64,000 nt of DNA. It comes from an uncultured Thermoleophilia bacterium. GTDB taxonomy: Bacteria; Actinomycetota; Thermoleophilia; UBA2241. A program made the translations under genes and the position numbers. The notes beneath the pieces were generated by a model, which was not told the DNA's origin, did no database searches, and worked only from the letters and a program-made list of their open reading frames with translations. The DNA is taken from NCBI GenBank assembly GCA_963747935.1, contig CAVVGY010000005.1, forward strand, positions 197,620 to 261,619, given 5' to 3'. Of this stretch, positions 1-64,000 are shown in pieces. Numbering within the stretch: the first letter of the stretch is position 1; every line of letters begins with the position of its first letter.

Positions 1-472
1 ACCACCGCCGTCGAGGTGGCGCGCCCCGGCGGCGGCAGCGGCTGGCTGCGCCGCGCCGGCGTGGCGCTGCACGACGACGGCGCCGCGTGGCCGGCGCTGA
101 GCGGCGCGCGGCTCGTCACGCGAGGCGCGCCGCTTCCTCGGCCTCCCGTACCTGTGGGCCGGCACCTCCGGCTTCGGCTACGACTGCTCCGGGTTCACGC
201 ACAGCGTCTTCAGGGCGCTCGGCACCACGATCCCGCGCGACGCCGCCGACCAGATGACGGTCGGGCGCCGCGTGGCCGGGCGCAGCGCGCTCCGGCCGGG
301 AGACCTCGTGTTCTTCCGCAACGCGTCGGGTTCCATCCACCATGTGGGCATGTACGTGGGCGACGGCAAGATGATCCACGCGCCGTCCACCGGCAGCGCG
401 GTCAGCGTCGTCTCGCTGAGCTCGCAGCCCTACGCAGGCGAGTTCGCCGGCGGGCGCCGGCTCACACCGTAG
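1..472 (+). pseudogene. NlpC/P60 family cell-wall peptidase; 5' end outside window, frameshifted near 121
   Basis: Frame 2 ending TAG 470-472 reads EARRFLGLPYLWAGTSGFGYDCSGFTHSVF...HHVGMYVGDGKMIHAP (NlpC/P60 Cys/His core). Frame 2 has TGA at 98-100, while the upstream residues (..PALSGARLVT) continue in frame 1. This fits one extra base at about 121. Confidence 0.8.
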
Positions 473-483
473 AGAGGAGAGGC

Positions 484-1636
484 GTGGACGCGGCGACCTT
501 CAGACCGGGTGCGAGCGGTCACCTGGTCAGCACCGAGGATGGCCATGCGGCGTTCGTGCCGGCTCCGCTCCCGCCGGTACTGGCGTTCTCACCAGACCTG
601 GTCGAGCGACTGTCCGCCGCCGACGCGGCGCTCGGCGAGCTCAGCGGCCTGGCCGGCGCACGGCGCGACCCGCAGATCCTCGTCGCGCCGTTCCTGCGCC
701 AGGAGGCCGTGCTCTCCTCGCGCATCGAGGGCACGCCGGCCACGCTGGTCGACCTGCTGTTCGACGAAGTCGCCGCGTCACCCGACCTGGAGCTGCGCGA
801 GAACCTCCGCGAGGTGCGCAACTACGTGGCGGCCCTGCAGTACGGCGTCGAGCGCCTGGCGGAGGCGCCGCTCGGCACCAAGCTGGTGCTGGAGCTGCAC
901 GAGCGCCTGCTGCGCGGCGTGCCCGACGTCGCCTGGACGCCGGGCGAGCTCCGCACCGGCCAGAACTGGGTGGGACCGCCGGGGTCGACCATCGAGACGG
1001 CGGTCTACGTGCCTCCGCCGGTGCCGCAGATGCACGCCGCGCTCGCCGAGTGGGACACGTTCCTCGGCGCGCGCACCGGCTTGCCGCCGCTCGTGCAGTG
1101 CGCGCTCATGCACGAGCGCTTCGAGGCCATCCACCCGTTCCTCGAGGGCAACGGCCGTCTCGGCCGGCTGCTCATCACTCTGTTCCTCATCGAGCGCGGC
1201 CGCCTCTCGCACCCGCTCCTGTATCCCTCCGCGTACATCGAGGCGCACCGGGACGAGTACTACGACCTGCTGCAGGCGGTGCGCACCGACGGCGCCTGGG
1301 AGCCGTGGCTGGGGTTCTTCGTCGACGCCGTGCGCGAGAGCGCCGAGCGCGCCTCCGGCCAGGCGCGCACGCTCATGGCCCTGCGCGAGCAGTACCGCTG
1401 GAAGGTCTCGGGCCACGCCCGCCAGCTGGTGGACGACCTGTTCCGCACGCCGTTCGTCACCGTGCCGGAGGCGCAGGTGACGCTCGGCGTGAGCAACGCC
1501 ACGGCGCGCAAGGCGGTCCGCGAGCTGCAGGAGTGGGGCATGCTCGAGGAGCTGGCCGCGCGCCGCTGGCCGCGCGCCTACATCGCGCGGCCCATCCTCG
1601 ACGCCATCCAGGAGCCCCTGGAGGACCTGCGCCTGA
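484..1636 (+). CDS. Fic/DOC family protein with C-terminal wHTH-like region; 3' end uncertain
   Basis: GTG start at 484. Fic motif HPFLEGNGRLGR. As sequenced the frame has no stop until 2838 and reads through two downstream genes. Removing one base at about 1633 gives ..QEPLEDLR followed by TGA 1634-1636. Confidence 0.75.
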
Positions 1637-1684
1637 CCTCCCAGGCCGTGCTCGAAGGGGGCGCTGCTCAAGTCGGCCACAGAT

Positions 1685-2518
1685 GTGGAGGAGCCCCCGG
1701 AGCGGCCGGCCGAGCGGCACATGGCCGAGGCCATGGCGCTGATCGACGAGGCACGACGGTTCGGCATCCAGGTCCGGCTCATGGGCGGCCTCGCCGTGCG
1801 CCGGTACTGCACCGACCTCGTGTTCATGGACCGCGAGTACTCGGACATCGACCTCGTCGGTCTCTCGTTGCAGAACCCCGGCCTGCACGAGGTGTTCACG
1901 CGGCTGGGCTACGCGGAGAACCGGCTGGTGACGGAGGCGACCGGCGCCGGCCAGCTCCAGTACGTCAAGACCCAGGTGCTGGAGGGCGCCGGCGCGGGCC
2001 TCCTCGTCGACCACGTCGACGTCTTCCTCGACGTCATGCGCATGGACCACGACCTGGACGTCCGCGACCGCCTGCTCATCGACGACTACGCCATCTCGCC
2101 GGCCGACGCGTTCATCGGCAAGCTGCAGATCGGCCGCCTCAACGCCAAGGACGCTCACGACGTGATCGCCCTGGTCAAGGACGTGCCGCTGCGCCGGACG
2201 GACGACGAGCACTCCCTGTGCGTCCCGTACATCGCCGCCGCCTGTGCCGCCGACTGGGGCCTGCACGAGGACGTGCTGGCCAACATCGGCAAGGTCCTCG
2301 CGCTGCTCGACGAGTTCGAGCTGGACGAGGAGGAGGCTGCGCGGGTCTCCGAGCGACTGCTCGCCGTCGGCGAGGCCATCGAGGCCGAGGAGAAGCCCGT
2401 GGGCTGGCGCCTGCGGGCTCGCGTCGGCCGGCGCGTCGCCTGGCGGCGCAGCATCGAGGACCAGGAGGGCACGGACGTGATCGCGCCGGAGTGGGACTGG
2501 CGCCGCGACCTCGGTTGA
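1685..2518 (+). CDS. Nucleotidyltransferase-fold protein (uncharacterised family)
   Basis: 277-aa ORF. RLMGGLAVRRY...YSDIDLVG resembles the GG-x-A ... DxD signature of small nucleotidyltransferases. Alternative ATG start at 1721. Confidence 0.6.
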   Translation: MEEPPERPAERHMAEAMALIDEARRFGIQVRLMGGLAVRRYCTDLVFMDREYSDIDLVGLSLQNPGLHEVFTRLGYAENRLVTEATGAGQLQYVKTQVLEGAGAGLLVDHVDVFLDVMRMDHDLDVRDRLLIDDYAISPADAFIGKLQIGRLNAKDAHDVIALVKDVPLRRTDDEHSLCVPYIAAACAADWGLHEDVLANIGKVLALLDEFELDEEEAARVSERLLAVGEAIEAEEKPVGWRLRARVGRRVAWRRSIEDQEGTDVIAPEWDWRRDLG

Positions 2519-2550
2519 CGCAGACTGCAGGGGACCGAAAGGCGGCAGGC

Positions 2551-2838
2551 ATGGCGTACGTCCTCATCGAGCACCGGGTCGGCGACTTCGCGAGGTTCGA
2601 GCAGGTCTTCAACGACGACGCCGAGCGCCGGGAGGGGCTGGGCTGCAGAGGAGGGGTCGTCTACCGGGTGGCCGACGACCCCGGCAACCTCATCGTCGTG
2701 CTCGAGTGGGACTCGCTGGACGCGGCGCGGGACTTCGCGGGGTCGCTGGAGTTCGAAGAGGCCGTGGAGTGGGCCAGCAGCGACATCGCCACGCCGCGCG
2801 TGACCGTGCTGGACGTCGCCCTCGAGTCGCCGCGCTGA
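2551..2838 (+). CDS. Small ferredoxin-like/ABM-like protein, paralog 1
   Basis: ATG 2551, 95 aa (MAYVLIEHRVGDFARFEQVFNDDAERR..). Clear paralog of 2972-3259. Confidence 0.7.
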   Translation: MAYVLIEHRVGDFARFEQVFNDDAERREGLGCRGGVVYRVADDPGNLIVVLEWDSLDAARDFAGSLEFEEAVEWASSDIATPRVTVLDVALESPR

Positions 2839-2971
2839 GGCGCGACCTCGCGGCCCTTGCGTCCGCCGCGCCGGGGCTGCTTGGCGTCCGTCCTCACTCG
2901 TCCTTTGCGAGCGGCTCACCCCACGATACTCTGTGTCCGACACACCTTCGGGCGAGGCAGAGGAGGACGAC

Positions 2972-3259
2972 ATGGCTTACGTGGTCATCAGACACGAGAT
3001 CTCCGACCTCGAGCGGCTCAAGCAGGTCTACGCCGACGACGCCGAGCGGCGGAGGCGGATGGGCTGCATCGGCGGCAAGCTGCTGCGCGAAGTGGACAAT
3101 CGCGCCGAGGTGACCGTTGAGCTGCAGTTCGACACCACCGAGCACGCACGCGCCTTCGCCGGCTCGTTCGAGCTCGAGCAGGCGCTGCACTGGTCGACGG
3201 CCAAGGCGCCGACCACGCGTGTGCTGGTCTACGAGGAGATCCACACCTCGGCGTACTGA
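2972..3259 (+). CDS. Small ferredoxin-like/ABM-like protein, paralog 2
   Basis: ATG 2972 preceded by GAGGAGGA. MAYVVIRHEISDLERLKQVYADDAERR.. is collinear with 2551-2838. Confidence 0.7.
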   Translation: MAYVVIRHEISDLERLKQVYADDAERRRRMGCIGGKLLREVDNRAEVTVELQFDTTEHARAFAGSFELEQALHWSTAKAPTTRVLVYEEIHTSAY

Positions 3260-3397
3260 GGGCGGCGCCCCGGGGCGGGCTGACCGCGCCCGACTGGATT
3301 GCTTCACTCGGCGTCTTCGTTTCGCCGTGTCGTGGTCGTGAAATGACGGGAGCACGGGCGGCGCGGCCTGCGCCGCGGAAGACGAAGGAGACGCATC

Positions 3398-3715
3398 ATG
3401 GCCGATGACTACCTGCCCGACGTGTACGTGGGCTTCCGTCAGGACTACCCGGACGTAGCAGCCGCGCTCGACGGCCTCGGCGAGGCCGTGGACGGCGCGG
3501 GACCGCTGGACGAGCGCGGCTTGCGGCTCGTCAAGCTCGGGCTCGCCGTCGGCGCGCTCGCCGAGGGCGCCGTCAAGTCCAACGCGCGCAAGGCGCTGGC
3601 GGCCGGCGCGACGGCGGACGAGGTGCGGCAGGTCGGCATCCTGGCGATCACGACCTGCGGCTTCCCGACGGCCATCGCCGGCCTCGGCTGGATCGACGAG
3701 GTGCTCGGGGCCTGA
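3398..3715 (+). CDS. Carboxymuconolactone decarboxylase (AhpD-like) family protein
   Basis: 105 aa with RBS GAAGGAG. LVKLGLAVGA...AGATADEVRQVGILAITTCGFP is typical of the CMD family. Confidence 0.85.
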   Translation: MADDYLPDVYVGFRQDYPDVAAALDGLGEAVDGAGPLDERGLRLVKLGLAVGALAEGAVKSNARKALAAGATADEVRQVGILAITTCGFPTAIAGLGWIDEVLGA

Positions 3716-3746
3716 CGTCGCGGCGCGCCTCGCGGCGGCCGCGCCG

Positions 3747-4481
3747 TCACCACCCGACGCGGCCGCCGTCGCGGGCGATCTTCTCCTCGCAGATCCGCGT
3801 CATCGCGGCGCGCACCGCGCGCGCCGCGAGCCAGCCCACGGGTGTGGCCGGACCGGCGTAGCTCGACTCCTCACCGCGGCCGGTGCACGCCACGACCACG
3901 GTGTCGGTGGACGTGCCGCTGGCGTCGTCGCCCTCCGGCGTCTTCACGTCCCACTGCCGCAGTGTCATCGTCTTGGCCTCCGTGACCGTGATCACCGCGT
4001 TCACCTGGGCCGCCGGCGTGAGCGCGCCGTCCACGAGCAGGATCACGTTGATGGTGCCGGGGCGCGTCATGCCCGCCCGGGCCTCCTCGGCGCCGGACTC
4101 GCCGTCGCCCGCGTCCGTGTACGGCGGAGTCACCCCGGCCGACGACGTGTTGCTGAGGCCCACCGACACCACGGCGGCCACCGTGAGCGCATCGCGCTTC
4201 TCCACGGCGCAGCGCGCGTACTCGGTGTAGGCGGCCGTCATCAGGCCCACGAACGGTGCGCCGGCCCCGACGTCCTGCGCCAGGGCGGCAAGGTCCGCGT
4301 CCGGCCGCCCGTCGTACTGGTCGTCCACGTGCATGTTCAGGATCTCGCGCGCGACGCACGAGCCGCCGCCCACCACGGCCGAGCTGAGCACGGTCAGCGG
4401 CACCGCACTGCGCACGTGCACCAGCCGCGGCCCGATGTCCACGCTCACGCCGGGGAGAGGGTGAAGGGTCTGGTCGTCCAT
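3747..4481 (-). CDS. cbiZ: Adenosylcobinamide amidohydrolase (CbiZ family)
   Basis: ATG at 4481 (MDDQTLHPLPGVSV..), 244 aa. SSAVVGGG...GLMTAA...GTINVILLVDG...TEAKT is the CbiZ pattern. The ORF-track N-terminal extension to 5033 looks spurious. Confidence 0.8.
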   Translation of the reverse strand: MDDQTLHPLPGVSVDIGPRLVHVRSAVPLTVLSSAVVGGGSCVAREILNMHVDDQYDGRPDADLAALAQDVGAGAPFVGLMTAAYTEYARCAVEKRDALTVAAVVSVGLSNTSSAGVTPPYTDAGDGESGAEEARAGMTRPGTINVILLVDGALTPAAQVNAVITVTEAKTMTLRQWDVKTPEGDDASGTSTDTVVVACTGRGEESSYAGPATPVGWLAARAVRAAMTRICEEKIARDGGRVGW

Positions 4482-4638
4482 GGGTGGTTCCTCGGTCCGG
4501 GGCTCGGGCGCCCGCCATCCTAGCGCAGCCTCGGCGGGCGCAGCCATCAGAACTCGGAGTGATGGAGTCCTGTATCCCGGGAACACCCGGGGTAAGCCGG
4601 GCCCGCCCAACGAGGGCCCGGACACAAGGAGAGAGAGC

Positions 4639-4980
4639 ATGCCACTGTTGACAGGATCCATCGAGGCCGCCGTCCCGGTCTCGTTCGCCGACCGCGAGTG
4701 GCGGGAGTACGTCGGCCGCGCCGTGTACGACCGCTTCCCGGAGGGGTACGAAGACGTCCGGTCCTCGTTCGCCGACTTCGACGCCGACGCGGGCAAGGTC
4801 ATCTTCGCCGACCTCGGCCCCAACCGGTCGCGCGTGAGTGTGGAACTGCAGTACACGCCGCACGGAGGCGCCGACCCCGAGAGTGACGTCGCGCGCGCCC
4901 AGCGGGAACTGGACCGCGACCTGGACAAGTACCGAGACTTCGTGCTGCGCCGCTGCGACGAGCAGCTCTGCCGCCACTGA
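4639..4980 (+). CDS. Hypothetical protein (113 aa)
   Basis: ATG 4639 after GGAGAGAGAG. Coding-like composition. Followed by a strong hairpin. Confidence 0.55.
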   Translation: MPLLTGSIEAAVPVSFADREWREYVGRAVYDRFPEGYEDVRSSFADFDADAGKVIFADLGPNRSRVSVELQYTPHGGADPESDVARAQRELDRDLDKYRDFVLRRCDEQLCRH

Positions 4981-4990
4981 CGGATCGATC

Positions 4991-5028
4991 GCGGGCGGGC
5001 GGCCGGGCAAGCAGGGCCGCCCGCCCGC
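4991..5028 (+). terminator. Perfect 14-bp GC stem-loop after 4639-4980
   Basis: GCGGGCGGGCGGCC (4991-5004) pairs with GGCCGCCCGCCCGC (5015-5028). No clear U-tract. Confidence 0.55.
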
Positions 5029-5131
5029 GTCACGCGTCATTCCTCGCCTCGGGCCCCTGATTCCGTGTCCGCAGGCTGTTCCTGGGTATAAGGGGACTGA
5101 TTCTGTCCTGATTATCCCTGCGAGGTGACCC

Positions 5132-5977
5132 ATGAGCAGAGGCGGCGCCCCCGCGATCGCGGACCAGACGGCCCTGTCCGTACTGCTCCGGGAGCCGCGC
5201 TACGAAGTGATCCCCGTCCGGGGCATCGAGCAGAAGGTGGCCGCGCTGCCCTACGGCTCGACCGTGACCGTCACCGCCTCTCCCGCGCTCGGCATCGACC
5301 GGACGCTCGACGTGAGCAGGGCGCTGGCCGCGCGCGGCTTCTCGGTGGTGCCGCACCTGGCCGCGCGCATGATCTCCGGCCGCGGCCACCTCGAGCGGCT
5401 GGTCCAGCGGCTCGAGGGCTCGACCATCCGCGAGGTGTTCGTGATCGGCGGCGACGCGACCCCGCCGGCGGGCGCCTACGCCGACGCCGGCGACCTCCTG
5501 GAAGAACTGGCCAGCCTCGCGCACCCCTTCACGCGCGTCGGCATCGGCGGGTACCCCGAGGGCCACCCCGTGGTCTCCGACGACCAGTTGCTCGAGGCGC
5601 TGCTTCGCAAGCAGCCCGCCGCCAGCCACATCGTCACTCAGTTGTGCTTCGACGCCGGTGCGCTCGCCGCGTGGGCGGCGGACATCCGCGCCGCCGGCAT
5701 CACGCTCCCCGTGGTCGTCGGCCTGCCGGGGGTCGTGGAGCGCAAGCGGCTCGCGGAGATCTCACTCAAGTCGGGCGTCGGGGCGTCGCTGCGGTACCTG
5801 CGCAAGCACGGCCGCCAGATCGTCACGCTGGCGCGCTCGAAGCGCTACGACCCGACCCAGCTGGCGGGCGAGGTCGCGGAGTACGCCGCGGACGCGTCAC
5901 TCGGCCTCCGCGGCGTGCATCTCTTCACCTTCAATCAGGTGGAGCCCACGCGGGACTGGGTCGCCGAGCACTCCTGA
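5132..5977 (+). CDS. metF: Methylenetetrahydrofolate reductase-like protein
   Basis: 281 aa. YEVIP..VTVTASP..HLAAR..VFVIGGD..IGGYPEGHP..QLCFD matches the MetF/MTHFR fold pattern. Confidence 0.8.
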   Translation: MSRGGAPAIADQTALSVLLREPRYEVIPVRGIEQKVAALPYGSTVTVTASPALGIDRTLDVSRALAARGFSVVPHLAARMISGRGHLERLVQRLEGSTIREVFVIGGDATPPAGAYADAGDLLEELASLAHPFTRVGIGGYPEGHPVVSDDQLLEALLRKQPAASHIVTQLCFDAGALAAWAADIRAAGITLPVVVGLPGVVERKRLAEISLKSGVGASLRYLRKHGRQIVTLARSKRYDPTQLAGEVAEYAADASLGLRGVHLFTFNQVEPTRDWVAEHS

Positions 5978-6041
5978 GGTCCGTCGCATCCTCGCGATGC
6001 TCTTCGTGCCGAGCAGGCGCCCGCGCCCGAGGCGGCCACGC

Positions 6042-6977
6042 TCAGGGCGCTGGAGGCGCGTCCTCCAGTTCGTCCTCCGGCGTACCGGCTCCGGCCTCGC
6101 CCTCCGGCGCGCCCCCTTGACCGCCGGGGCGCGTGCGTGAGGTGGCGAGCACCGAGCCCGCCAGGATCAGCGGCATGCCGATCGCGATGCCCAGAGTGAA
6201 CGACTCGCCCAGCAGGGCCACGCCCAGCAGCACCGCCACCAGGGGGTTCACGTAGGTGATGACCGTGGTGCGCGACGGCCCGACCTCGCGGATCAGCGCG
6301 AAGAACAGCAGGAACGCGAGCACGGTGCAGACCACGGAGAGCACCGCCACCGAGATGATCGTGTCGGTTGAGAGCGACGCCGGCATGGTGAGCACGCCGG
6401 CCGGCGCGTACAGCACGGCCGTCACCACCAGGGAGGCCGTGATGACGCCGATCGCCGGCAGGTGGGAGAGCCGCCGGCTGATGACGAGCGGCCCCATCGC
6501 GTAGCAGAACGCGACGACCACCGTCTCGGCGATGCCGAGCGCGTCGCTGTGCGAGATGTCCAGGCCGACCAGGGCGGCGACGCCCGCGAACCCCACGAAG
6601 AGCCCGGTGAGCCGGCGCGCGCCGAAGTGGTCGGCCACTCCGAACGCGCGGTACGCAACGGCGCCGATGAGCGGCACCGTGGCGATCAGCAGGCCGGCGA
6701 GCGAGCTCGAGATGCGCTCCTCGGCGTGCGCCAGCAGCAGCCACGGCACGCAGAGCTCGAGCGCCGTGTACAGGAGCACCCACGGCCAGCTGCGCAGCAC
6801 GCGCCGCAGCTCGCCGCTGCGCAGCGCGAACGGCAGCAGCAGGAGCGCCGCCGGCGCCGTGCGCAAGAAGACCAGCGCCGGCGGCGGCAGCTCGCGCACC
6901 GCGACGCGGATGAACAGGTAGGGGATGCCCCAGATCACGCAGAGCGCGATGAACAGCAGCCAGCCTTTGCGGGACAC
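6042..6977 (-). CDS. EamA/DMT family transporter
   Basis: GTG 6977 (VSRKGWLLFIALCVIWGIPYLFIR..). About 10 hydrophobic helices with an acidic C-terminal tail. Confidence 0.8.
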   Translation of the reverse strand: MSRKGWLLFIALCVIWGIPYLFIRVAVRELPPPALVFLRTAPAALLLLPFALRSGELRRVLRSWPWVLLYTALELCVPWLLLAHAEERISSSLAGLLIATVPLIGAVAYRAFGVADHFGARRLTGLFVGFAGVAALVGLDISHSDALGIAETVVVAFCYAMGPLVISRRLSHLPAIGVITASLVVTAVLYAPAGVLTMPASLSTDTIISVAVLSVVCTVLAFLLFFALIREVGPSRTTVITYVNPLVAVLLGVALLGESFTLGIAIGMPLILAGSVLATSRTRPGGQGGAPEGEAGAGTPEDELEDAPPAP

Positions 6978-7068
6978 CGGGTCGGTCCTTCCGTCGTGCG
7001 TGGGCCGCCATCCTACCGCGCACGTGCATGGTAGGCTCCGGGTCCGTCTTGACGAGGAGGAGACCGGC

Positions 7069-7578
7069 ATGGACGTGTTCGAGGCCATCGAGAAGCGGTA
7101 CAGCGTGCGTGGATACAAGCCCGACCCCGTCGAGGACGAGAAGCTGCAGCAGGTGCTCGAGGCGGCGCGGAGGGCTCCGACCGCCGCCAACAGGCAGCCG
7201 TTCCGCATGCTCGTCGTCCACACGGAGGGCAGGGAAGAGGAACTGGGTCGCGTGTACGGCCGCAAGTGGCTCGTCCAGGCGCCGCTCATCGTCGCGTTCG
7301 TCGCCGTGCCCGGCGAGGCCTGGCGGCGCATGGACGACAAGCCCTACGACGAGGTGGACGCCACCATCGCCATGGACCACTTCGTGCTGGCCGCGACGGC
7401 GCTCGGGCTCGGCACGTGCTGGATCGCCGCGTTCGACCCGGCCGCGGCGCGCGAGGTGTTCGGGCTCCCCGCAGACGTCGAGCTGGTCGCCCTCACGCCT
7501 CTCGGCTACCCGGACAAGGTGTCCGCCGGCACGACGCGCCGCCCACTCGAGGAGCTCGTGCGCCACGAGCGCTGGTGA
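7069..7578 (+). CDS. Nitroreductase family protein
   Basis: ATG 7069 after GAGGAGGAG. RYSVRGYKPDPV...APTAANRQPF...LGLGTCWIAAFD. Confidence 0.85.
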   Translation: MDVFEAIEKRYSVRGYKPDPVEDEKLQQVLEAARRAPTAANRQPFRMLVVHTEGREEELGRVYGRKWLVQAPLIVAFVAVPGEAWRRMDDKPYDEVDATIAMDHFVLAATALGLGTCWIAAFDPAAAREVFGLPADVELVALTPLGYPDKVSAGTTRRPLEELVRHERW

Positions 7579-7751
7579 GCGCCGAGGGACCCTCGCGCGG
7601 CAGTACGACGGACGCCGCTTCCTCGTCACCGATTCCGGGGCCGGCCTTCTCTTCGTTCTGCGTCCCGACGTCGGACGTCGCAAACACCCCATGGGACGCC
7701 TGCCCCTCGCCTCTTCCGGGTAGGTAGGAGCTGTCGGTACCGCGGTACGGC

Positions 7752-8210
7752 GTGGAGTCGCAGGCAGCGCAGGTCCAGCGAGGGGAGGCGGTCGTGGGGT
7801 TCGTGGACGAGTCCATCGTGGTCTCCCTCGACGCCGCCGACGCCTACTCGCTCTGGCTCGACTACGAGCACTACCCCTCCTTCATGCGCGGGGTCGAGCG
7901 GGTCGAGGTGGTCGGCTACTGCGAGCTGCGCTGGAGCGGTCGCGTGTGCGGCGAGGTGCTCACCTGGGACGTGGACGTTGTCGACCGCATCGAGGACACG
8001 CGCCTGCGCTGGCGGGCGCGGGACGGCCGCGAGACCGGCGACGTGGACTTCCAGAAGCTGGATGCCGGTGCCACGCTCGTCCACTACCAGCTCGAGTACG
8101 AGCCCGAGCGCTGGGGAGTGGAGGAGGAGGCGCTGCGCGGCTGCCTGCAGGCGCGCGTGCGCGGCGACCTGAAGGAGTTCAAGGCGCTCGCGGAAGCTCC
8201 GCGCGTCTAG
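7752..8210 (+). CDS. SRPBCC (cyclase/dehydrase-like) family protein
   Basis: 152-aa ORF. AYSLWLDYEHYPSFMRGVERVEV...LTWDVDVV is SRPBCC-like. Start could instead be GTG 7794. Stop is TAG 8208-8210. Confidence 0.7.
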   Translation: MESQAAQVQRGEAVVGFVDESIVVSLDAADAYSLWLDYEHYPSFMRGVERVEVVGYCELRWSGRVCGEVLTWDVDVVDRIEDTRLRWRARDGRETGDVDFQKLDAGATLVHYQLEYEPERWGVEEEALRGCLQARVRGDLKEFKALAEAPRV

Positions 8211-8628
8211 TCGCGGGGTCCCCTCGCGGTCTGGACGAACTTCACGGTGACAAGGCGCGGAGATGGGCGTACAGTCTCCGGTGGGACCAACCTCCCCTCT
8301 TAGCATCGACTCGCCAGGCTTTGCTTACCCCCCGGTTGGTCCCATTTTCTTTGCCCCGACCCGGCAGCCGGCGCGTTCACTTCCCGGTGCGCGTACTACG
8401 GCAGGAATGGACTCCCGTCCGCCGAACCCCTCTCCTGGGGTCGCCGGCCATACCAGTGCTCCTTGGCTCGCTCCGCTGGTCCTTCTCAGCTCAAACGGCG
8501 ACCCCTGTTCATTGGGCGGCCACGGGTGTGTGCAGGATGACGACGAGGGGGTGCGGGTTGAGCAGGCCAGAACGAACCCTCATACTCGTGGCTTGGCCGC
8601 TGCCGGCTGACAAGGGAGTGTCTATCCC

Positions 8629-9342
8629 ATGATCGTCTTCGAAGACGTCACCAAGACCTACGACCCGGACGTGGTCGGCCTCCAGGACTTCACCTGCCAC
8701 ATCGGTAAGGGTGAGTTCGTGTTCCTCGTAGGAGCATCGGGGTCCGGCAAGTCCACACTCATCAAGCTGGTGCTCAAGGAGCTCGTGCCCGAATCGGGTC
8801 GCATCCTCGTGGCCGGCCGTAACCTCGGCACCCTGCGACACAGCAAGGTGCCGCTGCTGCGTCGCAACATCGGCTGCGTGTTCCAGGACTTCAAGCTCCT
8901 GCCGAACAAGACGGTGCACGACAACGTCGCCTACGCCCTCGAGGTGGTCGGCGAGCCGCGACGCAGCATCCGCCGCAAGGTGCCGGAGATCCTCAGCCTC
9001 GTCGGCCTCACCGACAAGGCGAACAGCTACCCACACGAGATCAGCGGCGGCGAGCAGCAGCGCGTGAGCGTCGCGCGAGCGTTCGTCAACCATCCGCCGC
9101 TGCTGCTCGCGGACGAGCCGACCGGCAACATCGACCCCGAGACCGCGGTCGGCATCATGCAACTCCTCGTGCGCATCAACCGCACGGGCACCACCGTGGT
9201 CGTCGCCACGCACGACCGCGACATGGTCAACCGCATGCGCCGGCGCGTGCTGCAGCTCGACAACGGGCGCCTGGTGCGCGACGAGCGCCGCGGCGGCTAC
9301 GACCAGGTCACCGACGTCGAGGAGCAGGAGGTGCTCACGTGA
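8629..9342 (+). CDS. ftsE: Cell division ATP-binding protein FtsE
   Basis: Walker A GASGSGKST, signature ISGGEQQRV, Walker B LLLADEPTG. Followed by ftsX with a 4-nt overlap. Confidence 0.95.
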   Translation: MIVFEDVTKTYDPDVVGLQDFTCHIGKGEFVFLVGASGSGKSTLIKLVLKELVPESGRILVAGRNLGTLRHSKVPLLRRNIGCVFQDFKLLPNKTVHDNVAYALEVVGEPRRSIRRKVPEILSLVGLTDKANSYPHEISGGEQQRVSVARAFVNHPPLLLADEPTGNIDPETAVGIMQLLVRINRTGTTVVVATHDRDMVNRMRRRVLQLDNGRLVRDERRGGYDQVTDVEEQEVLT

Positions 9343-10250
9343 GGCTGGGCTTCTTCCTCGCCGAGGCGTTCGGCTCGATGCGTCGCAACTGGGTGATGGC
9401 CATGGCGGCCGTCATCACGGTCTTCATCAGCACCGCCATCCTCGGCGCCGTGCTGGTCACGCGCGACAACCTCAACCAGGGCGCCACCAGCCTCAAGAAC
9501 CGGGTGCTCATCGAAGTCTTCATCAAGGACGAAGCCACGGAGGAGCAGAAGGCCGCTCTGGAGCAGAGGATCCAGGCCATCCCCGAGGTCAAGTCGTTCA
9601 AGTACATCAGCAAGGAAGAGGCGCTCAAGCGCTTCGAGGACAGGTTCGGCCCGCGCATCGTGCAGAACCTGCCCATCAACCCGCTGCCGGCCAGCTACGA
9701 GATCCAGGTCAAGGACGCCAACCAGGTCGACGCGGTGGCCAAGAAGTTCTTCGACGACCCGGCCGTGGACAACGACCCCGGCACGCACAACGGGGTCAAG
9801 TACGCCGCCGAGACGGTGCGCAAGATGCTCGGCACCATCAACCTGATCGGCATCGGCATGTGGATCGCCACCGGCATCTTCGCGCTCGCCGCGGTGCTGC
9901 TCATCAGCACCACGGTGCGGCTCAGCATCTTCGCCCGGCGCCGCGAGGTCGAGATCATGCGCCTGGTGGGCGCCACCAACTGGTTCATCCGCTGGCCGTT
10001 CGTGCTCGAGGGCTTCATCACCGGGCTCATCGGCGCAGTGATCGCCGCCGGCTTCGTGTGGCTGTGCAACTGGGCGCTGGCGAACTGGCTCGAGAGCAGC
10101 CAGATCAACTTCCTCGACATCCGCGTGTTCAGCATGTGGTGGCAGAGCGGGTCCTGGCCCGCCGGCCTGCTGCCTACGCTCGCCATCCTCGGCGCGGTGC
10201 TGGGCGCCCTGGGCAGCATGGTGGCGCTGAGGCGCTACCTCAAGACCTGA
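9339..10250 (+). CDS. ftsX: Cell division permease-like protein FtsX
   Basis: GTG 9339 overlaps the ftsE stop. One N-terminal TM helix, an extracytoplasmic domain and three C-terminal TM helices, with the EIMRLVGAT motif. Confidence 0.9.
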   Translation: MRLGFFLAEAFGSMRRNWVMAMAAVITVFISTAILGAVLVTRDNLNQGATSLKNRVLIEVFIKDEATEEQKAALEQRIQAIPEVKSFKYISKEEALKRFEDRFGPRIVQNLPINPLPASYEIQVKDANQVDAVAKKFFDDPAVDNDPGTHNGVKYAAETVRKMLGTINLIGIGMWIATGIFALAAVLLISTTVRLSIFARRREVEIMRLVGATNWFIRWPFVLEGFITGLIGAVIAAGFVWLCNWALANWLESSQINFLDIRVFSMWWQSGSWPAGLLPTLAILGAVLGALGSMVALRRYLKT

Positions 10251-10284
10251 CGCTCGTCACGCGCGCACGCCGTGCGCGGGGGTC

Positions 10285-10330
10285 GCGACCGGCGGCGGCG
10301 CTCTGACGCAGGGACGCCGCCGCCGGTCGC
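10285..10330 (+). terminator. 16-bp perfect inverted repeat after ftsX
   Basis: GCGACCGGCGGCGGCG (10285-10300) pairs with CGCCGCCGCCGGTCGC (10315-10330). No U-tract, so it may be an attenuator or stabiliser rather than a terminator. Confidence 0.45.
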
Positions 10331-10348
10331 CGAACTCTGATTGTTGCC

Positions 10349-11542
10349 ATGGTCTCCACTCGCAGGCTCATCACCATCGTCCTCCTCGCCGTCGCGGCGC
10401 TGGCGTTCGGCGCGGCAGCAGCGGGCTCGGCGCGGGCCGCCACGGCCGACGAGATCCAGCAGAAGCTGCAGAGCGCGCGCGACAAGATCGCCGCCGCCGA
10501 GGACAAGAAGGACTCACTCTCCGAGCAGATCAGCGACCTCGACGGGCGGCTCGCGGCCATCCAGAAGAAGCTCGACGGCCTGGGCGGCCAGATCGCGGCC
10601 GTCGAGACCAAGCTCGACGTGACCAAGGAGAAGCTCGGGGTGCTGCGCGAGGAGCTGCGCCTCAAGAAGCTCGAGCTCCAGGAGGCGCAGGCCGAGCTCG
10701 TGCTCGAGCAGAAGAACTTCGCCCGGCGCGCCGTGCTCAGCTACAAGAGCGACGACCTCGACTACGTGGACGTCATCCTCGCCTCCTCCGACTTCGAGGA
10801 CCTCATCAGCAGGGTCGACACCATCCACGACCTGCTCGGCGGCAACAACACGCTGGTCGGAGGCCTGGAGACCACTCGCGACAAGGTCGACTCCGAGAAG
10901 GACGCCATCGCCAGGCGCGAGGACGCGGTGGCGGACGCGGCCCGCGTCCTGCAGGAGAAGAGCGATGAGCTCGCCGCCCTCAAGGCCCAGCAGGCGGCGA
11001 GCCAGGCGGCCGCCCTGGCCGTGCGTCAGCAGAAGCACACGGCGCTCAAGGGCGTCAACAAGGACCTGGCCGAACTCGAGCGCCAGGAGAGCCAGCTGCT
11101 CTCCGAGAGCCAGGCGCTCACCGGCGTGGTGGGCGGCAGCGGCAGCAGCGGCTCGGGCAGCGGCAGCCTCAGCTGGCCGGTGAACGGCCCGGTCACGTCG
11201 CCGTTCGGCTGGCGCATCCACCCGATCCTCGGCTACAAGAAGTTCCACACCGGCATCGACATCGGCGTCGGCTACGGCGTGCCCGTCCGCTCCTCGGCCG
11301 CCGGCACCGTCATCTACGCCAGCTGGATGGGCGGCTACGGCAACGTGATCATCGTCGACCACGGCGACGGCCTCTCGACGCTCTACGCGCACCAGTCGAG
11401 CCTCGCCGTCGGCAACGGCGCACACGTGGCGCGCGGCCAGACCGTCGGCTACGTGGGCTCCACGGGGTTCAGCACGGGCCCGCACCTGCACTACGAGGTG
11501 CGGGTCAACGGCAACCCCGTGGACCCGATGGGCTACCTCTGA
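10349..11542 (+). CDS. Secreted coiled-coil M23 family metallopeptidase (EnvC-like partner of FtsEX)
   Basis: Signal peptide, long heptad-rich region, C-terminal HTGIDIG...GYGNVIIVDHG...GPHLHYEV LytM/M23 motifs. Confidence 0.9.
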   Translation: MVSTRRLITIVLLAVAALAFGAAAAGSARAATADEIQQKLQSARDKIAAAEDKKDSLSEQISDLDGRLAAIQKKLDGLGGQIAAVETKLDVTKEKLGVLREELRLKKLELQEAQAELVLEQKNFARRAVLSYKSDDLDYVDVILASSDFEDLISRVDTIHDLLGGNNTLVGGLETTRDKVDSEKDAIARREDAVADAARVLQEKSDELAALKAQQAASQAAALAVRQQKHTALKGVNKDLAELERQESQLLSESQALTGVVGGSGSSGSGSGSLSWPVNGPVTSPFGWRIHPILGYKKFHTGIDIGVGYGVPVRSSAAGTVIYASWMGGYGNVIIVDHGDGLSTLYAHQSSLAVGNGAHVARGQTVGYVGSTGFSTGPHLHYEVRVNGNPVDPMGYL

Positions 11543-11636
11543 GCCCGGCCGCAGCTCCGCAGGGCCGGGCCCTCGTTCGCCGCGTCGACGCCCGTCGTTT
11601 GCCGCTCCATCACCGACCGACTACCATCTACGACTG

Positions 11637-12819
11637 ATGCGCATCCTTCGCACCGTCATCGTCGTCCTCCTGGTCTCCATCGGGTTCCTCGGCGGCTACT
11701 TCGCCGGCTGGTACCTGCACGGGGAGAACACCGTGCGCCTCATCGCCGACCCAGCAGACGTCGGCCAAGGAGGCCGGCAAGCTGCAGCAGAAGATCATCG
11801 AGGAACTGCAGACGCGCTACTACCGGCCGGTCAACGTCGACAAGCTCTCCACCGCCGGCGTCAACGGCATGCTCAAGTCGCTCAAGGACCCGTACACGGT
11901 CTACCTCACGCCCAAAGAGGTGCAGGACTTCGAGGAGAAGGAGCGCGGCTCGTACTCGGGCATCGGCGCCAGCCTGCAGAAGACCAAGGACGGCCTCATC
12001 ATCACCGCCGTGTTCGACGGGTCGCCGGCCAAGGCCGCGGGCCTGGCCCCCGGCGACGCCATCGTCACCGTGGACGGCAAGGACACCAAGGGCGTGGCCA
12101 TCGAGACGAGCATCAGCCGCATCAAGGGCGCGGAGGGCAGCACCGTCACCCTCGGCGTGCAGCCCAAGGACAAGAAGCAGCCGGTCAAGACCTACAAGAT
12201 CCAGCGCAAGACCATCGAGATCCCCGAGACGAGCAGCAAGATCATCAACGACAAGGGGACCAAGGTCGGGTACGTGCAGCTCTACGAGTTCGGCGGCCTC
12301 GCCGGGCGCGACGTGCGCAAGGACGTGGACGAGCTGAGCAAGAAGGGCGCGCAGTGGTTCATCCTCGACCTGCGCTACAACGGCGGCGGCCTGCTCACCC
12401 AGGCCGTGGACGTCACCGGCGTGTTCCAGACCGGCCTCGTCACCTCCACGGCCGGCCTGAACTCCCCCAAGGAGGAGCTCACGGCCACCGGACCGGTCGC
12501 CACCAGGAAGCCCATGGTCGTGCTGGTCAACGGCTACTCGGCCAGCGCCTCCGAGATCGTCACCGGCGCGCTCAAGGACCACAAGCGCGCCACCATCATC
12601 GGCACCAAGACCTTCGGCAAGGGCCTCGTCCAGAGCATCGTCGACCTCGGCAACGGGGCGGCGCTCAAGCTCACCACGGCCGTCTACCTCACGCCGAACG
12701 GCACCAACATCAACAAGAAGGGCATCACTCCGGACATCGTCGCCCCGGACAAGCCCAAGACCAAGCCAGACGACGCGCTGCAGCGCGCGCTGCAGTACAT
12801 CGCCGCGCAAGCGAAGTAG
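11637..12819 (+). pseudogene. ctpA: S41 carboxy-terminal processing peptidase (CtpA-like), frameshifted at about 11751
   Basis: The N-terminal TM helix (MRILRTVIVVLLVSIGFLGGYF..RLIAD) is in frame 0. The rest (QQTSAKEAGKLQQKIIEEL...PDZ...NGYSASASEI...TFGKG) is in frame 1. Deleting one C of the CCC run at 11749-11751 restores the ORF. Stop is TAG 12817-12819. Confidence 0.85.
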
Positions 12820-12823
12820 CGGC

Positions 12824-14929
12824 ATGAGCCCCTCGCGGCACCCGGGCGGACCGGGTGACAGTGCGAGACACGGAGGGCAGCGCCCGTCCCGAGGCGGCGG
12901 ACGCCGGAGGGCGGACGGCTCCCGGCAGCCGCAGGAGACTCCGGACCAGGGCCGCCCGCTTCCGTACCGCGTCACCCGCTGGGGCAAGTTCTGGTCGCTC
13001 GAGCCCCTGTTCGCCGACGTGCGCTCGTACCTGGTCGCCAAGGGCGGCATGCCGCCGAAGACCGACGATCTGGTGCTCGCCGTGCCCTCGCACGGCGACC
13101 GGCGCAGGATCGTCGAGGTCCTCGGTCGCGCGGACGACGTCCAGGCCGTGCTCCGCGCGCTGCTCCACGCCAAGGGCGTGCGCCAGGGATTCTCGGACGC
13201 CGTGCTGGACGAGGCGGCGGCCGTCAAGGGGCGCGGCGCGCGCCCCGACCCCGGCCGCCGTGACGTCACGGCCGTGCCCACGTTCACCATCGACCCGGAC
13301 ACGGCGCGCGACTTCGACGACGCCATCTCGGTCGCGCGCGAGGGCTCCGGCTACCGCGCCCACGTGCACATCGCCGACGTCTCGTACTTCGTCGACGACG
13401 ACGGCGAGATCGAGCGCGAGGCGCGTCGCCGCACGTCCAGCCTCTATCTGCCGCTGTTCGCCGAGCCCATGCTCCCGGCGGCGCTCAGCAGCGACCTCTG
13501 CAGCCTCGTCCCGCGGCAGCCGCGCAAGTGCCTCACCGTGGAGTTCACGTTCGACGCCGAGGGCCGGCGGACGAGCACGCAGTACTACCGCTCGCTCATC
13601 AGCAGCGATCACCGCCTGACCTACGGCTTCGCCGACACGGTGATCGGACCGGCCGGCGTGGCCGCGGCCGCCGAGTCGGCCGACCGAGACGCGGCCGGCG
13701 ACGACACCGCGGCTCCGCCGCTCGCCGACCCCAAGGCCGCCGTGGCGGCGCTGCCCGGCGCGCACCTCGTGGCGGACCGCGAGCCGCCGCGCGACGTTCC
13801 GGACGCCACCATGGAGGCCGACGACGCGCTCCGCGACCAGCTGCTGCTCGCCGCCGAGCTGGCCGGGATCCTGCGCCGCCGCCGGATGGCCCGCGGCGCG
13901 CTCACCATCGGCTCGTTCGAGCCCGAGTACGCGTTCGACCACGCGGGCGCGCTCAGCGGCGCGGCCGCGCGCCCGGAGACGCCCTCCCACGCGCTCGTCG
14001 AGGAGTTCATGCTCGCCGCCAACGAGGCCGTCGCCGAGTACCTGCTGCGCAAGAAGGCGCACGCGCTCTACCGCGTGCACGAGCCCCCCGAGCCGATGAG
14101 CACGCGCGAGCTCTTCGACCAGCTGGAGGAGCTCGGCATCCCGACGCCGCCGTTCCCGGCCGGCGAGGCCGTGCCGGCGGCGCAGCTCCAGGAGCTGTAC
14201 GGCCGCCTGAGCAGCCTCGTCGCGCAGACCGGCGCCCGCGAGCGCCGCGGCCGCCTCGCGTGGTCCACCCTCATCCTGCGCTCGCTCAAGCAGGCGCGCT
14301 ACGCGCCCGTGAACCTCGGTCACTTCGGCCTCGCCAGCCCGGCGTACCTGCACTTCACGTCGCCCATCCGCCGCTACCCGGACCTCGTGGTCCATCGCGC
14401 GCTCATCTACCACCTCGGTGACGGCGGCTCCGAGCTCGGCGACGCCGAGCTGGCCACCGCCGCCGACGACTGCTCCACGCGCGAGCGCGAGTTCAGCAAG
14501 GTCGAGCTCACCGGCGACGACATCGCCCTCTGCTTCCTGCTCCACGGCCGCCTGGAGGTCGAGGGCTGGGAGCAGGTGTTCGGCGGCGAGATCGTCGGCC
14601 TGGTCGGGGGCGGCCTGTTCATCCGCTTCGGCGAGGTCTTCGAGGGGTTCCTCTCGTCGCGCCGGCTGGGCGGCGAGCGGTTCGAGGTCAGCGAGCACGA
14701 GACGGCGCTCGTCGGTGAGGTGACCGGCACGCGCTACCGGCTGGGTGACGCGATCGAGGTCAGGGTCGAGCGCGTGGACCGCCTGACCGGCAAGGTCGAC
14801 CTGTCGCCGCCACCGGACGCCGATCGTCCCGGCTCCGGTACCGACCGGCGCCCGGCGCGCCGGACCACGGGCTCCCGCCCGTCCCACCACCGCGGCCCCG
14901 GGCGCCAGAACCACCGCAAGCGCCGCTGA
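12824..14929 (+). CDS. rnr: RNB-domain exoribonuclease (RNase R-like)
   Basis: [54 protein letters not shown]-terminal S1-like domain and basic tail. Confidence 0.85.
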
Positions 14930-14996
14930 CGCGGCCGCGCCCGGCGCGTCAGGCGCCGGACGCGCCCGCCGTCCCCGATGGGGTACCCTAGGCGGC

Positions 14997-15485
14997 ATGC
15001 CGCGAGAGACCGGGATCAAGCGCGTGGCCGAGAACCGCAAGGCGCGCCACGACTACTTCATCGACGACACCTTCGAGGCGGGCATCGTGCTCGTCGGTAC
15101 GGAGGTCAAGTCGCTGCGCGAGGGCCGCATCAACCTGCGCGACAGCTACGTGGAGGTGCGCGGGAGCGCGCACGCGCCGGAGCTCTTCCTCATCGGCGCC
15201 CACATCAGCCCCTACGACCAGGGCAACATCTGGAACCACGACCCGCTGCGGGCGCGCAAGCTGCTCATGCACCGGCACGAGATCGAGCGTCTCGCCGGCA
15301 AGGTGCGCGAGAAGGGCTACACGATCGTGCCGACCAAGGTGTACTTCAAGGACGGGCGGGCCAAGATCGAGGTCGGGCTCGGGCGCGGCAAGAAGCTCTA
15401 CGACAAGCGCCACGACATGGCCGACAAGGACGCCAAGCGGGACATGCAGCGTGCCTTGCGCGGACGCGGGGAAGACAGGCGGTAA
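14997..15485 (+). CDS. smpB: SsrA-binding protein SmpB
   Basis: 162 aa. [11 protein letters not shown]...GTEVKSLR...[11 protein letters not shown]...KLYDKR. Confidence 0.95.
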
Positions 15486-15530
15486 GGGTCGGCCACGCCG
15501 TGCGCCGGCCCGGCGAGTGAGGGAGGGCGC

Positions 15531-15809
15531 ATGGACACGCTCAATCACGAGCAGATCGAGGCCGCGCTCGCGGACCTGGACGGCTGGGGGTTCCAGGACG
15601 AGGCGCTGGTACGCACGTTCCGCTTCGCCGACTTCGTCCACGCCATCGGCTTCGTCGAGCACCTCGCCGACCTCGCTGAGGAGCGCAAGCACCACCCGGA
15701 CATCGACATCCGCTACAACAAGGTCACGCTGCGCCTGAGCAGCCACGACGCCGGCGGAGTGACGAAACGCGACGTGGACCTGGCCCAGGCCATCCAGCAG
15801 CTCGTGTAG
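15531..15809 (+). CDS. phhB: 4a-hydroxytetrahydrobiopterin (pterin-4a-carbinolamine) dehydratase
   Basis: 92 aa. DGWGF...FRFADFVHAIGFVEHLADLAEERKHHPDIDIRYNKVTLRL. Stop is TAG. Confidence 0.9.
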   Translation: MDTLNHEQIEAALADLDGWGFQDEALVRTFRFADFVHAIGFVEHLADLAEERKHHPDIDIRYNKVTLRLSSHDAGGVTKRDVDLAQAIQQLV

Positions 15810-15880
15810 GCCCGGGCAGAGCAAAGGCGGGCGCGCACCGAGAGGTGCCGCGCGCCCGCCGTGCTATGATGCGCATCCGT

Positions 15881-15957
15881 GCCCTCGTAGCTCAGGGGAT
15901 TAGAGCGCGCGCCTCCGGAGCGCGAGGTCGAAGGTTCGAATCCTTCCGGGGGCACCA
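15881..15957 (+). tRNA. tRNA-Arg (anticodon CCG), CCA encoded
   Basis: Manual cloverleaf. Acceptor GCCCTCG/CGGGGGC, D arm GCTC..GAGC, anticodon stem CGCGC/GCGCG with loop CTCCGGA, T arm GAAGG-TTCGAAT-CCTTC, then ACCA. Confidence 0.9.
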
Positions 15958-16002
15958 CCCTCCTTCACCGCGATCCTCCCTCACTGCGCGCTCCCTCCGC
16001 GT

Positions 16003-16483
16003 TCACCACACGAACGGCACGAACCTGCCGTGGACGCTCGTCCGGTACGCCGCGTAGTCCGGGTTCGCCTCCAGGAGCCAGGCCTCCTCGCGGCGCCGCT
16101 TCGCGTCCAGGAAGACCGCGGCGAGCGCCCAAGGCAAGAGCACCAGGGGCGACGACACAAGCGCCCAGGCGAGGGCCAGCAGCAGGACGCCGCCGTACAT
16201 GGGGTGTCGCACGAGGCCGTAGGCGCCACTCCGCTTGATCGCGCCGTGCATCCACGGGCTTCGGGAACGGGGTGAGCTGCCGCCCGAGACCCGCCAGCGC
16301 ACTGACGAAGAGGTACAGGCCGCCGGCGGCGGCCAGGGCGGCGGCCGTGAGCCTCGCGGCGCCGGCCGCCGAGGGCCAGCCGGCGCCGAGCACGCCACAC
16401 GTGATGATCGCGGCGAGCAGCACGACCTGCAGGAGCACCCAGCCCTCGCCGCGGCGTCCCAGGTCCGGGAGTCTGAGCTTCAT
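16003..16483 (-). pseudogene. Isoprenylcysteine carboxyl methyltransferase-like membrane methyltransferase, frameshifted at about 16249
   Basis: The N-terminal part (MKLRLPDLGRRGEGWVLLQVVLLAAII..LTPFPKPVD) is in one frame. The C-terminal part (HGAIKRSGAYGLVRHPMYGGVLLL..) is in the next. One extra base sits at about 16249. Its ATG overlaps the stop of the upstream gene (ATGA). Confidence 0.7.
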
Positions 16484-16834
16484 CGGGCGCCTCCCCCGAT
16501 GGCGGTCGGCGTGTCGCCGTTGCGGCCACGCCGGTGCAGCCCGGTGACGAGGATCGCCGAGCCGACGGTGATGGCGAGCGCCGACCAGATGACCACGCCG
16601 CTCCCAAGTTCCAGGGCGTCGGCGAGCAGGGCGAGGCCGATCGCGAGGCACACCACGCCGCCCAGGGTCACGCGGCGCTCGTCGAGCATCGGCCGCGATC
16701 GCCCAGCCCGCGATGGCCAGCGGCCACCACTGGCCGATGGTCTGCGCCGAGTCGACGGCGCCGGCGGCGTCGAGCAGGCCGAAGACGCCGAGCGCCAGCA
16801 GCACGAAGGCGATCCAGAGTGTCGTGAGTTTCAT
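16480..16834 (-). pseudogene. Small polytopic membrane protein, frameshifted at about 16690
   Basis: MKLTTLWIAFVLLALGVFGLL..LAIAGWAIAA continues as MLDERRVTLGGVVCLAIGLALL.. in the adjacent frame. Confidence 0.5.
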
Positions 16835-16852
16835 GTGAGCTCCCTTCGATTC

Positions 16853-16868
16853 TTCGATAACTATCGAA
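16853..16868. promoter_or_regulatory. Inverted repeat TTCGATA-AC-TATCGAA (candidate ArsR operator) upstream of the membrane-protein/methyltransferase pair
   Basis: Perfect 7-bp arms. An extra CTTCGAT half-site lies at 16844-16850. The same half-sites occur at 17217-17242. Confidence 0.5.
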
Positions 16869-16897
16869 CTACGGTGCGAAAAAAAGGGGGGTGGCGC

Positions 16898-17212
16898 TCA
16901 GCCGCCCGCCCCGTTGCCCTTCGCGAAGTCCGCGAGCTGTTTGAGCGCGTCCTGGTCCACCCAGCAGTGCAGTTGCTGGCCGCGCTTCTCACACGTGATG
17001 AGCCCCGAGTTCCTGAGCTCCTTGACGTGGTGCGAGACGGTCGAGAGCGAGAGGCCGAACCGCTCGGCGATCTGCGAGAGGTTGTCGCTGACCTCCGCAT
17101 CGGAGCACCCCTCGGGCTTGCCGCAGTCGCGCACGAGCTGGAAGATGGCGAGCCGCTTGGGGTCGCTCAAGGCCTTGAAGATCCTGGTCAGCTCCGTCAC
17201 ACGAGCCTCCAC
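16898..17212 (-). CDS. ArsR/SmtB family transcriptional regulator
   Basis: FKALSDPKRLAIFQLV...LSTVSHHVKELRNSGLI wHTH. GTG 17200 (VTELTRIF) has a GGAGG RBS and may be the true start. Confidence 0.85.
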   Translation of the reverse strand: MEARVTELTRIFKALSDPKRLAIFQLVRDCGKPEGCSDAEVSDNLSQIAERFGLSLSTVSHHVKELRNSGLITCEKRGQQLHCWVDQDALKQLADFAKGNGAGG

Positions 17213-17216
17213 TGCA

Positions 17217-17242
17217 CTTCGATACTTAGATGACTATCGAAG
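17217..17242. promoter_or_regulatory. Inverted repeat CTTCGATA-N10-TATCGAAG in the arsR / 17317 divergent region
   Basis: Perfect 8-bp arms. Same half-site as 16853-16868. Confidence 0.5.
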
Positions 17243-17316
17243 TATAACGGCAGGACGACGGTTGTCAACGTTGCCGTTGGGCCGTGCATAGAATCGGCGC
17301 GGAGGGAGGTGAGCCG

Positions 17317-17837
17317 ATGCCGAAGATCGTCGCCGTTCCGACCAGCGTCCCCGTGGGCGTGCTCGCCACGCTTTCCATGGACGCGGTCTTCGTGCTCGCC
17401 GCCCTGGCGGGCGGTGACCGTTTCGCGTCCGACAAGGCAGGACTCGAACCGGTGGGCAGGTGGGCGGGAGGCATGGCCCGGGGCCGGATCCGCTACGACG
17501 ACATCACGCAGGAGCCGGCGCTCCGGGGCGAGGCGCTCATCGGGCTCGCCGTGCACTACTTCACCGGCGTCGCGCTCGCGGCCGCGTACCTGCGGCTGAC
17601 GCGCGGCCGCGGGCGCGGTCCGGGAGTGCTGAACGGCGCGGTGTTCGGCGCCGCCACCGCGCTGCTGCCGGAACTGGTCATGTACCCGTGCTGGGGTCTC
17701 GGCCCGTTCGCGCTGCGCAGCGACGAGACCCTCCGTCTGGCTCGGCTCATGCTCCTCGGGCACACGACGTTCGGCGCGGCGCTGGGACTCTGGTCCGCCG
17801 CGCTCGCCGGCCGGACGCGGGTCGCACCGGCTCGTAG
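17317..17837 (+). CDS. DUF2938-like membrane protein; 3' end unresolved
   Basis: MPKIVAVPTSVPVGVLATLSMDAVF...VGRWAGGMARGRIRYDDI...LIGLAVHYFTGVALAAAYL. The frame has no stop until 18507 and would overlap the next gene. The nearest stop (TAG 17835-17837) is in the -1 frame. Confidence 0.5.
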
Positions 17838-17899
17838 ACGGGTCGCGCAGCGAGCACGGCGTCCCGGAGGTCGCGCTCTCGCTGGGGTACGCTTGGCGC

Positions 17900-18916
17900 A
17901 TGCAGGACCGCCCGCCCGCCTCCGCCTACGCCGCCGCCGTCGGCATGACGCTGGCGTTCGCGCTGTCGTTCGTCGCCACCAAGACGGCGCTCAAGGGGTT
18001 CGAGCCGCTGCTCATCGCGCTGCTGCGGTTCGCGCTGGCCGGCGCGATCCTGTGGGTGGCCTGGCGCCTGCGGCCGGTGCGCGAGCCGCTGACGCGCAAG
18101 GAACTCGGCCGGCTCGCGCTCATCGGCTTCGTCTCCCTCACGGTGTACTTCAGCTTCGAGAACCTGGGGATCGCGCGGACCAGCGCCTCGGAGGCCGCGA
18201 TCCTCATCGCCACCATCCCGATCTTCGTCGCCGTGATCGGGGCGTTCGTGCCGGCCGAGCGGCCCTCGGGCCGCCAGTGGGCCGGCATCCTGCTCTCGTT
18301 CGCCGGCATCGTCGCGCTGGTGCTCGCCGCCGGCGGTACCGGCGGCGGCTCGCTCGGCGGCAACCTGCTGGTGCTCGCCGCCTCCGTCTCCGGCGCCGCC
18401 TACGGCATCCTGGCGCGGAGGCTGCTCGTGAGCCGCTCCGCGCTGTTCGTCACCGCCTGGCAGAACCTGTTCGGCGCGCTCTTCATGGCGCCGCTGGCGC
18501 TGGGTGAGGCGCTGCTGGTGGGGGTCCGCCGGCCCACGGCTCCCGCCGCCGGCGGCGTCCTGTTCCTCACGCTGGTCTGCTCGATCCTCGCCTACCTGCT
18601 GCTCAACTACGCGTTCCGGTTCCTGCCGGCCAGCCGCGTGAGCGTGTTCATCAACCTCACGCCGGTCGTGGCGGTGGCCAGCGCCTACGTGCTGCTGGGG
18701 GAGAGGCTCACGCTCGCGCAGGGCGCGGCGGCGGTCGTGGTCGTAGCTGGGGTGTGGGTGACGAACAGTGGGGGCGCGGCGGAGCAGGAAGCTCAGAAGT
18801 CCATCGGGAGGATGAGGTCGCGCTCGAGCGCGACGACGATCCTGTCCACCTCGTCCTCGAAGTTGCGGCGCATCATCCGGTCGGCCTCTTTGGCCAGCGC
18901 CTGGGCGCCGAAGTAG
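17900..18916 (+). CDS. EamA/DMT family transporter
   Basis: 338-aa ORF with two EamA repeats. The last roughly 40 codons overlap the convergent gene and may not all be real. Confidence 0.8.
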   Translation: MQDRPPASAYAAAVGMTLAFALSFVATKTALKGFEPLLIALLRFALAGAILWVAWRLRPVREPLTRKELGRLALIGFVSLTVYFSFENLGIARTSASEAAILIATIPIFVAVIGAFVPAERPSGRQWAGILLSFAGIVALVLAAGGTGGGSLGGNLLVLAASVSGAAYGILARRLLVSRSALFVTAWQNLFGALFMAPLALGEALLVGVRRPTAPAAGGVLFLTLVCSILAYLLLNYAFRFLPASRVSVFINLTPVVAVASAYVLLGERLTLAQGAAAVVVVAGVWVTNSGGAAEQEAQKSIGRMRSRSSATTILSTSSSKLRRIIRSASLASAWAPK

Positions 18917-19263
18917 AGCTCACGGTTGAACTGCTCGACCGAGGCGCGACCCAGCGTCACCTCGCGCCGCGTCTCGCACTCCGGGCAGCGCAGGATGAGC
19001 GTCCAGCTGACCTGGCTCGAGCGGTCCCAGTCGACGGGATACACGAACGTGCTTCCGCACACGGGGCAGGTGTGCGCCTCCGGGTCCTCTTGCGGAGGCG
19101 GCGGCACGCAGCAGGAGGAGGGAGCGGGCTTGGCCGGGGCGGCGCCGGCGGACGCGGCCGGCGCCGCGGCTCGAGCGCACCGCTCGCGATCGAACACCAT
19201 CAACTCGACGGACGTGCCGTCCGGGAAGATGAAGAGTTCGATCTTGTACTTCTCAGTTCTCAC
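18793..19263 (-). CDS. Hypothetical zinc-ribbon protein
   Basis: GTG 19263 after GGAGG. CPVCG...CPEC four-Cys pattern and conserved-looking C-terminal helical region. Confidence 0.5.
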   Translation of the reverse strand: MRTEKYKIELFIFPDGTSVELMVFDRERCARAAAPAASAGAAPAKPAPSSCCVPPPPQEDPEAHTCPVCGSTFVYPVDWDRSSQVSWTLILRCPECETRREVTLGRASVEQFNRELYFGAQALAKEADRMMRRNFEDEVDRIVVALERDLILPMDF

Positions 19264-19432
19264 GACCCGCCTCCGCGTCGCCGTAGTCCCCTCTCTCACT
19301 CCACCTATCGGACGGTCACCGGCGCCGCTTGAGTATCTCCGTCATCGCCATCAGGGCGGCCGGCCGAGGCCCCGTCTGGACAGTCCTGCGCGCAGTGGGG
19401 AATACTACCGGAGCGCCTCACCGCGCCCCGAC

Positions 19433-20290
19433 ATGACCGTTGCTCCCTCCGACAACCTGACCGGACCCGCCGCGCTGCCTATCGGCATGTTCGACAGCGG
19501 TATGGGCGGCCTCACGGTGCTCCACGAGTGCCTCGTGCAGCTGCCCGGGGAGCACTTCGCCTACGTCGGCGACACCGCGCGGTTCCCCTACGGCGAGAAG
19601 AGCCGTGAGCAGCTGGAGCTGTTCTCGCGGCAGATCACGGCGTTCCTCGAGACGGTGCCCTGCAAGCTCATCGTCGTGGCCTGCTACTCGGCCACGTCGG
19701 CGGCGTTGCCGGCTCTGCAGGAGCAGTTCGAGACACCCATCATCGGCGTGGTCATGCCGGGCGCGCGAGCCGCGGTGGAGACCTCGCGCTACCGCAAGAT
19801 CGGCGTGCTCGCCACGGAGGCCACGGTGGCGAGCGGCGCCTACCCGCGCGCCATCCACAGCCTCGACAGCGGCGCCGAGGTCATCCAGCAGGCGTGCCCC
19901 GGCCTGGTCGACTTCATCGAGGCCGGGGACGTCACCAGCCAGGAGCTGGCCGACGCGGTGCAGGGCTTCACCGAGCCGCTCAAGGCGCAGCGCCCGGACG
20001 TGGTGATCATGGGCTGCACGCACTACCCGCTCATCCAGCCCATGCTGCAGCGGTTCCTGGGGCGCGACGTCACGCTGGTCAACCCGGCGGCCGAGATCGC
20101 CCGGGAGGTCGAGGCCATGCTCCTGCGGCAGGGCATCGAGCGCCCGGGCGACGAGATGGGCTCGTACCGCTTCTACACCACCGGCGACGTCGAGCGGTTC
20201 CGCGACACCGGCGCCCGGTTCCTCCAGATGCCTCTCACGCGCGTCCGCGCACTGCCGCTCGAGCGCCTCGGCGAACTCGTAGTCCCATGA
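19433..20290 (+). CDS. murI: Glutamate racemase
   Basis: IGMFDSGMGGLTV...YVGDTARFPYG...IVVACYSATS...VIMGCTHYPL. Confidence 0.9.
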   Translation: MTVAPSDNLTGPAALPIGMFDSGMGGLTVLHECLVQLPGEHFAYVGDTARFPYGEKSREQLELFSRQITAFLETVPCKLIVVACYSATSAALPALQEQFETPIIGVVMPGARAAVETSRYRKIGVLATEATVASGAYPRAIHSLDSGAEVIQQACPGLVDFIEAGDVTSQELADAVQGFTEPLKAQRPDVVIMGCTHYPLIQPMLQRFLGRDVTLVNPAAEIAREVEAMLLRQGIERPGDEMGSYRFYTTGDVERFRDTGARFLQMPLTRVRALPLERLGELVVP

Positions 20291-20769
20291 GCAGTCGCAC
20301 GCTCGTCCGGGCGGCCGTGTACGCCGCCCTCTACGCCGTGCTCACGCTCGCCCCCGGGCTCAGCGCGCTCGCCTACGGGCCGGTGCAGTTCCGGGTCTCC
20401 GAGACGCTCATGGTCTTCGCCTGCTTCGACCCGGTCGCGGTGGTGGGGCTCACCGTGGGGTGCGCGATCGCCAACCTCGGCAGCCCGATGATGCCGGTGG
20501 ACAGCATCGTCGGGGCGCTGCTGACCCTGGTCGCCGGGCTCATCATGTACCGGATCGGCCCGCGCGTGGTCGCGCTCGCCGCGCCGGTGGTGGTCAACGC
20601 GTTCGGCGTGGCGGCCATGCTCGCGCTCATCCTGGAGCTGCCGTACTGGGCGAGCGCCCTGTGGGTAGGTATCGGGGAGGCGGCGGTGCTGTTCACGCTG
20701 GGCCTCGCCCTGTTCTTCGCGGTGCGACGCCACCGCGAGCTGTTCGGACTGACACGACCGGCCGCCTGA
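20287..20769 (+). CDS. queT: QueT-type queuosine-precursor transporter (ECF S-component-like)
   Basis: ATG 20287 overlaps the murI stop. 160-aa polytopic protein (YAVLTLAPGLSALAYGPVQFRVSETLMVF..). Confidence 0.7.
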   Translation: MSSRTLVRAAVYAALYAVLTLAPGLSALAYGPVQFRVSETLMVFACFDPVAVVGLTVGCAIANLGSPMMPVDSIVGALLTLVAGLIMYRIGPRVVALAAPVVVNAFGVAAMLALILELPYWASALWVGIGEAAVLFTLGLALFFAVRRHRELFGLTRPAA

Positions 20770-20836
20770 GGCCGGGACATCGACACGATCGGCCGCTCGC
20801 GCGGCTGTTGCCGCCGACGGCGGCGAGGAGGAAGAC

Positions 20837-21568
20837 GTGAGAAAAGGACGCAAGCCCGACGAGCTCCGGCCGGTGAGCATCACGCCGGCGGTGGCCAAGT
20901 TCGCGGCCGGCTCGGCGCGCATCGAACTGGGCGACACGCACGTCTTCTGCACCGCGTCGCTCAGCGACGGCGTGCCCGGCTGGCTGCGCGGTTCCGGCCG
21001 CGGCTGGCTCACGGCCGAGTACAGCATGCTGCCGGGTGCGACGCCGTCGCGCACCCAGCGCGAAGCGGTGCGCGGCAAGCAGAGCGGCCGGACCATGGAG
21101 ATCCAGCGCCTGATCGGCCGCAGCCTCCGCGGCGTGGTCGACCTGGGCATCATCGGCGAGCGCACCATCGCCGTGGACTGCGACGTGCTGCAGGCCGACG
21201 GCGGCACCCGCACGGCGAGCGTCACCGGGGCCTACGTCGCCGTCTACCAGGTCGCGCTCAAGATCAAGGACCTCCTCGGCCTGCACGAGGTGCCCCTGTT
21301 CGACTCCATCGCCGCGGTCAGCGCCGGCGTGGTGGACGGCGAGCTGCGTCTTGACCTCGACTACGAGGAGGACTCCTCGGCGGAGGTCGACCTCAACGCG
21401 GTGATCACCGGCGACGGCCGCCTCGTGGAGGTCCAGGCCACCGCCGAGGGCGAGCCCTACTCGCGCGCCTCCCTCGACGGCATGCTCGACCTCGTGGCCG
21501 CAGGCGCCCACTCGCTCGCCGCCGTGCAGACGGCCGCCTGCGCGGAGCTGGAGCGGCCGGCGTCATGA
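20837..21568 (+). CDS. rph: Ribonuclease PH
   Basis: GSARIELGDTHVFCTAS...GWLTAEYSMLPGAT..R....GRTMEIQRLIGRSLR...DCDVLQADGGTRTA. Confidence 0.95.
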   Translation: MRKGRKPDELRPVSITPAVAKFAAGSARIELGDTHVFCTASLSDGVPGWLRGSGRGWLTAEYSMLPGATPSRTQREAVRGKQSGRTMEIQRLIGRSLRGVVDLGIIGERTIAVDCDVLQADGGTRTASVTGAYVAVYQVALKIKDLLGLHEVPLFDSIAAVSAGVVDGELRLDLDYEEDSSAEVDLNAVITGDGRLVEVQATAEGEPYSRASLDGMLDLVAAGAHSLAAVQTAACAELERPAS

Positions 21569-22233
21569 TCCGATTCGTCCTCGCCACCGGTAACCGGCAC
21601 AAGGCCGTGGAGTTCGGCGCCATCCTGGCGCCGTGCCGCGTGGACGTCATGCCGGACGGCGTGGAGCTGCCGCCCGAGGGCGTCGAGTCGTTCGCCGAGA
21701 ACGCCCTCGGCAAGGCCGAGGGGCTGGCGCGGGCGGTCGAGGCCGACCCCGCGCTGCTGGAGCAGCTCGGCCTCGAGGCGGACGAGCAGGTGCTCTACCT
21801 CGCCGACGACTCCGGCCTCGAGGTCGAGGCGCTGGACTGGGCGCCGGGCGTGACCAGCGCCCGCTACGCGGGCGTGGACGGACCCGGCGCCGACAGGGCC
21901 AACTACGAGCGCCTGCTGGGCGAGCTCGGCGGCCTTGCCGGGCCGCTCGCCCGTCGCGCCCGCTTCGTCTGCTCGGTTGTCGCCGTCGGCCCCGCTATGG
22001 AACACTACGCCGCAACGGGACACTGGTGGGGCTCCATTGCGGACGCACCGCGCGGTGAAGGTGGGTTCGGCTACGACCCCGTCTTCGTCCCGCAAGGGTC
22101 AGACCTGACTGTGGCCGAGTGGCCGCAGGATGCCAAGGACCAGGCCAGCCACCGCGCGCTGGCCGGCAGGGCCCTCGTCGATGTACTGCGACGGGAGGGT
22201 CTGCTGCATGGCAACGAAGGCACACAAGGGTAG
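21565..22233 (+). CDS. rdgB: Non-canonical purine NTP pyrophosphatase (RdgB/HAM1 family)
   Basis: LATGNRHK...ADDSGLEV..L.GAPGV.SARYAG...GFGYDPVF...SHRA. Confidence 0.9.
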   Translation: MIRFVLATGNRHKAVEFGAILAPCRVDVMPDGVELPPEGVESFAENALGKAEGLARAVEADPALLEQLGLEADEQVLYLADDSGLEVEALDWAPGVTSARYAGVDGPGADRANYERLLGELGGLAGPLARRARFVCSVVAVGPAMEHYAATGHWWGSIADAPRGEGGFGYDPVFVPQGSDLTVAEWPQDAKDQASHRALAGRALVDVLRREGLLHGNEGTQG

Positions 22234-23215
22234 TCCGGCCGCTCCGGTCGACCCCCACAACGACCACCGGGCAAAGTCGCGCGCCGCCGCGACCTCGATC
22301 GCGTCCAACGCGATCCTGATCGTGTTCAAGCTCACGGTCGGCATCCTCTCCGGGTCCATCGCCATCATCTCCGAGGCGCTGCACTCCGGGTCGGACCTGG
22401 TGGCGGCGCTCATCGCGTTCTGGTCGGTGCGCCAGGCGGCGCAGCCGCCGGACGAGCGCCACCACTACGGCCACGAGAAGGTCGAGAACCTGAGCGGCGT
22501 CATCGAGGCGCTGCTCATCATCGCCGCCGCCGGCGTGATCATCTTCGAGGGCGTCACCAAGATCATCGACGGCCCCGAGCTCGACCACATCTGGCTGGGC
22601 ATCGGGGTCATGATGGTGTCGGGCGTGGCCAACCTCATCGTCTCCAAGAAGGTGCTGTACCCGGTCGCCAGGCGGACGGAGTCGGCGGCCCTGGAGGCGG
22701 ACGCCGCCCACCTGCTCACCGACGTGTACACGTCGTTCGGCGTGGCCTTCGGCCTGCTGCTGGTCAAGATCACCGGCTGGCCTTACTTGGACCCCATCGC
22801 CGCCATCGCCGTGGCCGTGCTCATCATCAAGACCGGCTACGAGCTGGTGATGCAGTCCACGCGCGTGCTGCTCGACGAGACGCTGCCCGACGACGAGCTC
22901 GAGGAGATCCGCCGCTGCGTGCGCGAGCACCGCGGCGACATCATCAGCGGCTACCACAAGTTGCGCGCGCGCCGGGCCGGCAGCCGGCGGCACGTCGACC
23001 TGCACGTGCTCGTGGACGAGAACCTGACGATCACGCAGGCGCACGACATCGCCGAGCACATCGAGGACGACATCCGCGCCTGCATCCCCAACACGGACGT
23101 GCTCGTCCACGTCGAGCCTCGCACGCACAAGGCGGAGGGCGAAGCGGGCGCCACGCCGCGCCGCGACGAGAGTGAGCCCGCCCCGCCCGGCGACGCCGGC
23201 GAGGCGGCCGGCTAG
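22208..23215 (+). CDS. Cation diffusion facilitator family transporter
   Basis: ATG 22208. SEALHSGSDL, HYGHEKVE, AAHLLTDV, C-terminal cytoplasmic domain. Stop is TAG 23213-23215. Confidence 0.85.
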   Translation: MATKAHKGSPAAPVDPHNDHRAKSRAAATSIASNAILIVFKLTVGILSGSIAIISEALHSGSDLVAALIAFWSVRQAAQPPDERHHYGHEKVENLSGVIEALLIIAAAGVIIFEGVTKIIDGPELDHIWLGIGVMMVSGVANLIVSKKVLYPVARRTESAALEADAAHLLTDVYTSFGVAFGLLLVKITGWPYLDPIAAIAVAVLIIKTGYELVMQSTRVLLDETLPDDELEEIRRCVREHRGDIISGYHKLRARRAGSRRHVDLHVLVDENLTITQAHDIAEHIEDDIRACIPNTDVLVHVEPRTHKAEGEAGATPRRDESEPAPPGDAGEAAG

Positions 23216-24483
23216 AAGATGAACGGTGACGCGACCAGCGTCACCGAGAGCCCGATCAGCGCGATCGAGAACGCCCAGGCGACGGTGTTGTAGACGCGGC
23301 CGTTCACGTGCTCGCCCATCACCCGCGGGTCGTTGATGATCTTGAGCACGTAGATGAGGATGATCGGCAGCAGGATGCCGTTCACGTCCTGGCTCAGGAG
23401 CATCACCTTGACCAGTGGCAGGCCGGGGATGATGGCGACGAGCGCCGGCACGACGATGAACGCCGTCAGGATGCCGTTGAACGCAGGCGCCTCGTCGAAC
23501 TTCTTGTCCAGGCCGCTCTCGAGGCCGAACGCCTCGCAGATCGCGTAGGCGGTGGTCAGCGGCAGGATCGCCGCGCCGAGGATCGAGACGTTGAGCAGGC
23601 CGAACCCGAAGATCCATTCGGCGGCCCGCCCGGCGACGGGCTCGAGGGCGCGGGCCGCCTCCTGCGCGGTCTGGACCACGATGCCCGACTTCCAGAGCGT
23701 GGCGGCGCAGGCCACCACGATGAAGAAGTCGATGGCGTCGGTGAAGATCGCGCCCACCACGACCTCGATCCGCGTGGTCACGTACTGCCGGATCGAGATG
23801 CGCTTGTCCACGATGTACGCCTGGATGAAGAACTGACCCCAGGGCGTGATGGTGGTGCCGATGGCGGCCACGACGGTGAGCAGCCAGAGGCTTCCGGCAT
23901 GGACCTGCGGGCGCACCGAGCCGTGGAGCGCCGCCCCCCAGTCGGGGCGGGCGAGAAAGCCCGCCACGATGTAGGCGGCGTAGACGGCCGTCAGGAGCAG
24001 GAACACACGCTCGACCTTGCGGAAGCTCGCGCGTGTCACCAGGAGCCACACCCCCGCGGCCACCGGCGGCACGCTCAGCCAGGCCGGCACGCCGGCAAGG
24101 CTGAACGCCGCCGCCACGCCGCTGAACTCGGCCACCGTGGTGCCGAAGTTGGCGACCAGGAGGGCGAGCATGGCGAACGCCGTCACCCTCAGGCTGAACT
24201 TCTCGCGGATGAGCGCCGCCAGGCCTTTGCCGGTCACGGCGCCCATGCGCGCGCCCATCTCCTGGGTGACCGCGAGGATGGGCGTGATGAGCACCAGCAG
24301 CCACAGCAGGCTGTAGCCCCAGCGCGAGCCGATGACCGACCAGGTGGTGATGCCGCCGGCGTCGTTGTCGGACGCGGCGGCGATGAGCCCGGGGCCGACC
24401 ACGGCGAGCACCACCATCAGCCGCGTGCGGCCGACGCGGCCGGCGAGCCGTGTTCCTAGGCGCCGACGGCCTCCGCGGGCCAT
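23212..24483 (-). CDS. NRAMP-related transporter, non-canonical metal site (NRMT-like), copy 2 of tandem pair
   Basis: 423 aa, 11-12 TM helices. TM1 has GPGLIAAASDNDAGG instead of DPGN. TM6 has GTTITPWGQFF instead of the Met-Pro-His motif. Confidence 0.85.
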   Translation of the reverse strand: MARGGRRRLGTRLAGRVGRTRLMVVLAVVGPGLIAAASDNDAGGITTWSVIGSRWGYSLLWLLVLITPILAVTQEMGARMGAVTGKGLAALIREKFSLRVTAFAMLALLVANFGTTVAEFSGVAAAFSLAGVPAWLSVPPVAAGVWLLVTRASFRKVERVFLLLTAVYAAYIVAGFLARPDWGAALHGSVRPQVHAGSLWLLTVVAAIGTTITPWGQFFIQAYIVDKRISIRQYVTTRIEVVVGAIFTDAIDFFIVVACAATLWKSGIVVQTAQEAARALEPVAGRAAEWIFGFGLLNVSILGAAILPLTTAYAICEAFGLESGLDKKFDEAPAFNGILTAFIVVPALVAIIPGLPLVKVMLLSQDVNGILLPIILIYVLKIINDPRVMGEHVNGRVYNTVAWAFSIALIGLSVTLVASPFIF

Positions 24484-24502
24484 CTGTGCCGCCTCCCGCG
24501 CA

Positions 24503-25774
24503 TCACGTGAACAGTGGCGAGAGGAGCAGGATGGCGCTCATGCCGATGAGTGCGACGGTGAATGTCCAGGCGATCACATTCCGGACCTTCCCGTTCGTGT
24601 GCTCGCCCATCACCCGGGAGTCGTTGATCATGAGCAGCGTGAAGATGAGGATCACCGGCAGCAGGACGCCGTTGAGCGACTGGGCGACGAGGATCACGTT
24701 CACCAGCGGCAGGCCGGGGATGATGGCGACAGCCGCCGGCACGAACATCAGGAACGTGATGATGCCGTTGAACACCGGGGCGTCGCGGAACGAGTTGTCC
24801 AGGCCGCTCTCGAAGCCGAAGGCCTCGCAGACCACGTAGGCGGTGGCCAGCGGCAGCACGCCGGCGGCGAGGATCGAGACGCTGAGCAGTCCGATGGCGA
24901 AGAGGTACTGGGCGGCGGCGCCGAGAAACGGCACGAGGGCCATCGCCGCCTCCTCTGCCGACTGCACCACGATGCCGTCGTCGTAGAGCGTGGCGGCGCA
25001 GGCGAGCACGATGAAGAAGTCGATCGTCGTCATGAACACTGACCCGGCGTAGATCTCGTACTTGGTGTACTTGAACTGCGCCCACGGCACCTTCTTGTCC
25101 ACCACGGCCGCCTGGATGAAGAACTGACCCCAGGGCGTGAGCGTGGTGCCGATGGCGGCGATCACGGTGAAGATCCACAGGCTGTCCCACTGGACGTACG
25201 GGTGCGTGGCCCCGTGGAGCGCGGCGCTCCAGTCGGGGCCGGCCAGGATGCCGCTGGCCACGTAAGTGAGCAGCACGAACCCGAGTACGAGGAGGACGCG
25301 CTCCACCTTGCGGTACGAGCCGCGCGTGACGAGCAGCCAGATGCCCAGGGCCACCACGGGCACCGCGATGTAGGGCGGCACGTGGAAGAGGCTGCTGGCG
25401 GCGGCGACGCCCGAGAACTCCGCCACGGTGGTGCCGAAGTTCGCGAGTACCGTGGCGAGGATCGCGAGGGCGGTGATCTTGAGGCTGAAGTTCTCGCGGA
25501 TGAGCCCGGCCAGCCCGCGTCCCGTGACCACGCCGACGCGGGCGTTCATCTCCTGCACGATCGCGAGGATGGGTGTGATCAGCACCAGCAGCCAGATCAT
25601 GCTGTAGCCGTAGCGCGAGCCGATCACCGACCACGTGGTGATGCCGCCGGCGTCGTTGCCGGCGTTGGCGGCGATGAACCCCGGCCCCACCATCGCGAGG
25701 ATGACGAGCAGCCGGGTGCGGCCGACGCGGCCGGCCAGCCGGAGGCCGCCTACACGGCGGGGAGTCTGCGCCAT
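24503..25774 (-). CDS. NRAMP-related transporter, non-canonical metal site (NRMT-like), copy 1 of tandem pair
   Basis: 423 aa. Clear paralog of 23212-24483 (GPGFIAANAGNDAGG; GTTLTPWGQFF). Confidence 0.85.
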   Translation of the reverse strand: MAQTPRRVGGLRLAGRVGRTRLLVILAMVGPGFIAANAGNDAGGITTWSVIGSRYGYSMIWLLVLITPILAIVQEMNARVGVVTGRGLAGLIRENFSLKITALAILATVLANFGTTVAEFSGVAAASSLFHVPPYIAVPVVALGIWLLVTRGSYRKVERVLLVLGFVLLTYVASGILAGPDWSAALHGATHPYVQWDSLWIFTVIAAIGTTLTPWGQFFIQAAVVDKKVPWAQFKYTKYEIYAGSVFMTTIDFFIVLACAATLYDDGIVVQSAEEAAMALVPFLGAAAQYLFAIGLLSVSILAAGVLPLATAYVVCEAFGFESGLDNSFRDAPVFNGIITFLMFVPAAVAIIPGLPLVNVILVAQSLNGVLLPVILIFTLLMINDSRVMGEHTNGKVRNVIAWTFTVALIGMSAILLLSPLFT

Positions 25775-25787
25775 CGTCGAGGCCTCC

Positions 25788-27071
25788 TCAATGGAAGATC
25801 CTCGGCAGGCGCTTCTTCCACGCGAGCGGAAGCACCAGGTCGATGGCGTCGTCGATGGTGATGATGCCGTGCAGTTCGCCGTCCGCGTCCACGACGGGGA
25901 GGGCGAGCAGGTTGTACTTGGCGATCACCTCGGTGATCTCTTCTTCGCTGGCCTCGGGGCGCACGGAGACGGGGTTCTCCGTCATGAACTCGCGCACCTT
26001 GCGGTCCGGCGCGCTCATGACCAGCTCGCGCAGAGAGAAGACGCCGCGGAGGTGCTCTGAGCGGTCCACCACGTAGATGTAGTAGACCGTCTCGGCCTCT
26101 TCTTCCTGCGTGCGCAGCCGCTCGATCGCCTTGTAGGCGGTGTCGTCGAGGCGCGCCCACGCGTAGTTCGGGGTCATGATGCCGCCGGCGGAGTGCTCCG
26201 GGTAGCTGAGCAGCTCGCGCATGTCCTCGGCGTCGTCCTTCTCCATCATCGCGATGAAGTGCTGGCGCCGGTCGTCGGGCAGGTCCGCCAGCAGGTCGGC
26301 GGCGTCGTCCGGCGACATCTCGTTGAGGATCTCGCTCGCCTTCTCGTCGGGCAGGTCGAGCAGCAGCGACGCCTGGTACGAGGGGTGCAGCTCCTCGAAC
26401 GTGTCGGCGGCCAGGTCGTCCTCGAGCGCGTCGAACACCGCGGCCCGCTCCTCCGGCGAGAGCTCGTGGACGAGCTCGGCGATGTCGGCGGGGTGGAGCA
26501 GTTCCAGCTTGGTCTGGGGGACGGCGAGGCGCACGGCCGCGTCGTCCGTCTGCTCGATGTCGACGTCCTTCCAGTCGATCAGGTGCGGCTTGGGGTGCTG
26601 GCGCGACTTCGCGAGGCGGTCGCCGACCACGGCGAGGCCCACTCGGCGGAGGATGGCGTTGCTGGAGACGTCCACTGCCGCGACGTGCACGAACGGGCCG
26701 TTGCGCAGCAACTGGATGTCGTTGACGCGGATGACCTTGCGGCCCTCGGTGTCGACGAGCTGCTTGTCCAGGAACGTGGCCGAGAGGTTGAGCTCGTCGG
26801 CCTCGAGCTCACGCTCGACGAGCTCGGAGCCGGGCACGCGCAGCATCAGGCCCGACTCCTCGAAGCTGCTGACTGCGTCCCACGGCGCGTAGAGCACCTT
26901 GCCGCGCCGCTTGACGCCCACCGCGGTCACGCGCGGGTAGGCCTGTCGCGTGCTGACCACCAGGTCGTCGAGCGTACCGGCGGATTTGTTCTCGACGTCC
27001 TTGACCGGGCTGCCCAGCAGCTTGCTCAGGTAGAACACAGGCCTCACCTCCTTCGCGTGACCAACGGTCAC
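25788..27071 (-). CDS. Soluble PRC-barrel + MgtE N-terminal domain + CBS-pair protein (no MgtE membrane domain)
   Basis: LHPADIAELVHEL..., SPDDAADLLADLPDD, then two CBS motifs (IMTPNY..; MTENPVSV..LPVVDADGELHGIITIDD). Ends 14 aa later without TM helices. Confidence 0.85.
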   Translation of the reverse strand: MTVGHAKEVRPVFYLSKLLGSPVKDVENKSAGTLDDLVVSTRQAYPRVTAVGVKRRGKVLYAPWDAVSSFEESGLMLRVPGSELVERELEADELNLSATFLDKQLVDTEGRKVIRVNDIQLLRNGPFVHVAAVDVSSNAILRRVGLAVVGDRLAKSRQHPKPHLIDWKDVDIEQTDDAAVRLAVPQTKLELLHPADIAELVHELSPEERAAVFDALEDDLAADTFEELHPSYQASLLLDLPDEKASEILNEMSPDDAADLLADLPDDRRQHFIAMMEKDDAEDMRELLSYPEHSAGGIMTPNYAWARLDDTAYKAIERLRTQEEEAETVYYIYVVDRSEHLRGVFSLRELVMSAPDRKVREFMTENPVSVRPEASEEEITEVIAKYNLLALPVVDADGELHGIITIDDAIDLVLPLAWKKRLPRIFH

Positions 27072-27080
27072 CGGACATAC

Positions 27081-27103
27081 AAAAGCCTCCCTGCAGGGAG
27101 GCT
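27081..27103 (-). terminator. Expression-platform hairpin of the M-box (terminator / RBS sequestrator)
   Basis: Minus strand reads AGCCTCCCTGCAGGGAGGCTTTTG. The 3' arm contains the GGAGG that lies 14 nt before GTG 27071. Confidence 0.7.
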
Positions 27104-27130
27104 CCGGACGCGCAGAGCGAAGGGGCGATC

Positions 27131-27290
27131 CTCTCTCGTCCCAGCTTTAGCACAACACACCGTAGAGGTCAGGGCCTCAGCCGTTTCGGGCAAAACCTTG
27201 TGCCGGTAGTGCCTGTCCTACGCGTTGGCGTCTCTGGACGTTTCCGCGCAACGGCCTCTATGTGTGCCGGAGCCTCACCTAACGAGGAAC
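27131..27290 (-). promoter_or_regulatory. M-box (ykoK leader) Mg2+ riboswitch aptamer
   Basis: Minus strand reads CGUUAGGUGAGGCUCC ... GUCCAGAGACGCCAACGCGU ... UGUGCUAAAGCUGGGACGAGAG. These match, from memory, the conserved blocks of the B. subtilis mgtE M-box (CGUUAGGUGAGGCUCC / GUCCAAAGACGCUAAUGGGU / AGUGCUAAAGCUCUACGA). Confidence 0.85.
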
Positions 27291-27430
27291 TGCGCCTGGT
27301 TGACGCTCGGTCAACGTACCCCTGCACTCCGGCAGTGTCAAGGCGGACCCCGGTGGTATACTTGGCGCCGCCGAGGGCCGGCGCCGACACGGGCGCCGGC
27401 TTCTGTGCGAAGGCCGATGGGAGGCCCCGC

Positions 27431-28384
27431 GTGATCATCACCGTCACGCCCAACGCCGCGGTCGACAAGACGCTCACCGTCCCCAACTTCCAGACCGGGT
27501 TCCGTCACCGCGCCAGCGAGAGCCTCACGCTCCCGGGCGGCAAGGGAGTCAACATCGCCCGGGCGCTCAAGGCGGTCGGCGAGCCGGTGGTCGTCACGGG
27601 TCTCGTGGGCGGCCGCGCGGGGCAGCAGATCGTCGAGGGCCTGCAGCGCGAGAACATCCTCAACGACTTCGTGCACATCGGCGGCGAGTCCCGTACCTCC
27701 ACCGCCGTCGTCGACCCCACCACCATGACGCAGACCGAGGTGGTCGAGTACGGCCCCGTGGTCAGTGAGGCCGAGACCTCCGCCCTGCTGGACAAGACAG
27801 AGTATCTCGCCAAGGGCGCCCGCTTCGTCATCCTCGCCGGCTCGCTGCCGCGCAAGATGAGCGAGGACTTCTACAGCATTCTGCTGCAGCGCTTGCGCAA
27901 GTACCGCTGCTTCGTCGTGCTCGACAGCGCCGGCGAGCCGCTGCGCCGCGGCGTACGCGGCCGGCCCAACCTCGTGGCTCCCAACCTGCGCGAGGCCGAG
28001 GACCTGGTGGGGCACGAGTTCCACGACGACCAGGACCTGGTCGACGCCACAGGGATCGTCTGCGAGATGGGCGCCCGCAACACCGTGATCAAGACGCAGC
28101 ACGGCTGCGTCGCGCGGTTCCAGGTGGGGCGCAAGCAGCGCGTGTTCCGCGCCTCCGTCGCCCCGCTCGAGACCGTCATCAGCACCGTCGGGTCCGGCGA
28201 CGCGTTCCTCGCCGGGTTCGTCAGCGCCAGGTTCCGCAGGCTCGACCTGCCCGAGTGCCTGCGCCACGGCCTGGCCGCCGGCGCCGCCAACACGCAGCTG
28301 TACGGCGCCGGTGTGCTCGACGCCGCACTCGCCGCGCGGCTCCTCGACTCCACCGAGGTGGAGGAGCTCTCCGCAAAGTCCTGA
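27431..28384 (+). CDS. PfkB-family sugar-phosphate kinase (1-phosphofructokinase/tagatose-6-P kinase type)
   Basis: GTG 27431 after GGGAGG. TVTPNAAVDKT...GGKGVNIARAL...GSGDAFLAGF. Confidence 0.85.
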   Translation: MIITVTPNAAVDKTLTVPNFQTGFRHRASESLTLPGGKGVNIARALKAVGEPVVVTGLVGGRAGQQIVEGLQRENILNDFVHIGGESRTSTAVVDPTTMTQTEVVEYGPVVSEAETSALLDKTEYLAKGARFVILAGSLPRKMSEDFYSILLQRLRKYRCFVVLDSAGEPLRRGVRGRPNLVAPNLREAEDLVGHEFHDDQDLVDATGIVCEMGARNTVIKTQHGCVARFQVGRKQRVFRASVAPLETVISTVGSGDAFLAGFVSARFRRLDLPECLRHGLAAGAANTQLYGAGVLDAALAARLLDSTEVEELSAKS

Positions 28385-28488
28385 CTCGCCGCCGGGCCGA
28401 CTCATCCGGCCCTCCGCGAGGCCGCGTGTGCTTGCCCGGCGTTCGTAACCCGTTTTCTCGGGACATACTGCATCTCGAAGGGTGAGCC

Positions 28489-29892
28489 ATGGGGAGCGGA
28501 GGCACGGGTATCGACCAGCTCGCGGGCACCGTATTGCTGTACGTGCAGACGGCGGCCATCGCCGCGGACGGCGACGGCCGCGTCGGTGTGTTCAATCCTG
28601 CCGCCGCGCGCGTCCTGAGCGTGGAGGTGGACGAAGTCCTCGGCCGCGAACTCGAGGAGCTCACGCGCGGCGACGACGCCGTGGCCGCGCTGGCCGAGGT
28701 GCTGAGCGAGACGCGGCGGACCGGCCTGGCGGTCGCCCGCCGCCAGATGACCGTCAACGGCCGCGACGGCGAGCAGGTGCTCGGCTACAGCGCCTCGCTG
28801 ATCGGCGAGGGTGCGACGGCCGTGTTCTTCGCCGACCTCACGGACGCCCTGGCAGAAGAGCAGCGGGCTGCCGAGGCGCAGCGGTTCGCCGAGGTCGGCC
28901 GCATCGCCAGCGCCATGGCCCACGAGCTGAAGTCGCCGCTGGCCACCGTGGAGCTCTACGCCAACCTGCTCCGCCGGACGCTCCTTGAGGACACCGCCTC
29001 CCTCGAGCGGCTCGACGTGATCAAGGACCAGACGCGCCTCTGCCTCGACCGCATCGGCGCGATCATGCACTCCATCAACCCCGACATCGCCAAGGCCGGC
29101 GGCATGACGCTCACGCCGGTGGGTCCGCTGCTGCGCGACGTGGTCGGCGACCTGCGCCAGCGGCACGAGGACGCCGAGATCTCGCTGCGCGGCGCCGGCG
29201 GCGGCGCGCGCGTGGCTCTGGCGGAGAACGACCTGCGCTCGGTCGTGAGCAACCTCATCGTCAACGCTATCCAGGCGAGCGGCAGAGGGGCACGCGTGAC
29301 CGTGACCGTCAGCGGCGACGAGGACACGCTCACCATCACCATCGCCGACCGAGGTCCCGGGCTGCCCGAGGGCGACGTGTTCGAGGCGTTCTACACGACC
29401 AAGTCCAGCGGCACCGGGCTCGGTCTCTGGCTCGTGCGCCGCCTGGTGGAGGACGCCGGCGGCAGCATCAGCTCCGGCGCCCGCAAGGGAGGCGGCGCCG
29501 TGTTCACCGTGCGCCTGCCGCTCCCGCGCCGCGAGCGCGTGCGCGGCGCGCGGATCCTCGTCGTCGAGGACGAAGCGCCGCTGCGGGACTTCACGGCCGA
29601 GGTGCTGGAGGGTGGCGGCGCGCGCGTGACGGCGGCCGCTTCGGGGAATGACGTGCAACTGGCCTCGGAGCGTTGGGACTGCGCCGTGCTCGACTACCAC
29701 CTGCCGGGCATGACCGGGGTGGAGATCGCGACGCGTTTGGCACCCGGCACGCCCGTGCTCCTCGTGAGCAGCGATCCGGCCGCTGGAGCGGCTCTGGCCG
29801 AGGTGCGCGACAGGCGCGCGTGGTACCGGCCCAAACCTGTAGAGGCCGAGCTGTACCTCGACCTCGTCTCACTCCTGTTGGGGGCGACATGA
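28489..29892 (+). CDS. Cytoplasmic hybrid sensor histidine kinase (PAS-HisKA-HATPase-REC)
   Basis: H-box SAMAHELKSPL, N/G boxes NLIVNAIQAS, DRGPGL, GTGLGLW. C-terminal receiver ILVVEDE...LDYHLPGMTG. Confidence 0.85.
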   Translation: MGSGGTGIDQLAGTVLLYVQTAAIAADGDGRVGVFNPAAARVLSVEVDEVLGRELEELTRGDDAVAALAEVLSETRRTGLAVARRQMTVNGRDGEQVLGYSASLIGEGATAVFFADLTDALAEEQRAAEAQRFAEVGRIASAMAHELKSPLATVELYANLLRRTLLEDTASLERLDVIKDQTRLCLDRIGAIMHSINPDIAKAGGMTLTPVGPLLRDVVGDLRQRHEDAEISLRGAGGGARVALAENDLRSVVSNLIVNAIQASGRGARVTVTVSGDEDTLTITIADRGPGLPEGDVFEAFYTTKSSGTGLGLWLVRRLVEDAGGSISSGARKGGGAVFTVRLPLPRRERVRGARILVVEDEAPLRDFTAEVLEGGGARVTAAASGNDVQLASERWDCAVLDYHLPGMTGVEIATRLAPGTPVLLVSSDPAAGAALAEVRDRRAWYRPKPVEAELYLDLVSLLLGAT

Positions 29893-30551
29893 GAGATAAG
29901 GGAAGAGTGATCATCGCCGATGACCACGGACTGTTCCGCCAGGGGCTGCGGCAGCTCCTCGAGCATGAGGGCTACGTCGTGGAAGCGGAGGCGACCAGCG
30001 GCGACGAGGCACTGACGGCCGTCGCCGAGCACCAGGGCTGCGTGCTGCTGCTCGACATCGCCATGCCCGGCATGAACGGTCTCGAGGTGGCGCGGCGCCT
30101 CAACGAGCGCGGCGATGACGTCAAGGTGGTCATGCTCAGCGCGCGCGAGGACCGCGACGCGCTGTTCAGCGCCATCTCCGCCGGCGCGCGCGGCTACGTG
30201 GCCAAGGACGCCGAGCCCGACCAGCTCTTCGCCGCCATCGACCTCGTCGTGCGCGGAGGTACCGTGCTCAGCACCGGTGTGGCCCGGAACCTCGGCGAGG
30301 GCATCCGCCAGCTCGACTACGCCCCCGGCGCGTACGAGCAGCGCCGTCTCGCGCTCACCGACAGGGAGCTCGAGATCCTGCGCCTGCTCGCCACGCCCAA
30401 GACACCGGCGCAGATGGCCTCGCAGTTGTTCCTGAGCAAGAAGACGGTGCAGAACCACATCTCCGCGATCTATCGCAAGCTCGACGTGCGCAGCCGCTCG
30501 GAGGCCATCGTCAAGGGCATGGAGCTGCACCTCATCGACAACAAGGGCTAG
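29889..30551 (+). CDS. NarL/LuxR-family response regulator
   Basis: ATG overlaps the kinase stop (ATGA). VIIADDH...LLLDIAMPGMNG plus LTDRELEILRLLA...KTVQNHISAIYRKL. Stop is TAG. Confidence 0.9.
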   Translation: MRDKGRVIIADDHGLFRQGLRQLLEHEGYVVEAEATSGDEALTAVAEHQGCVLLLDIAMPGMNGLEVARRLNERGDDVKVVMLSAREDRDALFSAISAGARGYVAKDAEPDQLFAAIDLVVRGGTVLSTGVARNLGEGIRQLDYAPGAYEQRRLALTDRELEILRLLATPKTPAQMASQLFLSKKTVQNHISAIYRKLDVRSRSEAIVKGMELHLIDNKG

Positions 30552-30561
30552 CGCCGGACGC

Positions 30562-30585
30562 GCGGGCCCCGCTTCGGGGGCCCGC
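30562..30585 (+). terminator. GC hairpin after the response regulator
   Basis: GCGGGCCCC-loop-GGGGCCCGC. Confidence 0.45.
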
Positions 30586-31107
30586 CGCGCAGCCGCCTGC
30601 TCACACCTTCCGCCTGCTCCGCGCACGCATTCATGCACGGCCTCGTCGTGGTCGTGCTCATCGCATGGGCTTCGCATTGCTGCGCCGGCGCCGGGCCTGA
30701 GCTTGTTCGGCGCGGCGCCGCCGAAGGCGCCGCAGCTGCGGTCCCTCGCGATTCGGGAGCCAGTACCTATCGCGGTGGGGAAGACGTACGACGATGCTGT
30801 CAGGGAAGGAAGAGATCCCGCCGGATCGCGCGAAGATGCATCGGGGAGCGCGTAGAGCTCCCGACCAGGTCCGGCGAGATCTCCCCAATCTCCGACAGGG
30901 AGGCGCTTCCGGTCACGTCCCACACGCTCATTGCCTTGCCTGGCCTCCAAGGGGCGGGCGGAGAGTCTGCCAGGACCTCCGTCCGCCCCGGCCACGTACG
31001 GGGAGCGGAGCGTGTGGACACCGGGCGACGCTGCGGTGCGAGGACCCGGGGGCCTCTGGGGCGCAGTCACCGGACTGTCCGCCCGCTGAACGGGCACCAC
31101 CAGAACC

Positions 31108-31611
31108 ATGGACGAGGTGCAGATCGGTGAGGCGTTCATCGGCGACGGCGCCGACGCGGCGCACGTCAATACGGTGCTGGGACGGCGCGACGGACCCGTA
31201 GGGACGGCGTGGGCCACGGCGCTGGCGACGCCCCGCGCCGGCCACGTCCCGTTCGTGGCGGTGGTGCGGCCAGGGCTCGCCGTCCAGCCCATGACCCTGT
31301 TCGTCAACAAGGCGGCCATCGAGCCCGGCAGGCACGGGGACCTCACGTGGGGCGCGGCCCAGGCCGGCGTCGCCGCTGGAGTGGCGGATGCGGTGGCGGA
31401 GGGCGTCGTCCCGCAGGGTGAGGTCGCGGAGTTGGCGCTGATCGCCGCGGTGTGGGTGAACCCGGCGGCGCAGGACGAGGACGCCGTGTTCGCCAACAAC
31501 CGCGAGGCGGCTCTGACCGCCCTGCGCAACGGACGGGAGAGCGCGCCGCCCGTGGAGGACGTGCTGGCGGCGCGCGACGACCCGTGGAACCCCTTCTTCA
31601 GGGCGCGCTGA
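31108..31611 (+). CDS. fae: Formaldehyde-activating enzyme (Fae) homolog
   Basis: MDEVQIGEAFIGDGADAAHVNTVLG...FVNK...AQAGVAAGVADAVAEGVVP is collinear with Fae of methylotrophs ([20 protein letters not shown]..., recalled from memory). Confidence 0.8.
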   Translation: MDEVQIGEAFIGDGADAAHVNTVLGRRDGPVGTAWATALATPRAGHVPFVAVVRPGLAVQPMTLFVNKAAIEPGRHGDLTWGAAQAGVAAGVADAVAEGVVPQGEVAELALIAAVWVNPAAQDEDAVFANNREAALTALRNGRESAPPVEDVLAARDDPWNPFFRAR

Positions 31612-31650
31612 CCGTGGCGACGGAGCGCGACGGGCGCAGGCAGCGGTGAC

Positions 31651-32691
31651 GTGATGGACGAGGCGACCCCCTTGCGAGTGGCGTTCGTCGGGCTGGGCCA
31701 TATGGGCGGCCCGATGAGCCGGCGCCTGGCCGAGTCGGGCCTCGATCTGACCGTGTTCGACCTGGATCCGGCGCGCGCCGCGCCCGCGCTCGCGCACGGC
31801 GCGCGTCTCGCCACGTCCGCCGCTGAGGCGGCGTCCGGAGCGGACGTGCTGGTCACCATGCTGCCCACGCCGGCGGCCGTCCAGGAGGTCATGCTCGGCG
31901 CCGGGGACGTGCTGCGGGCGCTCCCCGACGGCGCGCTCTGGATCGACATGTCCACGTCTTCGCCCGAGGTCGCCGAGCGCGTGCACGCCCGAGGAGCCGG
32001 GCGCGGCATCAGAGTGGTGGACGCGCCGGTGGCCGGCATGGCCGCCGGCGCGGAAGCCGGCACGCTCGAGATCTTCGCCGGCGGTGACGGCGCCGACGTG
32101 GAGCGCGCGCGTCCTCTCCTCGCCCGTCTGGGCGACCCGGAGCGCATCTTCCACGTCGGCGGACGCGGCGCCGGTTACGTGGTCAAGCTCATGCTCAACC
32201 TGCTCTGGTTCGACCAACTGGTGGCGATCGCCGAGGTGCTCACCATCGGCACGCGCGCCGGCGTGGACCTCGGCGTGCTGCACACGGCGCTGGCGGAGGG
32301 GCCGACGCGGAGCCGTCTGCTGGCGCGGGACCTGCTGCCGTTGCTCACGCGCGGCGACTACGAGGAGAACTTCTCGCTGGCGCTGGCCACCAAGGACCTG
32401 CGGCTGGCCGTGGACCTCGCGCGCTCGGCCGGCGTGCCGGCCGAGCTCAGCGCCGTCGTCGAGCAGGTGTTCACGCGCGCCCGCGCGCTGTTCGGTGACG
32501 ACGCGGGCGAGATGACGCCGGTGCGCCTCTACGAGCAGACCGCCGGCGTTGCGTTGCGGCTGACGGAGCCGGCCGTGGATGCCGCGAGCCGTCTGCCGGA
32601 GCGGGACGGAAGGGCCGCGAGCCGCTCGGCGGAGCGGGACGCTGCGGCCCCCAGCCGGCCGCCGGCGACCGAGGAGAAGCGAGCGGCGTGA
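31651..32691 (+). CDS. NAD(P)-dependent beta-hydroxyacid dehydrogenase (3-hydroxyisobutyrate dehydrogenase family)
   Basis: VAFVGLGHMGGPM Rossmann motif, DAPV.G, and the KD..LA catalytic Lys region (LALATKDLRLA). Confidence 0.8.
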   Translation: MMDEATPLRVAFVGLGHMGGPMSRRLAESGLDLTVFDLDPARAAPALAHGARLATSAAEAASGADVLVTMLPTPAAVQEVMLGAGDVLRALPDGALWIDMSTSSPEVAERVHARGAGRGIRVVDAPVAGMAAGAEAGTLEIFAGGDGADVERARPLLARLGDPERIFHVGGRGAGYVVKLMLNLLWFDQLVAIAEVLTIGTRAGVDLGVLHTALAEGPTRSRLLARDLLPLLTRGDYEENFSLALATKDLRLAVDLARSAGVPAELSAVVEQVFTRARALFGDDAGEMTPVRLYEQTAGVALRLTEPAVDAASRLPERDGRAASRSAERDAAAPSRPPATEEKRAA

Positions 32692-32743
32692 CGCCGCGTC
32701 GGCGCCGCCCGCCGGTCTCCTGCCTCGCGGGTACGCGGGCGCG

Positions 32744-32772
32744 TTGATTCTCCGCGAGGCCGCTGGTAGAGT
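32744..32772 (+). promoter_or_regulatory. Candidate promoter TTGATT-N17-TAGAGT for guaB3-like/guaA
   Basis: Hexamers at 32744-32749 and 32767-32772. Confidence 0.4.
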
Positions 32773-32821
32773 CGGTCCACGTTGCCACCGCAGACAGCAA
32801 GAGACACCACACAGAGCTCAG

Positions 32822-32856
32822 AGACCCAGGGACGTCCGTGCCCGGGTCTTTTGTTT
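32822..32856 (+). terminator. Leader hairpin with U-tract upstream of guaB3-like gene
   Basis: AGACCCAGGGAC-GTCC-GTGCCCGGGTCT followed by TTTTGTTT, 33 nt before ATG 32889. Confidence 0.5.
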
Positions 32857-32888
32857 ATCTCGCATCGCGCCCCTGTGAGGAGGACGGC

Positions 32889-34046
32889 ATGGAAGTAGAG
32901 ATCGGCCGCGGCAAGAAGGGCCGCCGGGCGTATGGCTTCGACGACATCGCGATCGTGCCCAGCCGGCGGACCCGCGACGCCGAAGACGTGGACATCACCT
33001 GGAAGCTCGGCTCGCACACGCTCGAGCTGCCGTGCCTCGCCTCCGCCATGGACGGCGTGGTCGACCCCGGCTTCGCCGTCACCATGGGCAAGCTCGGCGG
33101 CCTCGCCGTGCTCAACCTCGAGGGCGTGCAGACGCGCTACGAGAACGCCGACGAGCAGCTCGACCGCATCGCGTCGCTGCCCAACGACACGGCGACGCGC
33201 ACCATGCAGGAGATCTACAAGGAGCCCATCAAGCCCGAGCTGGTCGCCAGGCGCATCAAGGAGATCAAGGACGGCGGCGTGCTGGCGGCAGCCTCCCTCA
33301 CGCCGCAGCGCGTGGAGGACTACTACCAGATCGCCCTCGACGCCGGCCTCGACGTGCTCATCATCCAGGGCACCGTCGTGTCGGCCGAGCACGTGAGCAC
33401 CAGGGTCGAGCCGCTCGACCTCAAGAAGTTCATCTCGGGCTGCGAGGTGCCGGTGATCGTGGGCGGCGTGGCCAGCTACGCCACCACGCTGCACCTCATG
33501 CGCACCGGCGCCGTCGGCGTGCTCGTCGGCGTCGGCCCGGGTCACGCCTGCACCACGCGCGGCGTGCTCGGCATCGGCGTCCCGCAGGCGACGGCCATCG
33601 CCGACGCCGCGGCGGCGCGCGTGCAGCACGTGCTCGAGACGGGCCAGTACTGCAACGTCATCGCCGACGGCGGCATGCGCACCGGCGGCGACGTGAGCAA
33701 GGCCATCGCCCTCGGCGCCGACGCCGTCATGATCGGCTCGCCGCTGGCGACCGCCAGCGAGGCGCCCGGCCGCGGCTACCACTGGGGCATGGCGACGTTC
33801 CATCCGGAGCTGCCGCGCGGCACGCGCGTCAAGGCCGGCACCAAGGGCACCCTCGAGGAGATCCTTCTTGGCCCCGCGCACGAGAACGACGGCACGCGCA
33901 ACCTGTTCGGCGCCCTGCGCACGAGCATGGCCACGTGCGGTTACGAGACGTTGAGCTCGTTCCAGAAGGCCGAGGTCATGGTCGCCCCGGCGCTCATGAC
34001 GGAGGGCAAGAAGCTGCAGAAGGAACAAGACGTAGGCATGGGATAA
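32889..34046 (+). CDS. GuaB3-type IMP dehydrogenase-related protein
   Basis: ATG 32889 after [25 protein letters not shown]...AMDGVV...VGVGPG..CTTR...GVPQATAI..., no CBS insert. Confidence 0.85.
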
Positions 34047-34055
34047 GGAGGCGCA

Positions 34056-35612
34056 GTGGCACAGGGTCCGGCACAGGTCAAAGGGTTCGACACCGTCCTG
34101 GTCCTCGACTACGGGGCCCAGTACGGGCAGCTCATCGCGCGCCGCGTGCGCGAGTGCAGGGTCTATAGCGAACTGATCCCGCACGACGCGTCCATCGAGC
34201 GCATCAAGAGCTACGACCCCAAGGGCATCATCCTGTCCGGCGGCCCCGCCAGCGTCTACGTCGACGACGCGCCCAAGGTCAATCCCGAGCTGTTCGAGCT
34301 CGGCGTGCCCGTGCTCGGCATCTGCTACGGCGCCCAGGGCATCGCCCTGGAGCTCGGCGGCACCGTCTCACGCACCGACCTCAGCGAGTTCGGCAAGACC
34401 ACGCTCAGCGTGCACAAGAAGGGTCTCGTGCTCGAGAGCATGCGGCCTGAGGAGCAGTGCTGGATGAGCCACCGCGACAGCATCACGGCGGCGCCGCCCG
34501 GCTTCGATGTGCTCGCCTCCACCCCCGGCGCTCCCGTGGCCGCCATGGAAGACCGGGAGCGCGGCTTCTACGCCGTGCAGTTCCACCCCGAGGTGGTGCA
34601 CACGCCCAAGGGCATGGACGTGCTCCGCAGCTTCCTCTACAAGGCCTGCGGTTGCGAGCCCTCGTTCACGCCCGAGGCCGTCGTCGAGGAGTCCATCCGC
34701 AAGATCCGCGAGCAGGTCGGCGATTCCAAGGCGATCCTCGGCCTCTCCGGCGGCGTCGACTCGTCCGTGGCCGCGCTGCTCATGCACCGGGCCATCGGCG
34801 ACCGTCTCACCTGCGTCTTCGTCGACCAGGGCATGATGCGCATGCGCGAGGCCGACCGTGTGGTCGAGACGTTCTCGGGCACCTTCGGCATCCCGCTGGT
34901 CTCGGTCGACGCCAGCGACCGGTTCCTGGACAAGCTGGCCGGCGTCACCGAGCCGGAGCGCAAGCGCAAGATCATCGGCGAGGAGTTCATCCGTTGCTTC
35001 GAGGAGGAGGCGCGCAAGCTCACCGACGCCAAGTTCCTCGTGCAGGGCACCCTGTACAGCGACGTGATCGAGAGCGGCACGCGGCAGGCCGCCAAGATCA
35101 AGAGCCATCACAACGTCGGCGGCCTGCCTGAGAAGATGGACTTCGAGCTGGTCGAGCCGCTGCGCTGGCTGTTCAAGGACGAGGTCCGCGCCGTGGGCGA
35201 GGAGCTGGGGCTGCCGGAGCACATCGTGTGGCGGCAGCCGTTCCCGGGTCCCGGCCTGGCCATCCGCATCATCGGCGAGATCACCCGCGAGCGCGTGGAC
35301 GTGCTGCAGCGCGCCGACGCGATCGTGCAGGAGGAGATCCGTAAGGCCGGGCTCTACCGCGAGCTGTGGCAGTGCTTCGCCATCCTGCCCGTGATCCGCA
35401 GCGTCGGCGTGCAGGGGGACGAGCGCACCTACGGGTATCCCATCGCCATCAGGGCCGTCACCAGCGACGACGCCATGACGGCCGACTGGGCGCGGCTCCC
35501 CTACGACCTGCTGGAGACGCTGGCCTCGCGCATCATCAACGAGGTGCCCGAGGTCAACCGCGTCGTCTACGACGTCTCGAGCAAGCCGCCCAGCACCATC
35601 GAGTGGGAGTGA
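34056..35612 (+). CDS. guaA: GMP synthase (glutamine-hydrolysing)
   Basis: [30 protein letters not shown]-terminal ..PPSTIEWE. Confidence 0.95.
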
Positions 35613-35774
35613 TACTCGTAGGCGCGCCGCGCTAGCGGCCGCCGTAGGGTGGTCATCGTCGGGTCTCACCACCAGGGTCGAGCCCCCTCTCCTGTTCCGT
35701 CGACCCTCCCGTCGTTACACGACCCCGCATGCGGGAACGTGCTGAGGTACTGCGGCAACACGACGGAGGATCCC

Positions 35775-37028
35775 GTGGAGCACATCGACGTGGCGATCGT
35801 GGGCGCCGGACAAGCCGGCCTCGCGGTCAGTCACGAGCTGACCGAGGCCGGCATCGACCACCTGGTGCTCGAGCACGGCCGGATCGGCGAGACGTGGCGC
35901 CGGCGCTGGGAGAGCTTCTGCCTCGTCACCCCCAACTGGAGCGTTCGGCTGCCCGGGTTCGCCTACGACGGTGACCAGCCGGACGGCTTCATGTCGCGCG
36001 ACGAGGTGGTCGGCTATCTCGAGCGCTACGCCGCCTCATTTGGCGCCCCCGTGCGCGCCGGAGTGCGCGTGGAGGCGGTGCGCGACAACGGCGCCGCCGG
36101 GTTCGTCCTGTTCACGAGCAGCGGGGCGCTCCACGCGGGCGCGCTGGTGCTCGCGAGCGGCGCGTACCAGCGCGAGCACCGTATCCCCGGCGCGCTCGGC
36201 CTGCCGCCCGACGTGCCCCGGTTCGGGCTCGCCGACTACCGCGACCCCGGCTCCCTGCCCGACGGTGAGGTCCTGGTCATCGGCAGCGGCCAGTCGGGTG
36301 CGCAGATCGCCGAGGAGCTCCGCAGGGCGGGGAGGGAGGTCACGCTGTCCTGCGGGCGCGCTCCCTGGGCGCCCCGCCGGTGGGCCGGCCACGACGTCGT
36401 CTGGTGGCTGGCCGAGTCGGGCTTCATGGACGCTCCGGCGAGCGCGCTGCCCACGCCGGCCGCCCGGCTGATCTCCAATCCGCTCGTCACCGGGCACGAC
36501 GGCGGGCGCGACCTCAACCTCCGCACGCTGCACGCTCAAGGCGTGCGGCTCACCGGGCGCTTTCTGGGCGCCGACGGGCGCGAGGCCCGCTTCGCTCCCG
36601 ACCTCGCGGAGAGTGTCGCGTGGGGTGACGCCCGCTACAAGGAACTGATGGACCTCTTCGGCAAGACTGCCGCCGCCCGCGGCGTCGCGGCGGACCCTCC
36701 GCCCGAGCCCGAGCCGCTCGCCCCGGACGCTCCCGAGCGCCTGGACCTCTCCCGGATCGGCTCCGTCCTCTTCACCGGCGGCTACCGTCCCGACTACCGC
36801 GCCTGGCTCCCCTGGCACATGGCGTTCGACGACCTCGGCTTCCCGCTGCACGACGAAGGGGAGAGCGTCGTGGTCCCCGGCCTGTTCTTCGTCGGCGTCC
36901 ACTTCCTGCGCAGGCGCAAGTCGGCGCTGCTGCTGGGGGTGGGAGAGGACGCGGCCGTGGTCGCGAGCCGCGTCGCCGCGCGCGCCGGCCGGCGGGATGT
37001 CCCGAAGGATGTGCCCCTGGCGAGCTGA
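35775..37028 (+). CDS. FAD/NAD(P)-binding flavin monooxygenase-like oxidoreductase
   Basis: GTG 35775 after GGAGGA. Two dinucleotide motifs, VAIVGAGQAG and VLVIGSGQSG. Confidence 0.75.
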   Translation: MEHIDVAIVGAGQAGLAVSHELTEAGIDHLVLEHGRIGETWRRRWESFCLVTPNWSVRLPGFAYDGDQPDGFMSRDEVVGYLERYAASFGAPVRAGVRVEAVRDNGAAGFVLFTSSGALHAGALVLASGAYQREHRIPGALGLPPDVPRFGLADYRDPGSLPDGEVLVIGSGQSGAQIAEELRRAGREVTLSCGRAPWAPRRWAGHDVVWWLAESGFMDAPASALPTPAARLISNPLVTGHDGGRDLNLRTLHAQGVRLTGRFLGADGREARFAPDLAESVAWGDARYKELMDLFGKTAAARGVAADPPPEPEPLAPDAPERLDLSRIGSVLFTGGYRPDYRAWLPWHMAFDDLGFPLHDEGESVVVPGLFFVGVHFLRRRKSALLLGVGEDAAVVASRVAARAGRRDVPKDVPLAS

Positions 37029-37070
37029 CCGGTGGCGAACCGGGCAGCGTCGTCCCGCGTCCCGGGTATC

Positions 37071-37811
37071 ATGAAGTCAGTGATGTTGCCGCGCCGTGCC
37101 TTGATCTTCCTGTTCGTCGCCTGGACGCTCGTGATGCTCTATCCCGACCCCGGGATGCTCGTGCGCAGCGTGCGCAACACGCTGCAGCCGCAGATCCAGC
37201 CGCAGGCGGTGGCGGCCATCGCCGCCCGGCTCCCCAACGACCCCAAGGCGATCGAGGCCTACGTCCTCGACAGGCAGGTGCCCTACGCCTACGACTGGCA
37301 GACCGCCGGCGTGCCCTGGTACTTCCCGACCACGGCCGAGGCCGTCAAGGCCGGCGCCGGGGACTGCGAGAGCAGGGCCGTCGTGCTGGCCGCCATCCTC
37401 ACCGCCAAGGGCATCCCCAACCACCTCTACATGTCGCTCGACCACATCTGGGTCGCCTACCCGGGCAAGCAGACCAACGCGCTCGAGAATCCCGCCGTGC
37501 AGATCGCCGGCCGCAAGAACGGGGAGTGGTACTTCCACCTGCCGCGGTTCTTCAACCTCGGCCAGGAGTGGGACACGCAGGTGGGCCAGTACGTCACGCC
37601 GGCGCCGCTGGTGCGCGTGATCCTCCTGCTGGCAGGGCTCTCGCTCATCGCCCTCTGGAACACGCTGGCGCGGCGGCTGGGCGCCGGCCGGCTGGCCGCC
37701 GACGGGCTGCTGCCCGTGGAGCGGCCCCGGAGCCGGCGCTGGTTCCGCCGCCGTCCGGCGCCGACGCCGGCGCACCGCCGGTCCGGGCTCCCTCACCCGC
37801 AGCGCGCCTGA
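37071..37811 (+). CDS. Membrane-anchored transglutaminase-like protein
   Basis: ATG 37071. N- and C-terminal TM helices. GAGDCESRAVVLAAIL is a transglutaminase-core-like Cys motif. Confidence 0.6.
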   Translation: MKSVMLPRRALIFLFVAWTLVMLYPDPGMLVRSVRNTLQPQIQPQAVAAIAARLPNDPKAIEAYVLDRQVPYAYDWQTAGVPWYFPTTAEAVKAGAGDCESRAVVLAAILTAKGIPNHLYMSLDHIWVAYPGKQTNALENPAVQIAGRKNGEWYFHLPRFFNLGQEWDTQVGQYVTPAPLVRVILLLAGLSLIALWNTLARRLGAGRLAADGLLPVERPRSRRWFRRRPAPTPAHRRSGLPHPQRA

Positions 37812-37905
37812 GCGGCGGGGCCTTCCGCGCCATCACCCGGTTCCGCTCCCGTACCCGCCTGCGATACCCTCGTCCGGCACCTGCCCGTCCCGCCAAGGAG
37901 GCCTC

Positions 37906-38946
37906 ATGAAGACCGTCGACCTGCGCAGCGACACCGTCACGCGGCCTTCTCCCGAGATGCGGGCGGCGATGGCGGGGGCCGAGGTCGGCGACGACGTGCT
38001 GGGCGATGACCCCACCGTACTCGAGTTGCAGCGGTACGCCGCCGAGCTGCTGGGCAAGGACGAGGCGCTCTACTTCCCGTCGGGCACCCAGTGCAACCAG
38101 GCGGCGGTGCGCGCGCTCACGCGGCGCGGCGACGAGGTGTTCCTGCACGCGCAGGCGCACATCATCTTCTACGAGCAAGGCGCCGCATCCGCCCTCAGCC
38201 AGGTGCAGTTGCGGGTGTTCGACTCGCCGGACGGCACGCTGGATCTCGAGAAGATGGAGGAGTACCGCCACACGGACGCGGACGTGCACTGGGCGCCGAC
38301 GCGGCTGGTGTGCCTGGAGCAGACGCACAACCACTGCGGCGGCGTCGTCGTGCCTCTGGAGCACATCCTGGCCGTGCGCGAGTTCTGCGACCGGCACGGC
38401 CTCAAGATGCACCTCGACGGCGCCCGGCTGTTCAACGCCGTCGCGGCCACCGGTGTGAGCGCCGCCGAGTACGCGGCGCCGTTCGACACCGTCAGCGTGT
38501 GCCTCTCCAAGGGCCTCGGCGCCCCCGTCGGGTCGGTGCTGGTCATGGACGCCGAGACGCTGCCGGCGGCGGCGCGCGCCCGCAAGGTGCTCGGAGGCGG
38601 CATGCGGCAGGCCGGCATCATCGCCGCCGGCGGCCTCTACGCGCTGCGCAACAACGTGGCGCGCCTCGCCGACGACCACCGGCGGGCGAGGCGCCTGGCC
38701 CAGGAGCTGGCCGCCGTGCCCGGCCTGGACGTCGACCTGGGCACGGTGCAGACCAACATGGTGTTCGCCGGCACCCGGGGGACGGGGGTGCCGGCCGCCG
38801 AGCTCGTCGAGCGCCTGGCCGCGCGGGGCGTGCTGTGCCTCGACGAGGCGCCTTGGAGCGTGCGCTTCGTCACGCACCTGGACGTGGACGACGAGGGCGT
38901 GGAGCAGGCGATCGCCGTGGTGCGCGAGGTCCTCGCCGCGACCTGA
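37906..38946 (+). CDS. ltaE: Low-specificity L-threonine aldolase
   Basis: DLRSDTVT.P...[12 protein letters not shown]...FPSGTQCNQ...HLDGARL.NA...[14 protein letters not shown]. Confidence 0.85.
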
Positions 38947-39020
38947 GGCTGCCTCCCGAAGATCCTGAGGCCCTACTCTTGGCGGGCGCGGCCTTCCGAG
39001 GTAGTCTACGGCGGCTTATG

Positions 39021-39034
39021 CCACCCGGGTGGAT
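39021..39034. promoter_or_regulatory. Operator palindrome CCACC-CG-GGTGGAT, site 1 (tetR promoter)
   Basis: Lies 14 nt downstream of a TTGGCG-N17-TAGTCT promoter (38979-39007) and 16 nt upstream of GTG 39050. Confidence 0.65.
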
Positions 39035-39049
39035 AGGAAGAGGGCGACC

Positions 39050-39736
39050 GTGACCACATCCAAGAAGAGTGCGCGGGGCAAGCTGCAGTTCCCGTTCGAG
39101 GATCCCGTCGAGACCCTGCCCGCTACGGCGCAGAAGATCCTCAAGGCCGCGACCACGCTGCTGGCGGAGAGGGGCTACGAGGCCGTCACGCTCGAGAACG
39201 TCGCCACCGAGGCGGGCGTGAACAAGGCCTCCATCCGCTACAACTTCGGCAACAAGGCGGGCCTCATCATGGCCGTCGCCGACGCGCTCATCCACAACGA
39301 GTGCCTGCGCCTGGCCGCCGACACGGAGAGCGTGCCGGAGGAGGAGCGGCTGCACGCGGCCATGGTCGGCATCCGCCGCATGATCGTGGACGCCGACTCG
39401 TTCCGCGGGTTCTTCGACATCCTGCCGCACGCGTTCCGCGACCCCGAGCTGCGCGAGCGCATGTTCGCGCTGTACGAGTGGTGGTACCACCAGAACCTCA
39501 CGTGGCTCGGCCTCGCCGGGCCGGGCGCGGAGAGCAACGAGATGCTCATGGGACTGGCCGAGCTCATCGCGGCCATCCCCGACGGCCTCTCGGTGCAGGC
39601 CGGCCTCAACCCGGACGGCTTCGAGCTCAGCCGGCCGCTCGCCACGCTCGAGTTCCTGCTGCGCAACTCGATGGTCCAGCTGCTGGAGATGGCCGCGAGC
39701 GCAGGCGATGCAGAGGCGGCCGCGGCGACGTCCTGA
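39050..39736 (+). CDS. TetR/AcrR family transcriptional regulator
   Basis: GTG 39050 after AGGAAGAGGG. HTH VTLENVATEAGVNKASIRYNFGNKAGL. The ORF-track start at 39029 lies inside the operator. Confidence 0.85.
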   Translation: MTTSKKSARGKLQFPFEDPVETLPATAQKILKAATTLLAERGYEAVTLENVATEAGVNKASIRYNFGNKAGLIMAVADALIHNECLRLAADTESVPEEERLHAAMVGIRRMIVDADSFRGFFDILPHAFRDPELRERMFALYEWWYHQNLTWLGLAGPGAESNEMLMGLAELIAAIPDGLSVQAGLNPDGFELSRPLATLEFLLRNSMVQLLEMAASAGDAEAAAATS

Positions 39737-39798
39737 CGCTTCCGCGGCCCTGGCCGGCACGCCTCACGGTCGGCGAAGTGTTGGTCGGCAGGTCGCGT

Positions 39799-39814
39799 AT
39801 CCACCTAGGTGGAT
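39799..39814. promoter_or_regulatory. Operator palindrome ATCCACC-TA-GGTGGAT, site 2
   Basis: Perfect 16-bp palindrome. Its centre is 108 bp from the centre of site 3. Confidence 0.65.
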
Positions 39815-39877
39815 TGACTCACGGTATCCGCCCTCGTGCTCGGCGTCAAGAGCTGGCCTCGTCGACGACCCATACGC

Positions 39878-39905
39878 TTGACAACCCCCCATTTGCACCT
39901 ATTCT
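39878..39905 (+). promoter_or_regulatory. Candidate promoter TTGACA-N16-TATTCT of the mtbB operon
   Basis: Hexamers at 39878-39883 and 39900-39905. Operator site 3 starts 3 nt after the -10. Confidence 0.55.
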
Positions 39906-39907
39906 TT

Positions 39908-39921
39908 TCCACCCAGGTGGG
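39908..39921. promoter_or_regulatory. Operator palindrome TCCACC-CA-GGTGGG, site 3
   Basis: Immediately downstream of the -10 element of the mtbB promoter. Confidence 0.65.
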
Positions 39922-39964
39922 TAGTTCTTCCCACACCAAGCGCTACCGTGGAGGGGGTGAGCGG

Positions 39965-41386
39965 GTGGCTTCGATCGTCACGCGCATGGGTGACGGCAGC
40001 ACCGTCCAGATGACCCGCGACGAGATCCGCAGGGAGATCGTCGAGGGGTCTGAGGCCGCGGCGGTGAAGGCCAAGGTCCCCGTACTCGAGGAGAACGAGG
40101 TCGACTACCTCGTCGACATGTTCTGTTGCCCCAGCCGCGTGTGGGGCGTGGAGCGCGGCCACGAGGCCGTCATGACCAAGGACGGCGGCACCAACACGCT
40201 CATCTCGTCGCGGCTCTCGAGCGGCATCGCCGCGCCGATCGGCCGCGAGACGGCCGTCAGGCTGTTCGAGCGGGCGTTCGCGTTCGACTCCATGGAAGTC
40301 GGCCACATCGACTACTCCGTGAAGCCGAGCAAGTTCATCGTCAGCGTGGAGCAGGAGCACATGGAACTGCTCCAGCACACCACCGTGTTTCCGCTCTTCT
40401 ACGGGTTCATGCCGAACCTGGGCCTCTACTACCGGCCCGACGGGCAGTTCGAGAACCCGTCCGACCTCTTGCCGCTGGGCAAGATCGCCGAGGCGCGGCG
40501 CACGCAGGAGGAGGCCCTGGAGGCCTGCCACGACGACGTCGTCTGGCAGAGCAAGATGTTCGCCGAGACCGGCGCCGACGGCATCAACTACGACACCGTG
40601 GCGTCCACCGGCGACGCCGAGTTCCTCGCCACTCTCCGCGCCACCGAGACCATCTCGTCCGAGACCCACATGCCGGTCGAGGTGAGCATGGCGGCCGAGA
40701 TGGTGCTGGGGTTCCACGGCGAGCTCGAGTACAAGGGCACCCGGCTCGCCGGGCTGTGGCCGCACCAGCAGATGAAGGTGGTCGAGCAGGCCGGCGCCGC
40801 GATCTTCGGCCCCGTGGTCAACAACAACAGCAAGAAGTCGTGCGCCTGGAACGTCGCCCGGGCGGTCACGTTCGTCAAGGCCTGCACCAAGGACGCGACC
40901 ATCCCCATCCACCCCAACGTGGGCAACGGTGTGGGCGGCGTGCCGATGTTCGAGGTCTCGCCGATGGACATGGTCAGCCGGGCGAGCGCCGCGATGATCG
41001 AGATCGGCAAGGCCGACGGGTTGTAGGTGGGTACCGGCGACCCGAACGGCATGGGTATGGCGCACGCGCTGGCCTCGTCGATGGGTGGCATCAAGACCGC
41101 GGGAGATCTCGTGGCCAGGATGCAGCTCAGCAGGAAGATGAGGCTTCCGGAGGCCAAGCAGTACGTGGCCGACAAGCTCGGCGTGAGCGTCTTCGACCTG
41201 TCCGACTCGACCGTGATGCGCACCGTGCGCGAGGAGTTCGACATCGGCGTCGTCACCGCCGTCCCCGGGCTCGCCAAGGGCCTCGAGGCCAAGTCGCGTA
41301 TCGCCGACCTGCTCGACATCCGCATCAACTCCGTCGAGCGCCTCAAGGCCAAGACGGGACTGGGCGCGCCGGCCGGAGCCGTCTGA
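39965..41386 (+). CDS. mtbB: Dimethylamine:corrinoid methyltransferase MtbB with in-frame UAG (putative pyrrolysine) at 41024-41026
   Basis: GTG 39965 after GGAGGGGG. VASIVTRMGDGSTVQMTRDEI...MEVGHIDYSVKP...FPLFYGFMPNLGLYYRPDGQFENP...LAGLWPHQQ...ARAVTFVK...IEIGKADGL-TAG-VGTGDPNGMGMAHALA...AGDLVARMQLSRKM. Collinear over its full length with Methanosarcina MtbB as I remember it (..VAGVDGI-Pyl-IGVGDPLGM..). The ORF track splits it into 39836-41026 and 41027-41386 in the same frame. Confidence 0.9.
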
Positions 41387-41396
41387 AGGAGAATCG

Positions 41397-42023
41397 ATGA
41401 AAGACCAGCTCAAGCAAGCCATCATCGACGGCAACGAGGGCGTCGCCCTGGCGATGACCCAGGCGCTGCTCGCCACCGGGGCCTCGGCCCGTGAGATCTT
41501 AGACGAGGGCCTGCTCCCGGGCATGGAGGTCGTGGGCACGCGCATGCGCGAGGGCGAGTGCTTCATCCCCGAGGTGCTGCTCTCCGCCCGGGTCATGCAG
41601 GCCTGCCTCGACCTGCTGCGCCCGCACATGGCGGCCGGCGAGGAGGCCGGCATGGGCACGGTCGTGATCGGCACCGTCGAGGGCGACCTGCACGACATCG
41701 GCAAGAACCTCGTCGGCATGCTCCTCCAGGGCGCCGGCTTCACGGTCGTGAACCTCGGCACCGGGGTGACGGCCGCCGACTTCGTCGCCGCGGTCAGGGA
41801 GCACTCACCCGCCATCATCGGCATGAGCGCCCTGCTCACGACCACGCTGCCGCACATGAGCGAGACGATCGCGCAGCTCAAGGCCGAGGGCCTCCGGGAC
41901 GCGGTCAAGGTGATGGTCGGCGGCGCCCCCGTGACGGCCGCCTACGCCGAGGAGATCGGCGCCGACGGCTACGGCGCCAACGCCGGCATGGCCGTGGAGC
42001 GGGCGAAGGAGCTGGTGGGGTAG
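41397..42023 (+). CDS. Methylamine-type corrinoid (B12-binding) protein, MtbC/MttC-like
   Basis: N-terminal helical cap plus Rossmann B12 domain with the DxHxxG motif (GDLHDIGKN) and GMSALLTTT. Stop is TAG 42021-42023. Confidence 0.85.
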   Translation: MKDQLKQAIIDGNEGVALAMTQALLATGASAREILDEGLLPGMEVVGTRMREGECFIPEVLLSARVMQACLDLLRPHMAAGEEAGMGTVVIGTVEGDLHDIGKNLVGMLLQGAGFTVVNLGTGVTAADFVAAVREHSPAIIGMSALLTTTLPHMSETIAQLKAEGLRDAVKVMVGGAPVTAAYAEEIGADGYGANAGMAVERAKELVG

Positions 42024-42122
42024 GCTGGAGGCCGTGGAGGCCGCCCGCGCCGCGTGCGGACGGCGAGAGACCAGAGCCTCCGCCAGGGGGCGGCGGATCC
42101 TGATGGGGAACGGGGTGGACTG

Positions 42123-43553
42123 ATGACCGTGCGGGTCGAGTGGCTCACGGCAGACGAGCGCGAGGCGATCTACACCCAGGCGCTCGACATCCTCGAGCGC
42201 GTCGGCATGCGCATGAAGGGCGCCGCGGTGCTCGACCTGCTGCGCGAGGCCGGCGCGGAGGTGGACGACTCCGGGACGGCGCGCCTGCCGGCAGGGCTCG
42301 TCGAGCGCGCCGTCGCCGCGTGCCCGCGCGACCTGCTCATGGCCGGCGAGACGCCGGACGACGACGTGCTGCTCGACGGCTCCCGGACGTTCTTCAACGT
42401 CAGCGGCTGCGCGGCCAAGACCCTGGACCAGCAGACCGGCGCCGTCCGGCCCTCCACGCTGGACGACCTGCGCGACGGCACCATCGTGCTGGACGCCACG
42501 CCCGAGCTCGACGTCGTCTGGACGTTCCTCACCGCCACCGACGTGCCGCTCGAGCGGCGGGAGCTCGTCGAGTACTACACGTACCTCACGGAGACCACCA
42601 AGCCGCTGGTGTTCGTCGACTGCCCCGAGAAGACCGACCACGTGCGCCACATCATCGAGATCGTGTCCGGGGACCTCGAGAAGTTCCGGCAGCGGCCGCG
42701 CATGTCGCTGCTGTGCGCGGCCCGCTCGCCGCTCGAGGTCAACGGCCAGCTGCTCGACGTGGCCTGCGAGTTCGCGTCGCTCGGCGCTCCCATCTGGGTC
42801 TACTCCATGCCCATCTCCGGGGCCACGGCTCCCGTCACCCCGGCCGGTACCCTGGCGCTGCTCTGGGCCGAAGTACTGGGCACCCTGACCGCCATCCAGA
42901 CGGCGGCGCCCGGGGCCCCCATCCTCGCCTGTTGCGGGCCCGGGATCCTCGACATGCGCGCCACCACCATGTCGCTCGGCAACCTCGAGAGCACGCTCAT
43001 GGGCGCGGCGGCGGTCGAGATCGGCCACCACCTCGGGATCCCGGTGCACAACTCCGGCCTCTCCACCGACGCCAAGCACCTCGGCGTGCAGGCCGGCTAC
43101 GAGAAGGGCCTCAAGGTGATGGCGGCGGTCGCCACCGGCGCCGACATCTGCAGCGGCGGCTTCGGGTTCCTCGACTCCTCGAGCACGTTCAGCCTGCGCA
43201 TGATCCCCGTGGACGCCGAGATCGCCGCCATGGCGACGCGCATGGCGCGGGGCATCGAGGTGACGCCCGACACCCTTCTTGCGGACTCCATCGGGCGTGT
43301 GGGTATCGGCGGGGACTTCCTGCGCGAGAAGGAGACACGCCGCCGCATCCGCGCCGGCGAGCACTTCGTACCGCGCATCGGCTCGCGGCTGCCGTTCGAA
43401 CAGTGGCTCGCCGAGGGCCGCACCGAGACGGACGCCGCCGACGACGCGGTGCGAGCCGCGCTGGCCGCGCGCGAAGAGCGCGGCCCGCGGCTGTCGGAGG
43501 ACCAGCGGCGCGCGCTCGCCGCGGTCTGCGACGTGACCACGACCACTACGTGA
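42123..43553 (+). CDS. MttB-superfamily methyltransferase without pyrrolysine (quaternary-amine type)
   Basis: ATG 42123 (MTVRVEWLTADEREAIY..). At the Pyl-equivalent column it reads SG-L-STDAKHLGVQAGYEKGL, with Leu in place of Pyl. Confidence 0.85.
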   Translation: MTVRVEWLTADEREAIYTQALDILERVGMRMKGAAVLDLLREAGAEVDDSGTARLPAGLVERAVAACPRDLLMAGETPDDDVLLDGSRTFFNVSGCAAKTLDQQTGAVRPSTLDDLRDGTIVLDATPELDVVWTFLTATDVPLERRELVEYYTYLTETTKPLVFVDCPEKTDHVRHIIEIVSGDLEKFRQRPRMSLLCAARSPLEVNGQLLDVACEFASLGAPIWVYSMPISGATAPVTPAGTLALLWAEVLGTLTAIQTAAPGAPILACCGPGILDMRATTMSLGNLESTLMGAAAVEIGHHLGIPVHNSGLSTDAKHLGVQAGYEKGLKVMAAVATGADICSGGFGFLDSSSTFSLRMIPVDAEIAAMATRMARGIEVTPDTLLADSIGRVGIGGDFLREKETRRRIRAGEHFVPRIGSRLPFEQWLAEGRTETDAADDAVRAALAAREERGPRLSEDQRRALAAVCDVTTTTT

Positions 43554-43597
43554 CGTGACCATTCCGAGCAATCAGAGATGAGAAGGGAGGTGCGCCC

Positions 43598-45064
43598 ATG
43601 AAGCGGAACCACCAGGCCGGCCGCACGCGCCGGGAGGGCTGCGAGTTCCGGGTCCTGACCGACGACGACCTCGCCGACATCCACCTCGGGACCCTGGAGG
43701 TCCTGGAGCGGACGGGCGTGTACGTCGAGGACGAGGAGGCCCGCGAGGTCTTCGCCGGGGCCGGCGCCACGGTCGACGCCAAAGGCGTCGTCCGCATCCC
43801 CGGCCACGTCGTCGAGCAGGCCGTGCGCACGGCGCCCAGCAAGCTCCGGCTCGCCGGCCGCAACCCCAGGAACGACATCGTGCTCGAGGCCGGGCGCGTC
43901 GGCTTCACCAACTTCGGTGAGGGCGTCGCGATCATCGACCCGTACACCGGCGAGCTCAAGGTACCGACCAAGCAGGACGTCGCCGACACCGCCAAGGTCG
44001 TCGACGCGCTGCCCAACGTGGACGTCTACGAGCGCGCCGTGGTGGCCGAGGACGTCGACCAGCGCGTCGTCCACCTGCACCAGTACGAGGCCTGGGCGAC
44101 CAACACGTCCAAGCACGGATTCATGGGCTCCGGCAACGGCTGGCTCTCCCGCAAGCTGGTCGAGATGGCGTCCGTCATCGCCGGCGGGCGCGAGAAGCTC
44201 AAGGAGCGCCCGATCATCAGCTTCATCACCTGCCCCGTGAGCCCGCTCAAGCTGGTGCAGGACACGTGCGAGATCATCATGACCGGCGCCCGCGAGCACA
44301 TCGCCGTGAACATCCTCTCGATGGCGATGGCCGGCGGCTCGTCGCCGGTGACGCTGGCGGGCACGCTGGTCACGCACAACGCCGAGGTGCTCGCCGGCAT
44401 CACGCTGAGCCAGCTCACCCAGCCGGGCGCCAAGGTCGTGTACGGCAGCTCCACGACGGCCATGGACCTGCGGCTCGCCTCCGCGAGCGTCGGCTCGCCC
44501 GAGTGCGGCCTCATCAACGCCGCCGTCGCCCAGATCGCCCGCTTCTACCTGCTGCCCAGCTGGGTAGCGGGTGCGTAGGGCGACGCCAAGACGGTCGATG
44601 CCCAAAGCGGCCACGAGAAGACCCTGACCGGCCTGATGCCGGCGTTGGCAGGCGCCAACCTGATCTACGGTCTGGGGATGATCGAGTCGGGCATGACCTT
44701 CGACTTCGGCCAGCTCGTCATGGACGACGAGTTCGCCGGCATGATCAAGCAGTGCGTCCGCGGCATCCGCGTGGACGACGAGGCGCTCGCCATCGACGTG
44801 ATCGACGACATCGGTCCGTTCGGCGACTTCCTCAGCCACGACCACACCATGGCGCACATGCGCGAGCAGTCGCAGCCTGCGGTGATCGACCGTCGCGTCC
44901 GGGAGGACTGGACGACCAACGGCTCGCTCACCATCCAGGACCGCGCCCTCGCCAAGGCGCGCAAGATCCTCGAGACCCACCAGCCGGACCCGCTGCCGGA
45001 CGGCGTGGCCGACGAGCTCAAGGAGATCATCCGCGCGGCCGAGCGCGAGCTCGGCGTCGGGTGA
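43598..45064 (+). CDS. mttB: Trimethylamine:corrinoid methyltransferase MttB with in-frame UAG (putative pyrrolysine) at 44576-44578
   Basis: ..NILSMAMAGGSSPVTLAGTLVTHNAEVLAGITLSQLTQPGAKVVYGSSTT...[45 protein letters not shown]. Methanosarcina MttB (from memory) reads ..YVAGS-Pyl-SDAKVPDDQAGHEKT. The ORF track splits it into 43598-44578 and 44636-45064 in the same frame. Confidence 0.9.
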
Positions 45065-45108
45065 ACGCCCGCCGCCCGTAACGGCTCGAGGGCGAGCACC
45101 AGCAGCCC

Positions 45109-45150
45109 GCGGACGCCCGCGGCCGGCAGACGCCGGCCGCGGGCGTCCGC
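45109..45150 (+). terminator. Perfect 19-bp stem-loop after mttB
   Basis: GCGGACGCCCGCGGCCGGC-AGAC-GCCGGCCGCGGGCGTCCGC. No U-tract. Confidence 0.6.
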
Positions 45151-45263
45151 GTACGTGCGTCCGCGCTTCCGCGGCTGCAGGACCACTGCGCCGCAGGCGT
45201 CCGCCCTCGCAGCACTCGCCGCCTCGCGAGGGGAGGAGAGCGCCGTCGGCCTCCTCTGAGAAC

Positions 45264-45335
45264 GGATATCCGTCGGCTCTCCGTATCGAGTAGCCCGGGC
45301 GCAAGGGCGCCGAGATGGATATCCATCGGCTATCC
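45264..45335. repeat. Pair of 19-bp palindromes (GGATATCCGTCGGCTCTCC / GGATATCCATCGGCTATCC) spaced 53 bp start to start
   Basis: Motifs at 45264-45282 and 45317-45335. Same motif and same spacing as 63920-63991. Confidence 0.7.
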
Positions 45336-45606
45336 GGGAACAGAGCGCCCCGCCACTGTCTCCCGCCACTGCCCCACGCCGCGGAGCCGGCCGCAGGCTG
45401 CGAGGTTCCAGTGCAGTCTCGCTTTTTGGATTCCTTACCGATTCTCACTTCATCAGGCACTAAGTGCTCCAGTTGGCGGTAATCTCGTCACGAACCGACG
45501 AAAAGTGCCACTATCGGTTCAGAATCCATCGCTGAGCGGTTGTCAGCCGTCAGTCTCGGTGCTACTCTCGGAACGACCAAATCACGAGCAATCGAGGAGC
45601 CGCTCC

Positions 45607-46341
45607 ATGAACAACAAGATCGTCCCGCTCTGGTCCGTACCGCGGTCTATCTCCACCGGCTTCGAGCGCATGATGTTCGAGCGCGGCGACTTCAAGGTCA
45701 TCCACGAGCCCTACGGCTACTTCTTCTACCTCGAGGCCGCGCACAAGGAGCCCGTGGGCATGCAGCCGCAGGAGGGTCATCCGCAGACCTTCGAGGGCAC
45801 GACCGAGATGATCGAGGCCGCCGCGACCGCCGACAAGCCGGTCTTCTTCAAAGACATGGCGTACTACGTCAGCGACGTGGCGGACGAGGACTTCATGAAG
45901 AAGTTCACCAACACGTTCATCATCCGCGACCCCGCCCTCACGCTCGTCTCGTACCACAAGCTCGACCCCACGGTGACCCTGCGCGAGATCGGCTTCGAGT
46001 CGCAGTTCAAGCTGTTCGAGCTCGCCAAGAAGATCACCGGCGAGGTGCCGGCGGTCGTCGACGCCGAGGACCTGCTCATCGACGCCGGGTCGGTGGTCAA
46101 GCAGTACTGCGAGAAGGTCGGCATCCCGTTCCTGCCCGAGTCCCTCACCTGGAAGCCCGAGTTCAAGCAGGAGTGGAAGGACTGGGAGATGTGGCACCTG
46201 GACGCCGGCGACAGCACCGGCTTCCAGAAGGACATGGAGGACTTCGGCTACACGGTCGACGACGTGCCCGAGCTCAGGGAGATGTACGACAAGTGCCAGC
46301 CTCTGTACGAGAAGATGTACGCGGAGCGGCTCAAGCCGTAA
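45607..46341 (+). CDS. Sulfotransferase-family protein
   Basis: ATG 45607 after GAGGAG. N-terminal WSVPRSISTGF resembles the PAPS 5'-phosphosulfate-binding loop. Sits directly upstream of sat and a SulP permease. Family assignment is tentative. Confidence 0.6.
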   Translation: MNNKIVPLWSVPRSISTGFERMMFERGDFKVIHEPYGYFFYLEAAHKEPVGMQPQEGHPQTFEGTTEMIEAAATADKPVFFKDMAYYVSDVADEDFMKKFTNTFIIRDPALTLVSYHKLDPTVTLREIGFESQFKLFELAKKITGEVPAVVDAEDLLIDAGSVVKQYCEKVGIPFLPESLTWKPEFKQEWKDWEMWHLDAGDSTGFQKDMEDFGYTVDDVPELREMYDKCQPLYEKMYAERLKP

Positions 46342-46444
46342 CGAGCCTCGTTCGTATCCCCGGGAGGGCCTCCGAGCTGGGGGCCCTCCCGCTGGGATCC
46401 TCCACCTCCGCGACCGCGTCCGTGACCCTGCCGGGAGTCCTGCC

Positions 46445-47662
46445 GTGAACCAGCGTCCCGAGAACTGCGAGCTCATCTCGCCCTTCGGCGGCGGGCCTCT
46501 GGTCGACCTGGTGGTCCACGACCCCGACGAGCGCGCCGCGCTGCTCGAGCGGGCCCAGAACCTGCCTGTGGTGCCGCTCTCGTTGCGCGCCCAGTACGAC
46601 CTCGAGATGCTCGCGGTGGGCGCGTTCTCGCCGCTGGACAGGTTCATGCCGCACGACGAGTACGAGTCGGTCCTCTACGAGATGCGCCTCGAGGGCGGCG
46701 AGCTGTTCCCCATCCCGCTCGCCGTGCCCTGCCGCGAGGAGGTCCTCCGCGGGCACCCGCGCGAGATCGCGCTGTCGGACGAGGAGGGCGTCATCCTGGC
46801 CCTGCTCGAGGTGGACGAGGTCTACCCGGCCGACATCCTGCGCGAGATGCGCGCGGTGCTGGGCGGCCGGGACAGCGCGCACCCGCTCGTCATCGAGGCC
46901 AAGGGCTGGCCGAGTCACTATCTCGCCGGACGCCCGCGCGTGCTCGACCTGCCGCGCCACCGGCTGCACGGACCCATGTGCCTCACGCCGGCGGAGTTGC
47001 GCGCGCGCCTCGCCACCATGGGCAACTCGACCGTGGTGGCGTTCCAGACGCGCAACCCCATGCACCGCATCCATGAGGAGCTCACCAAGCGCGCGCTCAG
47101 GACGGTCGGCGGCACGCTCCTCATCCATCCGGCCGTGGGCGTCACGCGGCCCCAGGACGTCGGCGCGGCGCTCCGTGTGGAGGCCTACGAGGTCCTCGTG
47201 CACAACTACTACGACTCGTCGAACACGCTGCTCTCCCTCATGCCTCTGGCCATGCGCTTCGCCGGGCCGCGGGAGGCCGTGTGGCACGCGATCATCCGGC
47301 GCAACTACGGCGCCACCCACATCATCGTGGGGCGGGACCACGCCGGGCCTGGTCCCGACTCGCACGGGGTGCCGTTCTACGGGCCCTACGACGCGCAGGC
47401 CATGGCCGAGCACTACTCGCACGAGATCGGGGTGAAGACCATTTTGGCGCGGGAGCTCGCCTACCTCACCGACGAAGACCGCTACGTGGAGCTCAACGAG
47501 GTCCCGTACGGCGCGCGCGTCTCTTCCATCTCGGGCACGCAGGTGCGCGAGGAGTACCTGGCCAAGGGCAAGAAGCTGCCCGAGTGGTTCACCCGTCCCG
47601 AAGTCGCGGAGGTCCTGCAGCGGGCGTACGCGCAGGCCGGCGATGCGGCGCCCGGCGCCTGA
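46445..47662 (+). CDS. sat: Sulfate adenylyltransferase (ATP sulfurylase, Sat type), no APS-kinase domain
   Basis: FQTRNPMHRIHEELTKRA...GRDHAGPG... Confidence 0.9.
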   Translation: MNQRPENCELISPFGGGPLVDLVVHDPDERAALLERAQNLPVVPLSLRAQYDLEMLAVGAFSPLDRFMPHDEYESVLYEMRLEGGELFPIPLAVPCREEVLRGHPREIALSDEEGVILALLEVDEVYPADILREMRAVLGGRDSAHPLVIEAKGWPSHYLAGRPRVLDLPRHRLHGPMCLTPAELRARLATMGNSTVVAFQTRNPMHRIHEELTKRALRTVGGTLLIHPAVGVTRPQDVGAALRVEAYEVLVHNYYDSSNTLLSLMPLAMRFAGPREAVWHAIIRRNYGATHIIVGRDHAGPGPDSHGVPFYGPYDAQAMAEHYSHEIGVKTILARELAYLTDEDRYVELNEVPYGARVSSISGTQVREEYLAKGKKLPEWFTRPEVAEVLQRAYAQAGDAAPGA

Positions 47663-49354
47663 CGGCCGCACCCGGCTGAGCCTCCCCACGCGCCGCGACC
47701 TGCTGCACGACCTGGTCGCGGGGCTCACCGTCGGGGCCTCGCAGGTCGGCAATGCGATGGCCTACACCATGCTCGCCGGGGTGCCGCCGGTCCACGGCCT
47801 CTACGCCGTCGCGGCGGGTACGCCGGCGGGGGCGCTCACCGGCGGGTCGCAGCGCATGCCGATGGTGCCTACGGCGGCGCTCTGCCTGGCGGCCGGCGGC
47901 GCGCTCGCCACGCTCCCGGCGGACAAGCGCGTCGTCGGCCTCTTCACGCTGGCCGCGCTCACCGGCGCCCTCATGCTCGTCCTCGGCCTCCTGCGCGCCG
48001 GCGGCCTTGTGCGCTTCGTCTCCAACGCGGTGATGATCGGCCTCATGGGCGGGATCGGCGTCACGATCCTGCTGTCGCAACTCGGTGCGCTCACCGGCTT
48101 CTCCAGCCGCTACGACAACAAGGTGCTCAAGGCCGCCGATCTGTTCATGCACCCGGGCGCGTCGGACGTGGAGACCACCGTCATCGGACTCGTCACGGTC
48201 GCGCTGGTCGTGGCGCTCAGGCATACGCGGCTCAAGCTCTTCGCCATGGCGCTGCCGCTGCTGGTCATGACGGTGGTCGTGGCGCTGCTCCAGGTGGACT
48301 CGATCGCGGTCGTGGGTGACATCGCACCCATCCCGCGCTCGTTGCCCCTGCCCCGGCTTCCCGATCTGGCGCTGGTGCCGGTCGCTGGTGGTGCCGGCGC
48401 TGTCCCTCGTGATCATCGGCCTCGTCCAGGGGGCGGGCATCAGCCGCACCGTCGCCAACGCGGACGGCTCGTTCGGCGACACCAGCCGGGACTTCGTGGG
48501 GCAGGGGGTGGCCAACGTGTTCTCGGGGATGTTCAGCGGCGGCGTGGTGGGCGGCTCCGTGCAGGCGACGGCGCTCAACGTGGGCGCGGGCGCGCGCACG
48601 CGGTGGTCATCGGTCATCACCGCGGCCTTCGTCGTGGTGGTGCTGCTCGCGGCCGCCCCGCTCGTGCAGCAGGTGCCGCTCGCCGTCACCGCCGGCATCC
48701 TCATCGTGGCCGCGACCAGCGCGCTGCAGCCGCGCGCCGCGCTGGACGTGTGGAGGGCCGACAGGGTGTCCGCCCTCATCATGCTCGTCACGTTCGCCCT
48801 GGTCCTGATCGTGCCTCTGCAGTACGCCGTGCTCGCCGGGGCGGGGATCTCGGTGCTCAAGTACCTCTACCTCTCGTCGGTCGACGTGCACGTCAAACAG
48901 GTCGTGCTGGACGGCGACGGGCTGCCGAGGGAGCTGGACGCTCCTGCGGAGCTCTCCGGCGACGACGTCACCGTGCTGGACATCTACGGCAGCCTGTTCT
49001 TCGCGGCCGCCCCCAAGATCCGCTCGTCCCTGCCGGCGGTGGGCGAGCGCGCACTGCCCCGTGGTGGTGCTGCGCCTCCGCGGCCGCGGCACGCTGCACA
49101 GCGCGACCATCGTGGTGCTGCGCGAGTACGCGGCCGAGTGCGCGGCCGGGGGCGGCCGGCTGTACCTCGCCGGCGTCGGCAGCGAGATGGAGGAGCAGCT
49201 CAGGCGCACGGGAGTGCTGGACCTGCTGGGCCCCGACGCCGTGGTCACGGCCACGGACGAGTTGTACGGCGCCTGCGCCCTGGCGCAGGCGCGGGGACGC
49301 GACTGGCTTGCGGCCCGCACCGACGGTCTGCCGGGAGGCCCTCGCACCGTCTGA
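47643..49354 (+). pseudogene. SulP-family anion transporter with STAS domain, two frameshifts (about 48381 and 49054)
   Basis: Three consecutive frames. ..AGLTVGASQVGNAMAYTMLAGVPPVHGLY..PDLALVP | SLVVPALSLVIIGLVQGAGISR..DIYGSLFFAAAPKI..GERA | CPVVVLRLRGRGTLHSATIVVL.. Confidence 0.85.
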
Positions 49355-49424
49355 CCGGCGCGGCCGCCGGGACCGGCACTCGGGTCGGCGCCTGCGTGAT
49401 CGGCCGACCCGCGCTACCGACGTG

Positions 49425-49649
49425 TCAGTCGCCGCCCTGGAGCCCGCGTTCCGGGTGCTCGCCGCACCAGTCGTCCGGCTCGGTGAGCGGGAAATCGCGC
49501 GGGGGGCTCGGCGGGTACCGGCGGCACTCACCCTTGTCGTTGGCGGTGCGGATCTCCACCTGCTCGGACGCTGCCTCCGACCAGCGGTACTCGATCCGGT
49601 CGGGCAGCCGCGACCACATGGGGCAGGTCGCACACCTGGGTTCGTCCAT
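49425..49649 (-). CDS. Hypothetical small Cys-containing protein (74 aa)
   Basis: ATG 49649 after AGGGG (MDEPRCATCPMWSRLPDRIEYRW..). Weak evidence. Confidence 0.35.
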   Translation of the reverse strand: MDEPRCATCPMWSRLPDRIEYRWSEAASEQVEIRTANDKGECRRYPPSPPRDFPLTEPDDWCGEHPERGLQGGD

Positions 49650-49729
49650 GGAGCACCCCTTCTCGCTGAGCGGTTCGGCAGGAGCGTACCCTCCGCGCCC
49701 CCCAGAGCGCCATCCGGATCCCGGAGCGC

Positions 49730-50575
49730 TCAACCCACCGTGATGCACACGATGCCGGCGAACACGAGGCCGGCGGCGACCCACTGCAGGGGCCTGAGCC
49801 GTTCGTGCAGTACGGCGGCCGCCCACGCCATCGTGACCGCCGGGTTGAGCCAGCCGAGGACTCCCACCACGCTCAGGTAGCCGTGGGCGGTCGCGGAGGT
49901 GAACAGGATGTTGGCGGCCGCGATCAGCACGCCGACGACCACGAGCGTGGGGAGCGCTCGCCTGCGCAGCCGGATCGTCGGGCGGGTGGCGGCGGCGGCG
50001 ACGAGCAGGGTCAGCGCCGCCGTGGTGCGCGCCACCGTCACCGTGTACAGGGGCGCGGCCTTGTCGCCGTAGCTCAGGGCGACGAGGAAGAGGCCCATGG
50101 CGACTGCGCAGAGGATCGCCATGAGGATGCCGGTCCGGGCGCGCGAGCGCGCCTCGCCGGCATCCCTCCGTCCCGTGCTCGAGATCAGGATCATCCCGAG
50201 CAGCGCACAGGCGATGCCGAGGACCTGGACGGCGCCGGGCCGCTCACCGGTCGCGACGCCCCACAGTACCGGCACGAGAGCGGCGCCGGCGATGATCGGC
50301 GACACGAGGCTCAGGTCGGCGAGGGCGAACGCCCGGTAGCCGAGGACGACCCCGACGCCGCCGACCAGGCCGCCCACCGCCGGCGCGACCAGGGCGCCCG
50401 GCGTGGGACGGTCGGGCGTGAGCGCCACGAGCAGGACGACCAGCGAGAGGGCGGCGACGACCTGCCCGCCCAGCGCGACGGTCCAGGCGGTCGAGCGTCG
50501 CGATTCGAGGCCGGCGAGGAAGTCCGACGTGCCCCACGAGAAGCTCGCCAGCAGGGCGAGGAGGGCGGCCGTCAC
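49730..50575 (-). CDS. EamA/DMT family transporter
   Basis: 281 aa, 10 TM helices (SFSWGTSDFLAG..). Lies 14 nt downstream of the Lrp-like gene. Confidence 0.8.
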   Translation of the reverse strand: MTAALLALLASFSWGTSDFLAGLESRRSTAWTVALGGQVVAALSLVVLLVALTPDRPTPGALVAPAVGGLVGGVGVVLGYRAFALADLSLVSPIIAGAALVPVLWGVATGERPGAVQVLGIACALLGMILISSTGRRDAGEARSRARTGILMAILCAVAMGLFLVALSYGDKAAPLYTVTVARTTAALTLLVAAAATRPTIRLRRRALPTLVVVGVLIAAANILFTSATAHGYLSVVGVLGWLNPAVTMAWAAAVLHERLRPLQWVAAGLVFAGIVCITVG

Positions 50576-50588
50576 GGACCGGGCGGGG

Positions 50589-51177
50589 TCAGGAGGAGAG
50601 TTCGTCTCCGTCGAGGGTCACTCCGTCCCCGCTCGGAGCCGGCCCGAGGCCGACGTCCTCGCCCTCCCAGTTGTAGAAGAACTTCTCGGTGCGCAGCACG
50701 TTCCACGTCTGGGTGCCGGCGATGCCGTCGATCTTCTCGAGGTCCTCGTTGAGGAACTTGAACAGGCCCTCCATGTGCGGCAGGTAGGCCTGGATGATGA
50801 TGTCGAAGTTGCCGGCCACGTAGGCGACGTAGGCCACGTTCTCCATCTCCGCGAGCCTGCGCCCGACCTCGCGGACCTTGCCGCGCTGCACGTTGATGCC
50901 GACCATGGCGTCGATGGGGAAGCCGATGGGCGCCGGGTTGATGCGCGCCGCGTTGATGATGGCCCCGGCGTGCACCAGCCGGTCGATGCGCTTGCGCACG
51001 GTGGGCTCGGAGAGTCCGACCGGTGCGGGCGATGTGGGCGTAGCTCAGGCGCGCGTCGTGGCGCAGCAGCTTCATGATCTGACGGTCCACGTCGTCAAGC
51101 TCTATGGTACCGTGGGGCAGGGAGCCCTGACGGACGATTGGTTGGCTTTCGCTTTGGCTATCGCTTTCGCCGTTCAT
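50589..51177 (-). pseudogene. Lrp/AsnC family transcriptional regulator, frameshifted at about 51021
   Basis: HTH half (LDDVDRQIMKLLRHDARLSYAHIART) and the continuation (VGLSEPTVRKRIDRLVHAGAI.. plus RAM/AsnC_trans_reg domain) are in adjacent frames. Start is ATG 51177 or GTG 51237. Confidence 0.8.
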
Positions 51178-51310
51178 AAGAGCGAAGTATAGCGATTCGC
51201 CACGAATCTGTTCAAGGAACTGTTCGGAATCCGTCACTTCACCTATGAATCCGCAGGTTCCGTCTTGTCAGCCCTGCGCTCGCGGTGGTAACCTCTCCTC
51301 TCAAGGACGC

Positions 51311-51340
51311 TTGACAGACGGGTGACTCGATGACCATAGT
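51311..51340 (+). promoter_or_regulatory. Candidate promoter TTGACA-N18-CATAGT of the ABC importer operon
   Basis: -35 at 51311-51316, -10 at 51335-51340. Confidence 0.45.
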
Positions 51341-51352
51341 GTCGTTCGTGTA

Positions 51353-51367
51353 CCCACCCGGGTGGAT
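51353..51367. promoter_or_regulatory. Operator palindrome CCCACC-CG-GGTGGAT, site 4
   Basis: 13 nt downstream of the -10. An extra CCACCC half-site lies about 20 nt further on. Confidence 0.6.
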
Positions 51368-51536
51368 GGTCACTGGGCCACCCATCCGGAGAGCGTCACA
51401 GGGGTGTGCAGAGCCGGGGGGCTCGCTGCGGGCGGTGTGACCTACCATCGTTCCGCATTCCCTGCCTCCTGGGCGCGTGTGAGAGCAAGTGTGAGACTGG
51501 ACCTTCAGGTAACGACCAAGACAGGGGGACGGGAAC

Positions 51537-53181
51537 GTGACTGACAAGGATCAGCGCAGTCCATCAGGGTTCGAGGAGATCGGCGAGCTCGTCAACGGCA
51601 AGCGCATCTCGCGCCGCAGCCTGATCAAGGGCGCCGCCGCGATGGGCGCGGTCGCGGCTCTGGGACCGATCGCCGCGGCGTGCGGCAGCAGCAGCAGCGA
51701 CACCGGCTCGTCGGCCAGCCCGGCGGCGGGCGCCAGCGCCACCAAGGGCGGCGACCTCATGGTCGGCATCGTCGGCGGCTCGGCCAAGGACACGGCCGAC
51801 CCGCACACCGGCTCGTACGAGCCCGACATCGCCATCCAGTACATCATGTACGAGGGCCTCACCGCGTGGGACTTCGACATGAACCTCACCAACCTCCTGG
51901 CCGAGACCATCGAGCCCAACGCCGAGGGTACCGTCTGGCAGGTCAAGCTGCGCGACGGCGTGACGTGGCACGACGGCAAGCCCCTCACCGCCGACGACGT
52001 GGTGTACTCGCTGGACCGCATCGTCGACCCGAAGGACCCGAAGGTCGGCGCCGCCGCTCTCACCGGCGTCACCAAGGGCGGCAACAAGAAGGTCGACGAC
52101 GAAGACCGTGGAGATCACGCTCTCGACGGCCAACGTGCTGCTGGACGAGAACCTGGCGGAACGCAGCTGCAAGATCGTGCCCGTGGGCTTCGACCCGAAG
52201 GCCCCGATCGGCAGCGGCCCGTTCAAGATGCTCGAGATGAAGCCCGGTGAGTCGTTCAAGTGGGCCAACTTCACCGAGTACTGGAACACGCCCGCGTATG
52301 TCGACACGCTCACCATGATCGAGTACGCCGACGACACGGCGCGCATCAACGCTCTGCAGAGCGGCCAGATCCAGGCCATGTCGCAGCTTCCGAAGAGCCA
52401 GGCCAAGGTCATCGAGGCCACGGACGGCCTGGCGCTCCTCAACGCCGAGACCGGTGCGTGGCGTCCGTTCACCATGCGCATCGACGCCAAGCCGTACAGC
52501 GACGTGCGCGTGCGGCAGGCGTTCCGGCTCATCGTCGACCGCCAGCAGATGATCGACCAGGCGTACAGCGGCCTGGGCGCCGTGGCCAACGACATGTACG
52601 CCCGGTACGACGCCGGTACGCCGCAGCTCGAACAGCGCGTGCAGGACATCGAGCAGGCCAAGTCCCTGCTCAAGCAGGCCGGCTACGACAACAACCTCAC
52701 CGTCGAGCTCGTCACCTCCGAGGGCGCGCTGGGCGGCGACGAGGTCGCAGCGGCGCAGGTGTTCGCCGAGCAGGCCAAGGCCGCCGGCGTCACGGTGAAG
52801 ATCAAGAAGACCGACGCCAGCGTCTTCTACGGCGACGACTACCTCTCCTGGCCGTTCGCGCAGGACTTCTGGGCCACGCGTGGCTTCCTCGCGCAGGCCA
52901 GCCAGGGCACCATGCCGGACGCGCCGTACAACGAGACGCATTGGCAGAACCCCGAGTGGCTGTCCCTGGTGCAGAAGGCGTTCAAGACCGTCGACGACGG
53001 CCAGCGCAACGACCTGATCAGCCAGGCCCAGCAGATCGAGCAGGAGACCGGCGGCTACATCGTGTGGGCGTGGCGTAACCAGGTCGACGCCTATTCCAAG
53101 ACGACCACCGGCTACAAGCTGGACAAGCTCGGCGGTCCCATCGGCCGCATGTACTTCAAGGACGTGTACTTCACGGCCTGA
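51537..53181 (+). pseudogene. ABC transporter substrate-binding lipoprotein, family 5 (Opp/Dpp/Nik type), frameshifted at 52101
   Basis: Tat-like RRSLIKGAAAMGAVAAL plus lipobox AAAC. ..GNKKVDD | KTVEITLSTANVLLDEN.. continues in the next frame. Confidence 0.85.
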
Positions 53182-53196
53182 TCGCGAGTAGACATC

Positions 53197-53235
53197 GACC
53201 GCGGGCGCGGGGTGATCCTCCCCGCGCCCGCGGTC
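53197..53235 (+). terminator. 16-bp perfect intra-operon hairpin after the binding-protein gene
   Basis: GACCGCGGGCGCGGGG-TGATCCT-CCCCGCGCCCGCGGTC. Typical of an mRNA stabiliser or partial terminator between an SBP gene and its permease genes. Confidence 0.5.
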
Positions 53236-53373
53236 CACTCCGGTGACGAGCACTGCCGCGGTGCTCGCTCGATCGTGACGTCATCCGCGGCGGCCTGTGA
53301 CCCCGCTTCCCTGTAGTTCCCCCCGAGAGGCAGTCATCATGATCAGTAGAACCGAAAGAGGGAGAGGCCGTTC

Positions 53374-54339
53374 ATGCCCCCGCTTCTGAAGCTGATCCTC
53401 ATCCGGATCGGCCTGGGGGTGCTCACGCTGTTCCTGGTGTCCATCGTCGTCTTCGTCGCGACACAGGCTCTCCCTGGCGACACCGCCAAGGCGATCCTCG
53501 GCAGGGAGGCGGTCAACAAGGAGCGGTACGAGGCGCTCAAGGAGCAACTCGGGCTCAACAAGCCGGTCGCCTCGCAGTACCTCGACTGGCTCGGCGGTGT
53601 GGTCACCGGCGACTTCGGCGACTCGCTCGTGCAGGGCTCGCCGGTCACCAGCCTCATCGGCCATCGCGTCCTCAACTCCTTCATCCTGGTGTTCGTCGCG
53701 GCTCTCGTGAGCGTGCCCGTCTCGCTCCTCCTGGGCTCCCTCACCGCGTTACGAAGAGACAGCAAGTTCGACGCGAGCGTCACCGTCGGCAGCTTGGCGA
53801 TGGCGGCGCTGCCGGAGTTCGTGATCGGCATCATCCTCATCCTGCTGTTCGCCACCCAGGTGTTCAAGATCCTGCCGGCGACGTCCCGGGTGGACTCGAG
53901 CGTGCCGATCGTGGAGCAGCTCGACCTGTTCATCCTGCCTGCGCTCACACTCACGCTGGCGGTAGCGCCGTACATCACCCGTATCCTGCGCGCCAGCACC
54001 ATCGAGGTGCTGGAGAGCGAGTACGTGATGATGGCGCGCCTCAAGGGCTTGCCCGAGCGGCTGGTGCTCAACCGGCACGCGCTCCCCAACGCGCTGGCCC
54101 CGGCGCTCCAGGTCACGGCGCTCAACCTGGCCTGGCTGGCCGGCGGCGTCGTCGTGGTCGAGTACCTGTTCGCCTTCCCCGGCATCGGCTCGCTGCTCGT
54201 CGACTCCGTCGCCAACCGCGACATGCCCATGGTGCAGGCGATCACCCTGATCATCGCCGCGGTGTACGTGGTCGCCAACCTGACGGCCGACATCCTCACG
54301 ATCCTCGTCAGCCCACGACTCAGGACGGGCCTGCGATGA
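53374..54339 (+). CDS. ABC transporter permease (DppB/OppB type)
   Basis: 321 aa, six TM helices, EAA-like loop (YVMMARLKGLPE). Confidence 0.9.
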   Translation: MPPLLKLILIRIGLGVLTLFLVSIVVFVATQALPGDTAKAILGREAVNKERYEALKEQLGLNKPVASQYLDWLGGVVTGDFGDSLVQGSPVTSLIGHRVLNSFILVFVAALVSVPVSLLLGSLTALRRDSKFDASVTVGSLAMAALPEFVIGIILILLFATQVFKILPATSRVDSSVPIVEQLDLFILPALTLTLAVAPYITRILRASTIEVLESEYVMMARLKGLPERLVLNRHALPNALAPALQVTALNLAWLAGGVVVVEYLFAFPGIGSLLVDSVANRDMPMVQAITLIIAAVYVVANLTADILTILVSPRLRTGLR

Positions 54340-55259
54340 GCACCCCAGAGATGAGAGTCAACGACTCAGAACTCGTCGAGCCGCCCGTCGTGCACGCCGA
54401 CCGCCGGCCCTCCGAGTGGATCATGATGCTGCGCGAGGCGTGGAGCATGCGCCGCACCAAGATCGGCGTCGCCATCTTCGGCGTCATCGTCCTCATCGCC
54501 GTCGTCGGGCCCTGGGTGGCGCCGTACTCGCCCACCGAGTTCGTCGCCCCGCCGTTCTCGCCGCCGGCCATCCCCAAGATGTGGCTGGGTAGCGACTACA
54601 TCGGGCACGACGTGCTCACGCGCGTGCTCTACGGCGGCCGCACAGTCATCCTGCTCGCCCTCGCGGCCACCGTCATCGGCCTCGTCCTGGGCGTGACCCT
54701 GGGACTCATCACCGGCTACGCGCGGCGCTGGATCGACGAGTCCATCATGCGCATCCTGGACGTCGTCCTCGCCTTCCCGCAGATCGTGCTCGCGCTGCTC
54801 TTCGTCTCCATCCTCGGGCCAAGGCTGTGGCTCATCGTGGTCATCGTCGGCATCTCGCACGCACCGCGCATCGCGCGTGTCGCGCGTGCCGCCACGCTCG
54901 AGGTCTCACAGCGCGACTTCGTTCGCGCGGCCGAGGCCTTCGGCATCGCCCGGTGGAAGATCCTCTTCAACGAGATCCTGCCGAGCATCACCAGCCCGCT
55001 GCTGGTCGAGTTCGGTCTTCGGCTGACCTACTCCATCGGCGTCATCGCCGCCTTGTCGTTCCTCGGGTTCGGCATGCAGCCGCCGGCGGCCGACTGGGGC
55101 CTCATGATCAACGAGAACCGCATCGGCATCATCATCCAGCCGTGGCCGGTGCTCGTGCCCGTGCTGCTCATCGGTATCCTGACCATCGGGACCAACCTGA
55201 TCGCGGACGGCCTCGGCCGCGCCTTGATCGGGATCGAACGCGACACGGGGGTGGGGTGA
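54336..55259 (+). CDS. ABC transporter permease (DppC/OppC type)
   Basis: 307 aa. Overlaps its neighbours by 4 and 1 nt. Confidence 0.9.
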   Translation: MSTPEMRVNDSELVEPPVVHADRRPSEWIMMLREAWSMRRTKIGVAIFGVIVLIAVVGPWVAPYSPTEFVAPPFSPPAIPKMWLGSDYIGHDVLTRVLYGGRTVILLALAATVIGLVLGVTLGLITGYARRWIDESIMRILDVVLAFPQIVLALLFVSILGPRLWLIVVIVGISHAPRIARVARAATLEVSQRDFVRAAEAFGIARWKILFNEILPSITSPLLVEFGLRLTYSIGVIAALSFLGFGMQPPAADWGLMINENRIGIIIQPWPVLVPVLLIGILTIGTNLIADGLGRALIGIERDTGVG

Positions 55260-57082
55260 TGGCGACGACGATCACTGACGGGACCGCTGCGACGCCGGAG
55301 CTCGTGACCGTCCTCGAGGTCGAGGGCCTGCGCATCGTCCTCGATCCTTCGGGAGTGGACATCGACGACGATGTCTCGATGGTCATCCATCGCGGCGAGG
55401 TGCTCGGGTTGGTAGGCGAGTCCGCCTCCGGCAAGACGACCGTCGGCACCAGCCTGCTCGACTACCAGCGTCGCGGCGCCAAGATCGCCGGCGGACGCGT
55501 CGAGATCGACGGACAGGACATCCTGGCGATGGACCCCGCCGCCCTGCGCGGCATCCGCGGCGGGGCCATCAGCTACGTCCCCCAGGACTCCTCGGCGGCG
55601 CTCAACCCGGCGCTGCGCATCGGCACCCAACTCATGGAGATCCTCGAGGTGCACGGCTTCGGCTCCTCGCAGGCTGACCGCGAGGCCCGCCTGACCCAGA
55701 TGATGGAAGAGGTGCTGCTGCCGTCCGACAAGGCGTTCCTGAAGCGCTACCCGCATCAGCTCTCCGGTGGCCAGCAGCAGCGCGTCGCCATCGCCATGGC
55801 GTTCGCCAACCGGCCTAAGGTCATCGTCCTCGACGAGCCGACCACCGCCTTGGACGTCACGACGCAGGCGCACGTGCTGGACACGGTCCGCGACCTCACC
55901 AAGTCCTACGGGGTCGCGGCGCTCTACATCACCCACGACCTCGCCGTCGTCTCCAACCTCGCCGACCGCATCGCTGTCATGTACGCCGGGAGGGTCGTCG
56001 AGGTCGGCACGCGCGACGAGCTGTTCGACCAAGGGCATCACCCGTACACGCGCAAGCTGCTCGCCTCCATCCCCGACATCACCGGGGAGCGCGCGCTGCG
56101 CGGCATCTCCGGCTGGGCGCCGCGCCCGGGCCAGCGACCGAGCGGCTGCGCCTTCACGCCGCGCTGCGACTGGGCGGTCGACAAGTGCAGCGAGGCGTTC
56201 CCGCCGGTCGAGGATGTGAGCCCCGGCCACCACGTGCGCTGCTGGCGCTACAAGGAGGTCGGCGCGCAGGCGGCCGGGCTCGACATCCTGCTGCGCGACA
56301 AGTCGCTCTCGGCTCCTCAGGCACAGGAGAAGCAGGTCATCAGCGTGCGCGACGTGACGGCCTACTACCAGCACAAGGAGATACTTCACGGCATCAACGC
56401 GAGCCTCAGCGAGCGCCGCTGCCTGGCGCTCGTCGGGGAGTCGGGGTCCGGCAAGACGACCCTGGCGCGCTGCATCGCCGGCCTGCATCGGCACAAGATC
56501 GTCGGCGACATCGACTTCATGGGCAAGCCGCTCGCGCGCGACGCGCGTGGCCGGCCGCGCTCGACCCGCCAGTCGATCCAGTACATCTTCCAGAGCCCCT
56601 ACAGCTCGCTCAACCCACGCAAGACGATCGCCCAGATCATCTCGCAGCCGCTGAAGGTCTTCTTCGACCTCTCGCGCGACGAGATGGAGGACCGGATGGT
56701 GAAGGCGCTCGAGCAGGTGGCGCTCGACTCGTCCCTGCTGAGCCGCTACCCGGACCAGCTGTCCGGCGGCGAGCGTCAGCGTCTGGCCATCGCGCGCAGC
56801 CTCGCCGCCGAGCCGACGGTGCTGATCTGCGACGAGGTGACCTCGTGGCTGGACGTCTCGGTACAGGCGGCGATCATCGAACTGCTGGCGGCCCTGCAGC
56901 GCGACATGGATCTCTCGATGCTGTTCGTCACCCACAACCTGGCCCTGGTGCGCAGCATCTCCCAGGAGGTGGCGGTGATGAACGACGGCCGCATCGTGGA
57001 GTACGGGCTCGTCGACGCGGTGCTCGAAGACCCGCAGGCCGACTACACGAAGAAACTGCTGTCGGACACGCCGACGGTGTAG
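55259..57082 (+). CDS. Fused double ATP-binding subunit of the Opp/Dpp-type ABC transporter
   Basis: Two Walker A motifs (GESASGKTT, GESGSGKTT) and two signature motifs (LSGGQQQRV, LSGGERQRL). Stop is TAG 57080-57082. Confidence 0.9.
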   Translation: MATTITDGTAATPELVTVLEVEGLRIVLDPSGVDIDDDVSMVIHRGEVLGLVGESASGKTTVGTSLLDYQRRGAKIAGGRVEIDGQDILAMDPAALRGIRGGAISYVPQDSSAALNPALRIGTQLMEILEVHGFGSSQADREARLTQMMEEVLLPSDKAFLKRYPHQLSGGQQQRVAIAMAFANRPKVIVLDEPTTALDVTTQAHVLDTVRDLTKSYGVAALYITHDLAVVSNLADRIAVMYAGRVVEVGTRDELFDQGHHPYTRKLLASIPDITGERALRGISGWAPRPGQRPSGCAFTPRCDWAVDKCSEAFPPVEDVSPGHHVRCWRYKEVGAQAAGLDILLRDKSLSAPQAQEKQVISVRDVTAYYQHKEILHGINASLSERRCLALVGESGSGKTTLARCIAGLHRHKIVGDIDFMGKPLARDARGRPRSTRQSIQYIFQSPYSSLNPRKTIAQIISQPLKVFFDLSRDEMEDRMVKALEQVALDSSLLSRYPDQLSGGERQRLAIARSLAAEPTVLICDEVTSWLDVSVQAAIIELLAALQRDMDLSMLFVTHNLALVRSISQEVAVMNDGRIVEYGLVDAVLEDPQADYTKKLLSDTPTV

Positions 57083-57182
57083 AGGGCTCCGGCGGCGGGC
57101 GGACGCAGCTCCGCCCGCCGCCGGACGCCTTGCCCCGCCAGACCCATCGAATCGACCTGAGCAACAAGATCGGAGGAGGCCG

Positions 57183-58634
57183 ATGCGTGCCCACATGACC
57201 TGGCTGGACGAGGCCGAGAAGCGGTCGTTCGTCGACGAGGCGCTGGGGATCCTCGAGCGCGTGGGCGTCGAGCTCAAGGGGTCGGCGGCGCTGCCCGTCC
57301 TCGCCGACCTCGGGGCGGACGTCGACTTCTCCACCGGGGTCGTCCGCCTGCCGGCCGAGCTTGTACGGGACACCGTCGAGGCCTGCCCGCGCCGGGTGCT
57401 CTTCGCCGGCGCGTCGCCCGAGTACGACGTGGTACTGGACGACGGGGAGCCGGCACACTTCTGCTCCTCCGGCTGCGCCGCGTTCGTGCTCGACCACGAG
57501 ACCGGCGTCCGGCGTCCCTCCACGCTCACCGACCTTCAGTCGGCCACGATCCTGCTGGACGAGGTGCCCGAGGTCGACGTCATGTGGACCACCATCACGG
57601 CCGGCGACGTGCCCGTGGAGGTCCGCGAGCTGGTCGTCTGCTACGTGGTGCTCACCGAGGCGCGCAAGCACGTGACCCTGGTCGACAGCCCGTCGCAGGC
57701 CGAGCCGCTGCTGCGCATCATGGACATCGTCTCCGGCGACGCGGAGGCCTTCCGCGCGCGGCCGCGGTTCAGCACGCTGCTCACCGCGGCGTCCCCGCTG
57801 CGCATCGACGGCCCGCTGCTCGACTTCCACGCGGTCACGGCCGGTCGCGGGGCGCCGGTGGAGGTCTACACGGTACCCATGGCCGGCGCCACCTCGCCGG
57901 TGACGCTCGCGGGCACCATCGTCCAGGGGCTCGCGGAGTTCCTCGGCGTCGCCACCGCGCTGCGCGCGCTCGCCCCGGAGGCGCGCGTCGTCATGGGCGT
58001 GTCCGGCTCGACCATGGACATGCGCTCCGCCGGCGTCTCGTACGCTTCGCCGGAGTGCACGCTGATGAACGTCGCCTGCGTGGAGCTCGCGCACCACCTC
58101 GGCGTGCCGGCGGCGGTGCCCGGCCTCGCCACCGACGCCAAGTACGCCGGCCTGCAGGCGGGCTACGAGAAGGCGCTCAAGGGTCTCGCGACGGCCGGCG
58201 TGGGCGCCGACGTGCTCAGCGGCGGCGTCGGCATGATCGACTCGGTGAACACGCTGTTCCTGCCGCAGATCGTGCTGGACGCGGAGGTGGTGGGCATGAT
58301 CCGCCGCATCCTGGGCGACGTGGACACGAGCCCCGAGGCGATGCTGGCGGACATGATCGCGCGGGTCGGCATCGGCGGCGACTTCCTCAAAGAGAAGGAG
58401 ACCGCCAGGCGGCTGCGCGCGGGCGAGCACTTCTCGCCGGCGATCTCGTCGCGCCAGGCCTACGACCAGTGGGTCGCGGACGGGCGCGACGAGGTGGCCC
58501 GCGCCCGGGAGCGCATGGATGCGCTCTTCGCGGCGCGGGCGGAGCGGGGCCGCCCGCTCGGCGACGAGCAGCGGGCGGAGCTCGCGCGCGTCTGCGGCGT
58601 CACGCCGGAGATGGCGCGCGCCCTCGGCGACTGA
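57183..58634 (+). CDS. MttB-superfamily methyltransferase without pyrrolysine, second paralog
   Basis: 483 aa. Pyl-equivalent column reads PG-L-ATDAKYAGLQAGYEKAL. Confidence 0.85.
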   Translation: MRAHMTWLDEAEKRSFVDEALGILERVGVELKGSAALPVLADLGADVDFSTGVVRLPAELVRDTVEACPRRVLFAGASPEYDVVLDDGEPAHFCSSGCAAFVLDHETGVRRPSTLTDLQSATILLDEVPEVDVMWTTITAGDVPVEVRELVVCYVVLTEARKHVTLVDSPSQAEPLLRIMDIVSGDAEAFRARPRFSTLLTAASPLRIDGPLLDFHAVTAGRGAPVEVYTVPMAGATSPVTLAGTIVQGLAEFLGVATALRALAPEARVVMGVSGSTMDMRSAGVSYASPECTLMNVACVELAHHLGVPAAVPGLATDAKYAGLQAGYEKALKGLATAGVGADVLSGGVGMIDSVNTLFLPQIVLDAEVVGMIRRILGDVDTSPEAMLADMIARVGIGGDFLKEKETARRLRAGEHFSPAISSRQAYDQWVADGRDEVARARERMDALFAARAERGRPLGDEQRAELARVCGVTPEMARALGD

Positions 58635-58702
58635 CCACGAGGCGCCGCCGGCGCCGCTGCGGCGGTCCGGGCGGCGGCGCCCCGGCATGAACGCGAGCGC
58701 TG

Positions 58703-58731
58703 TTGACACCCGGGCGGGCAGCACTTAAGTT
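58703..58731 (+). promoter_or_regulatory. Candidate promoter TTGACA-N17-TAAGTT of the aminotransferase operon
   Basis: Hexamers at 58703-58708 and 58726-58731. The operator starts at the next base. Confidence 0.55.
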
Positions 58732-58745
58732 TCCACCTGGGTGGA
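58732..58745. promoter_or_regulatory. Operator palindrome TCCACC-TG-GGTGGA, site 5
   Basis: Abuts the -10 element, the same layout as site 3. Confidence 0.65.
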
Positions 58746-58766
58746 TACCGGAGGAGAGGAAGGACC

Positions 58767-60155
58767 ATGGCAGATCAGGGACAGGCGCCGGCCGACGGGG
58801 TCAAGGAGGAGTTCCTCGAGCAACACCTCTGGCCGCCGTTCACGCAGATGCAGGGCCTCAAGCCCGTCGTCATGGAGCGCGCCGAGGGCGCGCTCGTGTG
58901 GGACAGCGACGGCAACGAGTACATCGACGCCTTCGCCAGCCTGTGGACCGTCAACGTCGGCCACGGGCGCAAGGAGATCCACGACGCGATCAACGCGCAG
59001 ATGGAGAAGCTCTCCATCTACCACATCTTCCAGATCGCCAACGAGCCGGCGGTCAAGCTGGCGAACAAGGTCGCGGCGCTGGCGCCGGGCGACCTGGACC
59101 ACGTGTTCCTCACGCTCGGCGGGGGAGAGTCGGTCGAGACCGCCGTCAAGATGGCGCGCCAGTACTGGCGCAACAAGGGCAAGGGCACCAAGTACATGGT
59201 CATGTTCCGCGAGCGCTCGTACCACGGCACGACCATGACCAGCACCAGCGCCCAGGGTCTCACCGTCAACCGCGCCAAGTTCGAGCCGCTGCTGCCCGGG
59301 TTCATCAAGCTCGGCGCGCCCTACTGCTACCAGTGCGCCTGGAACAAGACCTACGGCGAAGACTGCAGGATGGAGTGCGCCACGCAGGTCGAGCACGAGA
59401 TCGACTTCTACGGCGCCGAGAACGTCGGCACCCTGCTCGGCGAGACGATGATCGGCACCGGCGGCGTGATCCCGCCGCCGCCCGAGTACTGGCCGATGGT
59501 CAACGAGATCTGCAAGGCCAAGGACGTGCTCGTCATCAACGACGAGGTCATCACCGGCTTCGGGCGCAGCGGCACCTGGTTCGGCTTCGAGCAGTTCGGC
59601 TCGGACCCCGACCTCGTCACCTGCGCCAAGGGCCTCTCGTCCGGCTACCTGCCGCTCGGCGCCGTGATCGCCAAGAAGCACGTGTTCGAGGCGTTCCTCG
59701 GCGGCCCCGGCGAGGCGTTCATGAGCGGGGCCACCTACATGGGCCACCCGCTGTGCTGCGCGGCCGGCCTCGCCAACCTCGAGATCGTCGAGCGCGAGAA
59801 GCTGGTCGAGCGCTGCGCCGAGCTGGGCCCGTACCTGCAGGACGGCCTGCAGACGCTGCTCAAGCACCCGATCGTCGGCGACGTGCGCGGCGTGGGGCTG
59901 GTCTCCGGCATCGAGTACGTCAAGGACAAGGAGACGCACGAGTGGTTCGCGCCGGCGCAGGGCGTCGCGGCCAAGATCCGCGACGAGGCGTTCAAGCGCG
60001 GCGTGTTCGTGCGGCTGCTCGGCGGCGGCCACGTGCACGCGGTCGCGCCGCCGTTCATCATCAGCAAGGAGCAGATCGACACGGTCGTCGCGCGTCCTGG
60101 ACGAGTCGATCGGAGTCGTCGAGAAGGAACTGGGCTACTGACAATCAGGAGCTGA
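58767..60155 (+). CDS. Class III (omega) PLP aminotransferase; last ~15 codons shifted by an extra base at 60093
   Basis: ..LWTVNVGHG..., DEVITGFGRSG, PLP-Lys motif TCAKGLSSGY. The expected C-terminus VLDESIGVVEKELGY-TGA (60139-60141) is in the +1 frame. Confidence 0.85.
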   Translation: MADQGQAPADGVKEEFLEQHLWPPFTQMQGLKPVVMERAEGALVWDSDGNEYIDAFASLWTVNVGHGRKEIHDAINAQMEKLSIYHIFQIANEPAVKLANKVAALAPGDLDHVFLTLGGGESVETAVKMARQYWRNKGKGTKYMVMFRERSYHGTTMTSTSAQGLTVNRAKFEPLLPGFIKLGAPYCYQCAWNKTYGEDCRMECATQVEHEIDFYGAENVGTLLGETMIGTGGVIPPPPEYWPMVNEICKAKDVLVINDEVITGFGRSGTWFGFEQFGSDPDLVTCAKGLSSGYLPLGAVIAKKHVFEAFLGGPGEAFMSGATYMGHPLCCAAGLANLEIVEREKLVERCAELGPYLQDGLQTLLKHPIVGDVRGVGLVSGIEYVKDKETHEWFAPAQGVAAKIRDEAFKRGVFVRLLGGGHVHAVAPPFIISKEQIDTVVARPGRVDRSRREGTGLLTIRS

Positions 60156-60157
60156 AC

Positions 60158-61198
60158 ATGAGCAAGCCAAGAGTGGGAGTCGTGGGGTACGGCGTCATCG
60201 GCCAGCGACTCGCCGACGGCGTGGCGCTGCAGGGGGACATGGAGCTGGTGGGCGTCGTCGACGTCGCGCCGACGCTCTCGACGCGCGCGCTGTGCGAGTC
60301 CGGCATGCCGTACGACCTGTACGTCGTCGAGGCCGGCCAGAAGGCCGCGTTCGACGCCGTCGGCATCCCGGTCACCGGCACCATGGACGAACTGCTCGGC
60401 AAGGTCGACATCGTGCTCGACTCGTCGCCCGGCGGCGTCGGCCGCAAGAACAAGGAGCTCTACCAGGCCAAGGGCGTCAAGGCCGTGTTCCAGGGCGGCG
60501 AGAAGAACGACATCGTCGACGTGTTCTTCCACGGCTACGCCAACTACGAGAAGGGCGTCGGCAAGGACTACCTCAAGCTGACGAGCTGCAACACCACCGG
60601 CCTCATCCGCGCCGTGGACTGCCTCGACCGCGAGGTCGGCGTGGAGCGCGTCATCGTCACCATCGTGCGCCGCGTCGCCGACCCCGGCGACACGCACCGC
60701 GGGCTCGTGGACGTGGCCCAGGTCGAGCCCGTCCCGAACCACCAGGCCGTCGACCTCATGACGATCATGCCGCACATCGAGGCCACCGGCCTGCTCGTGC
60801 ACGTGCCCACCACGCACGGCCACATCATCAACGTCATCGCCACCACCAAGGGCGACATCAGCAAGGAGCGGGCGCTCGAGCTCTTCGAGGCGCACCCGCG
60901 CATCCGCAACGTCAAGATCGCCGACGGCTTCAACAGCAACTCGGCGCTGTTCCGCTACGCGCGCGACCTCGGCAACAAGCGCGCCGACATGTACGACATC
61001 GCCGTGTTCGACGAGACCATCGCCAAGAGCGGCCGCGAGTTCATGTTCGCGATCAACATCCCGCAGGAGTCGGTGGTGATCCCCGAGACCATGGACGCCG
61101 TCCGCGCGGCGCTCAGCATGCAGACCGACCGCCTCGAGGCCGTCGGGCTGACCAACCAGTACCTCGGCCTGAGCGCGCCGGTCGCCGCCAACGCCTGA
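60158..61198 (+). CDS. gap: Type II (archaeal-type) phosphorylating glyceraldehyde-3-phosphate dehydrogenase homolog
   Basis: ATG 60158 after CAGGAG. VGVVGYGVIGQR Rossmann motif and active-site SCNTTGL. Overall archaeal Gap layout. Confidence 0.8.
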   Translation: MSKPRVGVVGYGVIGQRLADGVALQGDMELVGVVDVAPTLSTRALCESGMPYDLYVVEAGQKAAFDAVGIPVTGTMDELLGKVDIVLDSSPGGVGRKNKELYQAKGVKAVFQGGEKNDIVDVFFHGYANYEKGVGKDYLKLTSCNTTGLIRAVDCLDREVGVERVIVTIVRRVADPGDTHRGLVDVAQVEPVPNHQAVDLMTIMPHIEATGLLVHVPTTHGHIINVIATTKGDISKERALELFEAHPRIRNVKIADGFNSNSALFRYARDLGNKRADMYDIAVFDETIAKSGREFMFAINIPQESVVIPETMDAVRAALSMQTDRLEAVGLTNQYLGLSAPVAANA

Positions 61199-61226
61199 CG
61201 CGCGGCGGCGGGGAGGGGGTCGCGCG

Positions 61227-62502
61227 ATGAAGTACGGCATCAACACGCTCGACGACTTCGAGTGGGGCGGCAAGACGGTCCTGTGCCGCGTGGACATCAA
61301 CGCGCCGCTCGACAAGGAGACCGGCGGGCTGCGCGACATCACGCGGCTCAAGGGGTGCGCGCCGACCGTCCGCGAGCTCGCGGAGGCGGGCGCGCAGAGT
61401 CGTGCTGCTCGCCCACCAGGGCGGCGACCTCGAGTACCACAACTACGCGTCGACGGAGCCGCACGCGGCCGTGATGAGCGAGCTGACCGGCCGGCCCGTG
61501 AGCTTCATCGACGACGTCTGCGGGCCGGCCGCGCGCGACGCGGTCGGCCGGCTCGCGGACGGCGACGTGCTGCTGCTCGACAACGTGCGCTTCTGCGGCG
61601 AGGAGCTCACGCTGTTCGAGCGCAAGCTGGACCTCTCGCCCGAGGACCAGGCCAAGACCCTCGTGGTGCGCAAGCTGGCGCCGCTCGCCGACCTCTACGT
61701 GTGCGACGCGTTCGCCGCCGCGCACCGCTCGCAGCCCACGCTGGTCGGGTTCGAGCAACTGCTGCCGTCGGCAATGGGCCGGCTGTTCGAGCGCGAGTAC
61801 GCCAACCTGGCGCGCCTGCGCGAGGAGCCGGCGCGCCCGTGCGTGTTCATCCTCGGCGGCACCAAGATCCAGGAGGCGTTCCCGATGATGGCCGCCGCTC
61901 TGGCCGACGGCGTCGTGGACACCGTGCTCACCGCCGGTCTGGTCGCCAACGTCATGCTGGCGGCGAGCGGCGTGGACATCGGCGAGCCCTCGCTGGAGTT
62001 CATCAGGGCGAGCCAGCTCGAGAGCTACATCGAGGAGTCCAGGGCCATCCTCGCCGAAGCACGGCGACAAGATCGTGCTGCCGCCGGACGTGGCGGTCGT
62101 GCGCGGCGGGGAGCGGGTCGAGGTGGCGACGGCCGACCTGCCGGTCGGCGAGCAGATCGTCGACCTCGGGCACGCGCGCCGTCGACGCGTACCGCACGGC
62201 GATCGCCGGCGCCGGCACGGTGTTCGTCAACGGCCCGGCCGGCGTGTTCGAGCAGCCCGAGACCGAGTACGGCACGCGCGCGCTGTGGGAGGCGATGGCC
62301 GCGACCGGCGGGTTCAGCGCCCTGGGCGGCGGCGACAGCGTGACCGCCATGAACCGCTTCGGACTCGCCGACCGGTTCGACTACGTGTGCACGGCCGGCG
62401 GCGCCATGGTCCAGTTCCTCTCCGGCAAGCCGATGCCGGTCATCGAGGCGCTCAAGGCGTCCGCGGCGCGGTTCGGCTGGCGGGGTGCGGACGGCGACGT
62501 GA
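61227..62502 (+). pseudogene. pgk: Phosphoglycerate kinase homolog, three frameshifts (61395, 62059, 62180); stop unresolved
   Basis: VDINAPLD | VVLLAHQGG..LLDNVRF..DAFAAAHRSQ..ILGGTKIQ | HGDKIVLPPDVAV..VDLG | VDAY..VFVNGPAGVFE..GGGDSV..TAGGAMVQFL. A TGA at 62500-62502 overlaps the GTG of the next gene but is in another frame. Confidence 0.8.
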
Positions 62503-63771
62503 ACGTCTCCATCCCCTACGGCGAAGGAGTGCTCGAGGCCGTCCTGCCGGACGGCCTCGACGTCACCGTGGTCGGCCCGGGCTGCGGGCTCGGCGAGGAG
62601 GCGCCGCCTCCGGCGGCGCCCTCCGCCGAGGACGAGCAGGCCGAGATCCGGCGTGCCCTGGCGGAGCCCATCGGCACGCCGCGCCTCTCCGAGCTCGCCG
62701 CTCGGGCGAGCAAGGCCGCCATCGTCGTCAGCGACATCACGCGGCCCTGCCCGACGTACCGGTTCCTGCCCGCCCTGCTCGACGAGCTCGGCGCGCTGGC
62801 GCCGGAGGACGTCAGCATCCTGTTCGCGCTCGGCGGCCACCGCGGCCACACGCCCGAGGAGCAGGTGCGGCTGGTCGGGCGAGGAGGTGGTGGCGCGCGG
62901 CGTGCGCCTCGTCGACCTCGACGCGTCGCGCTGCGTCCCCGTGGGGACGACCACCCGGGGCACGCGCCTCGAGGTGTTCGAGGAGTACCTCGACGCCGAC
63001 CTGCGCATCTGCACCGGCAACATCGAGTACCACTACTTCGCCGGGTTCAGCGGAGGGGCCAAGGCGGTCGTGCCCGGCCTGTGCTCGTACGCGGCGATCC
63101 GCGACAACCACAGCATGATGCTCGCGCCGACCGCCCGGGCCGGCATCATCGACGGCAACCCGGTGCGCGAGGACATCGACGAGGCCGGCGGGCTGATCGG
63201 CGTCGACTTCATCTTCAACGTGCTGCTCGACGAGCAGAAGCGCATCTTCCACGCCGTCGCCGGGCACTACCTGGAGGCGCACCGCGCCGGTTGCGAGGCC
63301 TACGACCGGCGCTGCGACCTGCGCGTGCCCACCGCCGCGGACGTCGTCATCGCCTCGCCGGGCGGGCGCCCCAAGGACATCAACCTGTACCAGGCGCAGA
63401 AGACGCTCGACAACGTCGGCGGCGCGGTCAGGGACGGCGGCGTCATCGTCCTGGTGGCGCGCTGCGGCGAAGGCTTCGGCCAGAAGGTCTTCGAGGAGTG
63501 GATGACCGGCATGGGGAGCCCGCAGGTGCTCATCGACCGCATCCAGCGCGAGTTCGTGCTCGGCGGCCACAAGGCGGCCGCCGTCGCCGGCCTGCTCGCG
63601 CGGGCGGACGTCTACCTCGTCTCGGACTTCCCCGACGAAGTGGTGCGCAGCATGTGCATGACCCCGTTCGCGACCGTCGACGCGGCGGTCGCGTCGGCGC
63701 TCGAGCGGGCCGGCGACGGCGCGAGCTGCCTCGTCGTGCCCCACGGAAGCCGTGTGACGGCCGGTTCCTGA
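62499..63771 (+). pseudogene. LarA-family (nickel-pincer cofactor) 2-hydroxyacid racemase/epimerase homolog, frameshifted at 62880
   Basis: VNVSIPYGEGVLEAVLPDG..IVVSDITRPCP..GGHRGHTPEEQVRLVG | EEVVARGVRLVDLD..GNIEYHYFAGFSGGAKAVVPG..NPVRED.. The GGAK Lys and the His-rich motifs of LarA are present. Confidence 0.8.
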
Positions 63772-63919
63772 CCTCCGTCCCGGGTGCGCCCCCCTCGCGC
63801 CCGGGTGCCGGCCGGATGATGGGCGCGGGGTGGCCGTGAAGTCGCCCCGCGCCTCTCGTCGCCGGCTCCGCACGACTGCCCGGGCCACGGGCAGTGGCCT
63901 TCAGGCGCCCTCTGCGAGT

Positions 63920-63991
63920 GGATAGCCGCCGGCTATCCATCCCGCGCTCATGTTGCCCGACGGTCGCGATCCGGATAGCCGCCGGCTATCC
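63920..63991. repeat. Pair of perfect 19-bp palindromes GGATAGCCGCCGGCTATCC spaced 53 bp start to start
   Basis: Motifs at 63920-63938 and 63973-63991. Same element as 45264-45335, and both copies end ..GG(G/T)(A/G)ACAGA. Confidence 0.7.
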
Positions 63992-64000
63992 GGTGACAGA

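Follow-up and report, generated by a model that had tools for sequence, protein, structure and literature searches.

The gene unit and its co-regulated operons

Positions 58703–63771 of the window, the 64,000-nucleotide stretch of Thermoleophilia DNA analyzed here, contain four genes, all on the plus strand, and Pfam, NCBIfam and the translations bear out the presence and coordinates of this set in a preliminary description of the locus. The first (58767–60141) encodes a class-III omega-aminotransferase (AT; Pfam Aminotran_3, E 3.7e-94), and the closest proteins of known structure are omega-amine:pyruvate, putrescine, GABA and beta-alanine transaminases. It is followed by an intact homolog of archaeal-type (type II) GAPDH (GAPDH-II; 60158–61198), which scores ∼250 bits against archaeal GAPDH structures, and by a PGK homolog (61227–62502; Pfam PGK PF00162, E 3.3e-103 for the stitched protein), whose best PDB match is the Pyrococcus PGK 2CUN. 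The last gene (62499–63771; Lar_N and LarA_C) encodes a LarA-family nickel-pincer racemase of malate-racemase type and begins at a GTG that shares bases with the expected PGK stop (GTGA).

Position 58703, given earlier as the start, is not a gene start; it is the TTG of a spurious long open reading frame and falls at a −35-like hexamer, TTGACA (58703–58708). This hexamer, a 17-nt spacer and TAAGTT (58726–58731) form a promoter-like element on the plus strand (58703–58731), read from the sequence. This element escapes a strict sigma-70 scan, as only three of the six −10 positions match; TAAGTT fits the looser TANNNT pattern, a −10 form common in Actinomycetota. The palindrome TCCACCTGGGTGGA (58732–58745) lies directly after the −10-like hexamer. 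Near-identical palindromes occur at 28349, 39020, 39800, 39908 and 51353, and a search allowing up to three mismatches returns 22 matches versus 6.35 expected. Nearly all Thermoleophilia relatives (L001–L021 compared) have this operator ∼35 nt upstream of the AT start, and also upstream of the SBP gene. The four genes are one unit behind a conserved palindromic operator, which upholds the earlier claim that they share it with neighboring operons.

The copy at 51353–51366 precedes an ABC importer operon (51513–57082, plus strand), delineated from translations and from synteny with L001–L021. It comprises an SBP family 5 gene (51513–53181), with a 1-nt insertion at 52101 and identified by Pfam SBP_bac_5 on its ortholog (L001:1336–2979), two permeases (53374–54339 and 54336–55259; translations) and a fused double ATPase (55259–57082; translation), the one importer gene whose start was checked. 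The last gene before the AT operon is a non-pyrrolysine (non-Pyl) MttB-family methyltransferase (57183–58634, plus strand; Pfam MTTB, E 1.9e-74), an uninterrupted 483-aa frame that adjoins the AT gene in L001–L016. A co-regulated methyltransferase operon (39005–45064, plus strand; Pfam) carries the operators at 39020, 39800 and 39908, the second of which precedes the MtbB gene. It encodes a TetR/BetI-type regulator (39005–39736), MtbB (39818–41386, in-frame TAG at 41024), a corrinoid protein (41397–42023) whose best NCBIfam match is the glycine-betaine-type MtgC, a non-Pyl MttB (42123–43553) and an MttB with an in-frame TAG at 44576 (43559–45064), both TAG codons being read from the sequence. 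The DNA separating the co-regulated operons holds sulfotransferase-like and ATP-sulfurylase genes. In the relative L008, the genes for Pyl-MtbB, Pyl-MttB, corrinoid protein, AT, GAPDH-II, PGK, Mar and malic enzyme are contiguous.

Three of the four frames are broken by 1-nt insertions that the preliminary description does not record, at 60089 (AT), at 61396, 62054 and 62176 (PGK) and at 62880 (LarA); a sixth, near 62470–62480, probably removes the PGK stop. PGK is therefore broken at three or four places and LarA at one, and the AT insertion, near the 3′ end, shifts the last ∼17 codons. Five to six frame breaks in ∼5 kb, with none in the preceding ∼5 kb (53374–58634), could mark a decaying cluster of pseudogenes in which the frameshifts are real, but we consider this improbable. 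Every insertion is a single base private to this assembly, missing in at least four of the five aligned relatives, and third-position GC stays at ∼0.95–1.0 on both sides of each. Frame inspection finds no internal stops or deletions in the broken genes, and each of the four genes is intact in the sister genomes L004, L009 and L016. Sister MAGs from the same project (L021 and L001) have many private 1-nt insertions of this type, with more than 20 in 8 kb of L021. Because the insertions are private, leave third-position GC unchanged and recur in type in the sister MAGs, they look like long-read or assembly errors.

Signatures of the racemase, GAPDH-II and PGK homologs

Sequence comparison supports placing the LarA homolog with the malate racemases, the role first proposed for it. 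Its best PDB match is Mar2 (6D6Z), at 348 bits versus ∼217 for lactate racemases. Its best NCBIfam match is NF052593 (malate racemase LarAH6), on which it scores 480.7 bits, just under the cut-off of 500; Thermoleophilia LarAHs in general score 472–481, even intact ones, and the Clostridium magnum LarAH scores 591.9. The catalytic and cofactor residues are present, as are “YQxQK” and “GHK,” the latter a published malate-racemase signature. LarAHs that adjoin a GAPDH-II/PGK pair share “HYF,” “YQxQK” and “LGGHKA,” and the Thermoleophilia proteins have Phe in the substrate loop at the position of Mar2 Lys173 (“HYF” versus “HYK”). A check for larB, larC and larE found none within ∼7 kb downstream in relatives.

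The GAPDH-II homolog retains Cys140, His219 and Arg167/Arg168 and has Gln in place of His194, a pattern seen at all 80 loci compared below and in 118 of 120 database homologs. With catalytic Cys and His and the Arg-Arg anion site unchanged, a phosphorylating mechanism and an anionic substrate tail would be expected. The PGK homolog keeps the equivalents of D23/N25, R38, H62, R122 and R170, while all homologs covering the Arg/Lys65 equivalent have G, S or D there and acidic residues after it. Both families are thus altered throughout at phosphate-binding positions, His194 belonging to the Pi site and Arg/Lys65 being a phosphate ligand. We propose, from these residues and the gene context, that the two proteins are a candidate phosphorylating D-malate-semialdehyde dehydrogenase and a candidate D-malyl-phosphate:ADP phosphotransferase.

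The same residues bear on a simpler reading, in which an ordinary GAPDH and PGK act on glyceraldehyde-3-phosphate (GAP) and 1,3-bisphosphoglycerate, forming a supplementary set for glycolysis or gluconeogenesis within catabolic islands, and in which AT and racemase serve unrelated substrates. The GAPDH-II homolog scores 390 bits on NF003251, the curated NCBIfam model for type II GAPDH (cut-off 185 bits), and retains the two Arg that bind the phosphate of GAP; it appears compatible with GAP as substrate, which counts against a malate-specific role. Most of the PGK site is likewise retained, transketolases often release GAP, and public annotations uniformly name the first protein GAPDH, as databases name the second PGK. 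Against this stand the family-wide changes at His194 and Arg/Lys65, and no plausible amine yields GAP on transamination.

The GAPDH-II/PGK pair across bacterial phyla

The comparison set comprises 80 loci/genomes from Thermoleophilia, Bacillota, Chloroflexota, Desulfovibrionaceae, Atribacterota, Spirochaetia and Planctomycetota, 42 of them well covered (at least 4 kb upstream and at least 6 kb downstream). In every locus whose contig extends to the PGK position (76/80), GAPDH-II and PGK are neighbors. A malate enzyme accompanies the pair at 36 of the 42 well-covered loci: Mar-type LarA in 30, malic enzyme in 15 and a DmlA/TTC D-malate dehydrogenase in six, all without LarA. At the other six no malate enzyme is within reach. 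A candidate aldehyde-forming enzyme is also found at 36 of the 42, namely AT (10), a split transketolase beside iolG/E/D/B (18) or the E1 alpha of an acetoin-dehydrogenase-like complex (9). The GAPDH-II, PGK and Mar core is a widespread bacterial module, and in other phyla it stands in transporter-, LacI- or DeoR-controlled catabolic operons with malic enzyme.

One C. magnum operon (L040) has the order SBP, ABC, permease, malic enzyme, GAPDH-II, PGK, TK-N, TK-C, IolB, IolD, IolE, IolG and Mar, without IolC, IolJ, IolA or another aldehyde dehydrogenase. Five further loci (L039, L068, L038, L066 and L060) have the same core of iol genes, split transketolase, GAPDH-II and PGK; IolB or IolG is missing in some, and L066 has no LarA in the available stretch. 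By stereochemical reasoning, cleavage of the IolB product by a split transketolase would produce precisely D-malate semialdehyde, so that in these compact operons iolG/E/D/B and the transketolase would yield the aldehyde proposed for the AT operon in the same (R) configuration. Outside the AT operons, the aldehyde entering the module appears to come either from inositol, through 2-deoxy-5-keto-D-gluconate that a transketolase cleaves, or from the acetoin-dehydrogenase-like complex, and all feeding routes fit D-malate semialdehyde, the carboxylate analog of D-glyceraldehyde-3-phosphate.

This context also weighs on the glycolytic reading. The pair is tied to malate enzymes at most well-covered loci; in L040-type operons there is no other enzyme to oxidize the aldehyde that IolB and transketolase leave; C. 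magnum has two copies of the pair (L040 and L043); and no triose-phosphate isomerase (TPI) is found, by size or identity, among the annotated neighbors of the loci. Given the two copies, the lack of TPI among these neighbors and the loss of PGK Arg/Lys65, a simply glycolytic pair, the caveat entered in the preliminary description, is unlikely.

Slightly less likely still is the oxidation of a different alpha-hydroxy aldehyde, with LarA racemizing the matching hydroxyacid; sulfolactaldehyde (from 3-amino-2-hydroxypropanesulfonate), glyceraldehyde, lactaldehyde and tartrate semialdehyde are jointly the candidates. The sub-threshold scores and “HYF” loop of the Thermoleophilia LarAHs leave room for it, Mar enzymes also epimerize tartrate (PMC11770544), the Arg-Arg site would bind any anionic tail, and the sulfotransferase-like and ATP-sulfurylase genes noted above also speak for it. 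However, GHK is conserved, many loci carry an L-malate-specific malic enzyme or a DmlA-type dehydrogenase, malic enzyme lies directly 3′ of LarAH in L008, and the chemistry of the inositol operons specifically yields malate semialdehyde.

Proposed route and comparison with known systems

We favor, with some reserve, a model in which the products of the operon take a terminal primary amine to malate and conserve energy on the way; its substrates and activities are inferred from sequence. The Opp-type ABC system would import a quaternary amine, most simply L-carnitine, which non-Pyl MttB, Pyl-MttB and Pyl-MtbB would demethylate at the quaternary, tertiary and secondary stages, respectively. The AT would convert (R)-4-amino-3-hydroxybutyrate to (R)-3-hydroxy-4-oxobutanoate (D-malate semialdehyde), which is D-glyceraldehyde-3-phosphate with a carboxylate replacing the phosphate. 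The GAPDH-II homolog would form a Cys thioester and, by phosphorolysis, D-malyl 1-phosphate, and the PGK homolog would then use this acyl phosphate to make one ATP from ADP, with D-malate as the other product. The LarA-type malate racemase would then deliver L-malate to central metabolism.

Four lines of evidence support this chain, from amine through aldehyde and acyl phosphate to carboxylate, ATP and a racemized 2-hydroxyacid, as well as the intermediates malate semialdehyde, malyl phosphate and (R)-malate, all as first put forward: the Mar-type LarA, the malate linkage at 36 of 42 loci, the iol operons and the carnitine precedent described below. The identity of the amine as carnitine-derived 4-amino-3-hydroxybutyrate, and the removal of three methyls, are suggested by the co-regulated genes. 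The importer counts against carnitine, being of Opp/Dpp type; carnitine and betaine are usually bound by proteins other than those of SBP family 5. All structurally solved members of the MttB family are distant from the paralogs found here (∼164–167 bits), so carnitine stays a presumptive substrate. With these qualifications, two glycolysis-type enzymes probably convert a carnitine-derived aldehyde to malate with gain of ATP.

The opposite direction, analogous to ArgB/ArgC/ArgD, would have malate phosphorylated, reduced and transaminated to 4-amino-3-hydroxybutyrate, a precursor of a carnitine-like solute. Kinase, reductase and aminotransferase are the classic biosynthetic order, and archaeal type II GAPDH is typically anabolic and NADP-linked (PMC12041015). 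We regard this as very unlikely given the co-regulation with an importer and demethylating corrinoid methyltransferases, the catabolic operons with malic enzyme elsewhere, and the GABA/4-hydroxybutyrate-type fermentation set and glutamate dehydrogenase downstream in relatives.

For the catabolic route, the established precedent is Acinetobacter baumannii, which degrades L-carnitine through malic semialdehyde and D-malate to pyruvate (PMC11353897). The proposed intermediates are the same, and in both systems D-malate would enter central metabolism only through a dedicated enzyme; in the LarA-less loci our module is accompanied by DmlA-type dehydrogenases. In A. baumannii, however, an O2-dependent Rieske oxygenase cuts the C–N bond and frees trimethylamine, an ALDH-family enzyme oxidizes the aldehyde irreversibly without ATP gain, and D-malate is decarboxylated, whereas here stepwise demethylation and transamination, a phosphorylating GAPDH-type enzyme with a PGK-type kinase, and racemization are proposed. 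The known non-Pyl MttB systems (MtgB, MtcB and MtyB of Desulfitobacterium and Eubacterium limosum; PMC8604678) likewise pair an MttB homolog with a cognate corrinoid protein, but remove one methyl and excrete the tertiary amine; co-regulation of Pyl-type MttB, MtbB and an aminotransferase suggests that here all methyls are removed and the carbon skeleton is used.

Archaeal type II GAPDH and archaeal/bacterial PGK share with the module their folds, the two-step chemistry from thioester through acyl phosphate to ATP, the catalytic Cys140 and His219 with the Arg167/Arg168 anion site, and most 3-PG-binding residues of PGK. In contrast to these lower-glycolysis enzymes, the module family is ∼67%–98% identical across bacterial phyla, against only ∼250 bits to archaeal GAPDH structures, differs at His194 and Arg/Lys65, and has its genes beside those of malate enzymes in catabolic operons for specific substrates. 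Canonical myo-inositol catabolism shares IolG/E/D/B, to 2-deoxy-5-keto-D-gluconate, with the module operons of other phyla, in which its kinase, aldolase and malonate-semialdehyde dehydrogenase (IolC, IolJ and IolA) are replaced by split transketolase, GAPDH-II, PGK, Mar and malic enzyme. A malate acyl phosphate and malate semialdehyde also occur in the synthetic malyl-phosphate pathway to 2,4-dihydroxybutyrate, but this is engineered from Asp-kinase and ASD-derived enzymes, runs reductively and uses the other regio-isomer (4-phosphomalate and 2-hydroxy-4-oxobutanoate); its authors know of no natural counterpart (PMC5481828, PMC12104201). Our literature search found no publication describing a GAPDH-II/PGK/malate-racemase module, and the recurrence of this trio in many anaerobic bacteria makes it worth testing.

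The best match of the LarA homolog in the structural database and in NCBIfam is Mar2/LarAH6 of Thermoanaerobacterium thermosaccharolyticum (PMC7583248). The two agree in the full set of residues for catalysis and for the nickel-pincer cofactor, in a Gln preceding the catalytic Lys, and in the GHK motif, a proposed binding site for the second carboxylate of malate. They differ in the loop after the catalytic His, Tyr-Phe here and Tyr-Lys in Mar2, and the curated cut-off lies slightly above the scores of the Thermoleophilia proteins. The Mar2 work left open the physiological source of D-malate (PMC7583248), which the GAPDH-II/PGK module would supply to a Mar-type racemase.

The four genes and their reading frames

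The four genes assigned to this operon by the preliminary description, a class III omega-aminotransferase (AT), an archaeal-type (type II) GAPDH homolog (GAPDH-II), a PGK homolog and a LarA homolog (LarAH), are present and consecutive on the plus strand, as judged from Pfam, NCBIfam and third-position GC. Because the window is ∼70% G+C, shadow frames swamp the raw ORF lists, and reading frames were set from third-position GC tracks and homology. AT (58767–60141) matches Pfam Aminotran_3 (E 3.7e-94), and GAPDH-II (60158–61198) exceeds the curated type II cut-offs of both NCBIfam NF003251 (390.4 versus 185 bits) and TIGR01546 (300.1 versus 232.9). These are followed by the PGK homolog (61227–62502; Pfam PGK, E 3.3e-103) and by LarAH (62499–63771), which comprises Lar_N and LarA_C and has NF052593 as its best NCBIfam family. 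The gene preceding AT (57183–58634) encodes an MttB-family methyltransferase, which is of the non-pyrrolysine (non-Pyl) type since its frame is uninterrupted.

The operon also contains frameshifts that were absent from the preliminary description. AT (in its last ∼17 codons), PGK and LarAH switch frame with third-position GC remaining close to 1.0, and alignment of 58700–63800 with five relatives, 86–93% identical, places single-base insertions private to the window at 60089, 61396, 62054, 62176 and 62880. The PGK tail lacks a stop codon and reads through into LarA; in relatives, the PGK stop codon, TGA, shares bases with the GTG start of LarA, and one extra inserted base assumed near 62470–62480 restores this overlap, so the apparent PGK-LarA fusion is probably another indel. 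Sister MAGs carry private 1-nt insertions of the same kind (more than 20 in 8 kb at L021 and two inside the MttB gene at L001, both loci of Thermoleophilia relatives), and all four genes are intact at L004, L009 and L016. If the frameshifts were real, the operon would be inactivated in this one organism, which we consider improbable; real or programmed frameshifting was set aside, since the insertions are private, all of 1 nt and usual in sister MAGs. On the same grounds, the frameshifts most likely represent long-read assembly errors. Further window-private insertions of 1–2 nt, in a pattern matching the errors in the operon, lie in the intergenic stretch 51022–51444 and at 52101, where the insertion splits the solute-binding-protein (SBP) gene (51513–53181).

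The 132-nt spacer before AT contains TTGACA at 58703 and TAAGTT 17 nt further on, promoter-like when read by eye, directly followed by the perfect palindrome TCCACCTGGGTGGA at 58732–58745; a strict sigma-70 scan of 57000–64000 called no promoter. Copies of this 14-bp operator occur at 28349, 39020, 39800 (just before the MtbB operon) and 39908, and at 51353, downstream of a second TTGACA and ahead of the ABC importer operon. At up to three mismatches, 22 matches are observed against 6.35 expected, with a maximum of 16 in shuffles. Nearly all Thermoleophilia relatives have CCACC-NN-GGTGG ∼35 nt before the AT start, and it is retained upstream of their SBP gene as well. The claim of a shared operator is thus borne out by the repetition of the palindrome before the MtbB and importer operons and by its retention among relatives. 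The TetR/BetI-type regulator encoded at 39005–39736 is the obvious candidate for a repressor acting there.

The operator-co-regulated genes encode MtbB (39818–41386), a corrinoid protein (41397–42023), a non-Pyl MttB (42123–43553), a second MttB (43559–45064) and an Opp-type ABC importer (51513–57082), and we count the MttB at 57183–58634 among them. MtbB and the second MttB each have one in-frame TAG at the expected pyrrolysine position (41024–41026 and 44576–44578, respectively). The genome in which these TAG-bearing homologs occur is high-GC and Thermoleophilia-like (Actinomycetota), and the 27–64 kb part of the window shows no pylSBCD genes. Two genes at 45082–47662, between two operator-controlled operons, encode a protein with a sulfotransferase domain and an ATP sulfurylase (PUA_2 plus ATP-sulfurylase), and the overlap of their open frames at 45977–46341 suggests another indel. 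The operator-like palindrome TCCACCGAGGTGGA at 28349–28362 has a PfkB-family kinase gene on one side and a hybrid histidine kinase/response-regulator pair on the other, and is followed by IMPDH-like, GMP synthase and other genes. Despite this site, the 27–39 kb region (kinase, two-component system, guaB/guaA-like genes, flavin monooxygenase and beta-eliminating lyase) looks unrelated to an amine pathway.

Active sites of the GAPDH, PGK and LarA homologs

GAPDH-II scores only ∼250 bits against archaeal GAPDH structures. In type II GAPDH, Cys140 and His219 are catalytic, Arg167 and Arg168 bind the phosphate of GAP, and Ser139, Asn141, Arg167, His193 and His194 are ligands of inorganic phosphate (PMC12041015, citing the Methanothermus fervidus structure). 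The catalytic Ser139-Cys140-Asn141-Thr142, His219 and the Arg167/Arg168 pair are kept, with the motifs TSCNTTG, RR.ADP and THGH present in 80 of 80 loci with a GAPDH-II homolog. The His193-His194 part of the inorganic-phosphate site is not conserved: where the four solved archaeal enzymes all have SHHGPD, the homologs have P[NS]HQA.D, with Gln in place of His194 at all 80 loci and in 118 of the 120 top-scoring database homologs.

The frame-corrected PGK homolog matches PF00162 over its full length (346 bits, profile positions 1–379 of 379) and reaches no NCBIfam PGK model above cut-off. In yeast PGK, a basic patch of R38, H62, R65, R122 and R170 receives the 3-phosphate of 3-PG. The PGK homologs retain the equivalents of D23/N25, R38, H62, R122 and R170, and their patch is incomplete: in all homologs with sequence at this site, Arg/Lys65 is replaced by Gly, Ser or Asp, followed by acidic residues and Tyr, giving HQGGDLEY, HQGDTLDY or HQGSDIEY compared with HLGRP in bacteria and HQGKP in Pyrococcus (2CUN). 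The changes at GAPDH His194 and PGK Arg/Lys65, both phosphate-binding positions, would fit, short of proving, accommodation of a shorter, singly charged carboxylate tail.

In the window LarAH, the equivalents of Asp72/Arg75, His108, His174, Lys184, His200 and Lys298 (LarA residue roles from PMC7583248) are all present, within the motifs SDITRP, GGHRGH, EYH..GFSGGAK, DNHS and LYQAQK. The Gln preceding the catalytic Lys is likewise present in LarAH, as is the GHK motif of helix 14, which is described in the LarA literature as a mark of malate racemases. The malate-racemase model NF052593 is its best family by ∼90 bits, at a score below the cut-off (480.7 versus 500 bits); intact Thermoleophilia LarAHs also fall below 500 (475.9 for L004 and 472.4 for L016), and module-linked Bacillota LarAHs pass it (591.9 for L043, from Clostridium magnum). 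The loop after the catalytic His reads Tyr-Phe in all module-linked LarAHs, compared with Tyr-Lys in the characterized malate racemase Mar2.

Gene neighborhoods and proposed feeder routes

A scan for GAPDH-II homologs, with one genome per species, returned at least 558 loci with close relatives, of which we analyzed the best 80, each within ±10 kb. All 80 are bacterial, from Thermoleophilia, Bacillota, Chloroflexota, Desulfovibrionaceae, Atribacterota, Spirochaetia, Planctomycetota and Aminicenantes. Among cultured bacteria, carriers include C. magnum, with two copies, and Acetobacterium woodii, and the gene is also found in Moorella thermoacetica. Identity is 66–74% between phyla and 84–98% among most Thermoleophilia relatives. 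The PGK homolog lies directly 3′ of the GAPDH homolog wherever the contig extends that far (76/80 loci). Neighboring ORFs were clustered, cluster representatives annotated, and presence or absence scored by tblastn at the 42 loci where 4 kb or more of upstream and 6 kb or more of downstream sequence was available. A malate-handling enzyme accompanies the pair at 36 of these: a malate-racemase-type LarA (Mar) at 30, malic enzyme at 15, and a D-malate or tartrate dehydrogenase (DmlA/TTC-type) at six, all without LarA. L021, where LarA is heavily frameshifted, would be the 37th. A candidate aldehyde-forming enzyme is likewise present at 36 of the 42, namely AT (10), a split transketolase (18) or the E1 alpha of an acetoin/pyruvate-dehydrogenase-like complex (9).

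Among the best 80 loci, AT and MttB are restricted to the Thermoleophilia group (L001–L021), where L008 has the contiguous order MttB, TetR, MtbB(Pyl), MttB(Pyl), corrinoid protein, AT, GAPDH-II, PGK, LarAH and malic enzyme. AT matches PF00202 at full length (316 bits), reaches no NCBIfam equivalog cut-off, and has omega-amine:pyruvate, putrescine, GABA and beta-alanine transaminases as its nearest PDB matches, enzymes that convert a terminal amine to an aldehyde. The AT substrate that would give D-malate semialdehyde is (R)-4-amino-3-hydroxybutyrate, that is, fully demethylated L-carnitine. One methyltransferase type would then serve each methyl group, with non-Pyl MttB acting on the quaternary, Pyl-MttB on the tertiary and Pyl-MtbB on the secondary amine. 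No MtmB was found in the annotated part of the window (27–64 kb), and none would be needed, as the primary amine would pass to the aminotransferase. Acinetobacter baumannii has been found experimentally to convert L-carnitine via malic semialdehyde specifically to D-malate (PMC11353897). A weak point of the carnitine reading is that the importer SBP belongs to family 5, and comparison of the two non-Pyl MttBs with solved MttB-family structures gives no substrate assignment. We propose carnitine or a close analogue as the window feedstock only tentatively, at somewhat less than even likelihood.

Downstream of LarAH, relatives (L001 at 13700–19100, L003, L004, L009 and L016; beyond the window end) carry a five-gene set. 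Four of the genes, on the minus strand, are for an FAH-family protein, an Fe-alcohol dehydrogenase, a CoA transferase of the 4-hydroxybutyrate type and a member of the AbfD/HpaB family; the fifth, on the plus strand, encodes NADP glutamate dehydrogenase. This set looks like GABA/4-hydroxybutyrate fermentation and may handle the amine from a second substrate, gamma-butyrobetaine. Just past the LarA stop in the window, the 19-bp palindrome GGATAGCCGCCGGCTATCC occurs twice, 53 bp apart (63920–63938 and 63973–63991); it is not present in the Thermoleophilia relatives, so the downstream neighborhood of the window may differ from theirs.

A different context is exemplified by the C. magnum L040 operon (4969–20346), which encodes a sugar-binding protein, ABC ATPase, permease, malic enzyme, GAPDH-II, PGK, transketolase-N, transketolase-C, IolB, IolD, IolE, IolG and Mar. 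The iol genes, split transketolase, GAPDH-II and PGK recur at L039 (Thermincola), L068, L038, L066 and L060; IolB or IolG is absent from some of these operons, and L066 has no LarA within the available stretch. Cluster representatives from L039, L060 or L040 score 983 bits for IolD (TIGR04377), 406 for IolE and 483 for IolG, the IolB match being weaker (104 bits versus a cut-off of 205). IolC, IolJ, IolA and any ALDH are absent from all six operons, leaving the GAPDH homolog as their sole aldehyde-oxidizing enzyme. Operons of this type span Clostridia, Thermincola, Spirochaetia and Chloroflexota, usually with malate racemase and/or malic enzyme.

We regard these operons as candidates for an undescribed transketolase-dependent inositol pathway. 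In established inositol catabolism, myo-inositol reaches 2-deoxy-5-keto-D-gluconate through IolG, IolE, IolD and IolB; by stereochemical reasoning, this compound would share the D-threo ketol arrangement of transketolase donors. Removal of the C2 ketol by transketolase would leave OHC-CH(OH)-CH2-COO-, its hydroxyl configured, on the same reasoning, as in D-glyceraldehyde-3-phosphate, and the GAPDH homolog followed by PGK would yield D-malate. D-malate as the product would explain the racemase and malic enzyme, and also the D-malate dehydrogenase of LarA-less loci. Two operons end, after the malate racemase, in a PfkA-family phosphofructokinase gene (L039 18472–19551 and L040 20416–21002), whose product may process the ketose phosphate arising from C2 transfer.

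Transketolase gives way to an E1 alpha/beta, E2 and E3 complex in acetogens and Desulfovibrionaceae, and this complex could carry out an analogous ketol cleavage. GAPDH-II/PGK/Mar adjoins the genes for this complex at L043, L077, L062, L067 and L081 (C. magnum, A. woodii, Desulfovibrionaceae and M. thermoacetica). Lipoyl synthase, a molybdenum hydroxylase of the XDH family, a metallo-beta-lactamase-fold hydrolase and a 3-hydroxyacyl-CoA-dehydrogenase-like protein are also frequent beside such modules.

A candidate D-malyl-phosphate module

The core of the chain proposed in the preliminary description, from aldehyde to acyl phosphate to carboxylate plus ATP and on to racemized malate, is supported by the linkage to malate enzymes, the operon contexts and the active-site residues. 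Considered together, these sequence data argue that the GAPDH-II/PGK pair probably oxidizes D-malate semialdehyde with a gain of ATP. The broader model, to which we give an even chance, is of a widespread bacterial D-malyl-phosphate module in which ATP-yielding GAPDH/PGK paralogues supply D-malate to LarA enzymes. Its feeder routes, at least three in number, would be transketolase-dependent inositol catabolism, the acetoin-dehydrogenase-like complex of acetogens and, in soil Thermoleophilia, complete carnitine demethylation by non-Pyl and pyrrolysine-type methyltransferases followed by transamination.

If this model is correct, the module would constitute a new natural ATP-yielding reaction pair, in which substrate-level phosphorylation of the glycolytic type is copied for the carboxylate analogue of glyceraldehyde-3-phosphate. 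It would provide the missing physiological D-malate source for the largest LarA-family group, account for the commonness of malate racemases, and afford anaerobes one extra ATP from inositol, carnitine-type compounds and one or more additional classes of substrate. Gut and rumen Clostridia, acetogens and Chloroflexota would be expected to have a new inositol route, and the model suggests a fate for carnitine that involves neither trimethylamine nor oxygen and uses the whole carbon skeleton.

A full-text literature search found no published description of the GAPDH-II/PGK/Mar module. The LarA papers leave the in vivo role of malate racemases as an open question, are silent in their text on linkage to GAPDH-II/PGK, and list PGK or GAPDH merely as minor context COGs of other LarA groups. 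All public names of the GAPDH homologs read “type II glyceraldehyde-3-phosphate dehydrogenase,” and neither GAPDH-II nor the PGK homolog has a model of its own in NCBIfam (June 2026). Module-linked “type II GAPDH” entries and their partner “PGK” entries would need re-annotation under this model; database homologs of GAPDH-II number 4,030 at E ≤1e-30, a count that probably includes true archaeal GAPDHs. We rate the module as a use of known folds and chemistry, in which the substrate, the pathway role and the feeder routes would be new. For metabolic engineering, it would offer natural enzymes for the acyl phosphate and semialdehyde of malate. In the literature searched, malyl phosphate appears solely as an engineered intermediate, and that route employs designed enzymes and a different regio-isomer from the one that the natural enzymes of the module would use.
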